From the NCBI GenBank assembly GCA_964467155.1, contig CAYXNZ010000002.1, positions 14,339 to 78,338 of the forward strand: a DNA stretch of 64,000 nucleotides. The letters run 5' to 3'. The translations under genes and the position numbers were made by a program. How positions within the stretch are numbered: position 1 is the first letter of the stretch; each line of letters opens with the position of its first letter. The notes beneath the pieces are model-generated. The model worked only from the letters and a program-made list of their open reading frames with translations, was not told the DNA's origin and did no database searches. Origin of the DNA: an uncultured Gammaproteobacteria bacterium. Lineage in GTDB: Bacteria > Patescibacteriota > Patescibacteriia > Patescibacteriales > GWC2-42-12. Shown here one piece after another: positions 1 to 64,000 of this stretch.

Positions 1-332
1 TAACAGTGACCAATTTAGAAATTATTGAAGTTGATCAAGCTAATAACATTTTGTTGATTAAAGGCGCAATTCCTGGAGCTAAGAGTGGTTTGATTCTTAT
101 TGCCGGTGAAGGTCAATTAAAGACTAGAGTGAAAAAAGAAGAAACTAAAAAAGTTAAAGAAGAAAAAATTGAAAAAATAGATACAGCTAAGGTTGATGTA
201 CCAGCAGAGGAGAATAAGGAAACAAAAAACGATAAAGAGATAAAAGATAATTCAGAAACTAAAGAAGAAAAAAAGATTAAAGAAAAAGTAGAAGATAAAA
301 AATCAATTGAAAAAGAAAAATCAGAAAAATAA
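1..332 (+). CDS. rplC: 50S ribosomal protein L3, C-terminal part (5' end lies outside the window), with a Lys/Glu-rich C-terminal extension
   Basis: Translation ...IIEVDQANNILLIKGAIPGAKSGLILI matches the conserved L3 C-terminus. Sits immediately upstream of rplD in canonical S10 operon order. Confidence 0.8.
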   Translation, partial: TVTNLEIIEVDQANNILLIKGAIPGAKSGLILIAGEGQLKTRVKKEETKKVKEEKIEKIDTAKVDVPAEENKETKNDKEIKDNSETKEEKKIKEKVEDKKSIEKEKSEK

Positions 333-334
333 AT

Positions 335-985
335 ATGATTAAATATCAAATTTACAACCAAAAAGGCGAATCAGTTGGAGAACAGAAGTTATCCGATAGA
401 ATTTTTAAAATTAAAGCAAATATAGCTTTAATCCACCAAGCAGTAGTAACGCAAAGGGCGAATCAACGACCAGTAATAGCACATACCAAAGGCAGAAGTG
501 AAGTCCGAGGTGGAGGTAAAAAACCATGGAAACAAAAAGGAACTGGACGAGCACGAGCTGGATCAACCAGATCACCTATTTGGATTGGCGGTGGAGTAAC
601 TTTTGGTCCAACCAATGAAAGAAATTTTAAGAAAAAGATTAACTTAAAAATGAAACAAAAAGCACTGTTTATGGCATTAAGCGATAAAACAGAACAAAAA
701 AATTTGGTTATTTTAGATAAACTTGATATAACTGAATTTAAGACTAGTGTTTTCAATAAGATTGTTAAAAACATAGAAGAAAAAATAAATAAAAAAGAAA
801 ATAAAAAAAGAAGTCTTTTAATAATTTCTGACAAATTAGATGAGAAAATTAAGTATGCGTCTAGAAATTTAGTTGGATTAAAATTAATGAATTTAAATAA
901 TATAAATATTGTTGATTTATTAAAATATCGAGATTTAACGTTAACTACGGAAGTAATTAAAAAATTAGAAGAAAGATTAAAATAA
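335..985 (+). CDS. rplD: 50S ribosomal protein L4
   Basis: 216-aa ORF with the L4-like core (RANQRPVIAHTKGRSEVRGGGKKPWKQKGTGRAR). Position between L3 and L23. Confidence 0.9.
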   Translation: MIKYQIYNQKGESVGEQKLSDRIFKIKANIALIHQAVVTQRANQRPVIAHTKGRSEVRGGGKKPWKQKGTGRARAGSTRSPIWIGGGVTFGPTNERNFKKKINLKMKQKALFMALSDKTEQKNLVILDKLDITEFKTSVFNKIVKNIEEKINKKENKKRSLLIISDKLDEKIKYASRNLVGLKLMNLNNINIVDLLKYRDLTLTTEVIKKLEERLK

Positions 986-986
986 T

Positions 987-1463
987 ATGGGTTTATTTGG
1001 TAATAAAAAAACTAAAGATGATGAGAAAGCTGAAGTAAAAATTTCAACTAAGGTTGCGACTACTGATGTAAAGAAAAAGGTTGAACCGAAAAAAACAGAA
1101 TCAGAAAAAAAAACCATGAAAGATTTATATAGTGATAATACAAAAGGCAAAACGGATAAGAAAAAAGAAAAAAAATACGGTAATGCTTATAGTATATTGC
1201 TACGACCATTAGTAACTGAAAAGGTAAGTAATCTATCAGCCGAAAATAAATATGTATTTGAAGTTTCAGTATCAGCTAATAAAATAGAAGTTGCTAAAGC
1301 AATTGAAGAAGTCTATGGAATCAAACCAGTAAAAATTAATATAATAAGAGTTATTGGTAAAAAAACCCGCTATGGACGAATAGCTGGTAGAAAAAAAGAT
1401 TGGAAAAAGGCAGTCGTTAGTTTGCCTGAAGGTAAAACTATTAAAGTTTATGAAGGAGTATAA
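987..1463 (+). CDS. rplW: 50S ribosomal protein L23 with a Lys-rich N-terminal extension
   Basis: C-terminal ~95 aa ([14 protein letters not shown]...[28 protein letters not shown]) is typical L23. Operon position fits. Confidence 0.9.
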
Positions 1464-1468
1464 TTAAT

Positions 1469-2317
1469 ATGGGAATAAAAAAAGCAAAACCAACAACACC
1501 AGGAAGACGAGGCGCTAGCTTTGATACATTTTCAGATATTACTGCTAAAAAACCTGAAAGGAAATTAATTGTAATTAAAAAGCAACATGCTGGTAGAAAT
1601 AATCAGGGCAAAATTACAATTAGACATAGAGGTGGTGGTGAAAAAAGATTTATCAGATTAATTGATTTTAAACGTGATAAATTTGGTGTACCTGGTAAGG
1701 TGGCAACAATTGAATATGATCCAAATAGGGGAGCAAGAATTGCTTTGATTAATTATAAAGATGGTGAAAAAAGATATATTATTGCACCGACAGAATTAAC
1801 GGTTGGGCAAGAGATTATGAGTTCTCGTGAAAAAATAGAAATTGTTACTGGTAATGCTATGCCAATTAAGAATATCCCAGCCGGTGTAGCCGTTTATAAT
1901 ATAGAATTGGAACCAGGTAAAGGTGGTAAAATTGCCAGAGCAGCTGGTAATTTAGTAAAAGTCATGGGTGTTGAAGGTAAATATGCTCAGATAAAAATGC
2001 CATCTGGTGAAATTAGATTGATAAAAAAAGATTGTATGTGTACTGTCGGTCAAGTTAGTAATCCCGATAAAAGACATATAAAAATTGGTAAAGCTGGCAG
2101 AAAGAGACATATGGGTATAAGGCCAACTGTTCGTGGTAAAGCAATGAATCCAGTCGATCATCCCCATGGTGGTGGAGAAGGTAATCAGCCAATTGGTTTG
2201 AAACATCCGAAGACTCCTTGGGGTAAACCAGCGTTAGGTGTTAGAACTAGAAACAAAAAGAAAGGTTCAGGTAAATTAATTATACAAAGAAGAAAAGCTA
2301 AAGGAAAAAGAAAATAA
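1469..2317 (+). CDS. rplB: 50S ribosomal protein L2
   Basis: 282 aa with conserved L2 motifs ([24 protein letters not shown]). Confidence 0.95.
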
Positions 2318-2332
2318 TTTAAAATAATTATT

Positions 2333-2620
2333 ATGTCAAGAAGTTTAAAAAAAGGTCCATACGTAAATCCAAGGATTTTGAATAAAATTAAAGATCTAAA
2401 ATCAGGTGATAGTACCGTGATTAAAGTTTGGGATAGATCCTGCACAGTTACCCCAGAAATGGTTGGTTTTACTTTTGGAGTTCATAATGGCAAACAACAT
2501 GTACCGATTACTATAGTTGAAAATATGGTTGGACATAAATTTGGTGAATTTGCACTAACTAGAAAATTTGTGAGTCATGGTGGTAAAATAGCCAAAGCTC
2601 AAGCCAAGGGTGGTAAGTAA
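2333..2620 (+). CDS. rpsS: 30S ribosomal protein S19
   Basis: 95 aa, MSRSLKKGPYV... and GHKFGEFALTR S19 signature. Confidence 0.95.
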   Translation: MSRSLKKGPYVNPRILNKIKDLKSGDSTVIKVWDRSCTVTPEMVGFTFGVHNGKQHVPITIVENMVGHKFGEFALTRKFVSHGGKIAKAQAKGGK

Positions 2621-2632
2621 TAATTTGATTAA

Positions 2633-3229
2633 TTGTATAAAATTAATATGGAAGTAAGCGCAAATATAAAATTTCTTCGTATATCACCCCGAAAAATTCG
2701 GGTAGTGGCAGATGCAGTCAGAGGTATGACTGTTGAGCAAGCATTGGCTCAATTGAAATTTATAAACAAAAAAGCAGTTAAACCAGTTGAGAAGTTGATA
2801 AAATCAGCTGTGGCTAATGCTGAGCATAATTTAGAAATTGCGCAAGACAACTTGCTTTTAAAAACAATTACTGTAGATGATGGACCAACATTAGATCGTT
2901 GGATGCCAAGAGCTCATGGTAGAGCCACACCAATTAGAAAAAGAACTAGTCATGTTAAAGTAATTTTGGCTGAAATTAAAGAAAGTGCTAAAAAAGAAAT
3001 AAAGAAACAAAAAATAGATGCTCCAGTAAAATTGGGTAGTCAACCAGAGAAGGAAAATAAAGTAGAAGTTGAAAAATCAGAAACTTCAAAAGAAGTTGAT
3101 AAAAAAACAGAGACAGAAAAAGGTAAAGTCACTGAAGATCCAAGACAGGAAGGAAAAGGCGGACATACTAGAATAGAAGGCGGAGCAAAAGGTTTTGCTA
3201 AAAAAGTATTTAGAAGAAAGAGTGGATAA
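2633..3229 (+). CDS. rplV: 50S ribosomal protein L22 with a long Lys/Glu-rich C-terminal extension
   Basis: N-terminal 115 aa are L22-like (ISPRKIRVVADAVRGMTVEQA). The start may instead be the internal ATG at 2648. The C-terminal ~80 aa are low-complexity KE-rich. Confidence 0.9.
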   Translation: MYKINMEVSANIKFLRISPRKIRVVADAVRGMTVEQALAQLKFINKKAVKPVEKLIKSAVANAEHNLEIAQDNLLLKTITVDDGPTLDRWMPRAHGRATPIRKRTSHVKVILAEIKESAKKEIKKQKIDAPVKLGSQPEKENKVEVEKSETSKEVDKKTETEKGKVTEDPRQEGKGGHTRIEGGAKGFAKKVFRRKSG

Positions 3230-3254
3230 TTTATAATTGGTAAAATAATATACT

Positions 3255-3950
3255 ATGGGTAAAAAAGTAAATCCAAAAGTCATTCGATTAGGTACTACAA
3301 GGACATGGCCGTCCAAGTGGTTTGGCTTAGGTAAGGAATTTATAAATAACACTAAACAAGACATACAAGTTAGAAAACACATGATTGGAAAAATGCGTGA
3401 AGCAGGTATAGATAGAGTGGAGATTGAGAGAAGTCGAGGAAAAATAAGCGTTAACATTTTTACAGCTAAGCCAGGTTTAATTATCGGACGTGGCGGAACT
3501 GGAGCTGAGGATATTAAAAAAGAATTACACAAAAAATACTTAAAGAATTTTAAAATAGCAGACATTAATTTAAATATTACTGAAGTTGATAGACCAAACT
3601 TAAGTGCTCAGATTATTGTTCAGTCAATGTCTTTGGAACTTGAAAAAAGAGTACCATTTAGACGTGTTATGAAACAAGTTATAGGTAGAGTTGAAAGAGC
3701 TGGCGCACTTGGTATCAAGGTTATTGTTGCCGGTAGACTTAACGGTGCTGAAATTGCTCGATCTGAAATGTTGACATCTGGCAAAGTACCACTACATACT
3801 TTGCGAGCAGACATTGATTATGCTAGAGGTGTTGCTAGAACTACCTATGGTGCAGTTGGAATCAAGGTTTGGATTTATAAAAAAGATATTTTTAAAAAAG
3901 AAGAAGAAGCCGTGAAAGGTGAAATAATCGGCGAGAAAAAAAGTAAATAG
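3255..3950 (+). CDS. rpsC: 30S ribosomal protein S3
   Basis: 231 aa with KH domain and S3 C-terminal motifs ([31 protein letters not shown]). Confidence 0.95.
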
Positions 3951-3958
3951 AAAAAAAT

Positions 3959-4363
3959 ATGTTAATGCCAAAAAAAACAAAGCATAGAAAATCACATAAA
4001 GGCAAAAGAGGTGGTAAAGCTACTCGTTTGACTGAAGTTAATTTTGGTAGTTTTGGATTAAAAGCAGTTGAAGCTCATTGGATAACAGCGAGACAAATAG
4101 AAGCTGCACGACGAGTAATAACCAAATATACTAAAAAAGGTGGTAATATGTGGATTAGGATATTCCCAGACAAGCCAGTTACTCAAAAAGGTGGAGAAAT
4201 ACCTATGGGTAAAGGTAAGGGCGCGGTTGATCATTATGTTGTTGTCGTTAAACCAGGAGCAATAATGTTTGAAGTAGAAGGTATTGATGAAAAAATGGCT
4301 AAGGAAGCTTTGATTTTAGCGGCTCATAAATTACCGATAAAATGTAAATTTGTAAAGAAATAA
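3959..4363 (+). CDS. rplP: 50S ribosomal protein L16
   Basis: 134 aa, [15 protein letters not shown]... and a [11 protein letters not shown]-like L16 core. Confidence 0.95.
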
Positions 4364-4367
4364 TTAT

Positions 4368-4613
4368 ATGGAATTCAAAGAGCTAAAAAAGAAAAAAACA
4401 ATAGATTTGCATAAAATATTAGCTGAATCAAGAGATAAGCTGAGAGAGCTTAAATTTAAAGATGCCAATAAACAGTTGAAGAACGTTCGAGAAATAAGAA
4501 TAATTAGAAAAACAATTTCTCAGATATTAACAATTTTAAATATTTCAGATAAAGAAGAAGCAAATATCAAAGAAGAAAAGAAGGTATCAACAGTAAAAGA
4601 AAATAAAGAATAA
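4368..4613 (+). CDS. rpmC: 50S ribosomal protein L29
   Basis: 81 aa, helical L29-like core (ELRELKFK...NVREIRIIRKTISQILT). Position after L16. Confidence 0.85.
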   Translation: MEFKELKKKKTIDLHKILAESRDKLRELKFKDANKQLKNVREIRIIRKTISQILTILNISDKEEANIKEEKKVSTVKENKE

Positions 4614-4618
4614 ATTAT

Positions 4619-4924
4619 ATGGAAAATAATAAAGCACAAGAAAAAGAAATAAATCAAACGAAACAACAGGTGGATAAAATTAGAAAAAAATTCAATGGTG
4701 TTGTTTTTAGTAATTCTATGGATAAAACAGTTACAGTAATTGTTAGTCGAGTGAAAATGCATCCAAAATATAAAAAAAGATATACAGTTACAAAAAAATA
4801 TAAAGTACATGATGAACAAAATAAATGTAAAAAAGAAGATAAAGTTGTATTTGTTGAATGTCGGCCAATGAGTAAAAGCAAGAGATGGAGAATAGTTTAT
4901 CAAGCTGATAATAATAAAAAATAA
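4619..4924 (+). CDS. rpsQ: 30S ribosomal protein S17
   Basis: 101 aa, GVVFSNSMDKTVTVIVSRVKMHPKYKKRY typical S17 OB-fold sequence. Confidence 0.9.
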   Translation: MENNKAQEKEINQTKQQVDKIRKKFNGVVFSNSMDKTVTVIVSRVKMHPKYKKRYTVTKKYKVHDEQNKCKKEDKVVFVECRPMSKSKRWRIVYQADNNKK

Positions 4925-4931
4925 TTAATAT

Positions 4932-5303
4932 ATGATACAGGTACAGACAAGATTAAAAGTAGCAGACAACGCTGGCGCAAAAAGAGTTATGTGTATTAGA
5001 GTTTTAGGTGGTTACCGCAGAAGATATGCGCGAGTTGGAAATATTATCACAGCTTCAGTGAAAGAAGCCGTGCCTCATTCAGCTATCAAAAAAGGTGATG
5101 TGGTTAGAGCTGTAGTTGTTAGAACAAAAAAAGAAATCGGTAGAGCTGATGGTACTTATTTACGTTTTGATGAAAACGCCTGTGTTATAATTGATAAAGA
5201 AAAGAAAGAAATTAAAGGCACTAGAATCTTTGGTCCAATTGCCAGAGAGGTGAAACAAGCTGGGTATAATAAAATTGCTTCTTTAGCTCCAGAAGTTTTA
5301 TAA
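4932..5303 (+). CDS. rplN: 50S ribosomal protein L14
   Basis: 123 aa, [22 protein letters not shown]... highly conserved L14. Confidence 0.95.
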
Positions 5304-5343
5304 AGATTGAAGCAAAAAGTAAAAACAGTAATATATTATAAAT

Positions 5344-5676
5344 ATGAAAATCAAAAAAGGCGATAAAGTAAAAATACTATCAGGAAAAGATAAAGGCAAA
5401 ACAGGAAAAGTTTTGCAAGTTTTTCCTTCTAGGAATAAAGCTAGTATTGAAGGTTTAAATCTTTTGATTAAGCACATGCGACCAAAAAAGCAGGGAGAAA
5501 AAGGTCAGAGAATTGAATTTCCAGCACCAATGGATTTATCAAATGTCATTCTAGATTGTCCGAAATGTGGTCGACCAACAAGAATTGCTTACAAATATTT
5601 AGATATTACTAAGGGTGATAAAAAAACCAAGAAAAAGACAAGAGTTTGTAAAAAATGTAAACAAATAATTGATTAG
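5344..5676 (+). CDS. rplX: 50S ribosomal protein L24 (KOW) with a C4 zinc-ribbon C-terminus
   Basis: MKIKKGDKVKILSGKDKGKTGKVL KOW motif. The C-terminus carries CPKC...CKKC in place of the usual non-Zn L24 tail. Confidence 0.9.
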   Translation: MKIKKGDKVKILSGKDKGKTGKVLQVFPSRNKASIEGLNLLIKHMRPKKQGEKGQRIEFPAPMDLSNVILDCPKCGRPTRIAYKYLDITKGDKKTKKKTRVCKKCKQIID

Positions 5677-5681
5677 TTATT

Positions 5682-6221
5682 ATGAGATTAGAAGAAAAAT
5701 ATAAAAAAGAAATTATACCAGCTATGAAAAATAAATTTGGTTATAAAAATGCCATTGCAGTACCAAAGTTATCTAAGGTTGTGATTAATGTTGGTATCGG
5801 TAAACATTCCAAAGAAAAGGACTATGTGAATAGTGTCGTCAACAATGTTCTAAGAATATCTGGTCAAAAACCAGTCCTAACTAAAGCTAAGAAATCAATT
5901 TCAGCTTTTAAGATCAGAGACGGTATGGTTATTGGTGTGGCAGTGACTTTGAGAGGTAAACGAATGTATGATTTTGTACAAAAGTTAATTAACATTACCT
6001 TTCCTCGAGTTAGAGATTTTAGAGGTATAAAAACAAGTCAGACTGACAAACAAGGTAATTTATCAATTGGTTTTAAAGAACACATATCTTTTCCTGAAAT
6101 TAAAGTAGATGAAGTTGATAATATACACGGTTTAGAGGTTTGTCTACATACGACAGCTGAAACAAAAGAAGCTGGTTTAGAATTATTCAAACTATTAGGT
6201 TTTCCATTCATTAAAGAATAA
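5682..6221 (+). CDS. rplE: 50S ribosomal protein L5
   Basis: 179 aa, typical L5 motifs (KNAIAVPKLSKVVINVGIG, FPEIKVDEVD). Confidence 0.95.
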   Translation: MRLEEKYKKEIIPAMKNKFGYKNAIAVPKLSKVVINVGIGKHSKEKDYVNSVVNNVLRISGQKPVLTKAKKSISAFKIRDGMVIGVAVTLRGKRMYDFVQKLINITFPRVRDFRGIKTSQTDKQGNLSIGFKEHISFPEIKVDEVDNIHGLEVCLHTTAETKEAGLELFKLLGFPFIKE

Positions 6222-6238
6222 TAAAATAATATTTAGAT

Positions 6239-6424
6239 ATGGCTAGAAAAGCTTTAATAGCAAAATCAAAAAGAACACCTAAATTTTCTACTCGTACGAT
6301 TAGACGTTGTTGGCGTTGTGGTAGAAATAAGGGTTATATGAGAGATTTTGGATTATGCCGAATATGCTTTAGAGAATTAGCTGAAAATACAGATATTCCA
6401 GGAGTAACTAAATCATCGTGGTAA
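6239..6424 (+). CDS. rpsZ: 30S ribosomal protein S14, type Z (zinc-binding, 61 aa)
   Basis: Short S14 with [20 protein letters not shown] zinc-binding cysteines. Position between L5 and S8. Confidence 0.9.
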
Positions 6425-6463
6425 TTGTTAAGCAATTAATATAAAAATAATTTTAGAAAAATT

Positions 6464-6877
6464 ATGAGTGATCCAATCGCGGACATGTTAACAAGAATCA
6501 GAAACGCTTCAGCCGTAGGGAAAGAAGTCATTGTTTTACCAATGAGTAAAATAAAATATAATCTGGCTAAGATCTTAGAAAGAGATGGCTGGGTAGGCAA
6601 AGTTGAAAAGATAAAGACAAAAGGGAAGAAAAACAATAGCTTTATGTTTGATGAACTAAAGATTGTTTTAAGGTATAATTCTAACGGTAGATCAAAGATA
6701 TCTTCTTTAAAAAAGATAAGTAAACCAGGCAGAAGAGTATACGTTGGAAAAGATAAATTACCAAAAGTATTAAATAATTTAGGTATTTCGATAATTTCAA
6801 CACCACAAGGCCTAATGACGAATAAAGAAGCAGGGAAATTAGGTATTGGAGGAGAAGTTATTTGTGAAATTTATTAA
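6464..6877 (+). CDS. rpsH: 30S ribosomal protein S8
   Basis: MSDPIADMLTRIRNA... canonical S8 N-terminus, 137 aa. Confidence 0.95.
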   Translation: MSDPIADMLTRIRNASAVGKEVIVLPMSKIKYNLAKILERDGWVGKVEKIKTKGKKNNSFMFDELKIVLRYNSNGRSKISSLKKISKPGRRVYVGKDKLPKVLNNLGISIISTPQGLMTNKEAGKLGIGGEVICEIY

Positions 6878-6882
6878 TTTAT

Positions 6883-7428
6883 ATGTCAAGATTAGGAAAA
6901 TTACCAATTGAATTATTAGACGGAGTTCAAGCAAAAATTGAAGGAGATTTTATTATTGTCAAAGGACCAAAAGGTGAGTTGAGTCAACAATTAAATCCTT
7001 TAGTTAAAGTTGATATTGGTGAAAAAGAAATTACAGTTTCTTCTTTAGGAAAGAATAGAAAAGAAATTGCTTTTTGGGGTCTATACCGTAGTTTGATAAA
7101 TAATATGGTTCAGGGAGTAACAAGCGGTTATGAAAAAAAACTAGAGGTTAATGGTGTTGGTTATCGAGCAGCTGTTAGTGGTAGGGAAGTTATCTTAAAT
7201 GTTGGTTTTTCACATCCAGTAGAATATCAATTACCTGAAGGAATACAGGCTAGCGTTGAAGGCAATATTATTACGATTACTGGGATTGATAAACAAGCTG
7301 TTGGTGAAGTAGCAGCACAATTAAGAAAAGTCAGAAAACCAGAACCTTATAAAGGTAAAGGTATTAAATATATAGATGAAATAATTAGACGAAAAGCTGG
7401 AAAAACAGCTTCTAAGACAGAAGCTTAA
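6883..7428 (+). CDS. rplF: 50S ribosomal protein L6
   Basis: MSRLGKLPIELLDGVQAKIEGDFIIVKGPKGELS typical L6, 181 aa. Confidence 0.95.
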   Translation: MSRLGKLPIELLDGVQAKIEGDFIIVKGPKGELSQQLNPLVKVDIGEKEITVSSLGKNRKEIAFWGLYRSLINNMVQGVTSGYEKKLEVNGVGYRAAVSGREVILNVGFSHPVEYQLPEGIQASVEGNIITITGIDKQAVGEVAAQLRKVRKPEPYKGKGIKYIDEIIRRKAGKTASKTEA

Positions 7429-7440
7429 TTTGAATAAAAT

Positions 7441-7794
7441 ATGGATAGAGCAAAGAAAAAACAAACAACAAAGATTAGACGAAAAGCTAAAATTAGAGTT
7501 AAAGTTAAAGGTACAGCTAAGCGTCCAAGATTAAGCGTGTTTAGATCTAACGCTAATATTTATGTACAGATAATTGATGATGATAAAGGTGTAACTTTAG
7601 CTAGCGCTCATAGCAAAGAAATAAAATCAGATGGTAAGAAAACTGAAATTTGTTTTGAATTAGGTAAAGAACTTGCCAAAAAAGCACTTGATAAGAAAAT
7701 CAAGGAAACTGTTTTCGATAGAGGTGGTTATCAATTTCATGGTCGAATAAAGGCGGTTGCTGATGGAGCCAGAGAAGGTGGTTTAAAAATATAA
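7441..7794 (+). CDS. rplR: 50S ribosomal protein L18
   Basis: 117 aa, [20 protein letters not shown]... and [24 protein letters not shown]18 motifs. Confidence 0.9.
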
Positions 7795-7814
7795 TAAAAT
7801 ACAAAATATTAAAT

Positions 7815-8423
7815 ATGTCAGAAGAAAAGCAACAAAAAAATGATAAATCTGCGAATCAGGTAGAAAAAAGACAGCCGAAGAATTTTAAAAATACTGGTAA
7901 CCGAAGAAGAAATTTTAGAGACAGAAAAGATGAACCAAAAGATGATTTTGAGCAGAAAATATTGGATCTAGCTAGAGTTACTAGAGTTATGGCTGGAGGT
8001 AAAAGAATGAGATTTAGAGCCTGTGTCGCTGTTGGCGATAAAAAAGGGCATGTTAGCGTTGGTGTCGCTAAAGGTACAGACGTGACTATGGCAGTATCCA
8101 AAGCTGTAAATAGGGCAAAAAAAGACATTGTAGATGTACCAATAGTTAAGGATACTATTCCTCATGAAATTTATCATAAATTGGGTGCTTCAAAAATTTT
8201 ATTTAAGCCTGCCCGAAAAGGCCGAGGTATTATTGCTGGTGGTGTAGTCAGAATTGTTCTAGAATTAGCTGGCATCCACAATATTACAAGTAAAATATTA
8301 GGTACATCAAATAAATTAAATAATTCTAAATGTACGATAGCGGCTTTAAAAAAACTTAAAAAAGGTAAACCAGTGGTCGTAGAAAATAAAATAAATCAGT
8401 CAGACAATAAAGATTCTAAATAA
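7815..8423 (+). CDS. rpsE: 30S ribosomal protein S5 with a basic N-terminal extension
   Basis: Core RVTRVMAGGKRMRFRACVAVGDKKGHVSVGVAKG and GRGIIAGG are S5 signatures. ~55-aa K/R-rich N-terminal extension. Confidence 0.9.
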   Translation: MSEEKQQKNDKSANQVEKRQPKNFKNTGNRRRNFRDRKDEPKDDFEQKILDLARVTRVMAGGKRMRFRACVAVGDKKGHVSVGVAKGTDVTMAVSKAVNRAKKDIVDVPIVKDTIPHEIYHKLGASKILFKPARKGRGIIAGGVVRIVLELAGIHNITSKILGTSNKLNNSKCTIAALKKLKKGKPVVVENKINQSDNKDSK

Positions 8424-8427
8424 AAAT

Positions 8428-8880
8428 ATGACAATATCATTACACAATTTAAAACCGGCTAAGGGATCGCAAAAAAAGAGAAAAAGAGTTGGGCGTGGTA
8501 ATGCTTCAGGTCATGGTACTTACAGCACCAGAGGTCAAAAAGGTCAACGTTCAAGAAGTGGTGGTAAAAGTGGTTTGAAAAAATTAGGTTTCAGACAGAC
8601 TCTTCAAGGGATACCTAAGCATCGTGGTTTTAAATCCTTGAGATCAGATAATCAACCAGTCAATTTATCTGAAATTAATAAATTTTTTAAAGATGGTGAT
8701 AAGATAGACGCAAAAGGATTGTTGAAGGCAGGTTTAATAAAAAGGGTTAATTTACCAGTTAAAATTTTGTCTTTAGGAGAATTGAAATTAAAAAAATTAA
8801 TATTTTCTAACATTAAATTTAGTCAATCAGCAAAAGAGCAGATTGAAAAATGTGGTGGGAAAATAGTTGATAAAGCTTAG
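8428..8880 (+). CDS. rplO: 50S ribosomal protein L15
   Basis: MTISLHNLKPAKGSQKKRKRVGRGNASGHGTYSTRGQKGQ typical L15. Directly follows S5 with no L30 gene between. Confidence 0.9.
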   Translation: MTISLHNLKPAKGSQKKRKRVGRGNASGHGTYSTRGQKGQRSRSGGKSGLKKLGFRQTLQGIPKHRGFKSLRSDNQPVNLSEINKFFKDGDKIDAKGLLKAGLIKRVNLPVKILSLGELKLKKLIFSNIKFSQSAKEQIEKCGGKIVDKA

Positions 8881-8898
8881 TCTTTTAAGCATAATCAT

Positions 8899-10170
8899 AT
8901 GTTTCACAAATTAGTTCAAATTTGGAAGGCGCGTGATTTACGAAACAACATATTATTTGTTTTGGGTATGTTAGTAATTTTTCGTTTAGCAGCCCATATT
9001 CCAATACCTGGAGTTAATGTAATGGCTTTAAAAGAGTTTTTTTCATCTAATCAAATATTAGGATTAATGAATATTTTTTCTGGTGGTGGCATGGAAAATT
9101 TTTCCATTGTTATGATGGGTGTAGCTCCTTATATTACAGCTTCTATTATATTTCAGTTATTAGCTATGATTATCCCAGCTTTAGAAGAATTAAATAAAGA
9201 AGAATCTGGTAGACAAAAAGTAAACATGTGGACACGTTGGTTGACTGTGCCATTAGCAGCATTACAGTCATATAGTATGATTGTTTTACTTAAACGTTCA
9301 TCTTATTCTATCTTGGGAGAATTGAGTGCTTTTGATATGATTTCTATGGTTGTTATTATTACGGCAGGTACTATTTTCTTAATGTGGTTAGGAGAATTAA
9401 TTAGTGAAAAGAAAATTGGTAATGGTATTTCTCTGTTGATTTTTGCTGGAATAGTTGCTGGATTGCCACAAACGATTCAACAGGTAGCTTTCACTTTTGA
9501 TCAATCGCAACTTTTCATGATACTCGGTTTTATTGTTATAGCTTTAATAACAGTTGTTAGCGTAGTCATCATTACAGAGGGCCAGCGCAATGTACCAGTC
9601 CAATATGCTAGACAGGTTAGAGGAAATCGAATGTATGGTGGCACTAGTACGCATTTACCACTAAGAGTTAATATGGCTGGTGTTATTCCAATCATTTTTG
9701 CCATATCAGTTGTTCTATTCCCTTCAATGATTGCTCAGTTTTTTATTCACGCCAGAAGTGCGTGGATAGCTAATTCAGCCGAATGGATTATTGGTATTAT
9801 GCAAAATCAATTGATTTATGGAATTTTATACTTTTTGTTAGTTTTTGCTTTTACATATTTTTACACGGAAGTTATTTTTCACCCAACTCAAATTGCTGAA
9901 AACTTACAGAAACAAGGTGGTTTTATACCAGGCATTAGACCAGGCAGACATACGAGTGAATATCTAGCTAATACCACTCATAAAATAATTTTTGTTGGTG
10001 CTTTATTTTTAGGTATTATTGCTATCTTACCTTTGATTTTACGTTATTTTACTGGCATGCAAGCATTAGCTTTGGGCGGTACTAGTTTATTGATCGTGGT
10101 GGCAGTTGTTATAGAAACAGTTAAGCAAATAGAATCTCAGCTAACTATGCGTGAATACGAAGGAGCTTAG
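8899..10170 (+). CDS. secY: Preprotein translocase subunit SecY
   Basis: 423 aa, multi-TM, conserved SecY N-terminus (NNILFVLGMLVIFRLAAHIPIPGV). Position after L15. Confidence 0.95.
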   Translation: MFHKLVQIWKARDLRNNILFVLGMLVIFRLAAHIPIPGVNVMALKEFFSSNQILGLMNIFSGGGMENFSIVMMGVAPYITASIIFQLLAMIIPALEELNKEESGRQKVNMWTRWLTVPLAALQSYSMIVLLKRSSYSILGELSAFDMISMVVIITAGTIFLMWLGELISEKKIGNGISLLIFAGIVAGLPQTIQQVAFTFDQSQLFMILGFIVIALITVVSVVIITEGQRNVPVQYARQVRGNRMYGGTSTHLPLRVNMAGVIPIIFAISVVLFPSMIAQFFIHARSAWIANSAEWIIGIMQNQLIYGILYFLLVFAFTYFYTEVIFHPTQIAENLQKQGGFIPGIRPGRHTSEYLANTTHKIIFVGALFLGIIAILPLILRYFTGMQALALGGTSLLIVVAVVIETVKQIESQLTMREYEGA

Positions 10171-10214
10171 TTTTAAGCAAAATAATAAAAATAGAAACCG
10201 AACTAACTCCAAAA

Positions 10215-10243
10215 ATGGGGTTTTTTCGTTTTTATGGGCATGT
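10215..10243 (+). promoter_or_regulatory. Candidate extended -10 promoter (TGgTATAAT) upstream of the 10278 ORF
   Basis: Sequence catgTGgTATAATgg at 10232-10243, about 35 nt upstream of the ATG. The -35 is weak. Confidence 0.35.
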
Positions 10244-10277
10244 GGTATAATGGTATTGAGGAAATTAATTCAAATTT

Positions 10278-10805
10278 ATGTCTTATAAAAGTGAGGGCTT
10301 TAAGGGAATTCAGTATAAAAAAATTGGAAAAGTTGAGGTAGAAGAAATATTAAAAAAAATGGATGTGCATAGCCAACCTAAAGTCAAAGCATTGTTAGGA
10401 ATGTTGTCCGGTCGTTCGAAATCTCTGGCTAAATTTCACAAAGCAGTAAAAGATAAGTGTGGTCAACAAATTGCTAGTCGTTTTGAGACGGTAGCAGAAA
10501 AGCATTTTGGCGGAGGCGTAACCGAAGAACAAAAGAGAAGAAATTTGAAGACGCTTATGCACAAAGACACTTCTTTCTTAGATGAGCAAAGGAGTGGACG
10601 TAAAAAGGTAAATTATAGCGCCTTAGGAAATGTTTCGGCGAGAACAAAGGGGCAAGCATTAGACATTGGAATCAATAGATCAAAAACTGGTTTTGCGTCT
10701 GGCAATTTGAAAAAGTCTGGTTTTGGCGGACAAACAAGCACTAGTAAACCGACGTCACCAGCTAAACCATCGGGAGCACCGCCGATAATTCCATTAGCAA
10801 GATAA
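10278..10805 (+). CDS. Hypothetical protein (175 aa), inserted between secY and adk
   Basis: Clean ORF with no recognisable motifs. The Gly/Ser/Lys-rich C-terminal half looks disordered. Confidence 0.5.
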   Translation: MSYKSEGFKGIQYKKIGKVEVEEILKKMDVHSQPKVKALLGMLSGRSKSLAKFHKAVKDKCGQQIASRFETVAEKHFGGGVTEEQKRRNLKTLMHKDTSFLDEQRSGRKKVNYSALGNVSARTKGQALDIGINRSKTGFASGNLKKSGFGGQTSTSKPTSPAKPSGAPPIIPLAR

Positions 10806-10808
10806 TTT

Positions 10809-11792
10809 ATGACAATAACAATAATATTATTTGTATTAGGCTTTATCCTTTTAATAAAAGGAGCTGATATTTTAATAGATGGCTCTTCTTCTATTGCTAA
10901 AAAGTTTGGTTTATCAGCTTTTTTTATTGGTTTAACTGTTGTGGCTTTTGGTACTTCAGCACCAGAATTAGTTGTCAGTGTAACAGCAAATTTTAGTGGT
11001 AGCTCTGGCATAGCTTTAGGAAATATTATTGGTTCAAATATTGCGAATACTTTATTAATTTTGGGTATTGCGGCGATTATAGCACCTTTAGTAATCAAGC
11101 GTAGAACGGTTCATAAAGAAATTCCCTATTCACTTTTAGCTATCTTGGCTGTTGGTATTTTATCGAATGATTTTTTAATTGATCATATTTCTCCTGACGG
11201 TTTAAATAGAATCGATGGCTTAATGTTACTTTTATTTTTTAGTATTTTTATTTTTTATACATTTGGTATATCAAAGGAAGAAGAAAACATTTTTCAAAAA
11301 ACAGTTGGTGAAATTAAAAATCAGGATCAGGAAGAATATAGTATGCTGTTATCTGTCGGAATGATTTTACTTGGTTTATTAGGTCTCGTACTGGGAGGCA
11401 AATGGATAGTCAACGGAGCGATCCAAATTGCAGAGTATTTTGAATTAAGCCAAGCTTTAATTGGTTTAACTATAGTAGCAATTGGTACGTCTTTGCCGGA
11501 ATTAGCAGCCTCTGGTATGGCCGCTTATCGTGGACGAACAGATATGGCAGTTGGTAACGTAGTTGGATCAAATATTTTTAATTTTCTTTTAGTTTTGGGA
11601 GTAAGTTCCACAATAAGTCCTATTAGATATAATACTACTTTAAATATTGATATTTTAATTTTATTAGTAATTACTATAATGCTTTTACCGTTAGTTTATA
11701 TTGGTAGAAAAAATATCATTGGTAGATGGGAGGGGATAGTATTGGTAAGTTTATTTGTGTGTTATTTTATATTTATATTTTTTAGAGGTTAA
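10809..11792 (+). CDS. Ca2+/cation antiporter (CaCA / YrbG-type sodium-calcium exchanger family)
   Basis: Two internal alpha-repeats (GTSAPELVVSV...GNIIGSNIANTLLILG and GTSLPELAASG...GNVVGSNIFNFLLVLG) typical of CaCA antiporters. Multi-TM. Confidence 0.85.
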   Translation: MTITIILFVLGFILLIKGADILIDGSSSIAKKFGLSAFFIGLTVVAFGTSAPELVVSVTANFSGSSGIALGNIIGSNIANTLLILGIAAIIAPLVIKRRTVHKEIPYSLLAILAVGILSNDFLIDHISPDGLNRIDGLMLLLFFSIFIFYTFGISKEEENIFQKTVGEIKNQDQEEYSMLLSVGMILLGLLGLVLGGKWIVNGAIQIAEYFELSQALIGLTIVAIGTSLPELAASGMAAYRGRTDMAVGNVVGSNIFNFLLVLGVSSTISPIRYNTTLNIDILILLVITIMLLPLVYIGRKNIIGRWEGIVLVSLFVCYFIFIFFRG

Positions 11793-11806
11793 TTAATTAA
11801 AATTAT

Positions 11807-12478
11807 ATGACTAAAAACATTTTGATTTTTTTTGGACCGCCTGGGTCTGGGAAAGGGACACAAGCTGAATTGCTATGTCAAGAATTGGATTGGCATAAAA
11901 TTTCCGTAGGAGAACTTCTGCGTCGGGAATTAAAATTAGGGAGTCAGATCGGAGAAAAAGCAAGAAAGTATATTGTGAATGGTGAATTAGTACCAGTTAC
12001 GTTAATAGACTCTTTAGTTAAAAGAAATTTGGAAAAACATAAGAATCGAAGTGGTTTTGTTTTTGATGGATATCCAAGAAATTTGGAGCAAAATCGAGAT
12101 TTTTTTAAGATTATAAAAAATATATTTAACGATACGTATGATATCCATGCTTTAGAAATTTATCTAGACGATAGTGAAGTAAAAGAACGACTTGAAAACA
12201 GATTGGCTTGCGTTTGTGGGGCTGTTTATCATAAAAAGTACAATCCCCCGAAACATAGAGATAAATGTGATATCTGTGGTAAAAAACTTTTTATTCGAAG
12301 TGACGACAAGCCTGATGTAATTAGTCGAAGGTTAAAATTGTATCAGCAAAAATCAGAACCTCTTTTAAAGTTTTGGGAAGAGTCCGATAAGTTAATTAAA
12401 ATAAATGGTGAAAAAAGTATTTCATCCATACGTCAAAGTATAAAGCACAAGTTAAAAGCATTGAAAATAATAAATTAA
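11807..12478 (+). CDS. adk: Adenylate kinase (with zinc-binding lid)
   Basis: P-loop ILIFFGPPGSGKGTQA. Lid CVCG...CDICG. Canonical position after secY in the spc-alpha region. Confidence 0.95.
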   Translation: MTKNILIFFGPPGSGKGTQAELLCQELDWHKISVGELLRRELKLGSQIGEKARKYIVNGELVPVTLIDSLVKRNLEKHKNRSGFVFDGYPRNLEQNRDFFKIIKNIFNDTYDIHALEIYLDDSEVKERLENRLACVCGAVYHKKYNPPKHRDKCDICGKKLFIRSDDKPDVISRRLKLYQQKSEPLLKFWEESDKLIKINGEKSISSIRQSIKHKLKALKIIN

Positions 12479-12485
12479 AAAAAAG

Positions 12486-13274
12486 ATGATAATAATAAAA
12501 ACAAAGGAAGAGGTGAAAAAAATTAAACAAAGTTGTAAATTATTAGCGAATGTTCTGAAACAATTGTCAGAAGAAGTAAAGCCTGGTATCACAACTGGTT
12601 TTTTAGAAGAAAAAGCTTGTTTTTTAATTGAAAAATGTGGTGCTAAACCAGCGTTTAAAGGATATAAATCAGATAACGATGCAGTCGCTTTTCCGACCGC
12701 TCTTTGTACTTCAATTAATGATGAAATAGTGCATGCACCAGCTCTGCCATCCCGTGAATTAAAAGCAGGAGATATAATTGGTATTGATATAGGTTTAGAA
12801 TATCCAATAAATTCTGGTGCGAGTGGTTATTATTCTGACATGGCCGTTACTTTACCTGTTGGTAAGATAAGCCAACAAACTCAAAAATTAATTAGGACTA
12901 CCAGGGAATCATTGGTCTTAGCAATACAACAAGTGAAACCGGGCAATAGTCTTTATGGTATTGGTAAAGCAGTTCAAGAATTTGTTGAAAACAGAGGTTT
13001 TTTTGTGGTACGCGATTTAGTTGGACATGGTGTTGGTAAAGCAGTTCATGAGGATCCACAAATACCAAATTATAAAACAGAAGCAGCTAAAAAAATTATT
13101 CTTAAACCAGGCATGGTAATAGCAATTGAGCCAATGGTTAATGTCGGTAATTGGCAAATTAAAATGGGTAATGATAATTTATCTATTTTAACTTTAGATG
13201 GTTCTCTGAGTGCACATTTTGAACATACCATTGCTGTCACTGAAGACGGATGTGACGTTTTAACGAAAATTTAA
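12486..13274 (+). CDS. map: Methionine aminopeptidase type I
   Basis: 262 aa, metal-ligand context (DIGLEY..., VGHGVGKAVHEDPQIPN, IEPMV) typical MetAP-1. Confidence 0.95.
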   Translation: MIIIKTKEEVKKIKQSCKLLANVLKQLSEEVKPGITTGFLEEKACFLIEKCGAKPAFKGYKSDNDAVAFPTALCTSINDEIVHAPALPSRELKAGDIIGIDIGLEYPINSGASGYYSDMAVTLPVGKISQQTQKLIRTTRESLVLAIQQVKPGNSLYGIGKAVQEFVENRGFFVVRDLVGHGVGKAVHEDPQIPNYKTEAAKKIILKPGMVIAIEPMVNVGNWQIKMGNDNLSILTLDGSLSAHFEHTIAVTEDGCDVLTKI

Positions 13275-13276
13275 TT

Positions 13277-13672
13277 ATGATTACATCACATAAAAAATAT
13301 TTAGGTATTGACTGGGGAAGCAAAAGAATCGGCTTAGCGATTGGTGACGATGAAACCAAAATAGCTGTACCATTTTTTGTAGTTGAAAATATAAATAAAG
13401 TATTAAACATAATAAAAGATGAAGATATACAGGTTATAGTTTTGGGTAAGCCATTGTCGATTGTGAATCATGAATTACAAATTACGAATGAAAGTTTTAA
13501 TCTTTTTGTTGATGAGTTAAAAGATAAAATAAAAATACCAGTTAAGATGATAGACGAACGTTTATCTAGCAAGGCAGCTGATGCTCTTGTTGGAGATAAA
13601 AAAACTAAAGCTCCTCGTGACACAATAGCAGCAATGTTAATTTTGCAGAATTATTTAGATAAATTGTCATAA
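13277..13672 (+). CDS. ruvX: Holliday junction resolvase-like protein YqgF/RuvX
   Basis: 131 aa, N-terminal YLGIDWGSKRIGLAIGDDETKIAVPF is the RuvX/YqgF RNase H-fold signature. Confidence 0.85.
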   Translation: MITSHKKYLGIDWGSKRIGLAIGDDETKIAVPFFVVENINKVLNIIKDEDIQVIVLGKPLSIVNHELQITNESFNLFVDELKDKIKIPVKMIDERLSSKAADALVGDKKTKAPRDTIAAMLILQNYLDKLS

Positions 13673-13675
13673 AAT

Positions 13676-14389
13676 ATGGATAGCACTTTTGGCACTTTTG
13701 GTATTGTGTTAAATCGTTTTCCAGTTAACGAAAACGATGTTAAGGCAATAGTTTACACAAAAGATGATGGTAAACTAGAATTAATAGCTAGGGGAGCCAA
13801 AAAAATGAGTTCAAAAATAGCTGGTCATATTGAGACATTGAATTTTATTAATTTAATGGTAGTCAAAGGTAGACATTATGACTATATTGGTAGTGCAATT
13901 TGTCTAGACTGTTTTTATAATATTAAAAATGATTTTGAAAAAATAAAAGATATTGGTGAGACAATCAATTTTTTTAACTCAGCTATTAAAGTTGGAGAAC
14001 CTGACAAGAAAATATTTGAATTATTAAAAAGTTTTTTAGAGACAGTAAATAAAAAAGAAACTGACAGTGAATTGCTGAGCAGTTTTTTTATTTTTAAATT
14101 ATTAATTGAGCTTGGACATGGTCCAGAATTATATAATTGTTTAAGCTGTGGTAGTAAAATAAAAGAAGAAAATAATGTTTTCGATTTGAAACAAGGCGGA
14201 TTAACTTGTCAAAAATGTTTGAGAAGACCAGGTAAAAATTATCAATTGACAGTCTCGCCAGAATGCATTAAAGTATTACGACTGATAAAAAATTCAGATA
14301 TCAATAAATTTAATTTAAAAATTAAGCAGAAAGAAAAAAACGACATTTTAAAAATTATCAGTTCTTTAGAAAAGTATATTAGCTGTTAA
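13676..14389 (+). CDS. recO: DNA repair protein RecO
   Basis: 237 aa. N-terminal OB-like segment, C-terminal CLSCGS...CQKC zinc finger, as in RecO. Confidence 0.7.
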   Translation: MDSTFGTFGIVLNRFPVNENDVKAIVYTKDDGKLELIARGAKKMSSKIAGHIETLNFINLMVVKGRHYDYIGSAICLDCFYNIKNDFEKIKDIGETINFFNSAIKVGEPDKKIFELLKSFLETVNKKETDSELLSSFFIFKLLIELGHGPELYNCLSCGSKIKEENNVFDLKQGGLTCQKCLRRPGKNYQLTVSPECIKVLRLIKNSDINKFNLKIKQKEKNDILKIISSLEKYISC

Positions 14390-14413
14390 CAAAAAAGAAG
14401 GAGGGGGTGCGTT

Positions 14414-14722
14414 ATGATCTATTTAATTGCAGAAAAAGATGAGCTCAGAGATGAGGAGCTAGGAGAAAAGACATTAGGAAAGATTGTTGATGATATGGGA
14501 ATACTGTTTGGTTTTTTTGTTAGCATTAACGAACCGTCAATAGTAGAAGAGGGAGGGAAATGGGAGCTAATAAAAATTTTTAATTACGAAACAGAGCTTC
14601 ATTCGGAGTTTGGTCGAGAGATAACTTTTTTGTCAGGTGTTTTAAGGCAAAATGATTTAGAACTCAAGGCGAGAATAAACACCATCATGTTTCCTGCCGA
14701 ACTTCTAGAGAAAAAGAAATAG
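14414..14722 (+). CDS. Hypothetical acidic protein (102 aa)
   Basis: Strong SD (AAGGAGGGGG) 6 nt upstream. Followed by a hairpin plus T-run terminator (agactg...cagtct tttttt) at ~14724-14765. Confidence 0.5.
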   Translation: MIYLIAEKDELRDEELGEKTLGKIVDDMGILFGFFVSINEPSIVEEGGKWELIKIFNYETELHSEFGREITFLSGVLRQNDLELKARINTIMFPAELLEKKK

Positions 14723-14765
14723 ACTGATTTTAACTTATTAATAGATAATTTCAGTCTTTTTTCTT

Positions 14766-14794
14766 GCTTAAATTAGGTAAATGCGTTAAAATTA
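14766..14794 (+). promoter_or_regulatory. Candidate sigma70-type promoter upstream of aspS (TTGCTT-17-TAAAAT)
   Basis: Read directly: ttgctt aaattaggtaaatgcgt taaaat, about 80 nt upstream of aspS. Confidence 0.4.
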
Positions 14795-14875
14795 TAATAG
14801 TAAAAAGCGTTATTAAGTTAACGGATAATTAGCTAATTTTAGCTATTTTTATTAATTTTTTAAATTATATTTTAT

Positions 14876-16648
14876 ATGTTGAGAACACATACTTGTGGAG
14901 AATTAAGAAAACAGAATGTTGGTCAGGAAGTTGTCCTATCTGGATGGGTGCATCGTCGTCGTGATCATGGTGGTGTTATTTTTATTGACCTACGTGATCG
15001 TTATGGTTTAACACAAATAAAATTTAATCCAGATATTGACAAAAAAGTTCATGCCGAAGCTGACAAACTGCGAGGTGAGTGGGTGATAAAAATTAAAGGC
15101 AAAGTCGTGTTTCGTCCTGGTGATATGGCGAATAAAAAATTAGACACTGGAGAAATCGAAGTGGAATGTTCGGAATTAACAATTTTTTCTAAAGCTAAAA
15201 CTCCACCTTTTGAAATTGATGAAGAAAAAGCCAATGACGTCAATGAAGAATTAAGAATGAAATATCGCTACATTGATTTACGCAAACAAGATTCAATGAA
15301 CGTATTAGTCAAAAGGTATGAATTTATAAAATTTATCAGAGATTATTTATCAAAATTAAATTTCATTGAAGTGGAAACTCCAATGCTTGGAAAAAGTACT
15401 CCTGAAGGAGCTAGGGATTTTTTAGTTCCTTCAAGGCTTCAACATGGCGATTTTTATGCTTTGCCGCAATCACCTCAGCAATACAAGCAACTTTTAATGA
15501 TTGGCGGAATTGATAGATATTTTCAGGTGGCAAAATGTTTTCGCGATGAAGACACTAGGGGAGAAAGACAAGCTGAATTTACGCAATTAGATATTGAAAT
15601 GTCCTTTGTTGAACAAGATGAAGTTTTGGATATGACTGAAGATTTAATGACCAAAGCAATAGAAAAAATATTTCCAGAAAAAAAGATTTTATCAAAGCCA
15701 TGGCCTCGGTTAGATTATGAGGAAATAATGCTTAAGTATGGTATCGATAAGCCAGATTTGCGTTTTGATTTAGAAATTCAGGATATTTCAGACTTAGTCA
15801 AAGACAGTGGATTTAAAGTTTTTAAAGAAGTAATAAAAGATGGCGGAGTTGTTAGGGCTATTTGTGCGACTGGCGCAGCTAAATTTGCAAGAAGAGAGAT
15901 AGACGAATTGACAGAGATGGTAAAACAATCTGGCGCTAAAGGATTAGCTTATATTATAGTAAAAGAAAATGGCGAATTACAATCTCCAATAGTTAAATTT
16001 ATCGGCGAGAATTCAGCCAAAGATATAATTAAAAAAGTTGACGCTAAAGCAGGTGATATAATATTTTTTGGAGCAGATAAAAAAAGTATAGTTTGCGAAA
16101 GCTTGGCTCAATTGCGAAATGAATTAGGTAAAAAGTTGGGCTTAATTGAAGATAACATAATTGCCTTAGCTTTTGTGGTTAATTTTTCATTGTTTGAAGA
16201 AGAAATGGAGAATGGTCATTATGCGCCTTCTCATCATATGTTTACGTCTCCTTGCCAAGAAGATGTAAAATTATTAGATTCTGATCCTGGTAAAACTAGG
16301 TCATATCAATACGACATGATTGGTAATGGGTACGAGCTGGGAGGAGGAAGTATCAGAATTCACGATAAAAAAATTCAAGAAAAAATATTTGATTTAATCG
16401 GTTTTGACGAAAAAAGAAAAGAACAGTTTAGCCATTTTTTACGCGCGTTTGAATATGGCGTTCCGCCTCACGGAGGCATTGCGTCTGGTCTTGATAGATT
16501 ATTAATGGTGTTGATGAACAAACAAAGCATTCGTGATGTCATGGCTTTTCCTAAGACTGGTGATGGCCGAGATTTAATGATGGATGCGCCAAGCGAAGTG
16601 GAAGATAAACAGCTTAAAGAACTTAAAATTAAAATAAAAAAGGATTAA
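14876..16648 (+). CDS. aspS: Aspartyl-tRNA synthetase
   Basis: 590 aa. Class II motifs ([36 protein letters not shown]). N-terminal OB anticodon-binding domain. Confidence 0.95.
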
Positions 16649-16655
16649 AATTATT

Positions 16656-18041
16656 ATGTTAATTGATATAAAAGATATTTTTCAACAAGCGGATAAATAT
16701 TTAGATAAAACAATTGAAATCGAAGGTTGGATTAGAACAGTCAGGAGTTCTAGTAATTGTGCTTTTATTGAATTAAATGATGGCACTTGTTTTAGAAGTT
16801 TGCAGTTAATAGCGGAAGATAGTTTGAGTGATTTTGGAAAAATTACAAAGATATTTATTGGTTCGGCCGTAAAAGCAGAAGGAAAATTAGTAAAATCGCC
16901 AGCTGCCGGTCAAGCCGTTGAATTAAAGCTAGACAAAATAGAAGTTATCGGAGATTCAACTAACGATTATCCTCTACAAAAAAAGAAACATTCATTTGAA
17001 TTTTTAAGAACTATTGCTCATCTGCGTTCAAGGGCAAATACTTTCAGAGCTGTTTTTCGTTTACGTTCCGTTTTGGATTTTGCTATTCATAAATTTTTTC
17101 AAGATAGAAATTTTATTTATGTTCATTCTCCAATTATTACCACCAGTGATTGTGAAGGAGCAGGTGAAATGTTTAAAGTGACAAATCTTGATTTTAAAAA
17201 AATTATTGCCAATAAAGATGAGATTGATTATAGTAAAGATTTTTTTGGTAGAGAAGCTAGTTTGACCGTTAGCGGACAATTAAACGCTGAAGCAATGGCA
17301 ACGGCCTTTAAAAAAGTTTATACTTTTGGACCGACTTTTAGAGCTGAAAATTCTAATACTGCTCGTCATGCAGCAGAATTTTGGATGTTGGAACCAGAAA
17401 TTGCTTTTGCCGATTTGAAAGATGATATGCAATTAGCAGAAGAGATGATTAAATATTTGATAAATTATGTATTAGAAAATTGTCCAGAAGAGATGGAATT
17501 TTTTAACAAGTTTATTGACAATACTTTATTTGAAAGATTAAAAAATGTTGCTAAAGCAGAATTTGAACAAATTACCTACACTGAAGCGATAGAATTTTTG
17601 GAAAAATCAGATCAAAAATTTGAGTTTCCAGTTAAATGGGGAGTTGATTTACAAACTGAACATGAACGATATTTGACTGAAAAAATATTTAATAAACCAG
17701 TTTTTGTAACTGATTATCCGAAAGAAATAAAAGCTTTTTACATGAGATTAAATGACGACGAAAAAACAGTGGCAGCGATGGACTTATTGGTGCCAGGCGT
17801 GGGAGAAATTATTGGTGGTAGCCAGAGAGAAGAAAGAATTGATATTTTAGAGAAGCGGATGAAAGATTCAGGACTAAAAACAGAGGATTATCAATGGTAT
17901 CTAGATTTAAGGAAATATGGTGGAACAAAACATGCTGGTTTTGGATTAGGTTTTGAGCGCGTCATTATGTATTTAACTGGTATGGCTAATATTCGTGATG
18001 TAATTCCGTTTCCTAGAACGCCAAAAAACGCAGAATTTTAA
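16656..18041 (+). CDS. asnS: Asparaginyl-tRNA synthetase
   Basis: 461 aa. [21 protein letters not shown] and [19 protein letters not shown] class IIb AsnRS motifs. Confidence 0.95.
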
Positions 18042-18067
18042 AATAATTTTTTAAAAATAAAAAAACC

Positions 18068-18643
18068 ATGCTTATAGCTGTAGATTGTGATGATGTATTG
18101 GCTGATTCAATGGGAGTTTTCATAGATTATTACAACAAGTATTACAATAAATCATTAACCAAAAATCACTTTTTTACTAATTTGTGGTGGGAGGTAATGG
18201 AAGATAAACAAGATATAGTTATTGGTAGATATTTAGATTTTATTAAAAGTAACTATTTTGATAATATTAAACCAGTCTTAGGAGCAAAGGAAGCATTAAA
18301 AAAGTTAAAGCAAAAACATGAATTAATTGTTGTTACTGGTAGACCAAATAGTATTTTGAAAAAGACTGAGAGATGGATAGAAAATTATTTTGCAGGAATG
18401 TTTAATGGTATATATAGCACTAATTTACATTTTACTAGTGGTAAAGGATTAACAAAAGGCGATATTTGCAAAGAGAAAAAAGTTGATTTGTTAATTGATG
18501 ATTATGTTGAGTTTGGATATGAATGCGTAGCTAATAATATAAATGTTCTTTTGATGGATCAGCCATGGAATAGCCAAGCGGAATTACCTCAAGGAATAAC
18601 CAGGGTAAAATCTTGGCAAGACATATTAGATAAAATTGATTAA
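18068..18643 (+). CDS. HAD-superfamily 5'(3')-deoxyribonucleotidase (NT5C-like)
   Basis: N-terminal DCDDVLAD (DxDxV/T HAD motif I), ~190 aa, resembles the NT5C family. Confidence 0.7.
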   Translation: MLIAVDCDDVLADSMGVFIDYYNKYYNKSLTKNHFFTNLWWEVMEDKQDIVIGRYLDFIKSNYFDNIKPVLGAKEALKKLKQKHELIVVTGRPNSILKKTERWIENYFAGMFNGIYSTNLHFTSGKGLTKGDICKEKKVDLLIDDYVEFGYECVANNINVLLMDQPWNSQAELPQGITRVKSWQDILDKID

Positions 18644-18666
18644 ATTTATTTATATTTTAAAATATT

Positions 18667-18948
18667 ATGGAAAATAAATTTGAACAAAATGGCGGTAGTA
18701 AGGAAATTATAAATCTTGAAAAATTAAAAAATGATTTGAAAATATGGTTAAAATCTGACATGATTGCTAATCATGAAGAATGGCAAAAATTCCATAAAAA
18801 ATTAGAAGAAAAATATCCAGATTGGAGCGATTATGAGATGTATCATTTTGGAATCAGTACTCCTTCGGAAAAACTTTCTAATTTTGATTTTCCAGATGAA
18901 GATTCAATCGTAAAATTTATAGAAGACAAAAACAAGGAGTTGTTATAA
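18667..18948 (+). CDS. Hypothetical acidic protein (93 aa)
   Basis: ORF only. No motif recognised. Confidence 0.4.
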   Translation: MENKFEQNGGSKEIINLEKLKNDLKIWLKSDMIANHEEWQKFHKKLEEKYPDWSDYEMYHFGISTPSEKLSNFDFPDEDSIVKFIEDKNKELL

Positions 18949-18970
18949 AAACAAAAGTAAAAATAATTTT

Positions 18971-19273
18971 ATGCGGTTATCAAAGCTGCAAAAATATATT
19001 TTAGTAAAGTGCTATGATAAAAAACATAGCACGGAATCAAAGGGGGAGTTTTATGTTTTCTATCCAAAATCAGAATTAGCCAAGAATAAAAAATTTATTC
19101 AAGACACAATTCATAAAAGTATAGAAAATTTAGTTGAGAAAGACTTATTAGTTACTTATGGCAGAAAGACAGCTCAGAAATGGTTTATTAATAAAGTAAA
19201 ACTAACAAAAAAGGGCAGACAAAAAACGATTGAAATAATAAAAAGTAAGCAACGTAAGTTGCCAATAAAATAA
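18971..19273 (+). CDS. Hypothetical basic protein (100 aa)
   Basis: ORF only. Lys-rich C-terminus, possibly nucleic-acid binding. Confidence 0.4.
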   Translation: MRLSKLQKYILVKCYDKKHSTESKGEFYVFYPKSELAKNKKFIQDTIHKSIENLVEKDLLVTYGRKTAQKWFINKVKLTKKGRQKTIEIIKSKQRKLPIK

Positions 19274-19321
19274 TAATAAAATAAAACTCATTTTAGAATG
19301 AGTTATTGGAGGACTAAATAC

Positions 19322-20248
19322 ATGAATCAATCAAATAATAATGCTAAGTTTGCCTTTTTCTACATGCTTTCTTTGGTGGCGTTAATTTTTATGGCGTTAT
19401 CCGCTGGCATGATAGTGTTTCAGATTATTAATAAATTGATTAAAGATATCATTGAACAATATAGCGGTAGTTTTAATTCAGGTTCTTTGAAGTTTGCGAT
19501 TTCGGCACTGATTATATCAACACCAATTTATTATTTCACAGCTAGACAGATTTATAAAAATTTATACACAGGTGCCTTAAGTAAAGATTCGGGTATACGT
19601 AAATGGTTAACATATTTTATTTTATTTGTATCTTCGGTCGTTATGATTGGTTGGTTAATCGGTACAATCAATACCTTTTTGGACGGAGACTTGACTTTGA
19701 AGTTTGCCTTGAAATCTTTAACTGCTGTAGCAATTGCTGGTGCAGTTTTCGGTTTTTATTTTTATGATATTAAGAGAGAAGAAATTGCAGGAAAAAAGGA
19801 TATGATAATCAAAACATTTTTTTGGTCTTCTCTTATAATTATTTTAGCGATATTTATCGGCAGTTTGTTTATCGTTGAATCGCCAAAGGAAACTAGATTG
19901 AGAAAAATTGATGAAGTTGTTTTGAATAGATTTAATAGCATAGACAATGCTATAAATATGTATTTTGCAGACATGGAAAAATTACCAAAAAATTTAGATA
20001 CAATCAGTGATTATAGTAATCATTTAAGTAAAGACGAATTGGCTGATCCCGAGACAGACAAGAAGTTTGATTATAATGTTTTATCAGAAAAAAAATATGA
20101 ATTATGTGGAGATTTCAGAACATCTAATCTTGATCAAGAAGATATTCGAGCGGAATATTTTAAGGAACGTTGGCCACACGACACTGGTTATCAATGTTTA
20201 ATGCAATTAGTGAATGTTAGGGAAGGCTTAGAAAGGCTTGACCGATAG
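19322..20248 (+). CDS. Hypothetical membrane protein (4 predicted TM helices plus a soluble C-terminal domain)
   Basis: ATG at 19322 follows a GGAGG SD. The track start at 19298 is a TTG inside the SD region. Hydrophobic N-terminal half. Confidence 0.5.
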   Translation: MNQSNNNAKFAFFYMLSLVALIFMALSAGMIVFQIINKLIKDIIEQYSGSFNSGSLKFAISALIISTPIYYFTARQIYKNLYTGALSKDSGIRKWLTYFILFVSSVVMIGWLIGTINTFLDGDLTLKFALKSLTAVAIAGAVFGFYFYDIKREEIAGKKDMIIKTFFWSSLIIILAIFIGSLFIVESPKETRLRKIDEVVLNRFNSIDNAINMYFADMEKLPKNLDTISDYSNHLSKDELADPETDKKFDYNVLSEKKYELCGDFRTSNLDQEDIRAEYFKERWPHDTGYQCLMQLVNVREGLERLDR

Positions 20249-20280
20249 AAAAAAAACGTTTAGAATTATTTATTGTCAAT

Positions 20281-20316
20281 AAAGCTCAATGAGGATTTTC
20301 ATCTTGAGCTTTTTAT
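20281..20316 (+). terminator. Rho-independent terminator after the 19322-20248 gene
   Basis: aaagctcaa ... ttgagcttt 9-bp stem followed by TTTTAT. Confidence 0.6.
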
Positions 20317-20378
20317 ATAAACGATCTTTTAAAATAATGAGATTAAAATGAAATTTTATGGGAAGGAGGGGTGAATTC

Positions 20379-20660
20379 ATGAAAAATGTTCTAGGAAGTA
20401 TTACAGGGAATCTGAAAGTTTGGGAAGAAAATATTAGCAAGGAAGAAACACACATTTTAGTAGCAATTAGAATCGGCTGCGAAAACGACAAAAGGATAAA
20501 AAGGATGGCCGAGGAGACCAGAGATGAAAAAATGTTGGCTTTAAGACATCAGAACTACGAGATGACCGGAGAAGAAAGCAAAAAGGAAGAGGGTTTTTCC
20601 GTTACGGAGTACGTTTTTACATGGAGCGAATGGAAAAGAAAAGTTATGAGAAAGGGGTGA
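20379..20660 (+). CDS. Hypothetical protein (94 aa) at the 5' edge of a higher-GC island
   Basis: GGAAGGAGGGG SD 7 nt upstream of ATG 20379. GC content is clearly above the flanks. No motif recognised. Confidence 0.45.
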   Translation: MKNVLGSITGNLKVWEENISKEETHILVAIRIGCENDKRIKRMAEETRDEKMLALRHQNYEMTGEESKKEEGFSVTEYVFTWSEWKRKVMRKG

Positions 20661-20870
20661 AAATTTGGCGAAAAAGCACAAGAGGAACGGGAGGTGTGTA
20701 GGTAGACCGAAGATGTGCGAGAAGACGCCTGGTTAGAAGGCTTGTTTGAAACAATTGAAAAGTAAGCGTCCAGGAATTTGTCGTCAGTGCAACGCTCCAG
20801 AGATTCAAAAAATAAAAGAACGGATTTTTGGGTTATAAAACACAAAAAAACAGAAAGGAAGGAAAAGAAA

Positions 20871-22385
20871 ATGGTACAAAAACCAGTTATATTTCCGTTG
20901 GATGGGTATATGAAAGCGCATCAGGCCTTGTTTGACTTTAGGTCAATACTCAGGGAACCAGGAATGAAGGAATTAATCAGTTTTGCTAAAGGTAACGACC
21001 TTTTTCACTGCGACGATATGCCTGGGCCGGCTGTCATGAAAGCACTTGGTAAAATCGCAATAGAAGAGAATACGGATGTCGGAATTTTTCTTGACCTGAA
21101 ATTGGCTGATGTTAAGAATACGGACATGAACACCGCTAGGCACTACGCTGATTCATTTCCAGGCAAAGGGATTATTACCATCAGTGATAAGGTTAACGGC
21201 GAGGGATTTCTCTATGTTAGGAGGGCATTGCCCAATGTTAAGTTGGCGTTGGTTAGCGTATTGACTGATATGAAATCTGAAGTCTGTGCTCCTCGCTACG
21301 GGAATTATCCTGATACCGAGATTTTACACATGGTGCGATGCATTCAGTCGGAGTATGAAAAAGTGAGGACGGAAAAAGATCCCAAATATGCCTTTGACCT
21401 CATAGTTTGCTCGGCTAACGAAGTTGCTTTTCTTAGACAGGTTTTGGGATTTATTTATGGTTATATTTGTCCGGGCATTAGAGACTCTTGGATGACTGAA
21501 GGACAACAGGCGAGAACGGCTGGAGTAAAATGGGCACTAAACCAGGGTGCTACTTATCTGGTTATGGGTGCACAGATGGCCAAAGGTAATCCTGAAAAAG
21601 GGGTGACAGCTGAACAGAGCCGGCAAATGACCATAGAAGAAGTCAAGAAATCAAATTACATCGAAATCATTCCCAGTGATCCATTGGCTACGCTTACCAA
21701 CTGTGAAGGCTATTATGAAAGTCCAGTTGATAGTGACGGAAAGAGTAAGGGGCCCTTAGTTGCCTATGCTGGAAGTTATGAAGTGGAAGAGGGAAAAGAC
21801 AAAAAAAAGAATCTCGTTGGCTTCGTCTATTTCAATTTTGCCAAAGCCGAACAATACCCTCTACCAAGAGATTACTTTGCACGCCAACTTGCGCAGGTTA
21901 TCGTTGAACAGGTGGGTATACCAGATGTCGTGATCGGAGCACCTATGGGTGGCATTATGATGGCGGTGGAAGTTGGTCGCATTCTTGGCTGTCGGACTAT
22001 CTTCGCCGAAAAAAAGGTTATTGCTTTGGCCGATATCAAGACAGGCGAAAAAGAGCAATCCGAGCTGATTATTAATCGACATGATATTAATCCTGGAGAC
22101 TTTGTGGTTATTATCGAAGATGTCATTAATAATCTGTCGACTCCAAAAAAGATGATCGGCATCATCAATGAGAGAGATGGCAATCTTCTCGGTATTGCAG
22201 CCCCGTTCAGCAGGTCACAAAAGACTGAATGGAATGAATTGCCAGTTGCAGCAGGCACGCACAAGCCTCTGAAGCAGTTCAAACAGGAAGATCCAGTTGT
22301 TGCCGACTTAATCACGGCCGGCTACATCGTCTGGTCGCCAAAACAGCAATGGGCACAACTCAAGGAGGCGATGGAAGAAGGGTAG
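20871..22385 (+). CDS. Bifunctional OMP decarboxylase (PyrF-like N-terminal domain) / type I phosphoribosyltransferase (PyrE/OPRTase-like C-terminal domain). A UMP-synthase-like fusion in reversed domain order.
   Basis: N-domain: VIFPLDGY (Asp), IFLDLKLADVKNT (compare OMPDC FLDLKLHDIPTT), ICPGIR (compare TPGIR). C-domain: PRPP loop FVVIIEDVINNLST and a PyrE-like core. Start taken at ATG 20871 after an AAGGAAGG SD. The track start at 20778 adds a K-rich, non-protein-like extension. Confidence 0.75.
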   Translation: MVQKPVIFPLDGYMKAHQALFDFRSILREPGMKELISFAKGNDLFHCDDMPGPAVMKALGKIAIEENTDVGIFLDLKLADVKNTDMNTARHYADSFPGKGIITISDKVNGEGFLYVRRALPNVKLALVSVLTDMKSEVCAPRYGNYPDTEILHMVRCIQSEYEKVRTEKDPKYAFDLIVCSANEVAFLRQVLGFIYGYICPGIRDSWMTEGQQARTAGVKWALNQGATYLVMGAQMAKGNPEKGVTAEQSRQMTIEEVKKSNYIEIIPSDPLATLTNCEGYYESPVDSDGKSKGPLVAYAGSYEVEEGKDKKKNLVGFVYFNFAKAEQYPLPRDYFARQLAQVIVEQVGIPDVVIGAPMGGIMMAVEVGRILGCRTIFAEKKVIALADIKTGEKEQSELIINRHDINPGDFVVIIEDVINNLSTPKKMIGIINERDGNLLGIAAPFSRSQKTEWNELPVAAGTHKPLKQFKQEDPVVADLITAGYIVWSPKQQWAQLKEAMEEG

Positions 22386-22421
22386 AGTTCGCTTCTACCA
22401 AAATAAAATAAATAAGGTTCA

Positions 22422-22461
22422 ACCCGGTCCGTTCACTCTATGTGGACGGGCCGTTTTTTTG
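22422..22461 (+). terminator. Rho-independent terminator closing the PyrF-PyrE island
   Basis: cccggtcc ... ggacgggcc stem with a one-nt bulge, then a T7 run. Confidence 0.65.
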
Positions 22462-22546
22462 CTCGAAAAGGGAAATTAAGGTATAATATTAACAGTCAAT
22501 AACTTGTTGATTAGTTTTGATTTTTAATTTTTTAACATAAAATTAT

Positions 22547-23131
22547 ATGGCTAAGAAAACAAAATTATCGCCAAAATTAGTTAAATATTTGGAAAAAGCT
22601 GGGATTGATCATGACATTTTAGAGCATAAAACTGTTTATACTGCTATTGATGCTGCCAATACCATGGAAAAGAAGCTGGGTGAGATTGCTAAATCTTTAT
22701 TGGTTAAAGCTGATAAGGATTATTTCTTGGTTTTATTACCAGCTGACCACAACTTAGATTTTAAAAAATTAGGTATTTGCATCGGTGCGCAAGCAGGTAA
22801 AAAAATTAAGGTTGTAAAAATTCCAGGAGAAAAAATAATGGAAAATGCTTTGAAGATTAAAGCAGGCGCGTTGAGTGCTTTTGGTGGTATTCATAAATTA
22901 CCAGTGATTATGGAAAAAAAATTGGTTGGAGTAAAGAAGGCTGTTTTTTCTTCAGGTAGTTTCAATCATTCAGTTGAAATGGCGGCAAAAGATTTTGTGA
23001 AATTAGAAAATACTTTTTTGGGAAATTTTGGGATTAAGAAAAAAATAAAATTACAAAAACCAGTCAAGAAAGTTGCTAAGAAGAAAGTAAAAGCTAAAAA
23101 AACGGTTGCCAAAAAGAAAAGTAAAAAATAG
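22547..23131 (+). CDS. ybaK: YbaK/ProX-type aminoacyl-tRNA deacylase domain protein with a Lys-rich C-terminal tail
   Basis: ~155-aa YbaK-like core (HDILEHKTVYTAIDAANTMEK...LLVKADKDYFLVLLPADHNLDFKKL). C-terminal 35 aa are KKxx repeats. Confidence 0.75.
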   Translation: MAKKTKLSPKLVKYLEKAGIDHDILEHKTVYTAIDAANTMEKKLGEIAKSLLVKADKDYFLVLLPADHNLDFKKLGICIGAQAGKKIKVVKIPGEKIMENALKIKAGALSAFGGIHKLPVIMEKKLVGVKKAVFSSGSFNHSVEMAAKDFVKLENTFLGNFGIKKKIKLQKPVKKVAKKKVKAKKTVAKKKSKK

Positions 23132-23146
23132 TAAAAAAATATCCCC

Positions 23147-23857
23147 ATGATGCAAATAAAAACAGACAAATTTGAAGGTCCGCTTGGGCTATTGCTTAAG
23201 CTGATCGAAAAAGAAGAAATGGATATCACTGAAATTTGTTTGGCAAAAATAACTGATCAATATATTAATTACATAAGAGATTCTGAATATATTAAGCCTG
23301 ACGACATGGCTGATTTTTTGGTTGTCGCAGCAAAATTATTGTTGATTAAATCAAAAGCTTTATTGCCATATTTATATACCGAAGAAGAAGCTGAGATTGA
23401 GGAATTTGAACAACAATTAAAAATGTACAAAGAGTTTATTGAGGCATCGAAGTTGATAGAGAAAATGATAGGCAAAAAGAAGTTTATGTTCGCTCGTGAG
23501 TTTAATCGTCAAGCTATGCTAGCTAATGCTAATGTATTTTCTCCACCAAAAAAAATAACAGTTGGAGATATTAAAATGGTTTTTGAAGAGTTAATTGGCA
23601 GATTAATGCCGACCGAAAAACTTGAAGAAAAATCAATGGAAGCGACAGTCAGTATTGACGAAAAAATTGCAAATATTAAAAGTTTACTTTTAGAAAGAAT
23701 TAAATTTAGTTTTAAGAAAATTTTGGATGGAGCACAGAATAAAACTGATACGATAGTAAGTTTCCTGGCTATGTTGGAGTTAATAAAACAAAAAACTATT
23801 ACAGCTGAGCAAAATAATTTATTTGGAGAAATCGAAATTAATAAAATACAAAACTAA
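23147..23857 (+). CDS. scpA: Segregation and condensation protein A
   Basis: FEGPLGLLLKLIEKEEMDITEICLAKITDQYINYI is the ScpA N-terminal signature. Immediately followed by scpB. Confidence 0.85.
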   Translation: MMQIKTDKFEGPLGLLLKLIEKEEMDITEICLAKITDQYINYIRDSEYIKPDDMADFLVVAAKLLLIKSKALLPYLYTEEEAEIEEFEQQLKMYKEFIEASKLIEKMIGKKKFMFAREFNRQAMLANANVFSPPKKITVGDIKMVFEELIGRLMPTEKLEEKSMEATVSIDEKIANIKSLLLERIKFSFKKILDGAQNKTDTIVSFLAMLELIKQKTITAEQNNLFGEIEINKIQN

Positions 23858-23877
23858 TCAGCTATTATTTTAAAAAC

Positions 23878-24423
23878 ATGGGTTTAAAAACAAAAATTGA
23901 ATCATTACTTTTCATTTCAGCTAAACCAATGCCGACGAAACAGTTAGCTGATTTATTAAAAGTAGAAAAAAGTAAAATACAAGAAGCTGGCGATGAACTA
24001 GTCGAAGAATATAAAAACAACAGACGTGGCGTGCAGATTATTAAAGATGGTTTAAAATATCAAATGGTAAGTGCACCAGAAAATGCTAAAGTTGTTCAGG
24101 AATTTATTAAAGATGAAACAACTGGTGAATTAACTAGACCAAGTCTGGAAGCATTAACAATCATTGCTTATCGAGGACCAATTTCCAAAATTGATTTAGA
24201 TAGAATTCGAGGTGTAAATTGTGCTTTAATTATAAGAAATTTATTATTACGTGGATTAATTGAAGCAAAAACCGACAGTAAGAAAAAAGAAACTTATTAT
24301 TCAGTGAGTTTTGATTTTATTCGTTTTCTCGGTATAAATAATATTGTTGATTTGCCTGATTATAAAAAATTAAACGAAGACGATACTCTTGATAAATTTT
24401 TAGAAGGAATTAACGATAATTAG
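23878..24423 (+). CDS. scpB: Segregation and condensation protein B
   Basis: IESLLFISAKPMPTKQLADLL... and a winged-helix-like second half (EALTIIAYRGPISKIDLDRIRGV) typical of ScpB. Confidence 0.85.
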   Translation: MGLKTKIESLLFISAKPMPTKQLADLLKVEKSKIQEAGDELVEEYKNNRRGVQIIKDGLKYQMVSAPENAKVVQEFIKDETTGELTRPSLEALTIIAYRGPISKIDLDRIRGVNCALIIRNLLLRGLIEAKTDSKKKETYYSVSFDFIRFLGINNIVDLPDYKKLNEDDTLDKFLEGINDN

Positions 24424-24426
24424 AAT

Positions 24427-25617
24427 ATGAAAAGAAATATAATTGAAAATCCAAAAAAAATAGAACAAGTTGATTTAATAGTTGGCATCCCTTCATATAA
24501 TGAAGCTGATACAATTGCTCGTGTTATTAAACAAGTAGACAAGGGTTTGACTAAATATTTTCCAAAAGATAAAGCAGTTATTATCAATCTTGATAATCAT
24601 TCACCAGATGATACAAAAAAAGTTTTTTTGAGTACGAAAACTGACAATCCCAAAATGTATGTTTCAACTGCTAGGGGAGTCAGAGGTAAGGGTAGGAATC
24701 TATATAATCTTTTTCATTACACTAACCAATTAAAAGCAAAAGCAGTCGCTGTCGTAGATGCTGATTTAGAAAGTATTACACCTGACTGGATGAAAACATT
24801 AATAAAACCTATATTAGCAGGTCATGACCTGGTGACACCATATTATGCTAGATGTGAGTATGATGGTTCAATTACTAATCACATATGCTATCCATTAATT
24901 TACGGTTTATTTGGTTTGAATATACGCCAACCAATCGGTGGTGATTTTGCTTTTTCGCCCAAAGTGGCTGACTATTGGCTTCAACAAAAATGGCATAAAA
25001 CTACCTACAAGTATGGTATAGATATTTTTATGACGACCAATACAATTACTGGTGGGTTTAAAATAGCTCAAGGTGGATTGGGAGCAAAAATTCATAAGCC
25101 GAGTGCGCCTAAATTAGGACCGATGTTTTCTCAGGTTGTAGCGACATTGTTTAAAAACGTGTTGGCTAATAAAAAATTATGGCTTGGGGATATGGAAGAA
25201 AAACCAATAAAATATTTTGGTAAAAAGAATTTTGCTAAACCACAGACATTGGGTGTTGATTACAAAAGCATGAGAATAACGTCAATTTTTAATTTTCACG
25301 CCAATGAAGATATACTTAAAAGGGCTTTAAGTGGAGTTGTTTTTAAAAAAATAGAAAGAATGTATAAGACTGGTAAAATTGAAATAGATGATCAACTTTG
25401 GTGTAAAATTCTTTTTGATGTATTATATGCTTATGACAGAACTGATTTAAATGCTGGTTTAATTGAAGCAATTAAACCTTTGTATTTCGGACGTTTTATT
25501 AGTTTTTTTAGATCAACCTTAGATAAACCTTTCAAAGATTGTGAAGAAGAGATTAATGAACAGGCGAAATTGTTTTGGGAAGATCGTCGATATTTAATAA
25601 GTAAATACCACAAATAA
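24427..25617 (+). CDS. GT-A fold glycosyltransferase (GT2/GT81-like)
   Basis: VGIPSYNEADTI N-terminal nucleotide-sugar binding region and a DAD (DxD) motif (VVDADLESI). 396 aa. Confidence 0.55.
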   Translation: MKRNIIENPKKIEQVDLIVGIPSYNEADTIARVIKQVDKGLTKYFPKDKAVIINLDNHSPDDTKKVFLSTKTDNPKMYVSTARGVRGKGRNLYNLFHYTNQLKAKAVAVVDADLESITPDWMKTLIKPILAGHDLVTPYYARCEYDGSITNHICYPLIYGLFGLNIRQPIGGDFAFSPKVADYWLQQKWHKTTYKYGIDIFMTTNTITGGFKIAQGGLGAKIHKPSAPKLGPMFSQVVATLFKNVLANKKLWLGDMEEKPIKYFGKKNFAKPQTLGVDYKSMRITSIFNFHANEDILKRALSGVVFKKIERMYKTGKIEIDDQLWCKILFDVLYAYDRTDLNAGLIEAIKPLYFGRFISFFRSTLDKPFKDCEEEINEQAKLFWEDRRYLISKYHK

Positions 25618-25620
25618 TCT

Positions 25621-26694
25621 ATGCTAATTCCAGCAACAATTAGTTTTATTATATCCGCCTTATTATTTAGCGGATTTGGCGGAATAGCTCCTGATATGTT
25701 TTTGTCGTCATACGATAATCAACAAGATGGCATAGTGTTAGGTGTGTCAGAAGAAAATATAATAGATAGCAAAGAAATAGATTCAATTGATAAAAAAACT
25801 GGTTTGGAAAATGTTGTAGCTAAAATGGTTGATGAAACTCAAAAATTATCTTTGATTAATTTACCGCAATTACCACAGCTCGAGCAGCCGATTAAACGAT
25901 TACCAATCAGTGAAACAAAAAGTGGAAAAATTATTGTTAACGATATAGAAATGGACGCTGATAATGTTTCGGCTATGGATTGCCAAAGCGGTGATATGTT
26001 TTTTACCAAGCGGATAGATCAACCACGGTCAATCGCTAGTATAACTAAATTGGCGACAGCTTTAGTTTTTTTGGATTATAATCCTGGTTGGGATGAAATT
26101 TATGAGATGAGAGAATATGATAGACGAGAGGGAGGTGTCATCCATCTTTTTACCGGTGAGAAAGTAAAAGTAAAAGATTTGTTTTACACCAGTTTAGTTG
26201 GTTCAGGTAATACCGCAACAGTGGCCTTAGTTCATTCAACTGGTATGTCTGAGCAGGAGTTCGTTAACAAGATGAATGAAAAAGTAAAAGAGATTGGTTT
26301 AAAAAATACTCGTTTTGTTGAAGTGTCGGGTTTACATAGCGGAAATGTTTCAACAGCCAGAGAAGTCGCTAAATTGGCTGATATAGCTTTTTCAAACGAT
26401 GAGTTGGCGACAGCTTGTTCAACCGGAAAATATGATTATCAGACTAAAGGTGGTAGAAATAAAACAGTTTATAGTACAAACTATTTATTATCCAGCAAGG
26501 ATTTAAAAACTCAACATATTACAGTTTTGGGTGGTAAAACTGGACATATTGATGCGGCTGGATATTGCTTGGTTAGTAAATTCAAAAATACAAAAGGGGG
26601 AGAAATAATTACAGTAGTTTTGGGTACTGGGAATAATGGTGCTCGTTTCGCTGAAACAGAGAAATTGATTACAACTATTTATGAGAGACTATAG
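25621..26694 (+). CDS. D-alanyl-D-alanine carboxypeptidase (PBP5/DacA-like serine peptidase S11)
   Basis: SxxK (SIASITK), SGN (VGSGNTA) and KTG (GGKTGHI) motifs in the correct order and spacing. N-terminal hydrophobic anchor. Confidence 0.8.
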   Translation: MLIPATISFIISALLFSGFGGIAPDMFLSSYDNQQDGIVLGVSEENIIDSKEIDSIDKKTGLENVVAKMVDETQKLSLINLPQLPQLEQPIKRLPISETKSGKIIVNDIEMDADNVSAMDCQSGDMFFTKRIDQPRSIASITKLATALVFLDYNPGWDEIYEMREYDRREGGVIHLFTGEKVKVKDLFYTSLVGSGNTATVALVHSTGMSEQEFVNKMNEKVKEIGLKNTRFVEVSGLHSGNVSTAREVAKLADIAFSNDELATACSTGKYDYQTKGGRNKTVYSTNYLLSSKDLKTQHITVLGGKTGHIDAAGYCLVSKFKNTKGGEIITVVLGTGNNGARFAETEKLITTIYERL

Positions 26695-26754
26695 ATTTGA
26701 GAATCTAGCATTAAAATGATATACTGTAATAAATATTAAAATTTATTTAAAAAT

Positions 26755-27537
26755 ATGACAATGAAAAAAGTTATTATTGCTAATTGGAAAATGAAGCTAA
26801 CATTAGCAAAAAGTTTAGATTTATCTAAAAAAATTAAAGAAAAATTCAAAAACTTTAAAGATGGGAATATTGCAGTTTGTCCTTCACCGATAGCTTTGAG
26901 TGAAGTTAGTAAAATATTAGAAAAAAGTAATGTCGCTTTTGGTTCTCAAAATGTTTTTTGGGAAGAAGAAGGAGCATATACTGGAGAAATTTCTCCAGCA
27001 CATTTGGTTGAACTTGGTTGTCGATATGTAATTATTGGACACAGTGAAAGAAGAAAATATTTAATAGAAAACTATGAAATGATTCATAAAAAAGTTAAAG
27101 CAGTCATTAATAGTGGAAATCTAATACCAGTTGTTTGTATTGGTGAAAATTGGGAGGAAAGAAAAACTGAAAAAAGAGATTTTGTTTTAGTCGATCAATT
27201 GCAACAAGCTTTGAGTGGATTAGATGTTATGGGAGACCAAGAAGTAATAGTAGCCTATGAGCCAATCTGGGCGATTGGTACTGGTACTGCGATTGAACCT
27301 TCAGAAGCAGAATATGCACATAAAATTATTAAACTAGCATTAAACGATATATTCGGCATGCAAACAGTTAGTAAGAATTTTAAAATTATATACGGCGGTA
27401 GTATAAATAGTAAAAATGTTGATGGTTTCGCAGATTTGGACGGCATCGATGGTTTACTAGTTGGTAGTGCCAGTCTTGACGCAGATGAGTTTTATAAAGT
27501 ATCACAATCAATCGTTAAGTCAAAAAAAATAAAATAA
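26755..27537 (+). CDS. tpiA: Triosephosphate isomerase
   Basis: IIANWKM, GHSERR, AYEPIWAIGTG, GGSIN conserved TIM motifs. Confidence 0.95.
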   Translation: MTMKKVIIANWKMKLTLAKSLDLSKKIKEKFKNFKDGNIAVCPSPIALSEVSKILEKSNVAFGSQNVFWEEEGAYTGEISPAHLVELGCRYVIIGHSERRKYLIENYEMIHKKVKAVINSGNLIPVVCIGENWEERKTEKRDFVLVDQLQQALSGLDVMGDQEVIVAYEPIWAIGTGTAIEPSEAEYAHKIIKLALNDIFGMQTVSKNFKIIYGGSINSKNVDGFADLDGIDGLLVGSASLDADEFYKVSQSIVKSKKIK

Positions 27538-27556
27538 TTTAGATTAGTTTAAAAAT

Positions 27557-28432
27557 ATGTTAGTTCATATCAAAGAAGTAGTTGGACGAGCTAAAAAAGG
27601 TGGATATGCCTTAGGAGCTTTCAATATCCATAGTGTGGAATCTGTCTTAGGTGTGGCTCAAGCAGCAGTTAAAGCAAAGTCTCCAGCGATTATTCAAGTA
27701 TCTGAAAGTACTATTGACTACATGGGTTTAAAGCTAATAACTCATTTAGTTTCAACAATAGCAAAAAACATTGCTGCTAAAGTACCGATTGCTTTACACT
27801 TAGATCATGGTAAAAGTTTTGAATCTATCTTGGAATGCATTAACGCTGGTTTTACTTCTGTACATATTGACGCCTCAGCTTTACCGATAGATGAAAATAT
27901 TGCTATCACAAAACAAGTGGTCAAATTCGCACATCGTAAAGGTGTCTGGGTACAAGGAGAAGTTGGCTCTATGATCGGTGGACATGGTGATATTGCCGGA
28001 AGACTAGAAGATATACCAATTGCCGAATTAGCTGAAGTAATAAAATTTGCCAAAGAAACAGGAGTTGACACCTTGGCCGCAGCTGTTGGTACAGCGCATG
28101 GTGTTTATAAAAATGAAGATATAAATTTTCCACTTTTGAAAAAAATAATCAAACAAACAAAAAAAACATTTGTTCTTCATGGTGGCTCGGGTTTGCCTGA
28201 TAAAAAAATAAAAAGAGCGATAAAAGAGGGAGTAGACATAATTAATATTGGTAGTGACATAAAAATAGCTTTTTGTCAGGAGTTGATAAAAAATTGTAAA
28301 AATAATAACAAAGAAACAGATCCTAGAAATTTACTTCGACCGACTATTGGCGCGGTAGAGAAAGTAGCACTAAATAAAATGAAACTTTTTGGTAGTGCTA
28401 ACAAAATAATTATAAAAAATATAGAAACATAA
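27557..28432 (+). CDS. fba: Fructose-bisphosphate aldolase, class II
   Basis: GAFNIHS..., LHLDHG, GSMIGGHGD, HGGSG motifs of class II FBA / tagatose-bisphosphate aldolase family. Confidence 0.9.
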   Translation: MLVHIKEVVGRAKKGGYALGAFNIHSVESVLGVAQAAVKAKSPAIIQVSESTIDYMGLKLITHLVSTIAKNIAAKVPIALHLDHGKSFESILECINAGFTSVHIDASALPIDENIAITKQVVKFAHRKGVWVQGEVGSMIGGHGDIAGRLEDIPIAELAEVIKFAKETGVDTLAAAVGTAHGVYKNEDINFPLLKKIIKQTKKTFVLHGGSGLPDKKIKRAIKEGVDIINIGSDIKIAFCQELIKNCKNNNKETDPRNLLRPTIGAVEKVALNKMKLFGSANKIIIKNIET

Positions 28433-28445
28433 AAATAAATTTACT

Positions 28446-29255
28446 ATGTATAATATTGTGCCATTAATTTTAATCTTGATTAGTTTAAGTATAATTATAA
28501 TTATTTCAGTGAAGAAATTTTCTGTTTTGTCTAATCTAGACGTTGACAGTATACCAGCCGAAAAAGAAGCCAAATTCAAAGAGAGAATTATTAGTAATCG
28601 AATCAAGAGAAATATAATAAAATGGTGGTCAAAGATTAGCCGTTTAATAATTCCGATATTTAGTTGGATAGGTGATTTTTTTAAGGATTATTATCAAAAA
28701 CTTAATGAATTAAAGAAAGATTATCGTCCAGAATTAAAATTATCAGAAAATGAAAAAGAGTCATTAATTGAAAAAACATTAGTAGATGTAGATGAATCAT
28801 GTCGACAGGAAGATTATGAAGAAGCGGAGAAAAATTTAATTAACATTATTGGTCAAGATCCAACTAATTTGAAAGCTTTTAAAAAATTAGCAGATATTTA
28901 TCTGGAAAAAAAGAATTTAGAAGAAGCAAAACAGACATATGAACACATTCTAAAATTATTAGAAACTAAGGATTTAATTAACGATGAAACGGATAAAAAT
29001 AGACAAATAGCACAAATTTATTTTAATTTATCTGAAGTAAGCCTAGAACAAGATTGTTTTGACGAAGCAGGGGGATATATTAAGCAGGCGTTAGAAATAG
29101 AGCCAAATAACCCGAGATATCTTGACATAATGCTTGAAATCAGTATAATTAAAAAAGACAAAATCCAAGCTTTTGAAGCCTATGATAAGTTTAAAAAATC
29201 TAATCCCGAGAATGAAAAATTGGATGATTTGAAGCAACAAATAGATGAGCTGTAA
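28446..29255 (+). CDS. TPR-repeat protein with N-terminal membrane anchor
   Basis: N-terminal TM (IVPLILILISLSIIIIISV). C-terminal helical repeats with TPR-like A/Y/L spacing. Confidence 0.55.
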   Translation: MYNIVPLILILISLSIIIIISVKKFSVLSNLDVDSIPAEKEAKFKERIISNRIKRNIIKWWSKISRLIIPIFSWIGDFFKDYYQKLNELKKDYRPELKLSENEKESLIEKTLVDVDESCRQEDYEEAEKNLINIIGQDPTNLKAFKKLADIYLEKKNLEEAKQTYEHILKLLETKDLINDETDKNRQIAQIYFNLSEVSLEQDCFDEAGGYIKQALEIEPNNPRYLDIMLEISIIKKDKIQAFEAYDKFKKSNPENEKLDDLKQQIDEL

Positions 29256-29337
29256 TTTTAAGCAACTAATAATAAATAGCTAAAATTTGATTTTAAGGTT
29301 GCTAGCTATGAGTTATTAGTTATTTTAGTTTTTGTAT

Positions 29338-29423
29338 GCCGAGATAGCTTCCCGCTAGCTAGCGGGACAGGCAGTTTCCGCCAGAGGCGGACCAGCCTTT
29401 GGCTGGGGTAGATCACAACATAT
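29338..29423. repeat. GC-rich triple-hairpin element beginning with a 12-nt duplicate of the tRNA-Thr 5' end
   Basis: gccgagatagct at 29339-29350 is identical to 29424-29435. Three consecutive palindromes follow: cccgcta-gc-tagcggg, ccgcc-aga-ggcgg, ccagcc-ttt-ggctgg. Confidence 0.6.
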
Positions 29424-29496
<73 letters not shown>

Positions 29497-29525
29497 CAGG
29501 GAACGTAAATTAACAAGATTTAAAA

Positions 29526-29610
29526 GGGTCGGTACCAAAGCGGTCAAATGGGGCAGACTGTAAATCTGCTGGCTACGCCTTCGTTGGTTCGAATCCAGCC
29601 CGGCCCACCA
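29526..29610 (+). tRNA. tRNA-Tyr (anticodon GTA), class II with long variable arm and encoded CCA
   Basis: Acceptor GGGTCGG/CCGGCCC, anticodon stem GCAGA/TCTGC with loop CT-GTA-AA, 13-nt variable arm, T-arm GTTGG-TTCGAAT-CCAGC, 3' ACCA. 85 nt. Confidence 0.8.
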
Positions 29611-29645
29611 AATCAATTAAGAATTAAAAATTAAGAAAAAAGAAT

Positions 29646-29801
29646 ATGTCGCAAGAAAACATGATAAAGTTGGAGTGTACTGAATGTAAGAGAATAAATT
29701 ATTTTTCAAGAAAAAATAAAAAGACTCTTAAAGATAGATTAGAATTAAAAAAATATTGTAAGCATTGTAAGAAGCACACTCTTCATAAAGAAACAAAATA
29801 A
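29646..29801 (+). CDS. rpmG: 50S ribosomal protein L33 (zinc-ribbon type, 51 aa); not in the ORF track because it is under 60 aa
   Basis: [51 protein letters not shown]. Canonical L33 with CxxC...CxxC. Typical position between tRNA-Thr/Tyr and tRNA-Trp. Confidence 0.85.
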
Positions 29802-29814
29802 TACCTCACCCCAG

Positions 29815-29838
29815 CCCCTCTCCTAATTAGGAGAGGGG
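29815..29838 (+). terminator. Perfect 9-bp GC-rich hairpin (cccctctcc-taatta-ggagagggg) after rpmG; likely terminator or processing site
   Basis: Perfect palindrome read directly. No clean T-run follows, so terminator function is uncertain. Confidence 0.4.
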
Positions 29839-29865
29839 AATAAAAAGGGAGAGGTTTAATTTCAG

Positions 29866-29936
29866 GCGGGATTCGTATAATGGTAGTACAGGGGTCTCCA
29901 AAACCTCTAGCGGGGGTTCGATTCCCTCATCCCGTG
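29866..29936 (+). tRNA. tRNA-Trp (anticodon CCA)
   Basis: Acceptor GCGGGAT/ATCCCGT (G-U first pair), D-arm GTAT-AATGGTA-GTAC, anticodon stem GGGGT/ACCTC with loop CT-CCA-AA, T-arm GGGGG-TTCGATT-CCCTC. CCA not encoded. Confidence 0.8.
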
Positions 29937-29943
29937 CAAATAA

Positions 29944-29975
29944 AATAACGCTAATTTTAGCGTTATTTTAGTTTT
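29944..29975 (+). terminator. Terminator hairpin immediately 3' of tRNA-Trp
   Basis: aataacgcta-atttt-agcgttatt followed by TTAGTTTT. Confidence 0.6.
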
Positions 29976-29990
29976 GTCGCATTCTTGCTA

Positions 29991-30019
29991 TTGACATAAG
30001 TATAACTTTTTGCTATAAT
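29991..30019 (+). promoter_or_regulatory. Consensus sigma70 promoter (TTGACA-17 nt-TATAAT) driving the DGR target transcript
   Basis: ttgaca taagtataactttttgc tataat read directly. ~200-nt structured leader before the ATG at 30223. Confidence 0.7.
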
Positions 30020-30222
30020 AAAATATTAAAATCGCTCATTTAAAAAAGGCTTATCCTTACTTTCTTTTGGTTTGTTTTGCTTTTAAAGCAGATCAAAAGA
30101 AAGTCTTGGGATAAACCCTCGGCTATTACAAAAGTGTCAGCTTGTTTTAGCGGTGATATGCTTAAGGCATTAGGGCTTTAAGTGTAGAACTGTTTGACAG
30201 CGGATGCGAAAGGAGCGGAAAG

Positions 30223-30771
30223 ATGAGTAAAATTACCGTAGAACAGATCGGCGAGCTGGTTGAGCAAAGCAAGGGTGAGAATCCTCGGGTAACCAGGGAG
30301 ATCCTGCAGGCTTTCCTGCGAAACCCCAACGCCTTTCTGCGGGCAAGCGTTTATTCAGCTACCGTTGATTACGGGAAAAGCGTTGAGGAAATGGTTGTCG
30401 CCGGCAACTACGACTGGAAAAACAAAGACATCAATTCCAAAAACTTTCCCGTATCAGGTGAGGGAACGGTCAACGTCAATTTCGAGTTGATCCACCTCAA
30501 CAAGGGAGTTAGCTCCGAGGATGCTTTGACCCACCTCGAAGAAAACGGGATGAGGCCACCGACAATTGAGGAATTACTGGTGTTCGGCTCCAGTTACCCC
30601 GAAATCCAGCGGGAATTTCCGGTTATTTGCCTCGGCTCGTCTTGGGTTAATCCCGGCGGCGACCGTTACGTGCCTTACCTCAACGGGAATGGTTCGGAGC
30701 GTGGCCTCGACCTCGGCTGGTTCGACGATGACTGGAATGGGTACTGTCGTTTTCTGGCCGTTCGCAAGTAG
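30223..30771 (+). CDS. DGR target (variable) protein; the C-terminal ~46 aa are encoded by the variable repeat
   Basis: AAAGGAGCGG SD. GC-rich coding sequence. The 3' 139 bp is near-identical to the TR, with mismatches only at TR adenines. C-terminus ...SSWVNPGGDRYVPYLNGNGSERGLDLGWFDDDWNGYCRFLAVRK resembles CLec-fold DGR variable regions. Confidence 0.85.
   Translation: MSKITVEQIGELVEQSKGENPRVTREILQAFLRNPNAFLRASVYSATVDYGKSVEEMVVAGNYDWKNKDINSKNFPVSGEGTVNVNFELIHLNKGVSSEDALTHLEENGMRPPTIEELLVFGSSYPEIQREFPVICLGSSWVNPGGDRYVPYLNGNGSERGLDLGWFDDDWNGYCRFLAVRK
30631..30769 (+). repeat. DGR variable repeat (VR)
   Basis: 139-bp alignment with the TR (31142-31280). 14 mismatches, all at TR adenines (A to G 11, A to T 2, A to C 1). 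Identity ends exactly at ...gttcgcaagt. Confidence 0.9.
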
Positions 30772-30786
30772 GATCTTGTCGCCTTG

Positions 30787-30818
30787 TGTCCTTGGAACTG
30801 GAACTTTGTCCCTTGGAC
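30787..30818 (+). promoter_or_regulatory. Hairpin 18 nt downstream of the VR (gtgtcc...ggacac); candidate DGR homing-enhancing stem-loop
   Basis: Inverted repeat gtgtcc / ggacac. Its position just 3' of the VR matches the cruciform element described for the Bordetella phage DGR. Confidence 0.4.
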
Positions 30819-31141
30819 ACTTGGCAACTTGTAACCTCACAACAAAAACCCCGCACGTTTTATGCTTAGAAAAGCAGACGACGAGCGGGGTTATTTATTT
30901 TGTGATATAATAAATTTGGAAAGTAAACGAATCAGCTCACGGCTACGGTTGCGGGCGGTTGAAATCTGGATACTGCAACAAGTGAGATTATCCAAGGTTA
31001 CGGCTTTGGGTAGAGTGCCGTTGCAATATTCCATAAAATAAAAATACTTGGTATAAGATATCAGTGGGATAATAGCCCCGAATAAAATACAGCCCCGAGA
31101 GTATTCAAAGGGCGGTGGCAAAGACGATATCTTATTATTTT

Positions 31142-31280
31142 AACGGCTCGTCTTGGGTTAATCCCGACGGCAACCGTAACGTGCCTTACCTCAACAGGAA
31201 TGGTTCGAAGCGTAACCTCAACCTCAACTGGTTCGACAATGACTGGAATGAGTACTGTCGTTTTCTGGCCGTTCGCAAGT
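31142..31280 (+). repeat. DGR template repeat (TR)
   Basis: Invariant, A-rich copy of the VR located between the target gene and the RT. Followed by the ctccc-atac-ggggag hairpin plus a T-run. Confidence 0.9.
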
Positions 31281-31284
31281 CTTT

Positions 31285-31605
31285 TCATTCTCTCCCATAC
31301 GGGGGAGTTTCTTTTTTATAAAGCTTCATCCAACCGCCTATCATTCTGCCGATCTCGGCAAGTGGGGCGGATATGGCTGTCAATTTGTTTGTATCAATCG
31401 CTTTTATTTCCCAAAGAAGCTTCAAGAAGAATTTGAGCATATCAAATCTTGCGTTAAGTTCTTTTATCGTGTCGGCCTTTTTGTCTTTCGGCTGATAGCT
31501 TGCCCGCAGAGCAATTGCCAGACAATCGGTAAATAGATTATCTATCTTTTTACCCAAAGTGAAGCGGGTAATTTTCGGCAGATGAATTAAAAAAGAATGC
31601 CACAT
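31285..31605 (-). CDS. avd: DGR accessory variability determinant (Avd-like four-helix-bundle protein), inverted relative to target/TR/RT
   Basis: LNARFDMLKFFLKLLWEIKAI and LAEIGRMIGGWMK align with bAvd (LAMLRFWLRFLAGI, IAEVGRILGSWI). The frame stays open upstream through a C10 tract with no canonical start, so the N-terminus is uncertain. Confidence 0.65.
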   Translation of the reverse strand: MWHSFLIHLPKITRFTLGKKIDNLFTDCLAIALRASYQPKDKKADTIKELNARFDMLKFFLKLLWEIKAIDTNKLTAISAPLAEIGRMIGGWMKLYKKETPPYGRE

Positions 31606-31655
31606 CTGATATGCCTCACTTAATTTGGCGATAATCGGAATATCGCAATTGCTGA

Positions 31656-31665
31656 GGGGGGGGGG
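31656..31665. repeat. G10/C10 homopolymeric tract between avd (minus) and the RT start
   Basis: gggggggggg read directly at the divergent avd/RT junction. It lies inside open frames on both strands. Confidence 0.9.
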
Positions 31666-31687
31666 TAGACTTATAAGCTTTTTGTGT

Positions 31688-32692
31688 ATGAAGATTAAAT
31701 TGATTCATAGTTATAATGATATTATTTGCGTTAATAATTTGTTTTCGGCTTGGAATGAATTTATTGTCGGTAAAAAATCTAAAAAAGATGTGCAGGAATA
31801 TTCCCGCAATCTTCTTGATAACATTATATCACTTCACGAAGATTTGGCTAATAAATCTTATCGGCACGGTGGGTATCACAGTTTTTACATCAATGACCCA
31901 AAACGCAGGCACATTCATAAAGCGAGCGTGCAAGACAGATTGCTTCATCACGCCGTTTACCGCCTGCTGTATCCGTTTTTTGAGAAAACGTTTATCCACG
32001 ATTCATATTCTTGCCGTTTGGAAAAAGGCGTGTATAAAGCGATTGAACGATTTGATGCCTATGCTGGCAAGACAAGCAAAAACGATACCAAGACGGCATG
32101 GATATTAAAGTGCGACATTAAAAAATTTTTCAATAGTATTGTCCATAAAACCTTACTGGAAATTTTAAACAAACACATTCCTGACAAAGATATAATATGG
32201 CTTTTGAATAACGTCATAGACAGTTATCATAATACAAACAAGAGAGGCGTCGGCTTGCCACTCGGTAATTTGACTTCCCAGCTGTTTGCTAATGTATATA
32301 TGAATGTTTTTGATCAGTGGGTTAAGCACAGATTAAAGATTAAGCGGTATATAAGATACGCAGATGATTTTGTATTTTTCAGCAGAGATAAGCGACAGCT
32401 CCATTCTTTGATTGAGCCAGTTGGAGAATTTTTGTTTCAAACATTAGGTTTAACACTTCATCCCAAAAAGATTATCAAAAAGTCATTGTCGTCCGGCATG
32501 GATTTTTTGGGTTGGGTGCATTTGACTCACTATAAAAAATTACGGAACAAGACAAAAGAGCGGATGTTTAGAAAAATAGCCGACGATCCTAGAGATGAAG
32601 TTTTCCAGTCATATCTGGGGCTTTTAAGCCACGGCAATACTTACAAAATTGAAAAAGAATTGCGTAACCTTTATTGGCTTTTAGGAGATTAA
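31688..32692 (+). CDS. DGR reverse transcriptase
   Basis: RT motifs in order. The DGR-specific motif-4 variant LPLGNLTSQLFAN (LGxxxSQ) and YADDFVFF are present. Start at ATG 31688 (MKIKLIHSYNDIICVNNLF...). The track start at 31625 would read through the G10 tract. Confidence 0.85.
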   Translation: MKIKLIHSYNDIICVNNLFSAWNEFIVGKKSKKDVQEYSRNLLDNIISLHEDLANKSYRHGGYHSFYINDPKRRHIHKASVQDRLLHHAVYRLLYPFFEKTFIHDSYSCRLEKGVYKAIERFDAYAGKTSKNDTKTAWILKCDIKKFFNSIVHKTLLEILNKHIPDKDIIWLLNNVIDSYHNTNKRGVGLPLGNLTSQLFANVYMNVFDQWVKHRLKIKRYIRYADDFVFFSRDKRQLHSLIEPVGEFLFQTLGLTLHPKKIIKKSLSSGMDFLGWVHLTHYKKLRNKTKERMFRKIADDPRDEVFQSYLGLLSHGNTYKIEKELRNLYWLLGD

Positions 32693-32840
32693 AGATAATT
32701 TTTGTTTTATTTACTCTGCCTTTACTTTTAGTGTTGAGTTTTATAAAAATAGTTAAATCATGTTAAAATAAGATATTTTTAGTATTATGAAATTAAAATT
32801 CAGAATTAATTTCAGTTCTAACATCGTCCACGGTCCCGTG

Positions 32841-32883
32841 CAATAAAATAAATACTGGTCATTAGACCAGTATTTATTTTATT
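32841..32883. repeat. 19-bp perfect AT-rich hairpin attached to a partial copy of the tRNA-Trp flank repeat
   Basis: aataaaataaatactggtc-atta-gaccagtatttattttatt, preceded by cccgtgcaa at 32834. Confidence 0.6.
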
Positions 32884-32885
32884 TA

Positions 32886-33035
32886 TACGGAAAGGAGTCG
32901 AACCGGTAGAAACGAGACAAATTCCGAGCCGAAATTCGGTCGGCGAGGAATGTAGTCGAGCGTCGACAAGCTTTTGGGGAAAGCTTGTCGCTACCGTGGG
33001 CAACGAAGTTTGAGCGGAAGCGAAAACGAGGCGGA
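32886..33035. other. GC-rich structured noncoding segment of unknown function between the partial repeat and the distal 20-bp repeat
   Basis: Several perfect hairpins (gacaagctt-ttggggaa-aagcttgtc; ccgaa-a-ttcgg; gtcgag-c-gtcgac). No ORF apart from the spurious minus-strand 32818..33054. Confidence 0.4.
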
Positions 33036-33060
33036 ATTCCCTCATCCCGTGCAAAATAAA

Positions 33061-33090
33061 AACTACAGAGTTAACTCTGTAGTTTTTATT
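33061..33090. terminator. Hairpin terminator downstream of gyrB (minus); usable from both directions
   Basis: aactacagagtt-aa-ctctgtagtt followed by TTTTATTTAT on the plus strand. Confidence 0.55.
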
Positions 33091-33107
33091 TATATCAAAA
33101 TGTATTT

Positions 33108-35144
<2,037 letters not shown>

Positions 35145-35333
35145 TTAAAAGTATAAAAATTTCTTTTAATATTAGCTATTTAAACATAAAAATATCCCTC
35201 TGAATTAGGGCTTATTTCTATACTATAATTTTAGCAAAAAAGATGTTTTTTGACAAGGGATAATTTTTACCTTTTGGCTATATGTGCTAAAATTACTAGT
35301 AATAACAATAAGATAATTTATTATTAAAAAAAT

Positions 35334-36290
35334 ATGGATAACCCTGCTAATTTAAAGCCAGAAGATGACAAAATTGAGATAGAAAAGCAAGTTGAAGATT
35401 ATAAAGATACTGAAGGCTTGTCAACAAAAAAATTAAATTTTGGCTTATGGTTTGTCGAAAATAAAAAATCGTTTAGGATTATTTTTTTAGTATTTTTGGC
35501 AATAATCTCGGCGATTAGTTGGTCTTATACTATTTTTGGTTTTGCTTATTATTTATCGCGAGGCATGGACGAAGACAAGCTATTGTTAAAATACATGACT
35601 GAATCTAGTAAAGTAAATCATGATATAACAGTGAAACAAGGGGCACAAAATTTGAATTATTATCCAGTTAAAATTTTTAAATTAAGTGATAATCGATATG
35701 ATTTTTTAGCTACAGTTGATAATCCGAATCAAGACTGGTGGGCAACTTTTGATTATTCTTTTAGAGTAGGTAATGAAAATACACCTAAATATAATGGTTT
35801 TATTTTTCCTGAAGAAAGTAAAAGTTTAATGGCTCTAGCTAGAGAGTCTTCTTATTCACCGTCAAAGGCAGAATTGATTATTGAGAATTTGGCGTGGTAT
35901 CGAATTGATAAACACACAATACCAGATTGGAAAATTTTTTATGAAAATCATTTAGATATTGTTACGAGTGAGGCGAGTTTTAAATTGGCTCAACAAAGTG
36001 GATTATCAGAAAAGATTCATTTGAATCAGTTAGACTTTACAGTTGAAAATAAAACCGCTTATAATTTTTGGCAGGCTGATCTTGATATATTATTGTATAG
36101 TGGTAATAAAGTCGTAGGCGTTAATCGCTATAGCTTAACTGATTTAATGTCTGGAGAAGAAAGACTAATACAAGCAAGTTGGTCAGGTCAGTTTGGCAGA
36201 ATCGATAAAATACAGATTGCTCCTAATATCAATATAATGGATGAAAATATTTACATTAAATATCAAGGCGGAATAGGTGAAGTAAAATAA
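35334..36290 (+). CDS. Hypothetical single-pass membrane protein (318 aa)
   Basis: ORF with one TM segment (IIFLVFLAIISAISWSYTIFGFAYYL). No motif recognised. Confidence 0.5.
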   Translation: MDNPANLKPEDDKIEIEKQVEDYKDTEGLSTKKLNFGLWFVENKKSFRIIFLVFLAIISAISWSYTIFGFAYYLSRGMDEDKLLLKYMTESSKVNHDITVKQGAQNLNYYPVKIFKLSDNRYDFLATVDNPNQDWWATFDYSFRVGNENTPKYNGFIFPEESKSLMALARESSYSPSKAELIIENLAWYRIDKHTIPDWKIFYENHLDIVTSEASFKLAQQSGLSEKIHLNQLDFTVENKTAYNFWQADLDILLYSGNKVVGVNRYSLTDLMSGEERLIQASWSGQFGRIDKIQIAPNINIMDENIYIKYQGGIGEVK

Positions 36291-36299
36291 TTTTTTTTA

Positions 36300-37406
36300 A
36301 TGTTCGGAAAGCTATCAATTTATTCTAAGCATTTTGACTGGGTATTATTTGCCTCTGTTTTATTATTGATTTGTGTTGGTTTGGCCGAAATTTATAGTAT
36401 TGCTTTAGGTCAGTCGGCGATTGATTTACTTAATTTTCAAAAACAATTAGGTTTTGTTTTTTTGGGAATTGTGCTGTTGTTTGCTTTTGCTTTTTTTGAT
36501 TATTATAATCTGCGTAGTTATAGTAATTATTTAGTATTAGCGGGTGTTTTAATGTTGGTGACAGTTTTAATCTTCGGTAATACAATTAGAGGCACTAAGG
36601 GTTGGTTTTCTTTTGCTGGCTTTGGTTTACAACCAGTAGAATTTATCAAGTTTATTTTAATTGTATTTTTGGCGCGTTATTTTTCTTCTGCTTCTTTAAA
36701 AATAAAGCCATTGAAGCATTTAATGATTAGCTTCGGTGGAGTATTAATATTTATAACCTTAGTATTAGCTCAACCTGACTTTGGTTCTGCTCTTATTCTA
36801 TTTGCGATTTGGTTTGCTATGATTATTTTGGCCGGTTTTAATAAAAAATATTTTATCATAATATTTTTAGTATTAGCTTTAATTATGTCTGGTTCGTGGT
36901 TTTGTCTTTTTAAAGATTATCAGAAGGAGAGAGTCATGACTTTTCTTAATCCTTCTTTTGAGCCGTTGAATCAAGGATATAATATTTCACAAGCAATAAT
37001 TGCAATTGGTGCAGGAGGTTTAACGGGTAGAGGATTAGGCTTTGGCTCACAGTCACAACTTAAATTTTTACCTGAAGCTCAAACGGATTTTATTTTTGCT
37101 GTTGTGGCGGAAGAATTAGGTTTTTTTGGCGCTGTTTTAGTATTATTATTTTTTTGTATATTTTTTTGGCGCTGTTTAAGTCATTTGCGAAAAATTAAGA
37201 ATGATTTTGCTGTTTTTTTCATTTTGGGAGCAGCCAGCTTGATTTTTATTGAAATGTTTATTAATATAGCTATGAACATGGGATTACTCCCTGTTATTGG
37301 CATATCATTGCCTTTTTTAAGTTATGGCGGTAGTGCAATGATATCTAATTTAATATTAGTTGGAGTAATTGAGAGTATTATTATTAGAAATAACATTAAT
37401 TATTAA
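36300..37406 (+). CDS. ftsW: SEDS-family peptidoglycan glycosyltransferase FtsW/RodA
   Basis: 368 aa, ~10 TM. Conserved SEDS segments (QPSEFIK-like FGLQPVEFIKFIL, PDFGSALIL, LPEAQTDFIFA, LPFLSYGGSAM). Confidence 0.85.
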   Translation: MFGKLSIYSKHFDWVLFASVLLLICVGLAEIYSIALGQSAIDLLNFQKQLGFVFLGIVLLFAFAFFDYYNLRSYSNYLVLAGVLMLVTVLIFGNTIRGTKGWFSFAGFGLQPVEFIKFILIVFLARYFSSASLKIKPLKHLMISFGGVLIFITLVLAQPDFGSALILFAIWFAMIILAGFNKKYFIIIFLVLALIMSGSWFCLFKDYQKERVMTFLNPSFEPLNQGYNISQAIIAIGAGGLTGRGLGFGSQSQLKFLPEAQTDFIFAVVAEELGFFGAVLVLLFFCIFFWRCLSHLRKIKNDFAVFFILGAASLIFIEMFINIAMNMGLLPVIGISLPFLSYGGSAMISNLILVGVIESIIIRNNINY

Positions 37407-37419
37407 ATTATTTATATTT

Positions 37420-38097
37420 ATGACGAAAGAAATTAAGCTAAATGCACAATTAAGAGTAGAAACAAATGGAAAAGCCAAAATTATAAGAGAAAAAGGTCTG
37501 GTGCCAGCAGTGGTATATGGATCAGGCACAGAAAATAGAAATGTAAAAATTAAAAAACTTGATTTTGAAAGAGTTTTTGCTGAAGCCGGAGAATCTAATT
37601 TGATTGATTTAGTTATTGATGATAAATCGTCAGTTAAGGTTATTGTTAAAGATTTTCAAAAAAGTCCAATCACAGATCAGATTATTCATGTTGATTTTTA
37701 TCAAGTTGATATGAGTAAAAAAATAGAAACTGCTATACCATTGAATTTTATTGGTGAGTCAAAGGCAGTTAAAGAATTAGGCGCTATATTAATGAAAAAT
37801 ATAGACGAGATAAATGCAAAATGTTTGCCAGGAGACTTGGTTAATAATATTGACGTAGATTTATCCGTTCTTAATACCTTAGAGGATGTTATTAGAATAA
37901 AGGATTTAAAAATATCAAAGGATGTTGAAATATTAAACGACACTGAGGATATGGTGGCAAGTGTAACAGAACAGAGAGCTGAAGAAGTTGAACCAGAAGT
38001 TAGTGAGGAAGAAGCTGGAAAAGAGACAACGGAAGGAACTGAGGAAAAAGAAAAATCTGAAGAAAGCGAAGCTCCAGCTAAAGAGAAAAAAGAATAA
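37420..38097 (+). CDS. rplY: 50S ribosomal protein L25 / general stress protein Ctc, with acidic C-terminal tail
   Basis: LNAQLRVETNGKAKIIREKGLVPAVVYG L25 signature. Start at ATG 37420, because the track start at 37369 overlaps the ftsW end. Confidence 0.8.
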   Translation: MTKEIKLNAQLRVETNGKAKIIREKGLVPAVVYGSGTENRNVKIKKLDFERVFAEAGESNLIDLVIDDKSSVKVIVKDFQKSPITDQIIHVDFYQVDMSKKIETAIPLNFIGESKAVKELGAILMKNIDEINAKCLPGDLVNNIDVDLSVLNTLEDVIRIKDLKISKDVEILNDTEDMVASVTEQRAEEVEPEVSEEEAGKETTEGTEEKEKSEESEAPAKEKKE

Positions 38098-38129
38098 TTA
38101 AAGCGATTAAATAATTCAAGGAGGAGGTA

Positions 38130-39230
38130 ATGGATAATACTCAAAATAATAAAGCAGGCAAAACCATTGAGAAACGGCTATGGATAGTTGCCTGTTTTAT
38201 TTTTGCTATTTTCTTTTTGTTTTTTTTAGGTTTAGCTTATTTGTCGGTACAGGATTATTATTCAGGTAAATTGTTTGGTTGGAGAAGTTTAAGTTTACTT
38301 AACGATAAAGACGATAGTCAATGCGATGATTGTATTCATCGAAAAATTGACGGCGTTTTAGTCTCACCAGATAAAGCTGAGATATATCCGGTAGCAGTTA
38401 TGATTGAAAATCATCCCGAAGCTCGTCCGTCAGTTGCTTTAGCTGAAGCGAATTTGGTTTACGAAGCAGAAGTGGAAGGCGGAATTACTAGATATATGGC
38501 TATTTATGCTGATGGACGTGATATAGAGGCTATGGGTCCAATCAGAAGCGTTAGACCCTACTTTATCGATTGGGCACGTGAATTATCAGCTATGACAGTC
38601 CATTGTGGTGGTAGTCCAGAAGCTTTAGCGACATTAGCACGTGGTGAAGTTTTGGATTTAAATGAATTCTATAATGGTGATTTTTTTTGGCGAGATAAAC
38701 GGATATTAGCACCACATAATATTTTTACTTCATCAAAAAATTTATATCAATACTTAGAAAATAAAGGAATTACTAGTAGCGTACTTTTGTCTTGGCAGTA
38801 TAAAGAAGATTTAGCGTTAGAAGAAAGACCACAGTCAGAAGAAATAAAGATTGGTTACAAAAAACCTGATTATGTAGTAAAATGGTTATATAACCCCGAG
38901 AATAATAAATATAGTCGTTATTTAGCTAATGAACAGCACAAAGATTTATCAGGTAAACCAATTACGGCTAAAAATATTATAATTGAATATGTTAAAGCAG
39001 AAGTAATTGATGATGAATTGAGATTAAAAATGAGTCATATTGGGTCGGGTGAGGCAATAATTTGTTTAGATGGGAATTGTAATAAAGGCAAATGGGAAAA
39101 GTTAACAAGTGCCACTCGAACTAGATTTTATAGCGAGCAGTCAGAGGAAATTAAATTTAATGCTGGTACAACTTGGATAGAAATAGTTCGACCAGAGAAA
39201 GAAATTTTAATAAATAGTGAAAGCTATTAA
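38130..39230 (+). CDS. DUF3048 (YerB-like) lipoprotein/membrane-anchored protein
   Basis: GGAGG SD. N-terminal TM. The conserved YerB-like block PVAVMIENHPEARPSVALAEANLVYEAEVEGGITRYMAIY...PIRSVRPYFIDWARE. Confidence 0.65.
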   Translation: MDNTQNNKAGKTIEKRLWIVACFIFAIFFLFFLGLAYLSVQDYYSGKLFGWRSLSLLNDKDDSQCDDCIHRKIDGVLVSPDKAEIYPVAVMIENHPEARPSVALAEANLVYEAEVEGGITRYMAIYADGRDIEAMGPIRSVRPYFIDWARELSAMTVHCGGSPEALATLARGEVLDLNEFYNGDFFWRDKRILAPHNIFTSSKNLYQYLENKGITSSVLLSWQYKEDLALEERPQSEEIKIGYKKPDYVVKWLYNPENNKYSRYLANEQHKDLSGKPITAKNIIIEYVKAEVIDDELRLKMSHIGSGEAIICLDGNCNKGKWEKLTSATRTRFYSEQSEEIKFNAGTTWIEIVRPEKEILINSESY

Positions 39231-39708
39231 TTTTAACAATATGAGAACTATAAAAAAAATAAAATCAGGTAGTAAACGAGGATTTACTCTGATTGAACTT
39301 TTAGTTGTAATATCGATAATCGGATTTTTAACAGTAGCATCTGTTGTTGCTTTTAATGTAGCTCGCATGTCTTCACGTGATGCTACTAGAGCGGCTAACA
39401 TTGCAACGATGAATAGGGCCTTGGCCATGTATTTAAATGAGTCTTTGGTAGGGTATCCGACTTCAACCGGAGAATGTTTGTCGGGAGATAGTAACGTGGG
39501 AGCAGAATTGAAAGCAGCTGAAATGATTATTCGTGTGCCGACTGATCCGTTGTGGGCTGCTGAAGAGCCAAGTCCGAGTATAGCTGATGATACGGATGGA
39601 TTTTGCTATTATTATATCTCTAGCGATAAAGACGTTTATCAGCTCAGTTATTATTTAGAAGCCAATTCCAAGTCGGGTGATGCTGGTGCTCATGCTTTTA
39701 TACCATAG
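39217..39708 (+). CDS. Type IV pilin / pseudopilin with class III signal peptide
   Basis: KRGFTLIELLVVISIIGFLTVASV is the prepilin peptidase cleavage and N-methylation motif (G|FTLIEL). Confidence 0.8.
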   Translation: MKAINFNNMRTIKKIKSGSKRGFTLIELLVVISIIGFLTVASVVAFNVARMSSRDATRAANIATMNRALAMYLNESLVGYPTSTGECLSGDSNVGAELKAAEMIIRVPTDPLWAAEEPSPSIADDTDGFCYYYISSDKDVYQLSYYLEANSKSGDAGAHAFIP

Positions 39709-39712
39709 TTTT

Positions 39713-40225
39713 ATGATGGATAATCAAGAAATAAATTTTAATTATTTTAAAGCGAGAAGAATTATTGTTATTATGGTCATCTTGTGTTTAACAATAATTT
39801 TTTTTGTTGGTTTTAGTACAATTAGATCAAAAGCCAGAGATATAAAAAGAAGAGCTGATATAAGAATAATGGTAAAAGCGCTAGATTTATATCATGATAA
39901 TCACGGATATTATCCATCTTCGATGGATGATTGGCAAGGTTGGGATTTAACTTATGAATATAAAGGTGGAGAATTTAGTTTTTTACCTGAGTTGAAAAAA
40001 GATAGCTTGATTGATAGGATGGTTAGCGATTCATTAAATAATGATATTTTCCATTATCGTTATCAAAAGTTTAATGTTGGAGATTATGGTTGCGATAAAG
40101 CATTTTACATTTTACAAATTACAAATTTTGAATTGCCAACAAAAAACACTGGTTATGGCCAGTGTCCAGAGTTAGATTGGGTAGAAACAGTGCCTAATGG
40201 TTATACTGTTCAAACGTTTGATTAA
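39713..40225 (+). CDS. Pseudopilin-like protein (GspG-like globular domain; atypical N-terminus)
   Basis: DIKRRADIRIMVKALDLYHDNHGYYP resembles the pseudopilin head (LKSALELYKLDNGRYP). N-terminal hydrophobic helix, but no canonical GFTLIE. The start could be ATG 39677 or 39713. Confidence 0.5.
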   Translation: MMDNQEINFNYFKARRIIVIMVILCLTIIFFVGFSTIRSKARDIKRRADIRIMVKALDLYHDNHGYYPSSMDDWQGWDLTYEYKGGEFSFLPELKKDSLIDRMVSDSLNNDIFHYRYQKFNVGDYGCDKAFYILQITNFELPTKNTGYGQCPELDWVETVPNGYTVQTFD

Positions 40226-41094
40226 TTTTTTATAGAGATTATTGCTAATCTATTATGACCGCTTAGGTCTTTTTTTATTTTAATTATAGATTTTAATAAA
40301 AATTGTTTTGTAAGTTTTTTAAAGATGGAAGTTTGACTGGGGTCTATTTCGCAAAGAATGGTAATTGGTAATTTATAATTATCAAATTGTTTTATTTGTT
40401 TAAAAAGTTTTTTATAATATCTTAATCCGTTATTTCCTGCCAGGAGAGCCAATTTTGGTTCGGTCTGAATTGTGGGCGATTTTTTTATTTGCTTGGTGGT
40501 AAGATAAGGTAGATTCGCCGTAATTATTAAATTTTGTTTTTTTTTAAATTTTTTTTGAATGGGTTCAAGTAAATCACCTTGCTGAAAAATTATTTTCTTA
40601 TCTAATTTATAATTTTTGGCATTTTGTCCGGCAATTTTTAAAGCCGACTTTGAAATATCAGAAGCAAAAAATTTACAATCTTTATTCCTGAATAATTTAG
40701 CTAGGGTGATTATAATACAACCAGAGCCTGTGCCAATATCTATAAATGTTGTTGGTTGCTGATATTCTTTAGTTAAATGTAAAACTTCTTCAATTATTAA
40801 TTCTGTTTCTGGACGGGGAACAAGGACGTTTTTATCAACCTTAAATTTTAAACCGTAAAATTCTTTATAGCCGATTAAATAAGCTATTGGTTCTCCTTTT
40901 ATTCTACGAGAAATTAAGGAATTAAAATTATTATTCTGTTTTCTAGATATTTTTTTATCAGGATAAGTTAAAATATACTCGCGTGTCTTTTTTAAAACAT
41001 GAGCTAATAAAATTTCTGCTTCAAAATGCGGATTTTTTATTTTTGCTTTTTTAAGTTTTTTAATCGAGTCAATTAGTGATAAAGAGGTAATCAT
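40222..41094 (-). CDS. prmC: Release factor glutamine N5-methyltransferase PrmC (HemK)
   Basis: SAM-binding IDIGTGSGCI and NLPYL (NPPY-type) catalytic motif. Immediately downstream of prfA. Confidence 0.85.
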   Translation of the reverse strand: MITSLSLIDSIKKLKKAKIKNPHFEAEILLAHVLKKTREYILTYPDKKISRKQNNNFNSLISRRIKGEPIAYLIGYKEFYGLKFKVDKNVLVPRPETELIIEEVLHLTKEYQQPTTFIDIGTGSGCIIITLAKLFRNKDCKFFASDISKSALKIAGQNAKNYKLDKKIIFQQGDLLEPIQKKFKKKQNLIITANLPYLTTKQIKKSPTIQTEPKLALLAGNNGLRYYKKLFKQIKQFDNYKLPITILCEIDPSQTSIFKKLTKQFLLKSIIKIKKDLSGHNRLAIISIKN

Positions 41095-41109
41095 AAATAT
41101 GGACCAGTT

Positions 41110-42165
41110 TTATTTGTTGGCTTTTTTTAATTCAGCAATAATTTCATCTATTTCACCGTTCAGGATGCGGTCGATTGAATGCCATGATTTTTTTATTCGA
41201 TGGTCAGTTATTCTATCTTGAGGAAAATTATAAGTTCTGATTTTTCCACTGCGATCACCAGTACCTATCATTTGTTTTCGTTTAGCATCTTCTTTTGACT
41301 TTTGTTCGTTCTCAATTTTTTGCACTAAACGAGAACGCAATATTTGCATAGCTTTGTCTTTGTTTTGATGTTGATCTTTTTGATCTTGGCATTGAACAAC
41401 TAAACCAGAGGGAATATGTGTGATTCGGACAGCTGAATTAGTAGTGTTAACGCATTGTCCGCCTGGGCCAGAAGCAGCATAAGTATCAATTTTTAAATCT
41501 TCGTTTTTTATTTCAATATCAACATCTTCAGCTTCTGGCAGAACAGCGACAGTAGCAGCTGAAGTGTGAATTCGGCCTTGTTTTTCAGTTTCAGGCACAC
41601 GTTGGACACGATGAATACCGGCTTCATATTTTAAGTCACTATAAACATTTTTACCATTTACTTCGAAGATAACTTCTTTAAAACCACCAATGCCAATACG
41701 ATTTGAATTTAAAATATTTATTTTCCATTTTTTAGTTTCAGCATACTTAGAATAAATGCGAAATAAATCAGCTGCGAATAAAGCTGATTCATCCCCACCG
41801 GTGCCAGCTCGAATTTCTATAATAGCGTTTTTTTTGTCATTTGGATCAGCTGGATGTAATTCTTGTTTAATCTTGGCTTTCAATTCATCAATTCTGGGCT
41901 TTAATTGTTCTATTTCTTCTTCGGCCATGCTTTTTAATTCTTCGTCTGTTTCATTTTTTATAATATCTTCATTTTGTTTAATTTGTTTGGTAATTTTTTC
42001 CAACTCAAAAATCAGACTGATTACTTCTTTTAAGTCAGCATGTTCACGAGAAACAATTTTTAACTTTTGAATATCTTGAATAACTTTAGGGTCAGATAAT
42101 TGTTTTTCTAATTCATTAAATTTTTTCTTTATATCTTCGTACATAATTTTTACTGTCATTTCCAT
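41110..42165 (-). CDS. prfA: Peptide chain release factor 1
   Basis: GGQ motif ([11 protein letters not shown]) and RF1 features (RAGTGGDES). 351 aa. Confidence 0.95.
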
Positions 42166-42288
42166 ATAGGCGGGAATGACAAAGAAATGATAAAAATGAT
42201 TTAAATCAAAATAATAAAAAACGGTTATTCCTTTGATTATGTCATAGTAATATTATAACACAACAAAAAGAATAACCGTTTTAAGTAG

Positions 42289-42603
42289 TTATTTTTTGTC
42301 AGTAGTTTTTTTAGTAGTTTTACTGGTCTTAACTTTTGCTCTGGCAGCACGTTTAACTTTTTTACCTTTTCTACCTTCGGCAATTTTGGCTTTAGCGTCA
42401 ACTTTTGCTTTAAATTTCTCGACTCGTCTAGCAGAGTCAACTAATTTCTGTTTACCAGTATAAAAAGGATGGCAAGCAGAACAAATTTCTACTTTTATTT
42501 CTGGTAAAGTAGAGCCAGTAGTGAATTTATTGCCACAAACGCAAGTTACTTTAGCGTCAGTATAATACTCTGGATGAATCTCTTTTTTCATATTATTTAA
42601 CAA
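42289..42603 (-). CDS. rpmE: 50S ribosomal protein L31 (zinc-binding type) with Lys-rich C-terminal extension
   Basis: [20 protein letters not shown]...[11 protein letters not shown]31 signature. The real start is possibly the internal Met (MKKEIHP, 42591). Confidence 0.85.
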
Positions 42604-42688
42604 GTTTTAAACAAATTAAAAAGCCAAGTTTTGGCTTTATTAGCAAGTATAGTTGATATTAACACAAGAGAATGATTTTGGCAAGTTG

Positions 42689-42720
42689 TAGATAAAAAGA
42701 ATGGCTCTGTCCGCTGGTTG
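42689..42720 (-). terminator. Hairpin (ggctctgt...acagagcc) immediately downstream of the retron-type RT on the minus strand
   Basis: 8-bp stem. On the minus strand it is followed by attcttttta. Confidence 0.5.
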
Positions 42721-42731
42721 CGAACAGAGCC

Positions 42732-43529
42732 TTAAGTTATCACTCGTTTGTAGAGTGTGACTATTTTCCGTTCAGTTTTGTTTAAGCTATCCATATTAGT
42801 AACTGAGCAAAAATAGCCATATAGTCCGTGAATTTTCTTCTTTAGTTCTGGGTCTTTTGTTTTTTTGTATTTCCACAGAAGACCGCGAAGTTTGTCGGTT
42901 TTACGGCGAGGACAAAATGTCCGACCGAGGGCTATACCTACTCCATTGATTACTACTGGACCTTTTTTAAAATCAACCACTTTAGAATCATGGTGATTCG
43001 GCTTAAGATTAACTGATTGGATTATTTTTCGTACCTTTCCTCTTATTCCTCTAGTGATAGGCGTATTAGAGGAAAAAAATAAATCGTCAGCGTATCGAGA
43101 GTATATGAGTCCGTATCGTTGACAAAGTTTTTTTGCTTCCAAGTCAATCGTATATCCGAGATAGATATTTAGTAGATCAGGGATAGACGGAAAACCCACC
43201 TTAAATTCGCCAGTTTTTCTGAAGCAGTTTTTTGCTAAAAAAATTTTTATTTCTGACTTTGTTCTGCCAACAAAAAAGGCTTTGAGGGTATAAAGGACTT
43301 CCGTCATTTGCTTTAAACTGATATTTGTGGAAGCACCTTTTATGTCCACCCAATAAATATACTGATTTTAATTGTGAATTCTGATGTTTGCGGTTGGCGA
43401 ACATCCCTTTTTGTATCCCGTTGCGTAAGGCAATCCATTTAAGTATACATTTGCTAATTGCCTCAAGAAGGCAATTAGAACTTTATGGATTAGACGGTCG
43501 TTTTCACTAAGGATTATAGATTTTTGCAT
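42732..43529 (-). pseudogene. Retron-type reverse transcriptase interrupted by an in-frame TAA (plus 43368-43370)
   Basis: AAAGGAGG SD plus ATG 43529. The N-part ...LPYATGYKKGCSPTANIRIHN* carries the retron A.Gf.kgRS...NA..H motif. After the stop, in the same frame: VDIKGASTNIS (DLxDFFxSI-like), GFPSIPDLLNIYL, and GLIYSRYADDLFFS (compare Ec86 GLIYTRYADDL). Confidence 0.65.
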
Positions 43530-43568
43530 TTTTCAAAGTTCGTTACCTCCTTTATTCTATTTTTGTAG

Positions 43569-43672
43569 TGGCAGATCGGACAAAACACAAGAGGGGATTA
43601 ATAGCCCGTGGCGTTAACCCTACGCTTCGCTTGAGCGGAGCGTAATTCAATTATCTTTGTCCGAATCTGCCA
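43569..43672 (-). ncRNA. Candidate retron msr/msd non-coding RNA (a1/a2 inverted repeats flanking ~71 nt), upstream of the RT
   Basis: tggcagatcggacaaa (43569-43584) versus tttgtccgaatctgcca (43656-43672): 16/17-nt inverted repeat. Internal hairpin cgcttcgc-ttga-gcggagcg. Located ~35 nt upstream of the RT SD on the same strand. Confidence 0.4.
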
Positions 43673-43862
43673 TCATATTAAGTTAATACAATATTTTACA
43701 TTTGGCAAGTATTGACAAAAAAAGAATATTATTATAATTTATATGAGTAGCCAAAGGGCTATTTTAATTTAAACAATTTAATAAATCTCTCATACTCTCT
43801 TTATTTTCCTTGTCCTAAATGTTTAGGATGAACTAGAGAGTAGAGGTAAAAAGGAAAAAAAT

Positions 43863-44552
43863 ATGGAAATACCAAGTATTGAGCAGATGCTTAAAGCAGG
43901 TATGCATTTTGGGCATCGTACAAGTAAGTGGCATCCAGGTATGGAGCCTTTTATTTTTACTTCAAGAAAAGGCGTTCACATTATTGACTTAACTAAGACG
44001 CAGAAAAAACTTGAAGAAGCATTAAACTATTTAAAAAAAATAGCTTCTGAGAACAAGCAGATTTTATTGGTCGGTACTAAGGTGCAGGTTAAAAAACCAT
44101 TAAAAAACGTAGCTGAAGAAGTTGGCATGCCTTACGTAGCTGAACGTTGGTTAGGTGGATTTTTAACTAATTTTGATGTAATCCGTGGATTAATCAGAAA
44201 ATATAAAGATTTGACTGAAAAGAAACAGGCTGGAAAATTAGAAAAATATACGAAGAAAGAGCAATTAAATTTTGATCGAGAAATCGCTAAACTAGAAACA
44301 AGCGTCGGCGGGTTAAAAAATTTAACCAAAGTGCCTGACGTTATTTTTATTTGGGATATTAAAAAAGAAAAGACTGCTTTAACCGAAGCAAAAAAGAAAA
44401 ATATTCCAGTTGTTGCTATTTGCGACACGAATGTTAATCCTAAAAATGTAAATTATATTATACCAGCTAATGATGACGCAACCAAAACTATTAAAATGGT
44501 TTTGAATTTAGTCAAAGAGGCAATTACTGAGGGTAAAAAAGAAGTAAAATAA
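43863..44552 (+). CDS. rpsB: 30S ribosomal protein S2
   Basis: MLKAGMHFGHRTSKWHPGMEPFIF... canonical S2. 229 aa. Confidence 0.95.
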   Translation: MEIPSIEQMLKAGMHFGHRTSKWHPGMEPFIFTSRKGVHIIDLTKTQKKLEEALNYLKKIASENKQILLVGTKVQVKKPLKNVAEEVGMPYVAERWLGGFLTNFDVIRGLIRKYKDLTEKKQAGKLEKYTKKEQLNFDREIAKLETSVGGLKNLTKVPDVIFIWDIKKEKTALTEAKKKNIPVVAICDTNVNPKNVNYIIPANDDATKTIKMVLNLVKEAITEGKKEVK

Positions 44553-44609
44553 TAAGGAGTTGGTGGGAATTTTAATAATTTCACGGTTTTCTCCCTAATC
44601 AATAAAAAT

Positions 44610-45407
44610 ATGGAACTTATCAAGAAATTACGCGATGCCACTGGTGCTGGCATTGTTGATTGTAAAAAAGCATTAGAAGAAGCAGGCGATGACATTGACA
44701 AAGCAATTGAAATTCTTAGAAAAAAAGGTATTGCCAAAGCTGCCAAGAGAGGTGGACGAGAAACTAGCCAAGGTATTATCAAATTAGCTGTTAGTGGTGA
44801 CGCCAAAGAAGGTTATTTGTTAGAAGTTAATGCTGAGACTGATTTTGTGGTACGTAATGAAAAATTTCAAGATTTTGCAGATGAAGTATTAAATTTAGTG
44901 AAGACCTTAAAATCCAAAGACAGGGAAGAATTAATGAAATTAGATTTAAATGGCGTGAGCGTGGAAGAAAGTTTGAAAAGTTTAAGTGGAGTTATTGGTG
45001 AAAAATTAGATATTAAAAGATGTGACGTTTTGTCTTCCGATGGTACAGTGGCGGTTTATTCTCATATGGGTGGAAAAATCGGTGTTTCAGTTTCTTTGGA
45101 CAAAGAAGGACAATCAGATTTGGCCTATGATATAGCTATGCAAATAGCGGCTACTGATCCAAAATACATTACACCTGACGAAGTACCAGCTGAAGAAATA
45201 GAAAAAGAAAAAGATATTTACCGTGAACAATTAAAAAAAGAAGGTAAACCAGAAGAAATGATTGAAAAAATATTAAACGGTAAAATCAATAAATATTTTG
45301 AAGACGTTTGTTTAGTTAAACAAGAATACATCAAAGATGATAAGAAGAAAGTTGAAGCAGTACTCGGTGATGTAAAAGTCGAAAAATTTATTAGATATAG
45401 TCTATAA
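44610..45407 (+). CDS. tsf: Elongation factor Ts
   Basis: LIKKLRDATGAGIVDCKKALEEAGDDIDKAIEILRKKG UBA-like N-terminus of EF-Ts. Follows rpsB. Confidence 0.95.
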   Translation: MELIKKLRDATGAGIVDCKKALEEAGDDIDKAIEILRKKGIAKAAKRGGRETSQGIIKLAVSGDAKEGYLLEVNAETDFVVRNEKFQDFADEVLNLVKTLKSKDREELMKLDLNGVSVEESLKSLSGVIGEKLDIKRCDVLSSDGTVAVYSHMGGKIGVSVSLDKEGQSDLAYDIAMQIAATDPKYITPDEVPAEEIEKEKDIYREQLKKEGKPEEMIEKILNGKINKYFEDVCLVKQEYIKDDKKKVEAVLGDVKVEKFIRYSL

Positions 45408-45433
45408 TTTAAACCCAATAAGTTTTTATATTT

Positions 45434-46234
45434 ATGAAAGTGGTGCACATACAATTTAATCCGTGGGATAGAATTTATGATTTCGACTTAGGTGACTTTA
45501 GTCTATTAGTAGGAGATTCAGTGATAGTTAAAACTGAAATGGGGACAGAAATTGGCAAGGTAATTAGTTTCAAAAATTTATCTGAGGAAGAAATAGAAAC
45601 AAGACCAGAAATAAAGCCAGTTCTTCGTAAAGCCACTTCAATTGACATTGAAAAAATACCTGATGAAAAGCAGAAAAAAAGAGATTTGGAGTTTTGTAAA
45701 AAATCAGCTGTTAAACATGAATTACCGATGAAGCTAGTTGACATACATTATTCTTTTGACGGGGCACGAATAACTTTTGCTTTTATTGCTGACGGCCGAA
45801 TTGATTTTCGTGAATTAGTTAAAGACTTAACTAGGCATTTCAATAAGACAATTCGTTTACAACAAATAGGTATTCGCGATGAAGCAAAGCTCATGGGAGA
45901 TTTTGGTCATTGCGGACGACCATTATGTTGCGGCCAGTTTTTGGGAGATTTGGAATCAATTACATCAGAAATGGCTGAAGCACAACAATGTGTTCATCGA
46001 GGTAGCGAAAGAATTTCTGGTATTTGTGGTCGTTTAATGTGTTGTTTGGCCTTTGAAAATAAAGGCTATGAAGAAATGAGTAAGAAATTACCAGCTGTTG
46101 GAGAAAAGATTAATTACCAAGGTAAAAAATGTGCTGTACTTGCACAACATATTTTGAAACAAACAGTCAGTGTAGAATCAACAGGAGACAATGGTGATAG
46201 GGTAGTAATTGAAGTTGATATGAAGGATAAGTAA
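45434..46234 (+). CDS. PSP1 C-terminal domain protein (RicT/YaaT-like)
   Basis: N-terminal YDFDLGDFSLLVGDSVIVKTEMGTEIGKV and Cys-rich C-terminal HCGRPLCCGQF...GICGRLMCCLAFE as in the PSP1/RicT family. Confidence 0.6.
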   Translation: MKVVHIQFNPWDRIYDFDLGDFSLLVGDSVIVKTEMGTEIGKVISFKNLSEEEIETRPEIKPVLRKATSIDIEKIPDEKQKKRDLEFCKKSAVKHELPMKLVDIHYSFDGARITFAFIADGRIDFRELVKDLTRHFNKTIRLQQIGIRDEAKLMGDFGHCGRPLCCGQFLGDLESITSEMAEAQQCVHRGSERISGICGRLMCCLAFENKGYEEMSKKLPAVGEKINYQGKKCAVLAQHILKQTVSVESTGDNGDRVVIEVDMKDK

Positions 46235-46257
46235 TTTTTTTATATTTTAGATATTTA

Positions 46258-46292
46258 AGACCGCTTTTTCGAAAGAAACAGCGGTCTTTTTG
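46258..46292 (+). terminator. Rho-independent terminator after the PSP1-domain gene
   Basis: agaccgc-tttttcgaaagaaaca-gcggtct followed by TTTTT. Confidence 0.7.
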
Positions 46293-46369
46293 TATAAAAA
46301 TTTATTGATCTAAATGTGTTTTATGTTTAATAGTATAATTTTGGTTTATATTATAACATTTTTTGTTAA

Positions 46370-46560
46370 TGCGTTGCCACGCAGGCCTACTTTTTGTAAC
46401 TCCGCCAGTATGGGCGGACAGGCGCCAAGTAACCAAACCTGCCTGCCGGTAGGCAGGAAGTTTTGGGGTGCTTTATTCCCCGCCAGTCGGCGGGGTAAAC
46501 GCTACTAAGCTCAGGCCTGTCCCGCAGTATTGCGGGAACGCACCCCAAACCCCAACTTAC
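46370..46560. other. GC-rich multi-hairpin element in an AT-rich intergenic region; unclassified ncRNA or repeat cluster
   Basis: Nested palindromes: ccgccagtatgggcgg; cctgcc-tgccggta-ggcagg; ccccgccagtcggcgggg; cccgcagtattgcggg. The last two are enclosed by a long-range pair ttggggtgc...gcaccccaa. Shares the CGCCAG core with repeats at 29377, 59891 and 61005. Confidence 0.4.
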
Positions 46561-46709
46561 CATAAAAATTATAGGTAGTTCTAAAATTATTTTACCTAAT
46601 TTAGGTGTCCTTTTGTATTAAATTAAGCTTGGGAGTAGAATGTAGCATGTTACTATTGACAAAATATTGAAAGAATTAGCGGTTTTTTGGTGCGAAAGAC
46701 CGCTTTTGC

Positions 46710-46738
46710 TTGACAAAATATTAAAAGTATGCTATAGT
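46710..46738 (+). promoter_or_regulatory. Consensus promoter TTGACA-17-TATAGT upstream of the secreted-protein gene at 46798
   Basis: ttgaca aaatattaaaagtatgc tatagt. A second TTGACAAAATATTGAAAG copy lies at 46656 without a good -10. Confidence 0.6.
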
Positions 46739-46797
46739 TTTATATTGATCTTTTAATAATAAAAATAGATAGATAAAAACTTTAAGGAGGTTTTACC

Positions 46798-47082
46798 ATG
46801 AAGAAAGTTTTATTTTTAGCAGTTATTGTTTTGACATTAGTGGTCGTCAACCCGGTTTTTGCAAACGAGGGCGTTGACTTTGAGGACTTGCCGGAGAATA
46901 TCACTGTTTCAGCAGTATATTTTCTGGATGGAGACATTGTTTTTGTGCAGAAAGACGTTGGTACCGTCCAGTCGTGTTCTGCACCAACAAAATACAGAAT
47001 GACGGAATGCGGTAATACTATGATATTATCGCAATTACCCCAAAATGGTGGCAAAGTAGTCAGAATACATTTCAAAAGATAA
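46798..47082 (+). CDS. Small secreted protein (94 aa) with signal peptide
   Basis: TAAGGAGG SD. N-terminal MKKVLFLAVIVLTLVVVNPVFA signal peptide (AxA-like cleavage site). Confidence 0.6.
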   Translation: MKKVLFLAVIVLTLVVVNPVFANEGVDFEDLPENITVSAVYFLDGDIVFVQKDVGTVQSCSAPTKYRMTECGNTMILSQLPQNGGKVVRIHFKR

Positions 47083-47103
47083 ATAGAAATGATCTTGGCT
47101 AAG

Positions 47104-47141
47104 GCGGGATTCGACTCTACATCGAATACCCGCTTTTTTAT
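47104..47141 (+). terminator. Rho-independent terminator after the 46798 gene
   Basis: gcgggat tcga ctctaca tcga atacccgc followed by TTTTTTATTTT. Confidence 0.65.
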
Positions 47142-47198
47142 TTTCTAAAAAAATTGTGCTATAATTATGTTATAAATTTAATAATTAATAATATAAAT

Positions 47199-48212
47199 AT
47201 GAATATTGTTATCAATGGGTTCGGAAGAATCGGCCGAGCGGCTTTTAAAGTATTACTTGAGAAAAAAGGTGATTTTAAAATTGTCGCCATTAACGATTTA
47301 ACCGACACAAAAACTTTAGCGCATCTTTTTCGTTTTGATACTTGCTATGGAGAATATGAAAAAGCAGTTGACTATACTACTGATAGTTTAATTATTGGTA
47401 ATAAGAAATTCAAAATTTTAGCTGAGAAAGACCCAAGTCAATTACCGTGGCGTGAAATGGATGTTGATATAGTTTTGGAATGCACTGGCCGATTCAGAAC
47501 AAAAGAAGAAGCTAATTTGCATATCAAAGCAGGAGCGAAAAAAGTTATTATTAGTGCGCCAGACAAAGGAGAAAAAGAAATAAAAAATATAGTCTTGAGT
47601 GTTAATGAAGATAAAATTAAAAAGACTGACAAAATTTTATCAATGGCATCGTGTACGACAAATTGTCTTGCGCCAGTAACAGATATTATCAGGCAGAATT
47701 TTGGTATCAAGAAAGCAATCATGACGACTATTCATTCATATACATCTGATCAGAATATTGTCGATGGTCCACATAAAGATTTACGCCGGGCACGAGCAGC
47801 AGGAGTTAACATTGTGCCAACAACCACTGGGGCAGCAATTGCTACAACAAAAACAATTCCACAACTAAAGGGGAAATTTGATGGTATGGCAGTGAGAGTA
47901 CCAACTGTTGTCGGGTCATTATGTGATATAGTTTTTATCACCAATAAAAAAGTTGATGAAAAAATGGTGAATCAAGCGTTCAAAAAAGCTGTTCGTGGAG
48001 CTCGTTATAAGGGGGTAGTAGATGCAACAGACGAACCTCTAGTTTCTTCAGACTATATTGGTCATCCAGCTAGCGCTATTGTTGATTTGTCTCTAACAAA
48101 AGTAGTTGACGGTGATTTGGTTAAGGTAATTGCTTGGTATGACAACGAATGGGGCTATTCAAATCGTTTAGCAGATTTGTGTGAACATTTGGGCAACAAA
48201 AAATTAATCTAA
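47199..48212 (+). CDS. gap: Glyceraldehyde-3-phosphate dehydrogenase
   Basis: INGFGRIGR NAD-binding motif and active-site ASCTTNCLAP. Start at ATG 47199, because the track start at 47154 overlaps the TGcTATAAT -10 box. Confidence 0.9.
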   Translation: MNIVINGFGRIGRAAFKVLLEKKGDFKIVAINDLTDTKTLAHLFRFDTCYGEYEKAVDYTTDSLIIGNKKFKILAEKDPSQLPWREMDVDIVLECTGRFRTKEEANLHIKAGAKKVIISAPDKGEKEIKNIVLSVNEDKIKKTDKILSMASCTTNCLAPVTDIIRQNFGIKKAIMTTIHSYTSDQNIVDGPHKDLRRARAAGVNIVPTTTGAAIATTKTIPQLKGKFDGMAVRVPTVVGSLCDIVFITNKKVDEKMVNQAFKKAVRGARYKGVVDATDEPLVSSDYIGHPASAIVDLSLTKVVDGDLVKVIAWYDNEWGYSNRLADLCEHLGNKKLI

Positions 48213-48246
48213 TTTTTCTATATACAAAATGCTCAAGGAGGAGTGA

Positions 48247-48278
48247 AAACAATCCTAAAATATTCGGGATTGTTTTTG
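48247..48278 (+). terminator. Rho-independent terminator after gap
   Basis: aaacaatcc-taaaatattcg-ggattgttt followed by TTTGTC. Confidence 0.65.
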
Positions 48279-48345
48279 TCTAGCCCCCTCTCTAGCCCTC
48301 CAATCCGGCGGGCAGGCCTCCTCTGTTCTCCCGAGCACTCGGGAT

Positions 48346-48460
48346 CACGGGAGAGGGAATTTACCCCCTCCCTAGCCCTCCCCCGTTCGTTCCTCACGGG
48401 AGAGGGAATTAACCCCCTCCCTAGCCCTCCCCCGTTCGTTCCTCACGGGAGAGGGAATTA
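48346..48460. repeat. 49-bp direct tandem repeat, 2.3 copies
   Basis: cacgggagagggaatt[t/a]accccctccctagccctcccccgttcgttcct repeated at 48346-48394 and 48395-48443, plus a 17-nt partial copy. Units abut with no unique spacers. Confidence 0.9.
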
Positions 48461-48479
48461 ATATAAAGAAGATAATTAA

Positions 48480-48824
48480 ATGAGTAAAAAGGTAAAAATA
48501 CAGTTGGCTCGTGAATTTAGGAAAAGTCCCACAAAATCAGAAAAAATTATGTGGGATGAATTAAGAAGAAATAATTTTTTAAAGTTAAATTTTAGAAGAC
48601 AGCATTTGATTGAAGGTTTTGTAGTTGATTTTTATTGCCACAAATTAAAATTAATTATAGAGATAGACGGTAATATACATGAATATCAACAAGACGAAGA
48701 CGAAGAAAGACAAAAAATAATAGAGCAAAAAGGAAATGTATTTTATAGGATAAAGAGTCAAGACGTAGAAAACAATATAGAAAATATTTTAAGCAAATTG
48801 ATTGATTTTATTAATTTTATATAA
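48480..48824 (+). CDS. DUF559 domain protein (very-short-patch-repair endonuclease-like fold)
   Basis: REFRKSPTKSEKIMWDELRRNNF...FRRQHLIEGFVVDFYCHKLKLIIEIDGNIH matches the DUF559 pattern (REFRKNPT..E..LW..LR....FRRQ..I..YIVDFYC....L.IE.DG..H). Confidence 0.7.
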   Translation: MSKKVKIQLAREFRKSPTKSEKIMWDELRRNNFLKLNFRRQHLIEGFVVDFYCHKLKLIIEIDGNIHEYQQDEDEERQKIIEQKGNVFYRIKSQDVENNIENILSKLIDFINFI

Positions 48825-48931
48825 CTCCCTCTCCTGCCCGCCGAATCGGCGAGGCGGGGGAGGGTTGGGGAGGGGGTAAATTATGAAAAATTTGCTATAA
48901 TAAAAGTAAATAATTTTTTAAAATAAAAACC

Positions 48932-49402
48932 ATGAAAAAAATCTTAATTATTGTTGGTAGTATTTTGGGTGCTATTTTGGTTGTTGGGATAATTTTTTTA
49001 ATTCAGACGAGAGTAATGATTAACAGGGGTCAACTAATAAAATGGGAGGGGGAGATATATACACAAGCAGAGTTTAGAGAAAAATTTCCGCCAGAAGGTA
49101 CGGAAGTGCCAGCAAAAAACACACCAGAAGATGTTTATGAGACTTTCAGACAGGCGTTATTAAATAGCGATATTGAAACTGCTTTATTGCAAATCAGAGA
49201 AGAAAAGAGAAACGAATATCAAATTGCTTTTGAGAATGTGCAGAAATTAGGTGAATGGGTTAAAATTTTGCCCATAGAAATAATAGAAGAAAGAGTAGAT
49301 GGCAATTTTGCTTATTACGATATTGATTACAGCACGGAATATAAAAATTCGATTACTTTTATTAAAAACCAAGAAGGTTATTGGCAAATAGATATAATTT
49401 AA
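48932..49402 (+). CDS. Hypothetical membrane-anchored protein (156 aa)
   Basis: N-terminal TM/signal anchor (ILIIVGSILGAILVVGIIFLI). No motifs recognised. Confidence 0.5.
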   Translation: MKKILIIVGSILGAILVVGIIFLIQTRVMINRGQLIKWEGEIYTQAEFREKFPPEGTEVPAKNTPEDVYETFRQALLNSDIETALLQIREEKRNEYQIAFENVQKLGEWVKILPIEIIEERVDGNFAYYDIDYSTEYKNSITFIKNQEGYWQIDII

Positions 49403-49412
49403 TTTTAAAAAT

Positions 49413-52400
49413 ATGTTTACAAGAAGGAGGCTTGTTTTTTTATTGTGTTTTTCTTTTTTATTTTTTGCGGTTTGTGTTTTGTCTTATGACAATTTGATTA
49501 CTCATCCGAAGCTAACAGAATCAGCAATTAATATTTACGAGCAGGAAGCTGGTAAATATTTAAATTATCAACAAACAAATTGGATTATTAAAGGTTCAAT
49601 TGATGAAGACAATGATCCGCGGTATTTAAACCATTTTTATAACCCACAAACTGGGCGAGGGCTAAACGATGGTTGGTTTCATGGTCAATCAGCTAAAAAT
49701 TGGGCATTTTCTCAAGATAGTGCTACTGGCGATTATTCAGTTGGCGCTATTTTTAATAATTATAGAAACGGTGATTTAATGCGTGCTTATCAGGGTATTG
49801 GCCATATTTTACATTTAATTCAGGATATGAGCGTGCCGGCACATGTTAGAAATGATGCTCATCCAAGCGGCGACCCGTTTGAAGAATGGGCAGAACATTA
49901 TGGGACAATAAACGCTGACAAAATACAAAAAATAAATATCAATAGTATAGAAAATGTTTTTGATGATTTAGCTTTTTTTACTAGTAATAATTTTTTTAGT
50001 AAAGATACAATTGTAATTGAAGAATTGGATAAATATAAAATAGATGAGGAACTAATTGACAACAGAAAAAGGTTTTATTTGATTAATAAAATAGATAAAC
50101 AAGAATATAAATTAGTATATTCAAAAAATCCAGATTCCATAATGCCAGTTTTTCAAATTGATGATGATTTTAAATTAAATCTTGACTATTGGAATATGCT
50201 TTATCCAAAAGCAGTTGGGTATAGCGCGGGCGTGATTGAATATTTTATTAAAGAATTTAAAAAGATAGATCAAGAGAAAAATGAAACAACAATAAGTTTA
50301 TGGCAAAAGATAAAAAATAGCACAAACAATCTTTCTTCAGATTTAGCTTATACGTGGGGCGATACTTTTATTGATAGTAGGATTAGATTAGATAATATTT
50401 TAGCAAGTGCGTTTAGTGGATATACTAAAAGTCAACAAGGATTTGAATTTTTTGCTGAAGCTAATAGAGAAATTTTAACTGATTTAAGTCAAAGGAGTGT
50501 AAATATTGCTCAAAATTTGTCTGGCAAGGTATTATCGGCAGAGGATACCATTTCAAAACAACAGATTCAGACAAAAATAGAAACAGAAGTGATTCAAGAT
50601 TTGAAAAAAAATAATCCAGATGTGGCCAGAGTGATTGATGGCGATACAATTGAATTAACTACTGGTGAAAAAGTTCGTTATATTGGCATTGATACACCAG
50701 AATTAAACAGCGAAGGATCAGATGACGATGAATGTTTAGCTTGGCTAGCCAGATTAAGAAATATGGAGCTTTTAAGCATGGGCGAGTTAAAATTAGTAGA
50801 AGATTCAACTGCCAAGACAGATAAATACGGCAGATTATTGCGTTATGTTTATATAAACAATTTGTTCGTTAATGACGTATTAGTTAAAGAAGGATTAGCT
50901 GAAATATTTTTTTGCCAACCAGGCTGGGAAAATTGTCCAGTAACAACAGATAAAAATAAAGAGAATATAATCAAAGCTTCAAACCAAGAAGCTAAAAATA
51001 ATGCTAGAGGAATTTATTCTGGCGTTTGCGATAAGGAAGATGAGCCTGAAAAAGAAATTATTAAAAAATTTGAAGATAAAATTGAAGAAAAAATAATCTT
51101 GGAAGAAAAATTTATAGAAAATAATACAGCTAGCACGTCAACGTCAACAATGATGCAATTACCTCTTGTTTGCGCGCCAGCTCATAATAATGATTCAGAT
51201 AACACAAATGTTGTTGTTTCAGAGATAGCGAATTTTTCTGTTTTTGATATAACTTCAAGTAGTACTAATATTATTGCCAGTACTACCGTTGGATTAAGTT
51301 ATACAATTAGCAATCAGGAAGCAGTCGAAGGATATTTTTTGTCAGAAGCTTCTACAACACCCGCAATTGACGATGCTAGTTGGGAAACTACTGCGCCAAG
51401 TCAATTTGTTTTATCAAGTAGCGATGGTAAAAAAATAATTTATTTTTGGTTAAAATATAATAGTGATAATATAACAAATTTTGTCAGTTCAACAATTATT
51501 CTAGATACAACAGCGCCGACAATGCCAATGATTACTAGCATAGAACCGTTAAGTGATATTTATTGGGTAAATACTAGTGAAGTTTTGTTAAGCGGAGAAA
51601 AAGAAATTGGAGTTGATGCGATTTTGATAAATGGTGTAGCATATAGTGCGACCAGCAGTGAAGAAACATGGAATGTTAATTATACTTTTGATTTTATTTG
51701 TTCTGACTCAAGCTCCTGGGGTAATTTAGTTGCTTATGATTGTATGACTGAATATTGCAATGGACATAAAGAAGAATGCGATGGTTTGAGTGATGAAGAG
51801 ATGAGAGTATTTTTTTATGAAAGAGAATTGATTTTAAAAGCGAAAAATGAAGCAGGTAATTATTCAGAAGAAGCTGAAAAAGTTTTTAGATTGGATAATT
51901 TTTTGCCAAAAATTTGGGGAGCATTATCAACTAAATCAATTCCCAGTAGTTTTGTGTATTTTTATATGTCAAATTTAGAAGATTTTATGTCGGATTTATT
52001 GTTTTTTAATTCCGGTGTGAGCGGGTATGAGTTTGAATATAAATTTAATGATTCAGAAGATTGGGTTGTTGGAGAAATTGTCGAGGTTAATTATCCTAAC
52101 GCGACTCTTCGGGCAGTATTGTCAGATGAAGGTAATTTTGATTTACGTTTTAGAATGCTTGATTTTGCTGGTAATGTTGGCGAGTGGTACGAAGGTTTGA
52201 CGGCGGAAGTTAATTTTTATCCGGTAATTAGCGAAATTTATATGGATGAAATTAATAGTGGCAGTGAATGGATAGAGCTTTATAATCCATCGGTCAGTGA
52301 TATTGATATCGGTGGCTGGGTAATTGATACCAAAGCAGACGAAGAGGCCGACGTTACTTTGCCAGATGACGCGATAATTCCGGCTTATGGATTTTATTTT

Positions 52401-52787
52401 ATCGGCGATCAAGTATCAGGAGAATGGAATCCCGATAATGTTGACTGGATAGTTCCAGACTACACCGAGACTATGACATTGACAAATGACGATGGCTGGG
52501 TTAGGTTGAGAAAAAGTACTGGTGGTGAAATTGTTGATACAGTTGGTTGGCAGAAAACAAAAGTTAAAGCAGAAGTTTATGAAGGCAGAGAAGTTAATAC
52601 TTTTGGTTGTAAAGAAGGTTATAGTATTGAAAGGTTAAATATGTTACAAGTACTTTCTGATAACACAGATCTTTATCAAAATAAAGGGAATAATTTTGAT
52701 AGGAATTATAATAGCGGGGATTTTGTTGTTAGAGAAACACCCAATCCACAAAATAGTTCGTCAGCAGTTGAAGGGGCGGGGGATTAA
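49413..52787 (+). CDS. Large secreted multidomain nuclease: N-terminal zinc-dependent phospholipase C / S1-P1 nuclease-like domain, central staphylococcal-nuclease (SNase) domain, C-terminal lamin-tail domain
   Basis: Signal/TM at the N-terminus. HFYNPQTGRGL and GIGHILHLIQDMSVPAHVRND (compare B. cereus PLC HFYDPDNGKTY, LGLSLHYLGDVNQPMH). SNase motifs VIDGDTIELTTGEKVRYIGIDTPE...KYGRLLRYVYI...LVKEGLAE. LTD motif VISEIYMDEINSGSEWIELYNPS...IGGWVI. Confidence 0.7.
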   Translation: MFTRRRLVFLLCFSFLFFAVCVLSYDNLITHPKLTESAINIYEQEAGKYLNYQQTNWIIKGSIDEDNDPRYLNHFYNPQTGRGLNDGWFHGQSAKNWAFSQDSATGDYSVGAIFNNYRNGDLMRAYQGIGHILHLIQDMSVPAHVRNDAHPSGDPFEEWAEHYGTINADKIQKININSIENVFDDLAFFTSNNFFSKDTIVIEELDKYKIDEELIDNRKRFYLINKIDKQEYKLVYSKNPDSIMPVFQIDDDFKLNLDYWNMLYPKAVGYSAGVIEYFIKEFKKIDQEKNETTISLWQKIKNSTNNLSSDLAYTWGDTFIDSRIRLDNILASAFSGYTKSQQGFEFFAEANREILTDLSQRSVNIAQNLSGKVLSAEDTISKQQIQTKIETEVIQDLKKNNPDVARVIDGDTIELTTGEKVRYIGIDTPELNSEGSDDDECLAWLARLRNMELLSMGELKLVEDSTAKTDKYGRLLRYVYINNLFVNDVLVKEGLAEIFFCQPGWENCPVTTDKNKENIIKASNQEAKNNARGIYSGVCDKEDEPEKEIIKKFEDKIEEKIILEEKFIENNTASTSTSTMMQLPLVCAPAHNNDSDNTNVVVSEIANFSVFDITSSSTNIIASTTVGLSYTISNQEAVEGYFLSEASTTPAIDDASWETTAPSQFVLSSSDGKKIIYFWLKYNSDNITNFVSSTIILDTTAPTMPMITSIEPLSDIYWVNTSEVLLSGEKEIGVDAILINGVAYSATSSEETWNVNYTFDFICSDSSSWGNLVAYDCMTEYCNGHKEECDGLSDEEMRVFFYERELILKAKNEAGNYSEEAEKVFRLDNFLPKIWGALSTKSIPSSFVYFYMSNLEDFMSDLLFFNSGVSGYEFEYKFNDSEDWVVGEIVEVNYPNATLRAVLSDEGNFDLRFRMLDFAGNVGEWYEGLTAEVNFYPVISEIYMDEINSGSEWIELYNPSVSDIDIGGWVIDTKADEEADVTLPDDAIIPAYGFYFIGDQVSGEWNPDNVDWIVPDYTETMTLTNDDGWVRLRKSTGGEIVDTVGWQKTKVKAEVYEGREVNTFGCKEGYSIERLNMLQVLSDNTDLYQNKGNNFDRNYNSGDFVVRETPNPQNSSSAVEGAGD

Positions 52788-52860
52788 ATTTATATTTGAA
52801 AATAGGTTTATATAATTTTAACGTTCTTTACATTTTTTTCAAAAAAGGAGGAAATGATAC

Positions 52861-53181
52861 GTGGAAGATAAAGATTCAGAGGAAATCACTCCGTTCCTCA
52901 AGCTTTATAATATTGTAGGTGGATTTGCTGTTACGGATGAACAGCGGCAACAAGCTTGGCAACAACTTTTGCTTATAGGGGATATCCATCTATTTTCTAT
53001 TCTTATTGCGGCAAAGTTTTCCTGGATAAAAATATCTGACGAGGACAAGGAGAAGGCATGGCAAGAATTGTTAAAAAGAGGTATTCAAGATGATGACTTA
53101 TATTTGAATTACCTCTCAGTAAATGCGCCAGAGCCATGGTGCAAAAGAGCTAGGGAATTAAAAGATAAATTGCAGGAATAA
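52861..53181 (+). CDS. Hypothetical small protein (106 aa), first of five SD-driven small genes
   Basis: AAAGGAGG SD 7 nt upstream of GTG 52861. No motif recognised. Confidence 0.45.
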   Translation: MEDKDSEEITPFLKLYNIVGGFAVTDEQRQQAWQQLLLIGDIHLFSILIAAKFSWIKISDEDKEKAWQELLKRGIQDDDLYLNYLSVNAPEPWCKRARELKDKLQE

Positions 53182-53207
53182 TGATTTTTTCAAAAAGGAG
53201 GATCGTT

Positions 53208-53471
53208 ATGGCGACAAAGGGATTGATATCAGAATATGTTAGAAGGAAGAAGGCTTTGATAAAAACTTTAGGTAAAATTGCCATAATCGTTACTTCGGAT
53301 AGAAAAGACGCTGAGGCGATAAAAATTTTACATTCATCGCTTCGTGGCGATAGAGACGTTTCTCTTATTGTTCTTGATGCGATAAGTTTGAACAATAAAA
53401 TGTCCGAAGATGACAAAAAATCTTTTCGTGAAATAGCATCTTACCTGGGGTTGCCGATAAAGGATTGGTAG
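53208..53471 (+). CDS. Hypothetical small protein (87 aa)
   Basis: AAAAGGAGG SD, then ATG 53208 (MATKGLISEY...). The track start at 53181 lies upstream of the SD. Confidence 0.45.
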   Translation: MATKGLISEYVRRKKALIKTLGKIAIIVTSDRKDAEAIKILHSSLRGDRDVSLIVLDAISLNNKMSEDDKKSFREIASYLGLPIKDW

Positions 53472-53491
53472 TTTCAAAGAAGCTCTATACT

Positions 53492-53523
53492 CGCCCGACC
53501 GAACATGGCCGGGCGTTTTTTAT
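53492..53523 (+). terminator. Rho-independent terminator
   Basis: cgcccg-accgaacatgg-ccgggcg followed by TTTTTTT. Confidence 0.65.
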
Positions 53524-53631
53524 ATAAAATACGGTTATATTTAACATTTTAAGCATTAGCGATAGATCCCGCGATTAGAGCCAAAAGGCGGGATTAGAGG
53601 AGGGTGTTATTCATATAAAATAAGCTAACCA

Positions 53632-53660
53632 TTGACAAAATATCATAAATAGGTTATGGT
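53632..53660 (+). promoter_or_regulatory. Promoter TTGACA-17-TATGGT sharing the TTGACAAAATAT box seen at 46656 and 46710
   Basis: ttgaca aaatatcataaataggt tatggt, about 75 nt upstream of the 53737 gene. Confidence 0.45.
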
Positions 53661-53736
53661 TATATGAAGTAAAAAATTTTTGTTGTTTTAAAAATAAGCC
53701 ATTCGGCTTAATACAAAATAAGGGGAGGAAAAGACA

Positions 53737-53988
53737 ATGGCAAAAAATCCAAATAGAAAACTTTCACTTTGTGATTTGAAGTATACTGAAGTAGTTAATT
53801 TATTAAAGAAACCACCGTTGTCTTTGAGTCCCAATAAACTTGGTGACGTAGTTATCGAGGCTTGTGTAAGGATCAGACAAGGAAATGATCCTGGCGAAGA
53901 CTTATTTAACGAAGTTGTCATTCTTGCAACTACAGATGACAGTAGCCAGGCCTCGGAATTGTCTAAACAGTTTTTGGAAGATTTGTAG
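53737..53988 (+). CDS. Hypothetical small protein (83 aa)
   Basis: AAGGGGAGG SD. ORF only. Confidence 0.45.
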   Translation: MAKNPNRKLSLCDLKYTEVVNLLKKPPLSLSPNKLGDVVIEACVRIRQGNDPGEDLFNEVVILATTDDSSQASELSKQFLEDL

Positions 53989-54016
53989 TAAAAAAGACAC
54001 AAAGGAGGTGTTTATC

Positions 54017-54298
54017 ATGGTAAAAGCAATACTTATTGATGTGAAAACGGAAGATCTGATTATGTTAATTTTTGATGGAGATAACGCAGACAAAGAGCAT
54101 GATGAAGGAGCGGCGACAGTTGAGCTTGTTGCCCGTTTTCTCCAGGAAAAAACATCCGAGAAAGACAAGGAGGGGATAAAAAAATGTCTTTCGGTGTTAA
54201 CAAAGGCGGACGGGGAAGTAGGGGTTCTTGCCAGAGATGCTTGCAGAACTTTTGGTATTTCTTTCGGTGGTCCTCTACCGCCAATTATGCATCTATAG
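54017..54298 (+). CDS. Small protein (93 aa), paralog A with conserved C-terminus ...GEVGVLARDACRTFGISFGGPLPPIMHL
   Basis: AAAGGAGG SD 7 nt upstream of ATG 54017. The C-terminal 30 aa are nearly identical in pattern to the next gene. Confidence 0.55.
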   Translation: MVKAILIDVKTEDLIMLIFDGDNADKEHDEGAATVELVARFLQEKTSEKDKEGIKKCLSVLTKADGEVGVLARDACRTFGISFGGPLPPIMHL

Positions 54299-54391
54299 AA
54301 GCGTTCCTCAGAAGCGTTCCTCCTCTCGGTTCATTTCAACGAGCTGAGGGGAGGCGCTCTTTTAAAAAATGTCATGAAGGAGGTAATCTCT

Positions 54392-54691
54392 ATGCTAAAA
54401 AAAGCTAAAAATTATTACAAATTGTCAGTTAAAGAGTTAGCTGGCTTACTCCTTAGTCCTTACAGGAGTAATGGTGAGGAATATGATAAAGGAGCGTTAG
54501 TTATTGAACTTGGTCGTCGTATGTTACTTGGTGGTAGATCCAAGATAACAGACGATAACCGAAAGTTGATAAAAAACTGTCTTAAGAAGTTAACACAAAC
54601 AAAAGGCGAGGTAGGAGTCCTTGCCAAAGATTGGTGTAGGGAGCTGAACATACCATTCGGTGGCCCCTTACCGCCGATTATGCATTTATGA
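54392..54691 (+). CDS. Small protein (99 aa), paralog B with conserved C-terminus ...GEVGVLAKDWCRELNIPFGGPLPPIMHL
   Basis: GAAGGAGG SD then ATG 54392. Shares IKKCL/IKNCL...GEVGVLA+D.CR...I.FGGPLPPIMHL with the 54017 gene. Confidence 0.55.
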   Translation: MLKKAKNYYKLSVKELAGLLLSPYRSNGEEYDKGALVIELGRRMLLGGRSKITDDNRKLIKNCLKKLTQTKGEVGVLAKDWCRELNIPFGGPLPPIMHL

Positions 54692-54704
54692 GAGATAGTA
54701 CTGT

Positions 54705-54739
54705 CCCCGATTCATTTTTAATGGATCGGGGGTTTTTTA
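54705..54739. terminator. Bidirectional rho-independent terminator between the small-gene array (+) and the GT4 gene (-)
   Basis: ccccgat-tcatttttaatgg-atcgggg followed by TTTTTTATTTT. A-rich on the other side. Confidence 0.7.
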
Positions 54740-54752
54740 TTTTAAAGTAGAT

Positions 54753-55991
54753 TTAATTTAAATAGAGTTTTTTTGTTTCAGCTATCATTTTTTCCAAACT
54801 GAATTCTTCAGCAACTTTCGTTTTAGCATTAGCGCTGTATTTTTCTTGATCAGTTTTATTATTAATCAATATTTTTATTTTTTCTGCCAAGTCATCGGCG
54901 TTTTGCGATTCTACTAAGAGGCCGTTTTTTTTGTTTTCAATCATTTCTGGGATACCGCCGACGCGAGTAGAGACAATCGGCAGTTCGGCACTCATTGCTT
55001 CCAGAATTGAGTAAGGAAAACCTTCCTTAACCGACGAGCAAACGTAAATATCAAAAGCTGATAAAAGTTCTGAGGCATTTTCTTTTTCTCCAACTAATAA
55101 AACATTTTTTTCTAGATTATTTTTTTGAATTAATGTTTCTAGATTTTTCCTTTCATTACCTTCGCCAATAATAACAGCGACGATAGGTAGTTGATGATCA
55201 GTAACAAGAATTTTTATCGCCCCTATCAAATATTTATAACCTTTCGTTTTATAGAGATGTCCAACTGAACCGATAAGCAAACTATTTGTCATTCTGGAGC
55301 CGAAGGCGATAGAATCTTGAGATTCTATCAGTCGCTCATTCTTCGCTCCTTCCAGAATGACAGGGTGTGTTTCAGATAATAAAATATGTCGAGCTTCATC
55401 TCTGGGTAAAAAGTTTATTACTTCAAGGCCGTTATGGATTGTGATTAATTTTTCGGGAGAGCAAACTTTTTCTTTAAGCGCTGTTTGATAATCAAACTCC
55501 GAGACGCAAATTATTTTATTTTTAAATCTGGCGGTAAATTTTTCTGCGTATTTATAAAAAAGTTTTTTCCAAATTGACATCGGTTCGTTGAAGACCCAGC
55601 CATGAGCAGTGTAGATTAATTTTGAATTTTGAATTTTGAATTTTGAATTATAAGGATTTATTTTTGTTATTAAAAAAGCCAAAGAACCGAGAATTGAAAT
55701 TTTAGAACTATTAAGATGGATAATATCTGGTTTAATTTTTTTGATTAATTTTATTATTTCAGCAAGTGCTAAAATATCTTTTATCGGCGAAATGGCGCGT
55801 TTTAGATGTTTAATTTTATAATATTTTATGCTTTTTTCGTTCAGTTTTTCAATTAATTCAGTCTGATTATTTTCATTGCCAGAAGCAATATATATTTCAA
55901 ATTCACTTTTTAAATTATCAGCCAAATCAAAAATATAGCGCTGAGCGCCACCAAATTCAGATTGAGTTATTAGATATAGTATTTTTTGCAT
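54753..55991 (-). CDS. GT4-family glycosyltransferase (contains an internal 7-bp x4 tandem repeat)
   Basis: C-terminal GT-B motif EGFPYSILEAMSAELPIVSTRVGGIPEMIENKKNGLLV (E-x7-E-like). 412 aa. Confidence 0.8.
   Translation of the reverse strand: MQKILYLITQSEFGGAQRYIFDLADNLKSEFEIYIASGNENNQTELIEKLNEKSIKYYKIKHLKRAISPIKDILALAEIIKLIKKIKPDIIHLNSSKISILGSLAFLITKINPYNSKFKIQNSKLIYTAHGWVFNEPMSIWKKLFYKYAEKFTARFKNKIICVSEFDYQTALKEKVCSPEKLITIHNGLEVINFLPRDEARHILLSETHPVILEGAKNERLIESQDSIAFGSRMTNSLLIGSVGHLYKTKGYKYLIGAIKILVTDHQLPIVAVIIGEGNERKNLETLIQKNNLEKNVLLVGEKENASELLSAFDIYVCSSVKEGFPYSILEAMSAELPIVSTRVGGIPEMIENKKNGLLVESQNADDLAEKIKILINNKTDQEKYSANAKTKVAEEFSLEKMIAETKKLYLN
55616..55650. repeat. Heptanucleotide tandem repeat (tttgaat/ttttgaa) x ~4.4 inside the GT4 coding sequence
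   Basis: aat tttgaat tttgaat tttgaat tttgaat tat read directly. It encodes ...NSKFKIQNSK... on the minus strand. The unit length is not a multiple of 3. Confidence 0.9.
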
Positions 55992-56104
55992 AAAATTATT
56001 GACTTTTAGGCTATTTTATTTAATAATAACTTATAGTTAAACATAAATCAATGTTTGATAAAATGCTAAAAAATTAGCATTTTTATATTTAAAATTATAA
56101 CATT

Positions 56105-57505
56105 ATGAAAATTTTGTATTTTGGTGGCGGTTTTGTTGGCGCTTGTAGCGCAGCCGTTAGCGCTGATAGCGGACATGAGGTTTTGGTTTACGATATAAAC
56201 AGCGAATTAGTCAAAAACTTAGCTTCATTTGACAGTAAAAAAATAGGATCAAGCTTATTTGAAAAAGGTTTGAGCGATCTTTTGATTAGAAATAAAGAAA
56301 GAATAAAATTTACAGACAAGATTGATGACGTAAAGAAAATTATAGATGAAGTTGAAGCAGTTTTTATGTGCTTGCCGACACCAGAAATGGATTCAACTGG
56401 TGAAACAAATTTGGTTTTTTACGAGCAAGCTGCTAGCGAGTTAGGACAAATTTTAAAAAACAGGAATGATGGACAACAAAGCCAATACGTTTTAGTTATA
56501 AATAAAAGTACGGTGCCAATTGAGATGGAAAGTCGGACTAAAGAAATTTTAGACAGCTTAGGCGTCAAAAATTATGGCGTTGGTTCTAATCCAGAATTTT
56601 TAGTTGAAGGGAAAGCGGTTGAAGGTTCTATTAAACCAGAAAGAATTGTTGTCGGTGCGTGGAGTGAAAAAGATTTCGAAGTTTTTAGAAAAATTTATAT
56701 TCGTTTTACTGGTGCATCATCCGATGTAAGTTATATTGAAGTTAATCCCAAGGAAGCAGCCGCTGGTAAGCTATTAGCAAATTATATGCTTTTTAGTCGA
56801 TTAGCTAATTCTTATGATGTTGTTGGTCGAGTTTGTGAAAAGTTTGATGATTTGCAATATGAGAATATAAAAAAGATTTTAATCGGCGATTCAAGGATTG
56901 GCAGTTGGGGGTTTTACAATAGTTTATTTGCTGGGGGCAGTTGTTTTATAAAGGATGCTCGTTCATTAGCCCATCAACTTGAAGAGAAACAAACTGAAGC
57001 TGATTTAGTAAAAGACACTTTACTTGGCAACCAACGACAGCTTGATAATTTTTTAGCTAGGCCAAAAAAAGAATTAAATTTTGATTTCAAGGGAAAAACG
57101 GTTGGTATTTTAGGCTTGGCGTTTAAGCGCGATAGTAATGATATTCGCAATGCCGCTTCTCTCGGCACGACTGAATTTTTATTAAAAGAAGATGTTAGCG
57201 AAATCAAAGCTCATGATCCGGTAGCTGGAGAGAATTATTTAAAATATTTTTCAAAGAATAATGCCGTTGAAAAAATAAAAATAGTAGATACAAACGAAAA
57301 AGTGATTGACGGAGTTGATGTTTTAATAATTGCGACTGACTGGCCGCAGTTTAGAGAGATAGATGAAATTATAAAAGAAGAACTGCCTAAAGGCGCGTTA
57401 ATTATGGACGGACGAAGGATGCTTCAACATAAATACAAAGAATTAGCGGAATTTGGCTATAATATTATTGCTGTTGGTTCACCGATAATAAAAGCTAAAA
57501 ATTAA
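56105..57505 (+). CDS. ugd: UDP-glucose 6-dehydrogenase
   Basis: N-terminal Rossmann motif GGGFVGACSA. Catalytic Cys region GGSCFIKD. 466 aa. Confidence 0.85.
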   Translation: MKILYFGGGFVGACSAAVSADSGHEVLVYDINSELVKNLASFDSKKIGSSLFEKGLSDLLIRNKERIKFTDKIDDVKKIIDEVEAVFMCLPTPEMDSTGETNLVFYEQAASELGQILKNRNDGQQSQYVLVINKSTVPIEMESRTKEILDSLGVKNYGVGSNPEFLVEGKAVEGSIKPERIVVGAWSEKDFEVFRKIYIRFTGASSDVSYIEVNPKEAAAGKLLANYMLFSRLANSYDVVGRVCEKFDDLQYENIKKILIGDSRIGSWGFYNSLFAGGSCFIKDARSLAHQLEEKQTEADLVKDTLLGNQRQLDNFLARPKKELNFDFKGKTVGILGLAFKRDSNDIRNAASLGTTEFLLKEDVSEIKAHDPVAGENYLKYFSKNNAVEKIKIVDTNEKVIDGVDVLIIATDWPQFREIDEIIKEELPKGALIMDGRRMLQHKYKELAEFGYNIIAVGSPIIKAKN

Positions 57506-57525
57506 TATAATATTAAAATTAAATT

Positions 57526-58836
57526 ATGTATGATTTTAAAAATTATTTTAAAGAACCGACAAAAATTGTTGTAATAGGTATGGGTTATGTTGGGCTACCA
57601 TTAGCAGTAGCTATGTCTAAAAAATATCAAATATTTGGTTTTGATATTAATAAAAATAAGATAGCTGAATTAAAAGATGGAACAGATGTTACTGGGGAGA
57701 TTGAAACTTCAGCTATTCAAAATTCTAAGATAAAATTTTCTGATGATGTGAATATTATTAAAGAAGCTAATTTTATTATACTAGCTATTCCTACGCCAAT
57801 CGATTCTAATAAAAAGCCAGATTTAACGCTATTGTTTAAGGCGACCCAAACTGTAGGTGAAAATTTAAAGAAGGGTTTAGTGGTAGTTTATGAGTCAACA
57901 GTTTATCCTGGTGTAACTGAAGATGAATGTCTGCCTATTTTGGAAAAATATTCAGGATTAAAGGCAGGAGAAGATTTTAAAATCGGTTATTCTCCCGAGA
58001 GAGTAAATCCAGGAGATAAAGAACATACTATTGAAAAAATTATCAAGGTTGTGTCTGGTATGGATGAAGAAACTTTGGACATTGTTGATAAAATTTATAG
58101 TAGTGTTATTACCGCCGGTACTTGGCGAGCTTCTTCAATTAAAGTGGCTGAAGCAGCTAAAGTAATAGAAAATACACAACGTGATTTAAACATTGCTTTG
58201 ATTAATGAATTGGCGATTATTTTTCAAAAGATTGGTATTAATACACATGAGGTCTTGGAAGCAGCTGGTACTAAATGGAATTTTTTAAAATTTAAACCGG
58301 GTTTAGTCGGCGGGCATTGTATTGGTGTAGATCCTTATTACCTTACTTATAAAGCGATTAGTTTGGGATATAATCCAGAAGTTATTCTGTCTGGACGAAG
58401 GATAAATGATAATATGGGTAAATTTATTGCCCAGCAAATTATTAAAGAAATGGTGCGAATGGGGAAAAAAGTTAATTCTTCCAAAGTAGCCATTATGGGA
58501 TTCACTTTCAAGGAGGATGTACCAGATATCCGAAATTCAAAAGTAGCTGATGTTTACAAAGAACTTTTAGGTTTTGGCTTAAAACCACTTGTTTATGACC
58601 CAATTGCAGATAAAAAAGAAGTAAAGGCGGAATATGATATTGATCTTTGTAGCTGGGATGAGATTCGAGAAGTTGATACTTTGATTATCGCTGTTCCTCA
58701 TAAGGAGTTTAAAGAAAAGTCAGTATTGGAATATAAACAGCTTATGAATGGTCAGCAGACTATGATTGTTGATATAAAAAATATATTAAATAAAAAAGAA
58801 ATAGAGAATTTAAATATTAAATATTGGAGTTTATAA
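57526..58836 (+). CDS. Nucleotide-sugar dehydrogenase (UDP-N-acetyl-D-glucosamine / mannosamine dehydrogenase, WecC/WbpA/TviB family)
   Basis: IGMGYVGLPLA Rossmann motif, GGHCIGVDPYYL catalytic Cys region, YDPIADKKE C-terminal domain. Confidence 0.8.
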   Translation: MYDFKNYFKEPTKIVVIGMGYVGLPLAVAMSKKYQIFGFDINKNKIAELKDGTDVTGEIETSAIQNSKIKFSDDVNIIKEANFIILAIPTPIDSNKKPDLTLLFKATQTVGENLKKGLVVVYESTVYPGVTEDECLPILEKYSGLKAGEDFKIGYSPERVNPGDKEHTIEKIIKVVSGMDEETLDIVDKIYSSVITAGTWRASSIKVAEAAKVIENTQRDLNIALINELAIIFQKIGINTHEVLEAAGTKWNFLKFKPGLVGGHCIGVDPYYLTYKAISLGYNPEVILSGRRINDNMGKFIAQQIIKEMVRMGKKVNSSKVAIMGFTFKEDVPDIRNSKVADVYKELLGFGLKPLVYDPIADKKEVKAEYDIDLCSWDEIREVDTLIIAVPHKEFKEKSVLEYKQLMNGQQTMIVDIKNILNKKEIENLNIKYWSL

Positions 58837-58840
58837 ATAT

Positions 58841-58973
58841 ATGTCAAAATGTTTAGTCACTGGCGGAGCCGGTTTCACCCGCCCGCATCGCCAGCGAGAC
58901 ATAAATTTTTAGTTTACATATGTATTACAAAGTTTGAAGGATAATAATTTATATAATTTTTTAATTTAAATAT
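58841..58973. repeat. Duplicated 5' fragment (38 nt) of the epimerase gene plus a GC-rich filler, directly upstream of the intact gene
   Basis: atatgtcaaaatgtttagtcactggcggagccggtttc (58841-58878) versus atatgtcaaaatgtttagttaccggtggagccggtttc (58969-59006). There are 3 differences, all synonymous third positions. The fragment then runs into acccgcccgcatcgccagcgagacataa. Confidence 0.85.
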
Positions 58974-59882
58974 ATGTCAAAATGTTTAGTTACCGGTGGA
59001 GCCGGTTTCGTTGGCTCTAACTTAGTTGATGCGTTAATAGAACGTGGAGATGAAGTTATTGTTATAGATAATTTATCAACTGGAAAAAAAGAAAATTTAA
59101 ATTCAATGGCTGGATTTAATAATTTAGATTTAAGAAATTTAGAAGATATAAAACCATTTTTTGAAGGTGTTGATTATGTTTTTCATGTAGCCGCTTTAGC
59201 ACGCGTTCAGCCATCAATTGAAGACCCTGCTACCTATAATGATCATAATGTTAACGGCACATTGAATGTCTTGATAGCCTCAAGAGACGCAAAAGTTAAA
59301 AAAGTGATTTATAGCGCCTCATCTTCGGCCTATGGTAATCAAGAAAAAATGCCTTTAACCGAAGACATGGAAGCTGTTCCGATTAGCCCCTATGGTTTAC
59401 AAAAATATATTGGCGAAGAATATTGTCGTTTGTTCAGCTATGTATATAAATTGCCAACAGTTTGTTTACGTTATTTTAATGTTTATGGACCAAGGATGGT
59501 TTTGGAAGGAGCGTATGCTTCAGTTATCGGTATTTTTGGCAGGCAGAGAAAAAATAATAAATCAATGACTGTAGTCGGTGATGGCGAACAACTAAGAACT
59601 TATACTTATGTAAAAGATATCGTCAAAGCAAGCATCTTAGCCGCGGAAAGTGATATAAATAACGGACAGGCAATAAATACCGGTCAGAATAGTGAATATT
59701 CCGTGAATCAAATTGCCAAAATGATAGGTGGACCGACTACTAGCATTCCCTCGAGAATTGAACCTCGCCGTAATCTTTGTGACAATTCTTTAGCAAAAAA
59801 ATTGTTAAACTGGCAACCGACAGTTGATTTGCCAGAATGGATACAAGAATATAAAAAAGAATTAAAAATAGAGAGTTTATAA
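58974..59882 (+). CDS. NAD-dependent nucleotide-sugar epimerase (GalE/WbpP-like short-chain dehydrogenase)
   Basis: VTGGAGFVGSNL Rossmann motif and YxxxK (YGLQKYIGE). Confidence 0.85.
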   Translation: MSKCLVTGGAGFVGSNLVDALIERGDEVIVIDNLSTGKKENLNSMAGFNNLDLRNLEDIKPFFEGVDYVFHVAALARVQPSIEDPATYNDHNVNGTLNVLIASRDAKVKKVIYSASSSAYGNQEKMPLTEDMEAVPISPYGLQKYIGEEYCRLFSYVYKLPTVCLRYFNVYGPRMVLEGAYASVIGIFGRQRKNNKSMTVVGDGEQLRTYTYVKDIVKASILAAESDINNGQAINTGQNSEYSVNQIAKMIGGPTTSIPSRIEPRRNLCDNSLAKKLLNWQPTVDLPEWIQEYKKELKIESL

Positions 59883-59885
59883 AGT

Positions 59886-59926
59886 TTTCGCCAGAGGCGA
59901 ATCCGCCTTTGGCGGAAAAAGTTTAT
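59886..59926. repeat. Paired palindromes ttcgcc-aga-ggcgaa and tccgcc-tttg-gcgga (member of the CGCCAGAGGCG repeat family); likely an intergenic terminator
   Basis: Read directly between the epimerase and uxs genes. Same architecture as 29375-29408. Confidence 0.6.
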
Positions 59927-59948
59927 AAAGTTTGTAAAGTAAAAAGTT

Positions 59949-60902
59949 GTGAAAGATATAAAGCAAAAAATTATTTTAGTTACGGGTGGTGCCGGGTTCA
60001 TCGGCTCGCATTTGTGTAAAAAATTATTAGAACAAAATAATAAAGTTATTTGCTTGGACAATTTTTTTACTGGTAGCAAAAAGAATATCGAAAAATTATT
60101 GGAAAATAATAATTTTAAATTAGTTGAGCAAGATATTATAGAGCCGTATTTTACAGAAGAAAAAATTGATCAAGTATATAATTTAGCTTGTCCAGCTTCC
60201 CCAATATATTATCAGCATAACGCCATTAGAACCGTAAAAGCTAATACTATTGGTGTCATAAACATTCTTGGTTTGGCAAAAAAACATAAAGCTAGAATTT
60301 TACAAGCTTCAACTTCAGAAATCTACGGCAATCCATTAGAGCATCCACAAACAGAAAGTTATTGGGGCAATATTAATTGTACTGGTATCAGGTCTTGTTA
60401 TGACGAGGGTAAACGTTGCGCTGAAACTTTGTTTTTTGATTATCAACGTCAAAACAAGGTTGACATTAGAGTAGCGAGAATTTTTAATACTTATGGACCG
60501 AATATGCGCCCAGATGACGGCAGAGTTGTTTCAAATTTTATAGTTCAGGCAATTAAAGAAGAGGATATAACTATTTATGGTGATGGTAGTCAAACTAGAA
60601 GTTTTTGCTATGTCAGCGATTTGATTGATGGGTTGATAAAGTTAATGGAAAAAAATAATTTTTTTGGTCCAGTTAATCTAGGTAATCCGATTGAATTTTC
60701 GATGAAAGAAATATCAGAAAAAATATTATTATTGTTGAATAGCAAAAGTAAAATTATTTACAAAGATTTGCCGTCCGATGATCCGCAAAGAAGAAAGCCT
60801 GATATAAGTTTAGCTAAACGTCAATTGAATTGGCAACCTAGTATAAATTTAGATGAAGGTTTGATAACAACCATTGATTATTTTAAAAAAATATTAGCAT
60901 GA
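59949..60902 (+). CDS. uxs: UDP-glucuronate decarboxylase (UDP-xylose synthase)
   Basis: [12 protein letters not shown], YxxxK (YDEGKRCAE), and the characteristic [19 protein letters not shown] block. Confidence 0.85.
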
Positions 60903-62065
60903 AAAAAGTATTAATTTTTTCAACTGCATATTTTCCTTTTGTTGGTGGCGCAGAAGTGGCCGTGAAAGAAATTACCGACAGAATGGATGAGATTTCCGCC
61001 AGAGGCGGATCAATTTCTGACTGGAAATTTGACATGATAACAACTCGTATGAATAGGCGAGTTACTGCCTTTGAAAAGATTGGTAATGTAAATGTGCACA
61101 GAATTGGTATTGGTTGGCCATTGTTTGATAAGTATTTTTTAGCTTTTTTTGGACATTTTTATGCTATTGAATTACATAGAAAAAATAAATATGATTTGAT
61201 TTGGTCAATTATGGCTAGTTATGCAGGATTTGCTGCAATGTTTTTTAAAAAAAAATCAAAAATTCCCTTTTTGTTAACATTACAAGAAGGAGATTCTTTG
61301 GAATATATAAATAAACGAACTAGATTATTAAAACAATCATTCAGACAAATATTTATAAGAGCAGATTATATTCAATGCATTAGTAATTTTTTAGCTGATT
61401 GGGCGAGAAAAATGGGTGCTAATTGTTCAATAAAAGTTGTACCTAACGCAGTTGATATTGATAATTTCAACCAACATATAATTGTAGGTGAATTGAATAA
61501 ATTAAAAACTGACTTAGGTAAAAAAGAAAACGATATCTTTTTGATTCATGATGGACGATTAGTTCTTAAAAACGCTCTTGATGATATTATAAAAGCTTTG
61601 TCTTATTTACCTGATAATGTTAAGTTTTTGTCAGTTGGTTCTGGCTCTGATTTAAATAAACTCAAAAAAATAGCTAAAGATTTGAAGGTAGAAAAAAGAG
61701 TTATTTTTATTAATTATGTTAATCACAAGGAGTTGCCAAAATATTTAAGAATATCAGATATTTTTGTCCGACCTTCGCTTTCCGAAGGGCTGGGCAACTC
61801 TTTTTTAGAAGCTATGGCAGCTGAGATACCTGTGATCGCCACACCGGTTGGTGGTATTCCTGATTTTCTGAAAGATGGTGAAACTGGTTTATTTTGCGAA
61901 GTGCGAAATCCAAAGAGCATTGCTAAAAAAATTAAGTTAATTTTAAGCGATAAGGAGTTGAGTCATAGGTTAATAGTTAATGCCAAAAAAATGGTTTTAA
62001 CTAAATATGATTGGAATATTATTTCATGTGACATGAATAAAATATTTTGTAATTTAATTAAATAA
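60899..62065 (+). CDS. GT4-family glycosyltransferase
   Basis: C-terminal [40 protein letters not shown] motif. The coding sequence contains the ttccgccagaggcgga palindrome at 61003. Confidence 0.8.
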
Positions 62066-62070
62066 AAATT

Positions 62071-62601
62071 ATGAGTAACAAAACAAAAATTATTATTGCT
62101 GTAGCAATAATTCTCTTGGCAGCAGCCTCAAGATTAATTGAGCATCCTTTTAACTTTACACCGATCGTGGCGATGTCAATTTTCGCTGGTTGTTATCTGA
62201 AAAAATACTGGGCAATAGCTTTGCCATTAGGCGCTATGTTAATTAGTGATTATTTTATTGGATTTTACGATTGGCAGGTAATGGCTTCAGTTTATGCAAG
62301 CATTACCGTTGCTTTTGGCATCGGTTGGTTGTTATCAAAGCGTTTAAAATGGTACAACGTTGGCTTATCGGCTTTAGTCGCTTCAGTCGCATTTTTTGTT
62401 TTAACTAACCTGGCTGTTTGGGCATTTTTTAGTTGGTATCCGCATACTTGGGCCGGATTATTAAATTGTTTCACTTTGGCTTTACCATTTTTTAGAAACA
62501 CTTTAGCTGGCAATATTGTTTATGCTGGTGTTTTCTTCGGCGCTTACGAATTAGTAAATGTTTTAGCGTTCAGACTAAAAGAAACTAAACAAGGAATATA
62601 A
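62071..62601 (+). CDS. Hypothetical polytopic membrane protein (176 aa)
   Basis: ~5 hydrophobic helices. No motif recognised. Confidence 0.5.
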   Translation: MSNKTKIIIAVAIILLAAASRLIEHPFNFTPIVAMSIFAGCYLKKYWAIALPLGAMLISDYFIGFYDWQVMASVYASITVAFGIGWLLSKRLKWYNVGLSALVASVAFFVLTNLAVWAFFSWYPHTWAGLLNCFTLALPFFRNTLAGNIVYAGVFFGAYELVNVLAFRLKETKQGI

Positions 62602-62604
62602 AGA

Positions 62605-63036
62605 ATGCTAGAATTTTTATTTAAAATTGCCATAAAACATAAACGAATTATTAAATATATTATATCTGGCACTACGGCTTTTTCTGTTGACATCCTCTTT
62701 ATTTATGTTTTAACTGAATGGTTTTATGTCTGGTATTTATTATCGGCAGTTTTAGCATTCACGGTAGCTTTTTTTGTGAGTTTTTATTTGCAGAAATTCT
62801 GGACATTTCGTGATAACGATAGAAAGAAAATTTACAAGCAGATGGGTTTATATTTAATTATTGGTTTACTAAACCTTGTTATTAATACTGGATTTATGTA
62901 TTTACTGGTTGATGTTTTTGGCATCTGGTATTTATTCGCACAGGTAATCATGTGCGGTAGTATTGGGCTTTACAGTTTTTTAATTTATAACTTTTTAATT
63001 TTTAATAATAAAAAATGCCAAGAGATGGAAAAATAA
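62605..63036 (+). CDS. gtrA: GtrA-family membrane protein (polysaccharide synthesis / flippase accessory)
   Basis: IISGTTAFSVDILFIYVLTEWF...AFTVAFFVSFYLQKFWTFRD typical GtrA 4-TM pattern. 143 aa. Confidence 0.7.
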   Translation: MLEFLFKIAIKHKRIIKYIISGTTAFSVDILFIYVLTEWFYVWYLLSAVLAFTVAFFVSFYLQKFWTFRDNDRKKIYKQMGLYLIIGLLNLVINTGFMYLLVDVFGIWYLFAQVIMCGSIGLYSFLIYNFLIFNNKKCQEMEK

Positions 63037-63056
63037 ACCCCCACAACCCAGCTGTT

Positions 63057-64000
63057 TTGGGTGGGGGGGTAAAAATTTTAATAGCCACCGGAATTTATCC
63101 GCCCGATATCGGTGGACCAGCGACAATGTTGGGAAATTTGGTCATTTCACTTATTGAGAAAGATTTTTTTGTTAGAGTGATAACTTATTCAAAAAAGTTA
63201 TCTGTGGATTATGTCAGCGCTAACGAACCAAATGTTTATCGGGTAATAAAAAGCAAGAGTAATATAATAAATTATATTAAATATTTTTTTAAGCTTCTGC
63301 AATTATCTTTTTGGTCAGATATTATTTATGTAACAGAGACTTATAGTGTTGGTTATTTTGTTTATTTAATAAAAAAAATATTTAGAAAAAAATACATTGT
63401 TCGTTTTGCCGGCGATAGCGCCTGGGAAGCGTCAATGTCTGGTGGTTTGGTTAGTGATAATATTATTGAATTTCAAAATAAAACATATTCTAGTGAAGTT
63501 GAAAAATTGAAGAAAAAAAGAAAAAAGATTTTGCAAAATGCGGATGGTGTTATCGCGGTAAGTGAATTTATGGTTGAGTTGTTAAAAAAGATTGGCATAA
63601 ACGAAAATAAGATTAAGATGATATATAATTCAATTGATTTTTTTAATGAAAAAAATGTTAGCGATAGTGATGTTGATAAAATAAGAGCTAAATACGGGCA
63701 AGGCGCGAAAATAATTGTCACATCTTGCCGCTTAACCCGATGGAAAGGTGTAAGCGATATAATAGAGACATTGCCACGAGTCAAGAAAAAAATCGGCGCG
63801 GTTAAATTTATCGTATTAGGAGACGGGCCGGAAATGGAAAATTTAAAAAAAACAGCTAAAAAATCAGGCGTTGAATCTGACGTTGACTTTATCGGCAAAG
63901 TCCAAGAAGAAGACACTTTTGCTTTTATTAAAGTAGCCGATTTATATGTTTTAAATTCTTCTTATGAAGGATTATCACACGCATTATTAAATGCTATGCG
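63057..64000 (+). CDS. GT4-family glycosyltransferase, 5' part (continues beyond the window); start uncertain
   Basis: Open frame to the window end. KILIATGIYPPDIGGPATMLGNL resembles a GT4 N-domain. Only a TTG (63057), after a G7-containing hairpin, is available as an in-frame start. Confidence 0.5.
   Translation, partial: MGGGVKILIATGIYPPDIGGPATMLGNLVISLIEKDFFVRVITYSKKLSVDYVSANEPNVYRVIKSKSNIINYIKYFFKLLQLSFWSDIIYVTETYSVGYFVYLIKKIFRKKYIVRFAGDSAWEASMSGGLVSDNIIEFQNKTYSSEVEKLKKKRKKILQNADGVIAVSEFMVELLKKIGINENKIKMIYNSIDFFNEKNVSDSDVDKIRAKYGQGAKIIVTSCRLTRWKGVSDIIETLPRVKKKIGAVKFIVLGDGPEMENLKKTAKKSGVESDVDFIGKVQEEDTFAFIKVADLYVLNSSYEGLSHALLNAM

Follow-up and report, generated by a model that had tools for sequence, protein, structure and literature searches.

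A probable bifunctional UMP synthase of a Patescibacteria-specific lineage, encoded by a GC-rich gene between two terminators

The window analysed here is a stretch of 64 kb from a CPR genome (Falkowbacteria-like, and the preliminary description was right in taking the host for a member of the CPR), in which one gene stands out by its base composition. That gene had been described as part of a horizontally acquired island and as encoding a PyrF-like decarboxylase domain joined to a PyrE-like phosphoribosyltransferase (PRTase) domain, with the decarboxylase at the N-terminal end. The locus raises the questions of which reactions the fusion protein might catalyze and how the gene came to its present position. 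In the ORF listing of the 64-kb window, the ORF extends from a TTG to position 22385 (20778..22385, plus strand; 535 aa). An internal ATG at 20871, 3′ of AAAGGAAGGAAAAG, corresponds to the start used by all homologues (MxQKPVI...), and the fusion ORF that begins there (20871-22385, plus strand) encodes a product of 504 aa.

Profile matches and the structure model agree on the fusion of the two domains and on their order, and the motifs reported for the protein, FLDLKLADVKNT, ICPGIR and VVIIEDVINNLST, were all found in it. The OMP-decarboxylase (OMPDC)-like domain (residues 1-262; 20871..21656, plus strand) is recognized by Pfam and NCBIfam matches, by alignment with E. coli PyrF (1eix), by an alignment of 27 family sequences and by Foldseek. 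The remainder (residues 263-504 plus the stop codon; 21657..22385, plus strand) is an orotate phosphoribosyltransferase (OPRT)-like type I PRTase domain, recognized by Pfam, TIGR01367, a match to 4paw and invariant residues. All of the profile scores lie under the curated cut-offs: Pfam OMPdecase matched residues 65-238 (E 6e-6; 26.7 bits, cut-off 27.0), Pribosyltran matched residues 338-453 (E 1.3e-5; 25 bits, cut-off 26.3), and the NCBIfam matches were pyrF PRK00230 (8e-17; 61 against a cut-off of 193) and pyrE_Therm TIGR01367 (8e-14; about 52 (51.7) against 150). Because both domains score just under curated thresholds, surveys of CPR pathways may under-count pyrE and pyrF. In the AF2 model (pLDDT 91, pTM 0.89) the two folds match OMPDC and OPRT, respectively.

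We consider it likely that the 504-aa protein acts as a bifunctional UMP synthase and belongs to a lineage specific to Patescibacteria. In the mechanism that we propose, OMP would be formed from orotate and PRPP by the C-terminal domain, a type I PRTase that represents a divergent Thermus/Helicobacter-type PyrE, and the N-terminal TIM barrel, a divergent PyrF of the bacterial type, would convert OMP to UMP. Both enzyme activities, and UMP as the product, are what we infer. Against this assignment stand the scores under the curated cut-offs, the loss of the gripper Arg and of the Ser in LTS, the PRPP loop without TTGG, and the lack of pyrB, pyrC and pyrD in the 64-kb window.

The TIM-barrel fold of the N-terminal domain was confirmed by Foldseek comparison of the model with 1dbt, 1eix and 8cso (TM 0.81-0.85). 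The catalytic motif D75-x-K77-x-x-D80 (21093-21110, plus strand) aligns with D71-x-K73-x-x-D76 of the E. coli enzyme, and D11 and K40 are present too, as is the PGIR loop (residues 201-204), so that the OMPDC catalytic set D11, K40, D75, K77 and D80 is retained. These five residues and the PGIR loop are invariant in the alignment of 27 family members, which are 37-78% identical. Since the Asp-x-Lys-x-x-Asp motif also occurs in other enzymes of the OMPDC suprafamily, it is necessary but not sufficient for assignment as an OMPDC. Genomic coupling to OPRT was also found: the domain is fused with a PRTase here, and stand-alone OMPDC genes of the family type are followed by a canonical PyrE at two other loci, L060 (VLVIDDVITAGTA) and L068 (IAIVEDVITTGDS).

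The domain resembles the PyrF proteins of E. coli (1eix) and B. subtilis (1dbt) in the barrel, in the DxKxxD motif and the Asp and Lys that precede it, and in a PGIR loop followed by Q..R, but is only 20-22% identical to them, scores under the curated cut-offs, and departs from them at the following sites. The conserved LT is followed by Asp rather than Ser (LTD instead of LTS). The PGIR loop continues into D205-x-W207-M208, a PGIRDxWM motif that is invariant in the CPR family. Finally, G233-A234-Q235...K238 (GAQxxKGN) stands in place of the canonical GR (GRP), and A234 aligns with the Arg of the E. coli sequence vIGRpv, which is the phosphodianion-gripper Arg; the gripper Arg is therefore missing from its usual position. 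The fused members have Ala (19), Ser (3) or Gly (1) there. In yeast OMPDC the corresponding substitution, R235A, carries a penalty of 5.6 kcal/mol (PMC12874384). R204 of the PGIR loop is retained, and it could, together with the invariant K238, still hold the phosphate. Because the gripper position is naturally Ala or Ser, the family amounts to a natural experiment for the enzymology of OMP decarboxylase.

The C-terminal domain folds as a type I PRTase and carries an OPRT-like hood; the best Foldseek match is H. pylori OPRT (HP1257, 4paw; TM 0.72-0.76), followed by other OPRTs and APRTs. Among the profiles, too, this type of OPRT (TIGR01367, pyrE_Therm) matches best (8e-14); it also gives the best match to a PDB sequence, and shares with the CPR protein the hood segment Y.Q/N.AK....P and the strand F(A/T)E(R/K). 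The flexible loop of the domain lies around residues 383-398. Unlike the Thermus/Helicobacter enzymes, the CPR domain has an insertion around residues 301-311, it scores 52 bits where the cut-off is 150, and its PRPP loop reads ED[VL]xNNFST rather than the usual T-T-G-G-T/S type. In the window protein this loop is E416-D417-V-I-N420-N421-L-S-T (22116-22142, plus strand): the VVII-E416-D417 part is present, followed by V-I-N-N-L-S-T, with VCNNFSTT as the family consensus in place of xTTGGT. The loop is divergent, as had been reported, yet EDVxNNFST is the norm of the family, and E416, D417, N420, N421 and R448 are invariant in the 27-sequence alignment.

From this divergence it had been suggested that another phosphoribosyl substrate is used. 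In its fullest form, the suggestion would be that the protein is a paralogous two-step enzyme that joins PRPP, or a 5′-analogue of it, to some other carboxylated heterocycle and then decarboxylates the product. The alteration of the PRPP loop to NNFST, the Ala or Ser aligned with the gripper Arg, the change of LTS to LTD, the invariant PGIRDxWM and the scores under equivalog cut-offs could all be read in this way. However, the NN-loop PRTase occurs beside a PyrF of canonical type, with GRP and LTS, and the family OMPDC is paired with canonical PyrE. B. subtilis XPRT, a genuine PRTase, has an Asn-containing PRPP loop as well (IIDDFLANGQA), R204 and K238 could supply the phosphate contact, and PyrC and PyrD-like genes are neighbours of the module at some loci. 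The NN loop as family norm, the canonical partners of each domain and these neighbours make a switch of substrate very improbable in our view, and we keep to orotate and OMP as the presumed substrates.

The order of the two domains had been presented as a novelty. The OMPDC-OPRT order is already documented in kinetoplastids, in stramenopiles (oomycetes, diatoms) and in some cyanobacteria (PMC2705460, PMC3868941), with Leishmania donovani (3qw4) and Trypanosoma brucei (Tb927.5.3810) as named examples, and the best structural match to the window protein is in fact the Leishmania UMP synthase. Both proteins consist of these two domains, arranged alike from the N to the C terminus (Foldseek E 1e-15), but they are only 14% identical, the domains are placed differently relative to each other (TM 0.36-0.41, rmsd 14.6 Å), and the CPR family has a different active-site signature. 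Because split forms of the family are common in CPR, the CPR fusion probably arose independently. The fusion protein differs only modestly from enzymes of a kind already known. Our search of the literature for a CPR PyrF-PyrE fusion, or for the use of orotate by Patescibacteria, returned nothing relevant.

The family extends across Patescibacteria with a patchy distribution among CPR, and comprises 117 clusters at 90% identity, 132 species genomes, and 342 clusters at 50% identity with E ≤ 1e-30. Some members are fusions of about 500 aa, and others are encoded by a pair of adjacent genes; among the 80 loci counted, 26 arrangements were fused and 32 split. A first cluster of 28 stand-alone OMPDC genes, almost all of which adjoin an NN-loop PRTase, contains both the canonical bacterial type (LTS, PGIRP, GRP; about 15 of the 28) and the family type (about 10), and the 14 stand-alone OMPDC genes of a second cluster look like the archaeal/yeast type.

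CPR bacteria are usually described as unable to make nucleotides, and the preliminary description had likewise assumed that they usually lack the pathway. Within the 64-kb window there is indeed no pyrB (STRTR/HPxQ signature), pyrC, pyrD-like or other pyr gene. Elsewhere in the CPR the picture differs: at 10 loci the module has a PyrD-like gene no more than a few genes away, and in L012 and L061, the only loci with PyrC when all flanks were searched, a PyrC (TIGR00856, 276 bits) separates the module from the PyrD-like gene. A general lack of the pathway is not consistent with these loci. Genes similar to purB and HGPRT recur as neighbours in a few loci only. The remaining recurrent neighbours reflect lineage-specific synteny.

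The compositional anomaly on which the proposed island rested was borne out by GC and GC3 profiling. The GC content of the fusion gene is 0.445 as compared with 0.329 in the rest of the window (a difference of +0.116), a value that only 1% of the 1.5-kb flank windows reach, and its GC3 of 0.436 is about 2.2 sd above the mean of the window genes (0.252, sd 0.083). One explanation is that an orotate-to-UMP island was imported from a GC-richer donor and that its amelioration is incomplete. Expression-linked codon bias was rejected as the source of the high GC3, given that the ribosomal-protein genes have the lowest GC3 in the window. Together with housekeeping genes (gyrB, gap, tpi, fba) they range from 0.12 to 0.25, and because such highly expressed, conserved genes are low in GC3, neither expression nor conservation alone explains the excess, which favors import. 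The other GC3-rich genes of the window include a mobile retroelement, and the patchy distribution among CPR can also be cited for import.

The comparison with relatives, however, argues against a recent insertion. In a Falkowbacteria MAG (L001), a 78%-identical orthologue occupies the corresponding syntenic position, flanked on either side by the same neighbours, and that gene is GC-rich too. The identity exceeds that of every flanking orthologue (47-73%), and the fusion protein is under strong purifying selection. Any acquisition would have to be older than the divergence that gave 47-73% identity among the flanking proteins. Furthermore, the GC excess is common to the whole family: across 94 genes, module GC follows host GC (slope 0.75, r 0.69) at a roughly constant offset of +0.04 to +0.075, which is easier to reconcile with a bias intrinsic to the gene than with random recent imports. 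The module is bordered by the DUF5671 gene and ybaK, and neither an integrase nor a transposase nor a tRNA was found at its borders; the closest tRNAs are located at 29.4-29.9 kb in the window. The locus is also occupied in other relatives, in which different versions of the module (L029-31, L035, L068) take the place of the L001-type orthologue. These versions do not follow their surroundings, in that the flanks of L001 group with those of L029-31 (75-91% identity) but its module is 78% identical to that of the window and only 51% to theirs. Such a mismatch can be counted in favor of import, and the different versions at one locus of related genomes fit non-vertical evolution on the scale of the family. 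We conclude that the fusion gene was not recently inserted into this genome from a foreign source, and we regard incompletely ameliorated import as unlikely; it would instead be an old resident of the chromosome between the DUF5671 gene and ybaK-scpA-scpB.

A more tentative possibility, which we would put forward with some doubt, is that the PyrF-PyrE module is the sole remnant of pyrimidine synthesis, serving in orotate salvage, and a cassette that has repeatedly been exchanged or rebuilt among CPR lineages. If this is true, then orotate from the host or the environment would be converted to UMP in this and many other CPR genomes, and dihydroorotate or carbamoyl-aspartate would be salvaged instead where the PyrD-like gene and PyrC are present. 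Cassette exchange would explain why the high GC3 persists, why PyrF occurs in three types that are interchangeable, why NN-loop PyrE is found swapped for canonical PyrE, and why the versions at one locus vary, and the changes from GR to GAQ..K and from TTGG to NNFS might reflect co-adapted, possibly channelling, active sites of the two domains. 

Apart from this possibility, the family indicates that a sizeable minority of CPR retains the two final steps of UMP synthesis or more, with four steps kept in some. This makes orotate or its precursors a concrete metabolite that CPR episymbionts may need from their partners, which is useful for cultivation media and metabolic models.

The fusion gene would be transcribed as its own unit between the two terminators, behind a purine-rich leader of roughly 550 nt that includes a small ORF. 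Both terminators reported earlier are supported. The upstream one, a hairpin and U-run (20283..20316, plus strand), is the probable terminator of the DUF5671-family membrane-protein gene (19298-20248); it was not flagged by the pattern scanner, but the hairpin (20283-20311) with its U-run folds at −11.8 kcal/mol, below shuffled sequences (z −2.3), and an equivalent hairpin is present at the same position in L001, L086 and L087. The leader (20249-20875) is 66% purine as compared with 55% for the window, and the spacer that separates the small ORF from the fusion gene (20661..20870, plus strand), which is rich in purines, ends in the SD sequence AAAGGAAGGA.

The small ORF is present as described (20358-20660), and its strong SD (AAGGAGG; 20363..20660 with the ORF, plus strand) is likewise found: AGGAGG with a start codon occurs at only about 9 sites in the 64 kb, one of which (20363) precedes the small ORF. 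Translation from ATG 20379, the likely start, would give 93 aa, and from ATG 20358, 100 aa. The peptide has no Pfam or NCBIfam match, and only four database matches were obtained (one identical, one 81% identical and two 57-aa versions cut by TAG stops). It is conserved only in very close relatives and truncated in one; in L001 an SD and ATG are found at this position, yet the peptide encoded there is unrelated. The small ORF is restricted to this lineage and its coding status is doubtful; it may be a translated leader.

Several other readings of the leader were rejected, among them that of a riboswitch or structured leader. An Rfam search of the whole window at the gathering threshold detected three tRNAs only, matches with E ≤ 5 over 20200-20950 were noise, and folding of 20655-20875 revealed no excess of RNA structure (z 0.04). 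Alignment with L001 shared only the terminator hairpin and the SD/ATG position, which does not amount to a conserved leader. Attenuation of the pyrBI kind at the hairpin 20597-20609 and T-run was dismissed, as the stem has only 5 bp and two substitutions in L087 are not compensatory. In a blastx comparison of the leader, as a possible degraded gene, with the ORFs of all loci, one marginal match with an in-frame TAG (E 0.012), to a Cys-rich 103-aa ORF of L030, was obtained and is not relied on. Downstream of the fusion gene, the intrinsic terminator (22425..22461, plus strand) consists of a 12-bp stem with 8 GC pairs and a 5-nt loop (22425-22453), followed by TTTTTTT.

The region from 20250 to 22461 contains a single long ORF on the + strand, which a mechanical ORF listing gives as 535 aa with a TTG start (20778-22385, +). 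All homologues begin at the position of an internal ATG at 20871 (MxQKP[VI]I...), which is preceded by AAAGGAAGGAAAAG, and from this we conclude that the true product is 504 aa long (20871-22385, +), as named in the preliminary description. Terminators lie on both sides, as had been claimed: an intrinsic terminator 3' of the fusion gene (22425-22453; 12-bp stem with 8 GC pairs, then T7), and, as a probable second one, a hairpin with a U-run 3' of the upstream DUF5671-type membrane-protein gene (20283-20316; -11.8 kcal/mol, z -2.3), the equivalent of which is present at the same place in relatives.

The proposed fusion of a PyrF-like domain to a PyrE-like domain was confirmed by profile matches and by the fold of a structural model. 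Pfam places OMPdecase at residues 65-238 and Pribosyltran at 338-453, both just below the gathering thresholds, and NCBIfam reports pyrF (8e-17) and Thermus-type pyrE (8e-14), both far under the equivalog cut-offs. An AlphaFold model computed with 27 family members as input was confident (pLDDT 91, pTM 0.89). Its N-terminal domain superimposes on the PyrF structures of B. subtilis and E. coli (TM 0.81-0.85) and its C-terminal domain on H. pylori OPRT (4paw; TM 0.72-0.76). The best PDB match to the model is Leishmania donovani UMP synthase, which shares the OMPDC-then-OPRT order. The reversed domain order, remarked upon earlier as opposite to that of eukaryotic UMPS, has been described in kinetoplastids, stramenopiles and some cyanobacteria and is thus not new.

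Aligned family members show no variation in the catalytic set of the OMPDC (D11, K40 and D75-x-K77-x-x-D80), in its PGIR loop, or in PRTase residues E416, D417 and R448, so that the catalytic residues, which the preliminary description had wanted checked, are in place. The family differs consistently from the canonical enzymes at three points. The segment G233-A234-Q235...K238 aligns with the terminal GR(P) of canonical PyrF, the canonical LTS is LTD in the fusion family, and the PRPP loop reads ED[VL]xNNFST instead of DDVxTTGGT, which shows that the divergent loop already remarked upon is the form of the whole family. By way of the E. coli alignment, A234 would be the equivalent of R235 of yeast OMPDC, where the R235A substitution raises Km 800-fold and lowers kcat 15-fold, at a cost of 5.6 kcal/mol (PMC12874384).

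We read the 504-aa protein as a true orotate-to-UMP enzyme, its activity being predicted, and the strongest argument for this is that the parts of the module are interchangeable. Stand-alone decarboxylase genes, nearly all of which lie beside a PRTase with the ED[VL]xNNFST loop, are of three kinds. In one cluster (n=28), the family type (LTD, PGIRDxWM, GAQ) accounts for about 10 genes and the ordinary bacterial type, which keeps LTS, PGIRP and GRP, for about 15; the 14 genes of a second cluster carry PG[IV]G, and we take these to resemble the archaeal/yeast type. At two loci, the gene after a family-type decarboxylase is that of a textbook PyrE (L060, YDRKETKDHGEGG and VLVIDDVITAGTA; L068, SVRKEKKGHGVGG and IAIVEDVITTGDS, with one frameshift). 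Furthermore, a divergent PyrD-like gene (PRK07259, 77 bits) is found at most a few genes away from the module at 10 loci whose neighborhoods are otherwise unrelated, and at two loci (L012 and L061) a dihydroorotase (PyrC; TIGR00856, 276 bits, cut-off 293) is positioned between the module and the PyrD-like gene. The divergent PRPP loop had led to the suggestion that the enzyme uses a different phosphoribosyl substrate. We think that this is very improbable, given that canonical-type PyrF adjoins PRTases with the divergent loop, that the family-type decarboxylase pairs with PyrE, and that PyrC and PyrD-like genes are neighbors; moreover, Asn in this loop has a precedent in B. subtilis XPRT (IIDDFLANGQA), and the suggestion is therefore not supported. 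The 64-kb window itself contains no pyrB, pyrC or pyrD-like gene; it encodes UDP-sugar enzymes, which are UTP consumers. A purB-like, adenylosuccinate-lyase-like gene (TIGR00928, 287 bits) was seen no more than a few genes from the module at L016, L027, L032, L034, L053 and L070, and an HGPRT-like (hypoxanthine/xanthine PRTase-like) gene at L038, L039, L050 and L058; their recurrence in unrelated loci hints at small nucleotide-metabolism neighborhoods in CPR.

Of the 117 clusters returned by a word-indexed search, nearly all are proteins of ~500 aa from Patescibacteria MAGs at 37-50% identity, and two stand at 77-78%; a GTDB scan identified 132 species genomes with relatives. An exhaustive profile search gave 342 clusters at 50% identity (E <= 1e-30), only ~14 of which are full-length fusions, the remainder being stand-alone PRTase or OMPDC-like proteins. 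The 80 loci compared comprise 26 fusions, 27 adjacent pairs with decarboxylase then PRTase on one strand, 5 pairs otherwise arranged, and 22 singletons, many of which lie at the end of a contig. Family members bear automated names such as "OMP decarboxylase/HUMPS family" or "orotate phosphoribosyltransferase/OMP decarboxylase", and a literature search found no paper discussing them. What is new here is that both enzymes belong to a lineage that spans the Patescibacteria and has a remodelled phosphate-binding signature, fused or split, and with PyrC/PyrD-like genes alongside in some loci. The module was also seen, as PRTase-then-decarboxylase, in a DPANN-labelled MAG (L045, JAHIRU010000079.1, labelled Nanoarchaeota archaeon, 3940-5409), which could reflect mis-binning or inter-domain sharing.

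The compositional anomaly reported earlier is real. The GC content of the fusion gene is 0.445 versus 0.329 elsewhere in the window, a value reached by only 1% of 1.5-kb windows, and its GC3 is 0.436, compared with an average of 0.252 (sd 0.083) for the genes of the window. Expression-linked codon bias fails as an explanation of the GC3 excess, because the ribosomal-protein genes have the lowest GC3 in the window and gyrB, gap, tpi and fba lie at 0.18-0.25. For 94 module genes drawn from 66 loci, GC3 z-scores relative to the neighbors have a median of +1.4, and 39% exceed +2 sd; the mean module GC excess is +0.04 to +0.075, and module GC follows host GC with a slope of 0.75 (r 0.69). The GC excess is thus a family trait.

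The interpretation of the region as a horizontally acquired island, if this means a recent insertion, did not hold, because a Falkowbacteria MAG (L001, GCA_043817035.1) carries the gene between the same neighbors (upstream, an aminoacyl-tRNA synthetase, a small ORF and DUF5671; downstream, ybaK, scpA, scpB, a peptidase, tpi and fba), where it is likewise GC-rich (0.50 versus 0.36). The two fusion proteins are 78% identical, above all of the flanking orthologues (47-73%), which points to strong purifying selection. The flanking genes group L001 with L029, L030 and L031 (75-91% identity) and leave the window as outgroup, yet it is L001 and the window that share the fused version; at the same locus, L029-L031 have a split version, in which PyrF is canonical-like and the PRTase shows just 51% identity. 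A third version occupies L035 and L068, which are also syntenic. These different versions at one locus point to a non-vertical history: the locus is old, but the module it holds has been replaced or rebuilt. Part of the GC signal may reasonably be put down to repeated exchange among CPR. There are also signs of module decay in relatives: in L031 (2086-4948), the decarboxylase lacks D11, K77 and D80 and is set apart from the PRTase by an intervening 382-aa ORF; canonical pyrE is frameshifted in L068 (10774-11500) and lost altogether in L035 (10780-11322).

The leader between the upstream hairpin and the fusion gene is ~550 nt long and purine-rich (66% versus 55% in the window). It matched no Rfam family, and folding detected no structure excess. 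It contains a perfect AAGGAGG SD, one of ~9 such sites in 64 kb, followed by an ORF of 93-100 aa that belongs to no Pfam or NCBIfam family and has only four database relatives (one identical, one at 81% identity and two of 57 aa). When the 57-aa version in L087 is aligned, its frame is cut by TAG stops although the surrounding DNA is still ~94% identical, and the same spot in L001 has an SD and ATG but encodes an unrelated, highly basic peptide. We regard the small ORF as a lineage-restricted, possibly translated leader and not as a conserved enzyme partner. Its 5' half is visibly more diverged than its 3' half (window 20500-20720 versus L086 and L087), and near-identity with L086 extends over the 3' half and ~90 nt beyond, to the end of the L086 contig; this mosaic conservation suggests recombination or nucleotide-level constraint. 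A third frame of the leader (20665-20838) encodes a basic Cys-rich peptide, ...GRCVGRPKMCEKTPG, an in-frame TAG, then KACLKQLKSKRPGICRQCN..., which weakly resembles a 103-aa Cys-rich ORF directly 5' of the L030 module (E 0.012, small database) and may be what is left of a small zinc-ribbon-like gene.

The window's other GC-rich peak is a complete diversity-generating retroelement (30223-32692), located just 3' of tRNA-Thr, tRNA-Tyr and tRNA-Trp (29424-29937). It consists of a target ORF of no family (30223-30771; GC 0.53, GC3 0.64) with the variable repeat (30633-30769), the template repeat (31144-31280), Avd (31285-31605, -; NF033474, 70.6 bits) and a reverse transcriptase (31625-32692, +); all 12 repeat mismatches (12/12) fall at template adenines. 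Another segment, 52845-54691, may be a further compositionally foreign patch: it holds four small ORFs (96-137 aa) with perfect AAGGAGG SDs and GC3 of 0.35-0.40, none with a significant Pfam match, and 5 of the window's ~9 strong SD-plus-start sites. At 49413-52787, a 1124-aa protein combines a staphylococcal-nuclease domain with a lamin-tail domain, as would suit a nuclease, secreted or on the cell surface, that scavenges nucleic acids.

What the first reader, a model, noticed from the sequence alone, without database searches (positions are those of the whole stretch)
29921..33055. DGR sits in a ~3.1 kb insertion at tRNA-Trp bounded by a 20-bp direct repeat, with no integrase
The last 16 nt of tRNA-Trp plus 4 nt of flank (attccctcatcccgtgcaaa) recur exactly at 33036-33055. 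A degenerate third copy (cccgtgcaa-taaaataa plus hairpin) lies at 32834. This is the classic tRNA 3'-end target-site duplication seen with integrative elements. Here the cargo is only a promoter, the DGR and ~350 bp of structured non-coding DNA. It suggests either a decayed integrative element or an RT-dependent/unknown mobilisation route. It also interrupts the conserved tRNA-Thr/Tyr–rpmG–tRNA-Trp–(secE-nusG) neighbourhood.
Basis: partly seen in the sequence, partly recalled or inferred. Interest (0 to 1): 0.7.

Follow-up and report, generated by a model that had tools for sequence, protein, structure and literature searches.

The report
DGR island at tRNA-Trp hot spot
A small, complete protein-diversifying retroelement (DGR) lies with no integrase between repeated copies of the end of a tRNA-Trp gene in a Falkowbacteria (CPR) genome, and because relatives hold other DNA at the same spot it is best read as cargo in a repeatedly used tRNA-linked insertion site, not a new kind of mobile element.

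Summary
The 20-mer ATTCCCTCATCCCGTGCAAA (last 16 nt of tRNA-Trp plus 4 nt of flank) occurs exactly twice in 64 kb, at 29921 and 33036. A real partial third copy lies at 32834. Between the outer copies are a bona fide DGR and about 340 bp of non-coding DNA. No recombinase was found among the window ORFs checked.

A related species (GyrB 87% identical; L108, L092) keeps the same gene order on both sides. Its similarity to the window stops at 29946 and resumes exactly at 33036, and it has no DGR. However, it carries the same two 20-mers around an unrelated 162-nt filler. The repeat therefore belongs to the site and is not a footprint of the DGR's arrival. Other relatives carry a restriction-modification pair after tRNA-Trp.

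The insert is composite: a DGR cassette (about 29982-32692, also found elsewhere without such repeats), a 30-nt motif (R30), a terminator, and a ~150-nt GC-rich element (B). B starts with an inverted and ends with a direct copy of the tRNA end, and it recurs in other Patescibacteria.

Best reading: an integrase-less, layered islet at a tRNA-Trp integration hot spot, with the recombinase lost or acting in trans. The secE-nusG and RT-mobilisation ideas are not supported.

The parts
29866..29936 (+). tRNA-Trp (CCA), intact; left anchor of the site
   Evidence: ARAGORN; Rfam tRNA 58.9 bits
29921..29940 (+). copy 1 of the 20-mer (end of T-loop, T-stem 3' strand, acceptor 3' strand, discriminator, CAAA)
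   Evidence: exact match
29938..29973 (+). terminator hairpin T1 after tRNA-Trp
   Evidence: inverted repeat I7; terminator scan
29991..30019 (+). sigma-70-type promoter (TTGACA-17-TATAAT, TG-extended) for the DGR target gene; left edge of the DGR cassette shared with L110
   Evidence: similarity of 29988-30078 to L110
30223..30771 (+). DGR target gene (182 aa, no Pfam or PDB sequence match), carrying the variable region at its 3' end
30633..30769 (+). variable region (VR)
   Evidence: 91% identical to TR; all 12 differences at TR adenines
31144..31280 (+). template region (TR)
31285..31605 (-). accessory variability determinant (Avd)
   Evidence: PF22296 bAvd, E=6e-13
31688..32692 (+). DGR reverse transcriptase (334 aa from the ATG); similarity to other DGR cassettes ends at its stop codon
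   Evidence: PF00078; homologs at 60-80% identity across Patescibacteria
32693..32810 (.). AT-rich spacer of unknown origin
   Evidence: no significant similarity to the L096 toxin-antitoxin genes
32811..32840 (+). R30 motif (TTCAGTTCTAACATCGTCCACGGTCCCGTG); left edge of the module shared with L096
32834..32851 (+). copy 2, partial: TCCCGTGCAATAAAATAA (7 nt of tRNA end plus flank)
   Evidence: 18/19 to 29930-29948; 0 of 2000 shuffles
32842..32883 (.). bidirectional terminator-like hairpin T2 (19-bp perfect stem)
   Evidence: inverted repeat I1
32884..33035 (+). B element: GC-rich (~45%), purine-rich, hairpin-rich. The stretch 32882-32910 at its 5' edge (2 nt overlap with T2) is a degenerate inverted copy of the tRNA-Trp 3' end. 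Homologs occur in L096 and L093, with a shorter variant in L099
33036..33055 (+). copy 3 of the 20-mer (exact); similarity to the DGR-less relative resumes here
33054..33091 (.). bidirectional terminator hairpin T3, shared with convergent gyrB
   Evidence: inverted repeat I2
33108..35132 (-). gyrB; right anchor of the site

Best explanation
The 3.1 kb between the two 20-mers is a composite, integrase-less genomic islet. It occupies a recurrently used insertion site at the 3' end (T-loop to discriminator) of tRNA-Trp in a Candidatus Falkowbacteria genome. Three copies of the tRNA end mark off two layers. Layer 1 (about 29941-32833) is a self-contained DGR cassette with its own strong promoter, target gene with VR, TR, Avd and RT, followed by an AT-rich spacer and the R30 motif. 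Layer 2 (32834-33035) is a terminator plus the B element. The repeats are most likely att-type junctions left by site-specific recombination in the tRNA T-loop/acceptor region, the usual signature of tyrosine integrases. The recombinase has either been lost or acts in trans, as for a CIME-like non-autonomous element. The DGR is cargo. It does not move the islet; it does the usual DGR job of adenine-directed diversification of the C-terminus of the 182-aa target protein. Shown: the repeats, the DGR anatomy, absence of the DGR from the orthologous locus of a relative, alternative cargo at the same site, the composite structure, and no recombinase detected in the window. Inferred: that a tyrosine recombinase made the junctions, and the order of events.
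For: The exact 20-mer runs from the T-loop to 4 nt past the tRNA and is unique to these two places. The partial third copy is non-random. In L108/L092 (GyrB 87% identical; synteny ScpA/B...TIM-FBA-TPR-tRNAs-rpmG-tRNA-Trp|gyrB), similarity to the window ends at 29946 and restarts at 33036, and there is no DGR. Different DNA is bounded by the same repeat in that relative. A restriction-modification pair follows tRNA-Trp in L083/85/86, and a 2.4-kb ECF-sigma islet lies between tRNA-Trp-end copies in L093. Identity with the tRNA begins at different T-loop positions in different inserts (ATTCCC, GATTCCC, CGATTCCC, TTCGATTCCC), as expected for independent events at one site. The 20-mer is 20/20 in both lineages although the flanks are only ~79-84% identical. 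The DGR target/TR region is 46-56% GC against ~30% for the host. The DGR cassette (29988-30078 and 30762-32692) is a module also found next to Zot/Rep and defence genes in L110/L111. There is a precedent for DGRs as cargo of tRNA-integrated elements with direct repeats: Bacteroides ICEs in tRNA-Lys (bioRxiv 10.1101/2024.11.15.621889).
Against: No integrase was seen in the islet, in the window ORFs checked, in about 10 kb beyond the right end or about 6 kb beyond the left end, or next to tRNA-Trp in any of the 20 metagenome contigs carrying the 20-mer. No empty site and no attP-bearing phage or plasmid was found. The B element begins with an inverted copy of the tRNA end, which simple integrase integration does not predict. 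Very small inserts (about 100-160 nt) bounded by the repeat recur in L099, L108 and L046, which is odd for decayed islands. T1-like sequence follows tRNA-Trp in other genomes, so the left boundary may be native DNA.
Confidence: 0.45

Rival explanations
1. Standing tRNA-derived duplication plus cassette exchange. The second 20-mer belongs to an older local structure: tRNA-Trp, terminator, then B with inverted and direct copies of the tRNA end. That structure arose by fold-back or template-switch replication at the terminator and the TCGA palindrome of the T-loop, or by an old recombination. The DGR cassette later entered between tRNA-Trp and B by homologous exchange through conserved flanks after DNA uptake, or by illegitimate recombination. 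No site-specific recombinase was involved.
For: The DGR-less relative already has both 20-mers. The direct-inverted-direct layout is seen in W, L096, L093 and L099, and at tRNA-Tyr in L046. B with its 20-mer exists without a DGR (L099, L096). The DGR cassette is a module with homology limits at its promoter and RT stop, and no recombination sites are visible at those limits. RecO and RuvX are encoded in the window.
Against: A neutral relic would not stay 20/20 identical in two lineages whose flanks have diverged by about 20%. The DNA to the left of the second copy is unrelated in the two lineages, which calls for repeated events at exactly this position. About 100 nt of GC-rich DNA between the inverted and direct copies is not predicted by a simple template switch.
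Confidence: 0.25
2. Homing-endonuclease-driven rearrangement. GIY-YIG endonucleases that target tRNA genes in this clade cause breaks whose repair duplicates parts of the tRNA and captures foreign DNA such as the DGR.
For: In the closest DGR-less relatives (L092/L108), and in L104, 83-107-aa GIY-YIG ORFs sit between pseudo-tRNA-Trp or pseudo-tRNA-Tyr copies and the intact genes. The second 20-mer there is preceded by the same type of GC palindrome as in the pseudo-tRNAs. A GIY-YIG gene exists in the same genome just beyond the window. The window has a 15-nt duplicate of the tRNA-Thr 5' end followed by GC hairpins.
Against: There is no GIY-YIG gene in or beside the window's tRNA cluster. The GIY-YIG-linked copies duplicate mainly the 5' parts of the tRNAs and carry a characteristic palindrome that the window's B element lacks.
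Confidence: 0.08
3. RT-dependent mobilisation. The DGR reverse transcriptase, or tRNA-primed reverse transcription using the tRNA-Trp 3' end, copied and inserted the cassette.
For: An RT is the only polymerase or recombination-type enzyme in the insert. The minus strand of the 20-mer is complementary to the tRNA-Trp 3' end, like a primer-binding site (sequence).
Against: The RT is an ordinary DGR RT with its own TR/VR pair. Homologous cassettes elsewhere sit in other contexts, and no copy of the tRNA-Trp end turned up in those loci. The same repeats bound non-RT DNA (162 nt in L108; sigma-factor genes in L093). No LTR-like or poly-A features are present.
Confidence: 0.02
4. Assembly artefact: a chimeric contig joined through a repeated 20-mer.
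For: Short repeats can mis-join metagenome contigs.
Against: Both junctions occur identically in independent assemblies from different samples and pipelines (L081 from JGI, L082 from ENA; L084 covers the left junction). The GyrB protein is on contigs up to 97 kb in three sources.
Confidence: 0.01

Closest known systems
Genomic islands and integrative elements inserted in tRNA genes by tyrosine (P4-type) integrases (own knowledge: Williams 2002, sublocation classes of tRNA integration sites)
   Same: Direct repeat made of the tRNA 3' part starting in the T-loop; tRNA kept intact; foreign base composition; absent from the same locus in a relative; accessory cargo.
   Different: No integrase or excisionase; only 3.1 kb; no empty site or attP found; the right arm (B) carries an inverted copy of the tRNA end.
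CIMEs (cis-mobilisable elements) and tandem accretion of ICE/IME-type elements, e.g. at the ICESt1/ICESt3 site of Streptococcus thermophilus (own knowledge)
   Same: att-flanked DNA with no recombination genes; three att-type copies marking off two adjacent modules; presumed dependence on a recombinase in trans.
   Different: No cognate integrase-bearing element identified; mobilisation not shown; the modules are far smaller (0.2 and 2.9 kb).
DGR-carrying ICEs of Bacteroides integrated in tRNA-Lys (bioRxiv 10.1101/2024.11.15.621889)
   Same: A DGR that diversifies a bacterial protein travels as cargo of DNA integrated at a tRNA gene and flanked by direct repeats.
   Different: Those are large conjugative elements with int and tra genes and shown excision. 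Here only the DGR cassette and non-coding modules are present.
DGRs of CPR/Patescibacteria (own knowledge: Paul et al. 2017; Roux et al. 2021)
   Same: RT, Avd, and a TR/VR pair with adenine-specific changes at the C-terminus of a small target protein; RT relatives at 60-80% identity are abundant in Patescibacteria.
   Different: Nothing unusual in the DGR itself except that avd is on the opposite strand, which is also the case in L111 and L112.
Integron gene cassettes and attC arrays (CALINs)
   Same: Small cassettes with different accessory cargo (DGR, RelB-YafQ, HTH-Fic), each followed by a shared ~30-nt motif (R30) and a hairpin.
   Different: No R''/R' (RYYYAAC...GTTRRRY) inverted pair; no IntI found; the cassettes carry their own promoters.

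Membership tests
Diversity-generating retroelement (DGR) | Reverse transcriptase of the DGR clade | tested here: met
   PF00078, E=7e-23; thousands of Patescibacteria RT homologs, neighbours with bAvd
Diversity-generating retroelement (DGR) | TR/VR repeat pair whose differences fall at TR adenines | tested here: met
   137-nt pair, 12 of 12 differences at TR adenines (A->G x11, A->T x1)
Diversity-generating retroelement (DGR) | VR at the 3' end of a target ORF; accessory Avd gene | tested here: met
   VR 30633-30769 inside ORF 30223-30771; Avd PF22296
Diversity-generating retroelement (DGR) | Ongoing mutagenic homing (VR variation in the population) | tested here: inconclusive
   The three assemblies have identical VRs; the 4 differences in L082 lie in avd and the spacer. 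Read-level data are not available.
tRNA-integrated genomic island (tyrosine-integrase type) | Direct repeat consisting of the 3' part of the target tRNA, with the tRNA left intact | tested here: met
tRNA-integrated genomic island (tyrosine-integrase type) | Island absent from the orthologous locus in relatives, with breakpoints at the repeats | tested here: met
   L108/L092: breaks at 29946 and 33036. The relative's site is not empty, though: it has a 162-nt filler between the same repeats.
tRNA-integrated genomic island (tyrosine-integrase type) | Integrase gene inside the island | tested here: not met
   Only the target gene, avd and RT lie in the insert
tRNA-integrated genomic island (tyrosine-integrase type) | Excision to a circle and an empty attB | not testable with these tools
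   No reads available. No contig with the predicted empty-site sequence among the 20 hits of the 20-mer.
CIME-like non-autonomous integrative element | att-flanked, lacking int/xis | tested here: met
CIME-like non-autonomous integrative element | A cognate integrase-bearing element using the same att site in the same or related genomes | tested here: inconclusive
   None found in the window ORFs checked, in about 16 kb of contig extension, in 20 metagenome contigs, or in IMG/VR. The rest of the genome was not seen.
Integron cassette / attC | attC with paired R'' (RYYYAAC) and R' (GTTRRRY) sites, and an IntI integrase | tested here: not met
   TTCTAAC is present in R30, but no GTTAGAA partner follows it in W, L096, L064 or L113. 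No integrase found.
IS200/IS605-type element (PATE) or TnpB guide-RNA module | tnpA or tnpB in the element, or ends resembling those of the resident IS200-like copy | tested here: not met
   No such gene in the insert. The Y1 transposase copy beyond the window has CCGAGG...CCTCGG hairpins unlike B or R30.
Known RNA family for the B element | Match to an Rfam covariance model | tested here: not met
   Only tRNAs reach threshold; sub-threshold hits are hairpin noise

The most novel reading that the evidence does not exclude
The B element and the R30 motif may mark an undescribed, integrase-less cassette system of Patescibacteria. In it, small promoter-bearing cassettes (DGR, RelB-YafQ, HTH-Fic, ECF-sigma, restriction-modification) are swapped at tRNA-Trp, and perhaps at tRNA-Tyr. 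The swap would use sites that mimic the tRNA 3' end in direct and inverted orientation. The enzyme would be a recombinase encoded elsewhere or some other unknown route, and B could be a structured RNA or DNA cofactor rather than debris.
Probability: 0.15. Interest if true: 0.7.

Novelty: new member of a known kind. Interest (0 to 1): 0.4.

Why it matters
DGRs are very common in CPR bacteria, but how they spread among these tiny genomes, which carry few mobile elements, is poorly documented. This locus shows a complete DGR cassette behaving as exchangeable cargo at a tRNA-linked hot spot. Toxin-antitoxin, Fic, sigma-factor and restriction-modification cassettes sit next to copies of the same tRNA-Trp end in other Patescibacteria contigs, all without a local integrase. 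If the recurring B and R30 modules prove to be the working recombination sites, they would define how accessory genes move in Patescibacteria. If they are only scars, the locus is an ordinary decayed islet.

Tried and rejected
1. The 118 nt upstream of R30 (32693-32810) as a remnant of the RelB-YafQ pair seen in L096: local alignment is no better than shuffles. Dropped.
2. The third copy as pure chance or as a toxin-gene 3' end: rejected, since it matches 18/19 with 0 of 2000 shuffles. The L096 counterparts have drifted.
3. R30 as an integron attC: no R' partner.
4. B as a known RNA: no Rfam family. ARAGORN finds no tmRNA. Single-sequence folds have z-scores of -2.7 (+ strand) and -3.2 (- strand). 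Four members give no common fold (alifold -3.6 kcal/mol). One compensatory pair and two G-U pairs between W and L096 weakly favour a plus-strand structure (from the sequences).
5. B as a dispersed repeat or MITE: nhmmer finds it only beside tRNA-Trp-end copies in 1.56 Mb of held sequence.
6. B or R30 related to the ends of the resident IS200-like element: no.
7. The L108 162-nt filler as a decayed B: not significant.
8. L064 R30-linked hairpins as B relatives: marginal, p about 0.01. Left open.
9. Phage or plasmid origin: no DNA match in INPHARED or PLSDB. The 20-mer and the B motif are absent from IMG/VR. The IMG/VR hits to R30 are no more numerous than I estimate by chance for a 16-mer, and most look like coding sequence.
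10. Right boundary of the restriction-modification variant: the contigs end too early, and the closest longer contig (L118) is a different locus.
11. GTDB species representatives (GyrB 80% identical or less) have no tRNA-Trp after gyrB, so they could not serve as empty-site controls.
12. Function of the DGR target: no Pfam or PDB sequence match.

Full report
**Observation.** The window carries tRNA-Thr, tRNA-Tyr, rpmG and tRNA-Trp (29866-29936) on the plus strand. The 20-mer ATTCCCTCATCCCGTGCAAA consists of the last 16 nt of tRNA-Trp (from the end of the T-loop) plus CAAA. It occurs exactly at 29921 and 33036. Even with 3 mismatches allowed it occurs nowhere else in 64 kb, and no shuffle produced a match. 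Each copy is followed by an A-rich stretch and a perfect hairpin (T1 at 29938-29973, T3 at 33054-33091). Both junctions are present in independent assemblies (L081, L082, and L084 for the left one), so this is not a mis-join.

**What lies between the repeats.**
- A complete DGR. A 12/12 sigma-70 promoter lies at 29991-30019.
- The target ORF is 30223-30771, 182 aa, with no Pfam or PDB sequence match.
- VR is 30633-30769 and TR is 31144-31280. All 12 differences fall at TR adenines.
- Avd is on the minus strand (PF22296) and the RT is at 31688-32692 (PF00078).
- The target/TR part is 46-56% GC against about 30% for the surroundings.
- RT relatives at 60-80% identity are very common in Patescibacteria.
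- In L110/L111 (RT 80% identical) DNA similarity covers 29988-30078 and 30762-32692 and stops at the RT stop codon. There the cassette lies beside Zot/Rep-type genes and a restriction/defence cluster. None of L110-L113 turned up in my scan for extra copies of tRNA ends.

The DGR cassette is therefore a module of about 2.7 kb (about 29982-32692) that occurs in different contexts.

**The remaining 340 bp is a different module.** Window 32811-33066 is 81% identical to part of contig L096, where it follows a RelB-YafQ pair and precedes an HTH-Fic gene. It has four parts:
- R30, a 30-nt motif (TTCAGTTCTAACATCGTCCACGGTCCCGTG). It occurs twice in L096 (after yafQ and after fic). In looser form (AGTTCTAACRTCGYCC plus a hairpin) it occurs 57 nt after another DGR RT in L113 and three times in L064.
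- Hairpin T2.
- Element B (32884-33035), which is GC-rich, purine-rich and full of hairpins.
- The 20-mer.

B-type elements that end in the tRNA-Trp 3' copy also occur in L093 and, in a shorter form, in L099. The first ~30 nt of B are a degenerate inverted copy of the tRNA-Trp 3' end including its flank (TTTGCA...GGGAATCGAAC). This holds in all four loci (p 0.006-0.026 each). The same direct-inverted-direct layout occurs at tRNA-Tyr in L046.

B matches no Rfam family and has no common fold across the four members. It is not a dispersed repeat: it is found only beside tRNA-Trp-end copies in 1.56 Mb of held sequence.

**Comparison with relatives.** The organism is a Candidatus Falkowbacteria (Patescibacteria). 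GTDB representatives reach at most 80% GyrB identity. They share gene order on the far side of gyrB but have no tRNA-Trp after gyrB.

Closer relatives came from protein look-ups. L108 (GyrB 87% identical) and the shorter L092 have the window's gene order on both sides: ScpA/B, glycosyltransferase, peptidase S11, TIM, FBA, TPR protein, tRNA-Thr, tRNA-Tyr, rpmG, tRNA-Trp, then convergent gyrB. Similarity to the window stops at 29946 and restarts exactly at 33036, and there is no DGR.

That site is not empty, however. The same 20-mer occurs twice, 180 nt apart, around a 162-nt filler that is unrelated to the window's insert. Contigs L083, L085 and L086 encode an identical RpmG. In them tRNA-Trp is followed by about 100 nt of structured sequence, a 357-aa ORF and a C5 methyltransferase, and similarity to the window ends at 29938. 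L093 has a 2.4-kb segment with ECF-sigma genes between copies of the tRNA-Trp end. L107 (GyrB 89% identical) has other genes after gyrB.

Three conclusions follow. The DGR is an insertion relative to a close relative. The site is a hot spot with alternative cargo. The repeat is a standing or repeatedly renewed property of the site, not a footprint of the DGR's own arrival.

**Recombinase search.** Pfam scans of the non-obvious ORFs found no integrase, resolvase or transposase in the window. Precomputed domains for the rest agree. About 10 kb beyond the right end the same genome has AbiEii, Fic, an IS200-type Y1 transposase and a GIY-YIG gene. The ends of that IS do not resemble B or R30. None of the 20 metagenome contigs that carry the 20-mer shows an integrase next to tRNA-Trp. 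The 20-mer and the B motif are absent from IMG/VR, and the insert has no match in the phage or plasmid collections.

**Interpretation.** A direct repeat running from the T-loop to just past the 3' end of an intact tRNA gene is the established signature of tyrosine-integrase integration (own knowledge). Here the cargo has a foreign base composition and is absent from a relative. Identity with the tRNA starts at different T-loop positions in different inserts. The repeat is kept perfect in two lineages whose flanks differ by about 20%. Together these point to repeated site-specific events at one att-type site.

Three copies marking off two modules resemble tandem accretion of non-autonomous (CIME-like) elements. 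DGRs carried as cargo of tRNA-integrated elements with direct repeats are known in Bacteroides.

I therefore favour a layered, integrase-less islet whose recombinase is lost or acts in trans (confidence 0.45). The main rival (0.25) is that the second copy belongs to an older tRNA-derived direct-inverted-direct structure (B), and the DGR cassette entered by flank-mediated or illegitimate recombination. A role for the GIY-YIG homing endonucleases that sit among pseudo-tRNA copies in the closest relatives is possible (0.08). RT-driven mobilisation (0.02) and an assembly artefact (0.01) are unlikely.

The coordinates and the repeat are confirmed. 'Insertion at tRNA-Trp without an integrase' is supported. 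A single element with a target-site duplication, the interrupted secE-nusG neighbourhood and the RT route are not supported. The locus is a new example of a known kind, of moderate interest. The recurring B and R30 modules are the part worth a systematic survey.

Noticed in passing
window 42604-43862 (minus strand): About 900 nt of extra DNA between rpmE and rpsB compared with relatives. It looks like a retron-type unit: inverted repeats GGCAGATTCGGACAAA (43671-43656) and TTTGTCCGATCTGCC (43584-43570) around a structured stretch, followed by a split RT (short ORF from 43529, then a 205-aa ORF at 43349-42732 with YSRYADD; weak RVT_1 hit, E=0.004). It is only distantly related to the DGR RT.
   Followed up: partly
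window 29335-29420: A 15-nt duplicate of the 5' end of tRNA-Thr (TATGCCGAGATAGCT, also at 29421-29435), followed by three GC-rich hairpins (TCCCGCTAGCTAGCGGGA, CCGCCAGAGGCGG, CCAGCCTTTGGCTGG) in an otherwise AT-rich genome.
   Followed up: no
window 29815-29838: A perfect palindrome, CCCCTCTCCTAATTAGGAGAGGGG, lies between rpmG and tRNA-Trp. A variant is present at the same place in L083.
   Followed up: no
L092 (whole contig), L108 2067-3300, L104 1-650 (as oriented): Pseudo-tRNA-Trp and pseudo-tRNA-Tyr copies in which the stretch from the anticodon loop to the T-loop is replaced by palindromes of the type CCCC-N6-TCGCGA-N6-GGGG with compensatory variation. They sit next to 83-107-aa GIY-YIG ORFs and the intact tRNA genes. 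This looks like a tRNA-targeting homing system.
   Followed up: partly
L083 2139-4263; also L085 and L086: Strains with an RpmG identical to the window's carry, right after tRNA-Trp, a ~100-nt structured sequence (with a T-arm-like hairpin and an inverted T-loop motif), then a 357-aa ORF with no Pfam match and a C5 DNA methyltransferase. The 357-aa protein is 72-92% identical across many Patescibacteria.
   Followed up: partly
L064 12110-12215, 14670-14770, 15345-15445: Three copies of a ~100-nt element that starts with (A)GTTCTAACRTCG (the R30 core), followed by long GC-rich hairpins and preceded by a shared AATACATYCTCAAYTCC box. They lie downstream of gyrB in another Patescibacteria MAG.
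   Followed up: partly
L046 1290-1512 (minus strand): tRNA-Tyr, a terminator, an inverted T-loop motif (GGGATTCGAA), about 20 nt, a 17-nt direct copy of the tRNA-Tyr 3' end, then a second terminator. This is the same layout as at tRNA-Trp but on a different tRNA and with a very small insert.
   Followed up: partly
L114 11900-15800 (same genome, about 4-8 kb beyond the right end of the window): A cluster of accessory genes: AbiEii, Fic, an IS200-type Y1 transposase flanked by CCGAGG...CCTCGG hairpins, and a GIY-YIG gene.
   Followed up: partly
window 48480-48824 and 49413-52787: A DUF559 endonuclease-like ORF (114 aa) and a 1124-aa protein with staphylococcal-nuclease and lamin-tail domains. 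Neither is found in the relatives' loci examined.
   Followed up: no

Follow-up and report, generated by a model that had tools for sequence, protein, structure and literature searches.

Does the interrupted reverse transcriptase (RT) gene between rpmE and rpsB of this Patescibacteria chromosome represent a recently inactivated retron or a stand-alone RT? The sequence-only reading of the locus had left the choice between these two descriptions. Analysis of the whole 64,000-nucleotide stretch of DNA (hereafter, the window) indicates that both hold, as the clade appears to be a stand-alone one and the window copy appears to be inactivated. The locus is probably a recently inactivated stand-alone ("orphan") retron cassette of ∼1.0 kb, located in the rpmE–rpsB spacer, and the window copy is most likely a decaying relic.

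Reading frame of the reverse transcriptase

The RT frame lies on the minus strand and runs from an ATG at 43529 to a TAA stop codon at 42734–42732, giving 265 codons in the translation of window positions 42732–43529. The rpmE gene lies beyond a terminator on one side, and rpsB starts at 43863 on the plus strand on the other. The sole internal stop is a TAA at codon 54 (43370–43368). The 5′ part of the gene (43529–43371, 53 codons) contains RT motifs 1 and 2 and region X (N-I-R-I-H, 43388–43374). The 3′ part (43367–42735, 211 codons) contains the catalytic Asp62 (43346–43344), the YADD motif (43094–43083) and the I-N-G of region Y (42950–42942). The internal stop thus separates RT motif 2/region X from the catalytic motif A. 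The motifs GYKKGCS…ANIRIH precede it, and VDIKGASTNIS, GFPSIPDLLNIYL and GLIYSRYADDLFF follow it in the same frame. Thus, the sequence-only reading was correct in placing the gene between rpmE and rpsB, in finding its retron RT motifs in a single frame and in describing the interruption as one nonsense codon rather than a frameshift.

The frame contains one stop, compared to a mean of 18.8 expected by chance, and none of 20,000 shuffles had one or fewer; the remaining two frames of the RT region contain 23 and 19 stops. We conclude that this is not a chance frame. Of the 59 long open reading frames of the window, 43 end in TAA, which is the commonest stop, so that the standard genetic code applies and reassignment or recoding of the stop at 43370–43368 was ruled out. 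In intact relatives (described below), its position aligns to a variable column (K/Q/N/G/R) within H-R-x-N-R-Y-F-Y-L-x-D-I, and the TAA is one substitution away from AAA or CAA. The only product that gene callers report here is the C-terminal one (P0001, 191 residues), which is on record from several contigs. The window is 100% identical to five loci over 1040–1300 nt spanning the upstream RNA, the TAA and the whole RT. These loci are in separate assemblies (ENA ERZ27315522, ERZ27315536 and ERZ27315495; JGI 3300025586 and 3300025669) from different samples and two data sources.

Probable decay beyond the internal stop

A family HMM was built from 73 full-length relatives and comprises 301 positions. 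The window protein aligns to it only from position 32. The N-terminal 31 family positions (consensus ..F..F...D.NPLSG..K) are absent from the window RT, a loss that had not been noted in the sequence-only reading. Relatives of 260–266 residues were considered as natural forms with a short N-terminus and rejected, as they are contig-end artefacts. For example, P0010 begins 17 nt from the end of its contig, and its frame continues upstream as DPNPSM..., a family motif.

A Shine-Dalgarno sequence, AAAGGAGG, was read from the sequence at 43546–43553 (minus strand). The end of its GGAGG is 9 nt from a TTG at 43536 and 16 nt from the ATG at 43529, and it is thus better placed for the out-of-frame TTG, which had also gone unremarked. 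This TTG opens the short frame MKNAKIYNP* (43536–43507). When the TTG-frame peptide is joined to the RT frame, the score against the family HMM is 255.9 bits, compared to 246.8 bits for the RT core alone and 247.9 bits with the ATG-frame N-terminus. The gain over the core is therefore ∼9 bits for the TTG frame and ∼1 bit for the ATG frame. These ∼9 bits and the Shine-Dalgarno spacing are a modest signal, which weakly suggests that the ancestral start may have been the TTG and that a 1-nt insertion near 43510 may have put it out of frame. A programmed +1 frameshift at CCU-UAG-U is unlikely; this sequence is not known as a slippery pattern.

The window RT deviates at 14 of the 41 columns that are at least 85% conserved, compared to a mean of 2.7 (sd 2.4, maximum 12) among the 73 relatives. 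Eight of these 14 columns reflect the missing or rearranged N-terminus, and the other six are within the range of the relatives (up to 12). Substitutions include Lys181 to Asp (42989–42987; lysine in 100% of relatives) and Gly108 to Glu (glycine in 99%). Asp62 and YADD are intact, the stems of the upstream RNA are nearly perfect and the 211 codons downstream of the stop are open. This preservation implies that the knock-out is young, or that the element arrived damaged; the openness of the rest of the frame, with one stop instead of 18.8, likewise points to a young knock-out. The same features count against a relic, since intact Asp62 and YADD and near-perfect RNA stems would be unexpected in a long-dead element of a genome with 33% GC. 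The relic reading is further limited in that the one known allele of the element would provide no gauge of selection.

A lineage-specific cassette between rpmE and rpsB

The cassette is flanked by rpmE-prfA-prmC on one side and by rpsB-tsf-PSP1 on the other. RpsB homologues with 96% (P0159) and 93% (P0161) identity are encoded on contigs in which rpmE and rpsB are adjacent and divergent, 289–369 nt apart, with no RT between them. The flanks of one sister lineage (L101/L102) align to the window with ∼90–93% nucleotide identity up to 42692 and resume at 43712, and L101 has ∼38 nt in place of the ∼1019 nt of the window. Residual similarity may push the left junction to ∼42706. The site is also empty in a second lineage (L097/L098), whose flanks are 80–88% identical. 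Over both lineages, the left-hand alignments end at 42692/42686. Neither sister lineage contains a remnant of the cassette in this spacer. As close relatives have an empty rpmE–rpsB spacer, the ∼1.0 kb cassette is lineage-specific, a feature missing from the earlier account. Alignment of the sister loci delimits the whole cassette, consisting of promoter, upstream RNA, RT gene and terminator, to 42693–43711 (minus strand). Some of the empty-site contigs (e.g. ERZ27315523) are from the same accession series as the assemblies of the window sequence.

A target-site duplication was considered for the 9-nt repeat TTTGGCAAG but not accepted. The left copy of the repeat is ∼20 nt outside the likely junction, the repeat occurs four times in the window compared to 1.2 expected (2 of 100 shuffles reach four), and it coincides with −35 elements.

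Candidate expression signals of a self-contained unit can be recognized within and at the borders of this segment. A promoter-like region upstream of the RNA (43680–43718, minus strand), assigned from consensus matches, contains two candidate sites with 17-nt spacers. The first (TTGTCA 43718–43713 and AATATT 43695–43690) was identified by a consensus scan and the second (TTGCCA 43708–43703 and TAACTT 43685–43680) was read from the sequence; the second resembles the promoter-like site of rpmE (42684–42656). The RT stop codon is followed by an intrinsic terminator (42693–42731, minus strand), GGCTCTGTTCGCAACCAGCGGACAGAGCC with a T-run after it; its hairpin (42731–42703) has 12 pairs, 8 of them G-C. 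The rpmE promoter-like site and rpmE come next. In the relatives at loci L089, L092, L094 and L096, a terminator-like hairpin likewise begins no more than a few bases after the RT stop.

Parsimony over the two sister lineages favors a gain of the cassette in the lineage of the window. An alternative, which we consider unlikely but to which we give real weight, is that the cassette was ancestral and was deleted from the sister lineages, leaving an old resident that decayed in place; it differs from the preferred explanation in history only. It would be consistent with the several lesions of the RT, which has diverged further than any other member of its clade, and with the GC content of the cassette (35–39%), which is near that of the host (33%). 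The imperfect rpmE-promoter-like repeats near both ends could also mediate a deletion. However, both sister lineages (L101/L102 and L097/L098) are empty without a remnant, for which a single gain is the more parsimonious account, and an old neutral relic should hold many more stops than one.

The upstream RNA

The interval from the RT start to the rpsB promoter contains an msr-msd-like RNA of 102 nt with ∼50% GC (43570–43671, minus strand), which was assigned from its fold, a covariance model and the layout of the relatives. It had escaped the sequence-only reading. The a1 arm, GGCAGAUUCGGACAAA (43671–43656), is followed by a G at 43655 and then by an 11-nt spacer. Hairpin 1 (43643–43622) has a CAAG loop, and a further hairpin (43620–43594), which is either hairpin 2 or a short msd hairpin, is followed by CUUGUGU. 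The a2 arm, UUUGUCCGAUCUGCC (43584–43570), pairs with a1 to form a closing stem of 15–16 bp. The minimum free energy of the fold is −45.2 kcal/mol (z = −5.9), and none of 200 shuffles is as stable. No Rfam family matches this RNA, either at the gathering threshold or at E≤10.

Perfect inverted repeats of 10–14 nt are also found upstream of the RTs of the relatives, with longer, imperfect closing stems in the folds. They enclose 173–239 nt and end 22–284 nt before the start codon. The first hairpin inside has a CAAG or CAAU loop; it precedes a second, short one and a longer hairpin of msd type. A motif similar to CCUCAGCG is present in most of these RNAs. For the two-hairpin module, RNAalifold on seven relatives gave 18 pairs, 12 of which have compensatory changes.

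A covariance model (R1) was trained on relatives only, leaving out the window. Its best match on both strands of the 64 kb is at 43592–43646 of the minus strand (22.8 bits, E = 0.0014), with the next at 12.4 bits; as the default filters missed this RNA and the match was found only with filters off, the E-value is rough. R1 also identifies sites on which it was not trained, namely one upstream of the RT at L094 (22 bits) and the a1/a2-enclosed module of L087 (26.3 bits), and it has no match in the more distant Saccharibacteria loci. The training set has one flaw: the L088 row probably represents an additional copy of the module nearer to the RT, not the one inside a1/a2.

The window RNA has 75 nt between its arms compared to 173–239 nt in the relatives, so that one of their three hairpin modules is missing, and it is about half the size of their RNAs. 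The surviving second hairpin may correspond to msr hairpin 2 or to a shortened msd hairpin. G43655, following a1, pairs with a U in the minimum free energy fold, and no conserved G context can be aligned across the relatives. From the shared layout and the covariance match, we take the window RNA to be homologous to those of the relatives, but reduced. With ∼10 bp, a short msd stem would still fall within the 10–50 bp quoted for retrons (PMC7736814), albeit near the lower limit, and the RNA may thus be minimal rather than defective.

Expected products of intact and interrupted copies

Established retron biology suggests that, in an intact member, the RNA and the RT would be transcribed from one promoter. 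By analogy with the retron family, the RT would then bind the msr hairpins and prime on the 2′-OH of a branching G adjoining the a1/a2 stem. Reverse transcription of the msd part would yield multicopy single-stranded DNA (msDNA). In the window copy, translation would end at codon 54 and no full-length RT would be made. The RNA may still be transcribed, and the expected products are this RNA and a 53-residue stub; because of the TAA, msDNA is not predicted.

The element would still be functional if the TAA were read through or suppressed, or if the 53-residue piece assembled with a product restarted at a GTG at 43349, with the stop acting as a throttle on expression. The 211 open codons after the TAA, the retained catalytic residues, the well-preserved RNA and the presence of the same allele in all five assemblies would fit such an element. 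We nevertheless regard it as highly improbable. TAA is the standard and commonest stop of this genome, and RF1 is encoded two genes away. No stop at the position of codon 54 was found in any relative, in the HMMER matches or in the alignment. No Shine-Dalgarno sequence precedes GTG 43349, and the window encodes only Thr, Tyr and Trp tRNAs, with no suppressor among them. The other lesions, such as the missing N-terminus and the substitution of Lys181 by Asp, argue for decay.

Retron identity of the RT

The sequence-only reading had called the gene a retron-type RT, which is supported by comparison with retron RT models and solved retron RT structures. The 265-residue protein, joined across the stop, matches the PADLOC models RT_II-A (6e-23), RT_III-A (4e-22) and RT_I-B (2e-21), and the NCBIfam model retron_St85_RT (NF038233; 2e-26) with 92.8 bits compared to a curated cut-off of 235. 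Pfam RVT_1 gives 27.2 compared to a cut-off of 29.6. All of these scores, as those of every named model, are below the curated cut-offs. The PADLOC types II-A, III-A, I-B and VI score 60–80 bits with no clear winner. Thus, HMM classification ranks retron models best, without a clear retron or PADLOC type. In the PDB, a search with the single protein finds the retron Ec83 RT first (1e-10), and the family profile retrieves the Ec83, Ec86, Ec78, Ec67, Kva2 and Eco8 RTs at 5e-30 to 8e-12, with Ec83 and Ec86 at the top (∼1e-29 to 5e-30). Group II and Drt2 RTs are far behind (∼1e-7 to 1e-6).

Two regions characterize retron RTs (PMC7736814). Region X lies between RT2 and RT3 and has the motif NAXXH, with histidine as its most conserved residue, and region Y is a VTG triplet in RT7, in which glycine is most conserved. 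Region X of the window RT is Asn48-Ile-Arg-Ile-His52, and His52 is invariant both in a set of 19 relatives and in the 73. Region Y is Ile194-Asn-Gly196 (family consensus V-I-N-G-I-G), in which only the glycine, 99% conserved, matches the canonical triplet. The RTs of Ec83, Ec86, the Ec78/St85 family, Ec67 and Eco8 are the best sequence matches and share RT motifs 1–7 as well as the histidine of region X and the glycine of region Y. They differ in belonging to tripartite retrons with effectors of ATPase/HNH, NDT or Toprim type, none of which is present in the window. Compared to the Ec83 RT, the window RT starts ∼40 residues later, with its residue 15 aligning to Ec83 residue 54. Overall, the window RT matches retron or retron-like RTs best.

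An RT of another class (DGR, group II intron, UG/DRT or Abi) has a very small probability. In its favor are the scores below the cut-off of every named model (92.8 compared to 235 for St85, 27.2 compared to 29.6 for RVT_1) and the predominance of DGR RTs among those of Patescibacteria (PMC8632793). The window itself has a genuine DGR at a separate locus (30.2–32.7 kb). However, a DGR was rejected, since the rest of the window contains no significant repeat of cassette sequence, and the cassette forms no TR/VR-type pair. A group II intron, which the sequence-only reading had named together with other RT classes as the competing assignment, was rejected on a TIGR04416 score of 30.6 bits compared to a cut-off of 300, with no intron RNA matched in Rfam and a protein of only 265 residues. 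DRT2 was rejected on a Drt2 model score of 28 bits compared to 390 and on PDB matches of ∼1e-6, compared to ∼1e-29 for retrons. All top PDB matches are retron RTs, and regions X and Y are present along with an RNA flanked by a1 and a2. DRT2 (UG2) is similar in combining an RT with a structured upstream RNA and no separate effector gene, but the analogy is functional only, as its RT is of another class and nothing in the window suggests rolling-circle templating.

An effector-less retron clade

A HMMER search of 1.84 billion representative proteins gave 1864 matches at E≤1e-3 and 40 at E≤1e-30. The best match other than the gene itself has 36% identity (4e-43) over query residues 14–262. The top such matches are intact proteins of ∼300 residues with 34–40% identity, which align over query residues ∼10–262 and span the position of the stop. 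The search for intact copies that the sequence-only reading had proposed thus identifies intact relatives only at ≤40% identity, a divergence not foreseen there. A word-based protein search retrieved only the gene itself and weak retron matches. No intact allele of the RT gene was found in ∼15 billion predicted proteins clustered at 90% identity. Together with the five identical assemblies, this indicates that the TAA is a fixed feature of the population. A sequencing or assembly artefact in an intact gene, for which one altered base in a sense codon would suffice, can hardly be credited in view of these five assemblies, identical over 1040–1300 nt including the TAA, and of the missing intact allele among 15 billion predicted proteins.

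The named members of the clade are labelled "Patescibacteria group bacterium" or "Candidatus Parcubacteria bacterium", and the best loci among GTDB species genomes are from Saccharibacteria and Paceibacterota. A profile search separates a distinct core family (at least 319 bits) from the remaining matches (≤247 bits). Many PADLOC retron RT types match the intact relatives at 80–112 bits, and none of them stands out. Viral contigs contain no close relative, only distant retron RTs with ≤35% identity over partial segments. These comparisons point to a previously unclassified, effector-less retron clade, whose named and best-matching members are Patescibacteria. Most RTs of Patescibacteria are those of DGRs (PMC8632793), and a full-text literature search found no paper describing retrons in this group.

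No effector gene adjoins the RT or its RNA at the window locus, and none is fused to the RT; the terminator comes straight after the RT. The flanking genes and a terminator scan thus confirm the earlier observation that no effector is adjacent and that a terminator and rpmE lie downstream. When the other 63 open reading frames of the window were searched with PADLOC, only RT/Cas1-type models were listed, each matched by one frame; we attribute these matches to the DGR RT, which is unrelated to the RT of the cassette.

The loci of relatives were compared in a small set of about nine distinct loci, and eight neighborhoods were examined (P0005, P0006, P0007, P0008, P0009, P0011, P0012 and P0014). 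The RT is located between a divergent P-type ATPase gene and opposite-strand defence-like genes for P0005 (L006), upstream of greA for P0006 (L088), downstream of rplJ-rplL for P0007 (L092), and convergent with rplL-rplJ for P0009 (L090 and L091). For P0008 (L089), it lies between unrelated genes without a family match, with genes for a BipA-like GTPase and a P-type ATPase farther off. The RT is upstream of a P-type ATPase gene for P0011 (L093), of an NYN-domain gene for P0012 (L094) and of mraZ-rsmH for P0014 (L096). No neighboring gene is conserved across the eight. The lack of a common neighbor and the terminator that often follows the RT indicate that the clade consists of monocistronic RNA-RT units.

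Comparison with known orphan retrons and significance

Orphan retrons are known from RT clade 2, as the Retron-Eco5 (Ec107) branch, and from one branch of clade 11 (Mestre et al. 2020, PMC7736814). The window clade resembles them in having an RNA bounded by inverted repeats directly upstream of a retron RT of ∼300 residues and no associated protein gene (PMC7736814). It differs in its hosts, as the clade 2 branch is mostly from Gammaproteobacteria and the clade 11 branch from Actinobacteria whereas the named and best-matching members here are Patescibacteria, and in scoring only 80–110 bits against every PADLOC retron RT type. The window copy differs further in being broken and shortened. Tripartite retron defence systems (types I–XIII) differ from the window locus, which has no effector gene adjoining or fused.

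Taken alone, the window copy, as a dead gene, alters nothing; it is of value for what it points to. The filled and empty sites of the window and of L101/L102 place the borders of a minimal retron cassette with an uncertainty of a few tens of bases. A bolder proposal, which we offer as a doubtful one, is that the intact relatives form a Patescibacteria-associated lineage of self-contained, effector-free units of ∼1 kb that come and go between the housekeeping genes of closely related strains. The retron itself would then be mobile or have a non-defence role in the cell, with the window copy as a decayed representative beside the empty site of a sister genome.

Whether orphan retrons rely on effectors in trans or serve a non-defence role is an acknowledged open question (PMC7736814). 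Such a compact family of monocistronic units, in genomes of <1 Mb, would lend itself to addressing it, and the R1 RNA model and the RT alignment could seed a survey of retrons in Patescibacteria.

Sequence at the cassette edges

The promoter-like region of the retron cassette (43683-43709, minus strand), which reads CTTGCCAAA...TTGTATTAA, resembles that of rpmE, which lies just beyond the left junction, the cassette edge on the rpmE side, at 42656-42685 and reads CTTGCCAAA...TTGTGTTAA. The two regions look alike and have equal spacing. Each also contains one copy of a perfect 9-nt repeat, TTTGGCAAG, at 42677-85 in the rpmE region and at 43701-09 in that of the cassette. Four copies of this 9-mer are found in the window, compared to 1.2 expected by chance. 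The repeat could be either a duplication made at insertion or a pair of promoters of the same type.

Other features of the window

A complete diversity-generating retroelement (DGR), with no relation to the retron cassette, is located at 30223-32689 on the plus strand. Its target ORF (30223-30768, +) is overlapped by the variable repeat (VR; 30633-30769, +), and is followed by a 137-nt template repeat (TR; 31144-31280, +) with 91% identity to the VR. Alignment of the two repeats places all 12 of their mismatches at TR adenines, which are replaced by G or T in the VR. The DGR reverse transcriptase (RT), of 355 aa with a YADD motif, is encoded downstream of the TR (31625-32689, +).

The window also carries a pair of nuclease or nuclease-like ORFs. 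A DUF559 endonuclease-like ORF (48480-48821, +) precedes an ORF of 1124 aa (49413-52784, +) that combines a staphylococcal-nuclease domain with a lamin-tail domain. In the sister locus L100, a DUF559 gene is found at the equivalent position, after GAPDH.

Loci of the RT relatives

The two-hairpin msr-like module occurs twice 5′ of the RT in L087 (2323-2374 and 2593-2645), a locus identical in sequence to L088. With covariance model R1, the copy enclosed by the a1/a2 inverted repeats scores 26.3 bits, and the second copy, nearer the RT, scores 45.9 bits, having itself belonged to the R1 training set.

A P-type cation ATPase adjoins the RT in two relatives: in L006 it is upstream and divergent, and in L093 it is immediately 3′ and points the same way as the RT. 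A third relative, L089, carries such an ATPase at a distance of 4 kb. This proximity may reflect chance, or synteny among related genomes.

In the Paceibacterota locus L010 (4848-6152), a retron-like RT is fused to a C-terminal, primase-like CHC2 zinc-finger segment (CPFHHEKTRSF...CHCFGC). This RT-CHC2 fusion is similar to RT-Toprim/primase fusions.

Follow-up and report, generated by a model that had tools for sequence, protein, structure and literature searches.

The question raised by the locus that lies between gap and an open reading frame (ORF) of 156 aa, within the 64-kb stretch of DNA analyzed here (the window), is whether its short gene, which is enclosed by GC-rich repeats, represents a selfish element or an ordinary gene. 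The reading favoured in the current work, to which we assign a probability of roughly 0.6, is that the locus is a selfish DUF559 nuclease cassette bounded by inverted BoxC/PIT/TM repeats. DUF559 is a very widespread family of small nucleases to which, to our knowledge, no function has been assigned. BoxC/PIT/TM repeats, on record since the 1990s, are present in hundreds of bacterial genomes, and we know of no gene that has yet been tied to their origin or spread. They are described as intrastrand triplex repeats that occur in E. coli and in cyanobacteria (Holder et al. 2015, PMC4666352), and that article reports that the triplex of the E. coli motif was shown in vitro by CD, NMR and DMS footprinting and that, according to its authors, no transposase or integrase has ever been found near these repeats.

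Organization of the cassette

The cassette has a length of 593 bp and is situated between the 3' end of gap on one side and the promoter region of the 156-aa ORF on the other (Table 1). Its boundaries were set by analogy with the filled and empty junctions observed in MetH (see below), the termini being taken as the outer C-block and the outer G-block. The GC content is 56-66% in the cassette flanks, 24-28% in the ORF and 33% in the window.

Table 1 Features of the cassette locus and of the solitary repeat in the window
Feature	Position	Strand	Description
Whole cassette	48284..48876	+	Three tandem left-end units, DUF559 ORF, one right-end unit
Left-end unit 1 (outermost)	48284..48357	+	Outer C-block CCCCCTCTC, linker TAG, arm CCCTCC, 47-nt loop, arm GGGAGAGGG
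Left-end unit 2	48364..48406	+	CCCCCTCCC-TAG-CCCTCCCCCG-loop-CGGGAGAGGG; BoxC/TM-type motif in antisense orientation
Left-end unit 3 (adjoining ORF)	48413..48455	+	Matches unit 2
49-bp tandem array	48345..48461	+	TRF: period 49, 2.4 copies, 98% matches, score 227
DUF559 (Vsr-like PD-(D/E)xK) nuclease gene	48480..48824	+	114 aa; under purifying selection
Right-end unit (sense orientation)	48827..48876	+	Arm CCCTCTCC, paired extension, arm GGGGGAGGG, linker TT, mirror-image third block GGGGAGGGGG
Solo canonical BoxC/TM repeat	29804..29838	+	CCTCACCCC-AG-CCCCTCTCC-TAATTA-GGAGAGGGG; pattern match with 0 mismatches

Each end is composed of three blocks, namely a C-rich block, a C-rich/G-rich hairpin and a mirror-image G-rich block, the left-end units being the reverse complement of the three-block unit found at the right end. 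The ends appear as both direct and inverted repeats because every unit forms a hairpin of its own and has, in addition, a third block that stays unpaired. Imperfect inverted repeats of approximately 40 bp had been predicted to flank the gene, and three pairs were indeed recovered, which involve positions 48358-48385 and 48855-48882 (28 nt, 93% complementary), positions 48284-48301 and 48859-48876 (18 nt, 83%), and positions 48300-48316 and 48833-48849 (17 nt, 88%), the last pair representing a segment of the unit 1 loop that is an inverted copy of the right-end loop. Terminal inverted repeats are present, with a consensus that is common to loci L087, L088, L091 and L174. The 2.3 tandem copies of a 49-bp unit that had been reported for the left side correspond to the array retrieved by TRF, which is a register-shifted view of left-end units 1 to 3. 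With no more than 3 mismatches allowed, the core CCCCCTCCCTAGCCCTCC was found at four places in the 64 kb, each of them at the cassette locus, the expectation from dinucleotide shuffles being 0.00.

The right-end hairpin has a folding energy of -17.8 kcal/mol (z -4.3), a value equalled by none of 200 shuffles, and its stem contains T.G pairs at positions 6 and 9; for the unit 2 hairpin the values are -8.6 kcal/mol (z -2.4) in the case of the + strand and -10.6 kcal/mol (z -2.6) in that of the - strand. The long loop of unit 1 contains a sub-hairpin (TCCCGAG/CTCGGGA), and unit 3 is orthologous to the sole left unit of relative L087, with 44 of 47 positions identical. The same locus was retrieved in six metagenome contigs that are identical base for base where covered, save that one of them (L003) carries one 49-bp unit fewer; two start inside the cassette, and two of the six break inside the 49-bp array. 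Contig breaks at the element are frequent, as expected for a repeat, and the frequent termination of contigs at such sites may likewise be due to the repeats.

The terminal repeats belong to the BoxC/PIT/TM family

Judged by their sequence, the cassette ends belong to the BoxC/PIT/TM family of intrastrand triplex repeats, with which they share the three-block design and nearly the same sequence, i.e. CCCTCTCCC-loop-GGGAGAGGG-nn(n)-GGGGTGAGGG. The pyrimidine block, the complementary purine block and the mirror-repeat purine block are all found consecutively in the right end, and the motif matches E. coli TMECO/BoxC sequences (Table 1 of PMC4666352). Further likenesses are a high GC content that persists in AT-rich genomes, a mostly intergenic location and an occasional occurrence as inverted pairs.

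The cassette ends nevertheless differ from the published repeats in several respects. Within the searchable literature BoxC/PIT/TM sequences are orphan repeats, whereas here they bound a nuclease gene on either side in inverted orientation, the left end being triplicated in tandem. The second linker of the cassette units measures 2-3 nt, and the first loop 11-22 nt (47 nt in unit 1), compared to 1-6 nt in the published ITxF definition, a limit exceeded because the cassette hairpin possesses a long paired extension; at the right end this first loop is itself base-paired, which leaves an apical loop of 3 nt. The ends also represent a variant, with GGGGAGGGGG as third block, whereas the solo copy at 29804-29838 is canonical, agrees with the published consensus, would be expected by chance 0.01 times and has no adjacent nuclease gene. 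This solo copy is located between tRNA-Trp and a short ORF which we take to be rpmG (L33), no Pfam search having been run on it. Neither the solo copy nor the family membership of the cassette ends had featured in the original prediction. The window thus contains four cassette units and one solo copy, and since only one cassette and one solo repeat are present in 64 kb, there is no sign of recent activity there.

The T.G mismatch was considered as a general Vsr substrate and rejected: it is conserved in the subfamily to which the window belongs, whereas canonical repeats carry perfect T-A pairs and the E. coli 'mm' types G.A pairs, and it is therefore not family-wide.

The DUF559 protein has a predicted Vsr-like fold

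The cassette contains a single ORF, the product of which matches the Pfam profile PF04480 (DUF559) with E=5.6e-28 and 97.4 bits (cut-off 20.6) over profile positions 4-108 of 109. Its AF2 model (pLDDT 87.6, pTM 0.81) is of the Vsr/restriction-endonuclease-like alpha/beta type, and the structures retrieved by Foldseek were, nearest first, 3HRL (E=1.7e-7, TM 0.73/0.88), the homing endonuclease I-Bth0305I (3R3P, E=5e-5) and Vsr (1VSR, probability 0.93), so that profile, model and structural neighbours agree with the DUF559/Vsr-fold protein of 114 aa that had been proposed. Among 49 homologues, residues E21, W25, Q41, D50, E61, D63, G64, D74 and R77 are invariant and H67 is conserved in at least 90%. 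Acidic and His residues of a putative active site are accordingly conserved, but nuclease catalysis is inferred from the alignment and the modelled fold only, in the absence of activity data.

The cassette does not encode a DDE, HUH/Y1, serine recombinase or tyrosine recombinase transposase, and as far as we know strand transfer is beyond the reach of a 114-aa nuclease on its own, which counts against a mobile element. With respect to the definition of an IS or MITE, terminal inverted repeats are met and an encoded transposase is not; neither is a target-site duplication, none having been seen when the outer junctions of four cassettes of the window's subfamily (window, L087, L088 and L091) were read by eye.

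DUF559 genes are physically linked to the repeats across genomes

At 80 DUF559 loci from unrelated genomes, C-rich hairpins occur at a density of 4.28/kb within 200 nt of the DUF559 core versus 0.31/kb elsewhere, which represents an enrichment of approximately 14-fold relative to the rest of the same loci and of approximately 130-fold relative to a control gene, gap, beside which the density was 0.03/kb (80 loci). A hairpin was found within 200 nt in 66 of these 80 loci, on both sides in 36, and no hairpin was detected within that distance in about 14. The order C-block-hairpin, ORF, hairpin-G-block recurs in Patescibacteria, Chloroflexi, Margulisbacteria, Bacteroidota, Planctomycetota and others. 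The orientation of the third block, as recorded with a crude block detector, shows a modest bias (26:14 upstream and 11:19 downstream of DUF559; Fisher p=0.03). Close homologues of the protein (59-84% identical) are found in six different neighbourhoods and have kept the same variant ends, those of 59-70% identity adjoining atpG, rsmA, lepA/recJ, NYN and murG rather than gap. Given that the ends are of the same variant in all six neighbourhoods while the solo repeat of the same genome is canonical, gene and ends travel as a unit.

In E. coli, the DUF559 gene ycjD has a degenerate hairpin at its end, and TMECO #9 lies 168 nt downstream. Both are present in 3346 of 5426 complete E. coli genomes; the remaining genomes match from the fabI side only, approximately 38% being without a one-piece match to the ycjD side, and the one such genome that was examined carries an efflux operon at the site and neither ycjD nor TMECO #9. 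Solo repeats persist in E. coli genomes without ycjD, an observation that counts against a nuclease cassette. It might be supposed that two independent elements are involved, the BoxC/TM repeats being autonomous and MITE-like, moved by an unidentified host or trans-acting enzyme, and DUF559 being no more than a passenger or neighbour. Solo repeats do occur far from DUF559, both in the surveyed loci and in the window, and E. coli K-12 has 23 TM repeats versus one ycjD (repeats as listed in Table 1 of PMC4666352); the non-uniform third-block orientation points in the same direction. We nonetheless consider such independence improbable, as the variant ends (CCCCCTCCC / GGGAGGGGG) go with the clade of the DUF559 protein in six different contexts, the enrichment beside DUF559 is pronounced by either comparison, and in MetH the empty site lacks repeats and gene alike, the insert terminating at the outer repeat blocks.

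Phages and plasmids were also considered as vehicles and set aside, only 2 phage-like and 17 plasmid records having been matched, mostly cyanobacterial plasmids; the cassette family is mainly chromosomal.

In-frame copies and the empty site in MetH

Pfam analysis identified DUF559 domains nested within MetH (two genomes), LeuRS, OMP decarboxylase (PyrF), N6_N4 methylase and MmeI/Eco57I-type enzymes, and in all seven intragenic cases a single open reading frame spans the DUF559 core together with the two ends. Stop codons are absent from the C-rich and G-rich blocks in every frame, and in suitable frames the ends translate as Pro/Ser...Gly/Glu linker peptides. When aligned to the PDB, the MetH insert places approximately 186 aa between residues 689 and 694 of T. 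thermophilus MetH, the filled site reading ..NRS[insert]STHE.. and the empty site, which is clean in close orthologues (up to 87% identical), ..NRGDFPTKHE... The DNA junctions are located exactly at the outer repeat blocks, and the empty site contains neither repeats nor a DUF559 gene; approximately 19 nt of host sequence were replaced, not duplicated, and the direct-repeat flanks in L068 and L085 are composite repeats rather than host sequence. Within MetH the DUF559 core shows a pN of 0.154 versus a pS of 0.965. Presence/absence polymorphism with a clean empty site is thus met for family members in MetH, and units of this family have inserted at new sites, including in-frame in conserved genes whose orthologues carry clean empty sites.

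An element that acts at the level of RNA, with its ends pairing in the transcript and the cassette being spliced from host mRNAs in an intron-like manner, would be compatible with the complementarity between the outer blocks of the two ends and with the presence of cassettes inside conserved genes. However, splicing would not require the reading frame to be kept, as it is in seven of seven intragenic cases, no group I/II intron or other Rfam family was identified, and Pfam revealed no Hint/intein domain in the insert-bearing proteins, which makes this a very unlikely explanation. The idea that the outer blocks pair over a long range to form an intron-like closing helix was dropped in favour of local triplex or terminal inverted repeat roles, because the reading frame is preserved in intragenic copies.

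History of the cassette at the gap locus

In L087, whose gap protein is 95% identical, synteny is conserved and the cassette is present. The two DUF559 proteins display a dN/dS of 0.085 (dS 0.99), and the right ends are identical over 52 of 52 nt and the left unit over 44 of 47, as compared to 83-85% in neutral spacers, a pattern of substitution that indicates purifying selection on protein and ends alike. The cassette entered the spacer between gap and the 156-aa ORF before the split from L087 and has been inherited vertically since. An empty site between gap and its downstream gene was not found: L087 is filled, and a metagenome scan with the gap protein, which was swamped by the universal WYDNEWGY pattern, yielded relatives of no more than 71% identity and no empty allele of the exact site. 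The best of these relatives, L092, has kept EF-Ts-PSP1-gap and lacks DUF559, yet it has a different downstream gene, so it documents absence only and was rejected as a clean empty site.

Conserved synteny combined with a lack of similar inverted repeats elsewhere would have indicated an ordinary gene with a structured leader. The synteny holds; the absence of inverted repeats does not, since sequences of this type are abundant elsewhere, and the refutation of a selfish element therefore fails. A housekeeping Vsr-like repair gene, with the GC-rich flanks acting as a structured mRNA leader and a terminator, could still be argued from the synteny with L087 and from the stable hairpins, of which the right one directly follows the stop codon. 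There is no T-run behind this hairpin, though, and a promoter/terminator scan returned neither a terminator-like site nor, on the + strand, a promoter-like one, such that a leader/terminator function is unsupported; PIT/BoxC in E. coli showed no promoter or terminator activity either, according to work cited in PMC4666352. Moreover, the same ends flank copies that lie in-frame inside ORFs, no DUF559 gene is present at the gap locus of L092, and Rfam gave no match at gathering thresholds or at E<=1 over positions 46200-48950, apart from a sub-threshold tmRNA fragment that was treated as chance. We regard a housekeeping gene as largely refuted already, and very unlikely.

Less easily dismissed, although still unlikely, is a domesticated nuclease, i.e. 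an old and now immobile insertion in which DUF559 is kept for the benefit of the host and the ends serve as regulatory or substrate sites. The low dN/dS, the vertical inheritance shared with L087 and the single copy in 64 kb would all fit, and as TM repeats are reported rearrangement hotspots in E. coli (PMC4666352), an enzyme that acts there could matter. On the other hand, active selfish homing endonucleases are likewise under purifying selection, close homologues occupy six different contexts, insertion in-frame into essential genes is hard to reconcile with a host-driven function, and ycjD is missing from the one examined E. coli genome with a short match, besides the unmatched share of genomes mentioned above. 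Examples of such a host benefit would be the processing or repair of BoxC/TM hairpins or triplexes, or defence.

Proposed mechanism and comparison with known systems

That the cassette was mobile is well supported, whereas its mode of movement, cleavage and binding are inferred. The small selfish, homing or MITE-like cassette of the original prediction, as opposed to a housekeeping gene, is borne out by the end architecture seen in many phyla, the six neighbourhoods, the in-frame inserts and the MetH empty site. In the mechanism that we propose for the selfish cassette, the DUF559 nuclease would recognise the structured repeat, be it a hairpin, cruciform or triplex, and nick or cut it, after which host recombination or gene conversion may copy the cassette into other repeat-bearing or broken sites, the ends of 35-55 nt being used both for recognition and as short arms of homology. 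The left end could have multiplied in tandem through slippage or through repeated repair at the hairpins, solo repeats could be left behind when the two flanking hairpins recombine, and stop-free blocks translated as linker peptides would let cassettes survive inside ORFs.

As a nuclease gene is here found between BoxC copies, with related copies at many sites, the nuclease may be the missing partner of the repeat family. By extension, and only tentatively, DUF559 proteins could be the missing protein partners of BoxC/PIT/TM across bacteria, putative structure-specific nucleases that spread gene-plus-ends cassettes and leave solo repeats, and that would also colonise essential genes in-frame and unspliced because their ends are translated as flexible linkers. 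In the literature that could be searched, which excludes most subscription journals, we found no paper that connects BoxC/PIT/TM with DUF559, ycjD or Vsr-like genes, and a prior description can therefore not be ruled out.

One analogy is provided by REPs and RAYTs, in which a single-copy nuclease-type gene is likewise placed between inverted short GC-rich hairpin repeats, with solo copies elsewhere. RAYTs are HUH/Y1 transposases of the IS200/IS605 type, and REPs are extragenic; in contrast, DUF559 proteins measure about 110 aa and are Vsr-like PD-(D/E)xK nucleases, not Y1_Tnp, and their cassettes are also found in-frame inside genes. Were the broader proposal true, DUF559 might explain BoxC/PIT/TM as RAYTs explained REPs. 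I-Bth0305I, a Vsr-like 'EDxHD' homing endonuclease of related fold (TM 0.64-0.75; sequence E=0.034), offers a second parallel in that such selfish genes reside inside conserved host genes with presence/absence polymorphism. Its gene resides in a group I intron that splices itself, and the protein possesses additional DNA-binding regions, whereas the cassettes lack introns and inteins, carry structured inverted repeats at their ends and leave an unspliced insert in the host protein. The homing endonuclease criterion of a self-splicing intron or intein is consequently not met; a free-standing type remains possible.

Selfish DNA tolerated in-frame in coding genes without known splicing is also represented by the Rickettsia palindromic elements (RPEs), which consist of palindromic repeats and encode no protein, and by an insert in phage 'ShiLan'; the window's own copy differs from both in being intergenic. 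The ShiLan report describes an in-frame homing insert with a hidden endonuclease, which is an HNH nuclease in one phage methylase (PMC11855218), in contrast to the PD-(D/E)xK nuclease with BoxC-type ends that is distributed over many phyla.

The consistent physical link between DUF559 and BoxC repeats gives each of them a testable role, predicting a structure-specific nuclease with a defined substrate, and offers a way to explain why genome instability has been reported at BoxC/PIT/TM repeats. It also means that a nuclease gene apparently lives inside essential proteins (MetH, LeuRS, PyrF) without an intein or intron. With regard to annotation, the odd 'PSP...GEG' N- and C-terminal extensions of predicted proteins are explained.

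Architecture of the cassette and of its nuclease

A DUF559 gene enclosed by GC-rich inverted repeats, accompanied by 49-bp tandem repeats and forming a small selfish, homing or MITE-like cassette, had been the original prediction, and its structural elements (the ORF, the inverted repeats, the tandem repeat and the GC-rich flanks) were all recovered by Pfam, TRF, repeat searches and shuffles (see table). The ORF is placed between gap and a membrane-like ORF, and its GC content of 24-28%, within a window of 33% overall, contrasts with that of its flanks, which reaches 56-66%. The core shared by the ends occurs four times in 64 kb, each time at the cassette, where shuffles expect 0.00. Reading of the window sequence alongside its relatives identified every end as a single three-block unit, the left-end design being the reverse complement of the right end, CCCCCTCCC-TAG-CCCTCCCCCG-loop-CGGGAGAGGG, in three tandem copies. 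The single-stranded DNA fold of each unit is a hairpin with the third block left unpaired (right end: -17.8 kcal/mol, z -4.3, 0/200 shuffles as good).

Features of the cassette and of the surrounding window
Feature	Position	Description
Hairpins upstream of tRNA-Thr	29340-29412	three, short, GC-rich
Solo canonical unit	29804-29838	between short ORF and tRNA-Trp
Probable retroelement	30223-32692	ORFs without Pfam run
Target ORF	30223-30771	182 aa, GC-rich
Repeat of target ORF 3' end	30633-30769 / 31144-31280	137 nt, 91%
106-aa ORF	31285-31605	minus strand; possibly Avd-like
355-aa ORF	31625-32692	YADD motif; looks like reverse transcriptase
GC-rich island	46250-47150	no Rfam match
Island hairpins	46367-46561	four or five, short
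94-aa ORF	46798-47082	
gap	47196-48212	Pfam Gp_dh_N/C
Left-end unit 1	48284-48357	long loop is inverted copy of right-end loop
Left-end unit 2	48364-48406	
Left-end unit 3	48413-48455	
49-bp tandem unit	48345-48461	2.4 copies, 98% matches (TRF)
Inverted arms	48358-48385 / 48855-48882	28 nt, 93% (inverted-repeat search)
Inverted arms	48284-48301 / 48859-48876	inverted-repeat search
Inverted arms	48300-48316 / 48833-48849	inverted-repeat search
DUF559 ORF	48480-48824	114 aa; Pfam DUF559, E=5.6e-28
Right-end unit	48827-48876	arm CCCTCTCC, paired extension, arm GGGGGAGGG, linker TT, mirror-image block GGGGAGGGGG
Membrane-like ORF	48932-49402	156 aa
1124-aa protein	49413-52787	staphylococcal-nuclease and lamin-tail domains

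The DUF559 protein was modelled confidently by AlphaFold from 49 homologues (pLDDT 87.6, pTM 0.81). Among solved structures the model comes closest to 3HRL, a DUF559 protein of N. gonorrhoeae (E=1.7e-7), followed by the I-Bth0305I homing endonuclease catalytic domain (E=5e-5) and Vsr (prob 0.93); matches were also obtained at sequence level. Four acidic residues, D50, E61, D63 and D74, show no variation, and H67 is almost invariant.

Hairpin ends accompany DUF559 genes in other genomes

Eighty genome loci were fetched by protein motifs only. Hairpins whose 5' arm is C-rich reach 4.28/kb at distances of up to 200 nt from the DUF559 core, compared with 0.31/kb elsewhere in these loci and 0.03/kb next to gap in 80 gap-centred control loci; at least one is present in 66/80 loci, and 36/80 carry them on both sides. 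The recurring layout, GCCCTCACCCC-nnn-CCCCTCTCCC-loop-GGGAGAGGGG / ORF / CCCCTCTCCC-loop-GGGAGAGGGG-nnn-GGGGTGAGGGC, is found across many phyla and genome GC contents from 29% to 70%, and the third block shows the expected orientation bias, though not in every case (26:14 upstream, 11:19 downstream; p=0.03). The 'P.PSP...GEG' N- or C-terminal extensions of many predicted homologues are translated hairpins. For the window cassette, the alternative of an ordinary gene whose leader is structured has poor support.

Homologues that share 59-70% identity with the window protein occupy other neighbourhoods, adjoining atpG (locus L088), rsmA/TSP3 (L091), lepA-recJ (L174), a NYN gene (L176) or murG (L178). 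The variant outer block CCCCCTCCC / GGGAGGGGG is common to homologues at least 64% identical to the window protein, and a T.G pair at right-end stem position 6 is found in four independent lineages (the window with its syntenic relative L087, L088, L091 and L174), while the more distant relatives L178, L008, L009 and L010 have the canonical block. The window's solo unit, beside a short ORF which we take to be rpmG in the absence of a Pfam run, is also canonical. Since the ends follow protein relatedness across sites and the solo unit is canonical, the ends are therefore not drawn from the local repeat pool; as judged by sequence comparison, they came with the gene.

In the window subfamily (48827-48876, and the right ends of L088, L091 and L174) the third block GGGAGGGGG mirrors the purine arm GGGGGAGGG exactly, at the cost of the T.G pair; at this position the arm of canonical repeats carries A and their third block T. 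The two purine blocks therefore seem to co-vary, a pattern that would fit a triplex. That a Vsr-like nuclease should lie beside a T.G pair is intriguing, though the pair is not family-wide. The left (5') unit is tandemly multiplied, in 2 to 4 copies, in several unrelated cassettes (L046, L062, L063, L088, L091); no multiplied right end was seen in the flanks read, and this asymmetry is without explanation.

In-frame insertions into conserved genes

In 7/80 loci the reading frame of a host gene continues unbroken across both ends and the DUF559 core, and Pfam places the core within methionine synthase (L068, L085), leucyl-tRNA synthetase (L084), OMP decarboxylase (L023), an N6_N4 methylase (L074) and MmeI/Eco57I-type enzymes (L081; L042, two copies). 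An RNA-spliced element is poorly supported as an account of them. In L068, alignment locates ~186 extra residues between residues 689 and 694 of T. thermophilus MetH, and a query with the 'spliced' MetH segment retrieved orthologues without the insert that are up to 87% identical. The empty site reads ..DIDEIINRGDFPTKHETAV.. and the filled one ..DIDEIINRS[insert]STHEVAV..; at the DNA level the insert begins exactly at CCCTCACCCC, finishes at GGGGATGAGGGC and replaces ~19 nt of host sequence, with no target duplication at these junctions. Each flank in both MetH carriers combines an antisense unit with a sense one, the two flanks being direct repeats. The core within MetH is under purifying selection (pN 0.154, pS 0.965). 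At the level of sequence, the MetH and other in-frame cases are proof of insertion within the family.

L042 encodes, at 22-5574, one 1850-aa MmeI/Eco57I-type restriction-modification ORF of an Anaerolineae genome, in which more than 10 solo repeats, read in-frame as peptides of the PTPGPSPSGGGE type, occur besides the two in-frame cassettes.

Identity of the ends

The repeat was identified through sequence strings that led to Holder et al. 2015 (PMC4666352), whose Table 1 gives 23 'TMECO' motifs of E. coli K-12, such as CCCTCTCCCTGTGGGAGAGGGCCGGGGTGAGGGC. The TMECO repeat corresponds to the earlier BoxC or PIT and marks loci rearranged between strains; the authors state that they 'never found' remnants of a transposase or an integrase nearby, and the earlier work they cite reports no promoter or terminator activity (PMC4666352). 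Independent repeats with DUF559 as a passenger gene are a rival reading. In E. coli K-12 the DUF559-annotated gene ycjD has TMECO #9 (1351204-1351239) 168 nt downstream; its own 3' end is a degenerate BoxC hairpin followed by a ~45-nt partial duplicate of that 3' end and then by the complete TMECO #9 (L172, NC_000913.3 1351204-1351760). The full fabI-TM-ycjD-sapF segment is present in 3346/5426 complete E. coli genomes, the remainder (about 2000/5426) giving a short match from the fabI side only. In APEC E19019, the single short-match genome examined, ycjD and the repeat are both absent and the interval holds an efflux operon (TetR regulator, RND pump, outer-membrane subunit, MFS transporter).

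Each component was already known on its own, the DUF559 domain and the BoxC/PIT/TM repeat alike; a literature search, with most subscription journals outside its scope, found no published account of their association, of the cassette architecture or of in-frame colonisation of conserved genes.

Constraint and inheritance of the window cassette

The order PSP1-gap-DUF559 is the same in the closest relative, the metagenome contig L087, with identities of 95% for the gap protein and 84% for DUF559 (dN/dS 0.085, dS 0.99). The right end is identical at 52/52 positions and the ORF-proximal left unit at 44/47, compared with only 83-85% in the adjoining spacers; therefore, protein and ends are both constrained. 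Domestication of a nuclease cassette is a rival reading of such constraint. L087 has one left unit, so that the window's triplication is lineage-specific; within the window's own population, one contig (L003) lacks one of the left units, and two break inside the tandem array. A metagenome scan with the gap protein did not find an empty allele of the exact site.

Taken together, the data establish that the nuclease gene and its inverted BoxC-type ends are one unit, that its insertion sites are many and include in-frame positions within essential genes, that it is maintained under selection, and that the window cassette is an old insertion inherited vertically in this genome. How it moves is inferred, without activity data: the nuclease would act on the structured ends and host recombination or gene conversion would perform the copying, while hairpin slippage may multiply left ends and recombination between flanking hairpins may leave solo units.

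Other features of the window

The PSP1-gap spacer, ~960 nt in the window and filled by the hairpin island and the 94-aa ORF, is only 115 nt in L087, a difference that resembles a second insertion or deletion. The island hairpins include CCGCCAGTATGGGCGG, CCTGCCTGCCGGTAGGCAGG, CCCCGCCAGTCGGCGGGG and CCCGCAGTATTGCGGG; CCTGCCTGCCGGTAGGCAGG recurs inside the L010 left-end loop and upstream of the L053 cassette. The hairpins directly upstream of tRNA-Thr (CCCGCTAGCTAGCGGG, CCGCCAGAGGCGG, CCAGCCTTTGGCTGG) resemble those of the island in style. The 1124-aa protein, encoded two genes downstream of the cassette, also matches zinc-phospholipase-C weakly, at a score under the Pfam cut-off. Finally, a probable diversity-generating retroelement is present, in which the repeat of the target ORF 3' end is consistent with a VR/TR pair.
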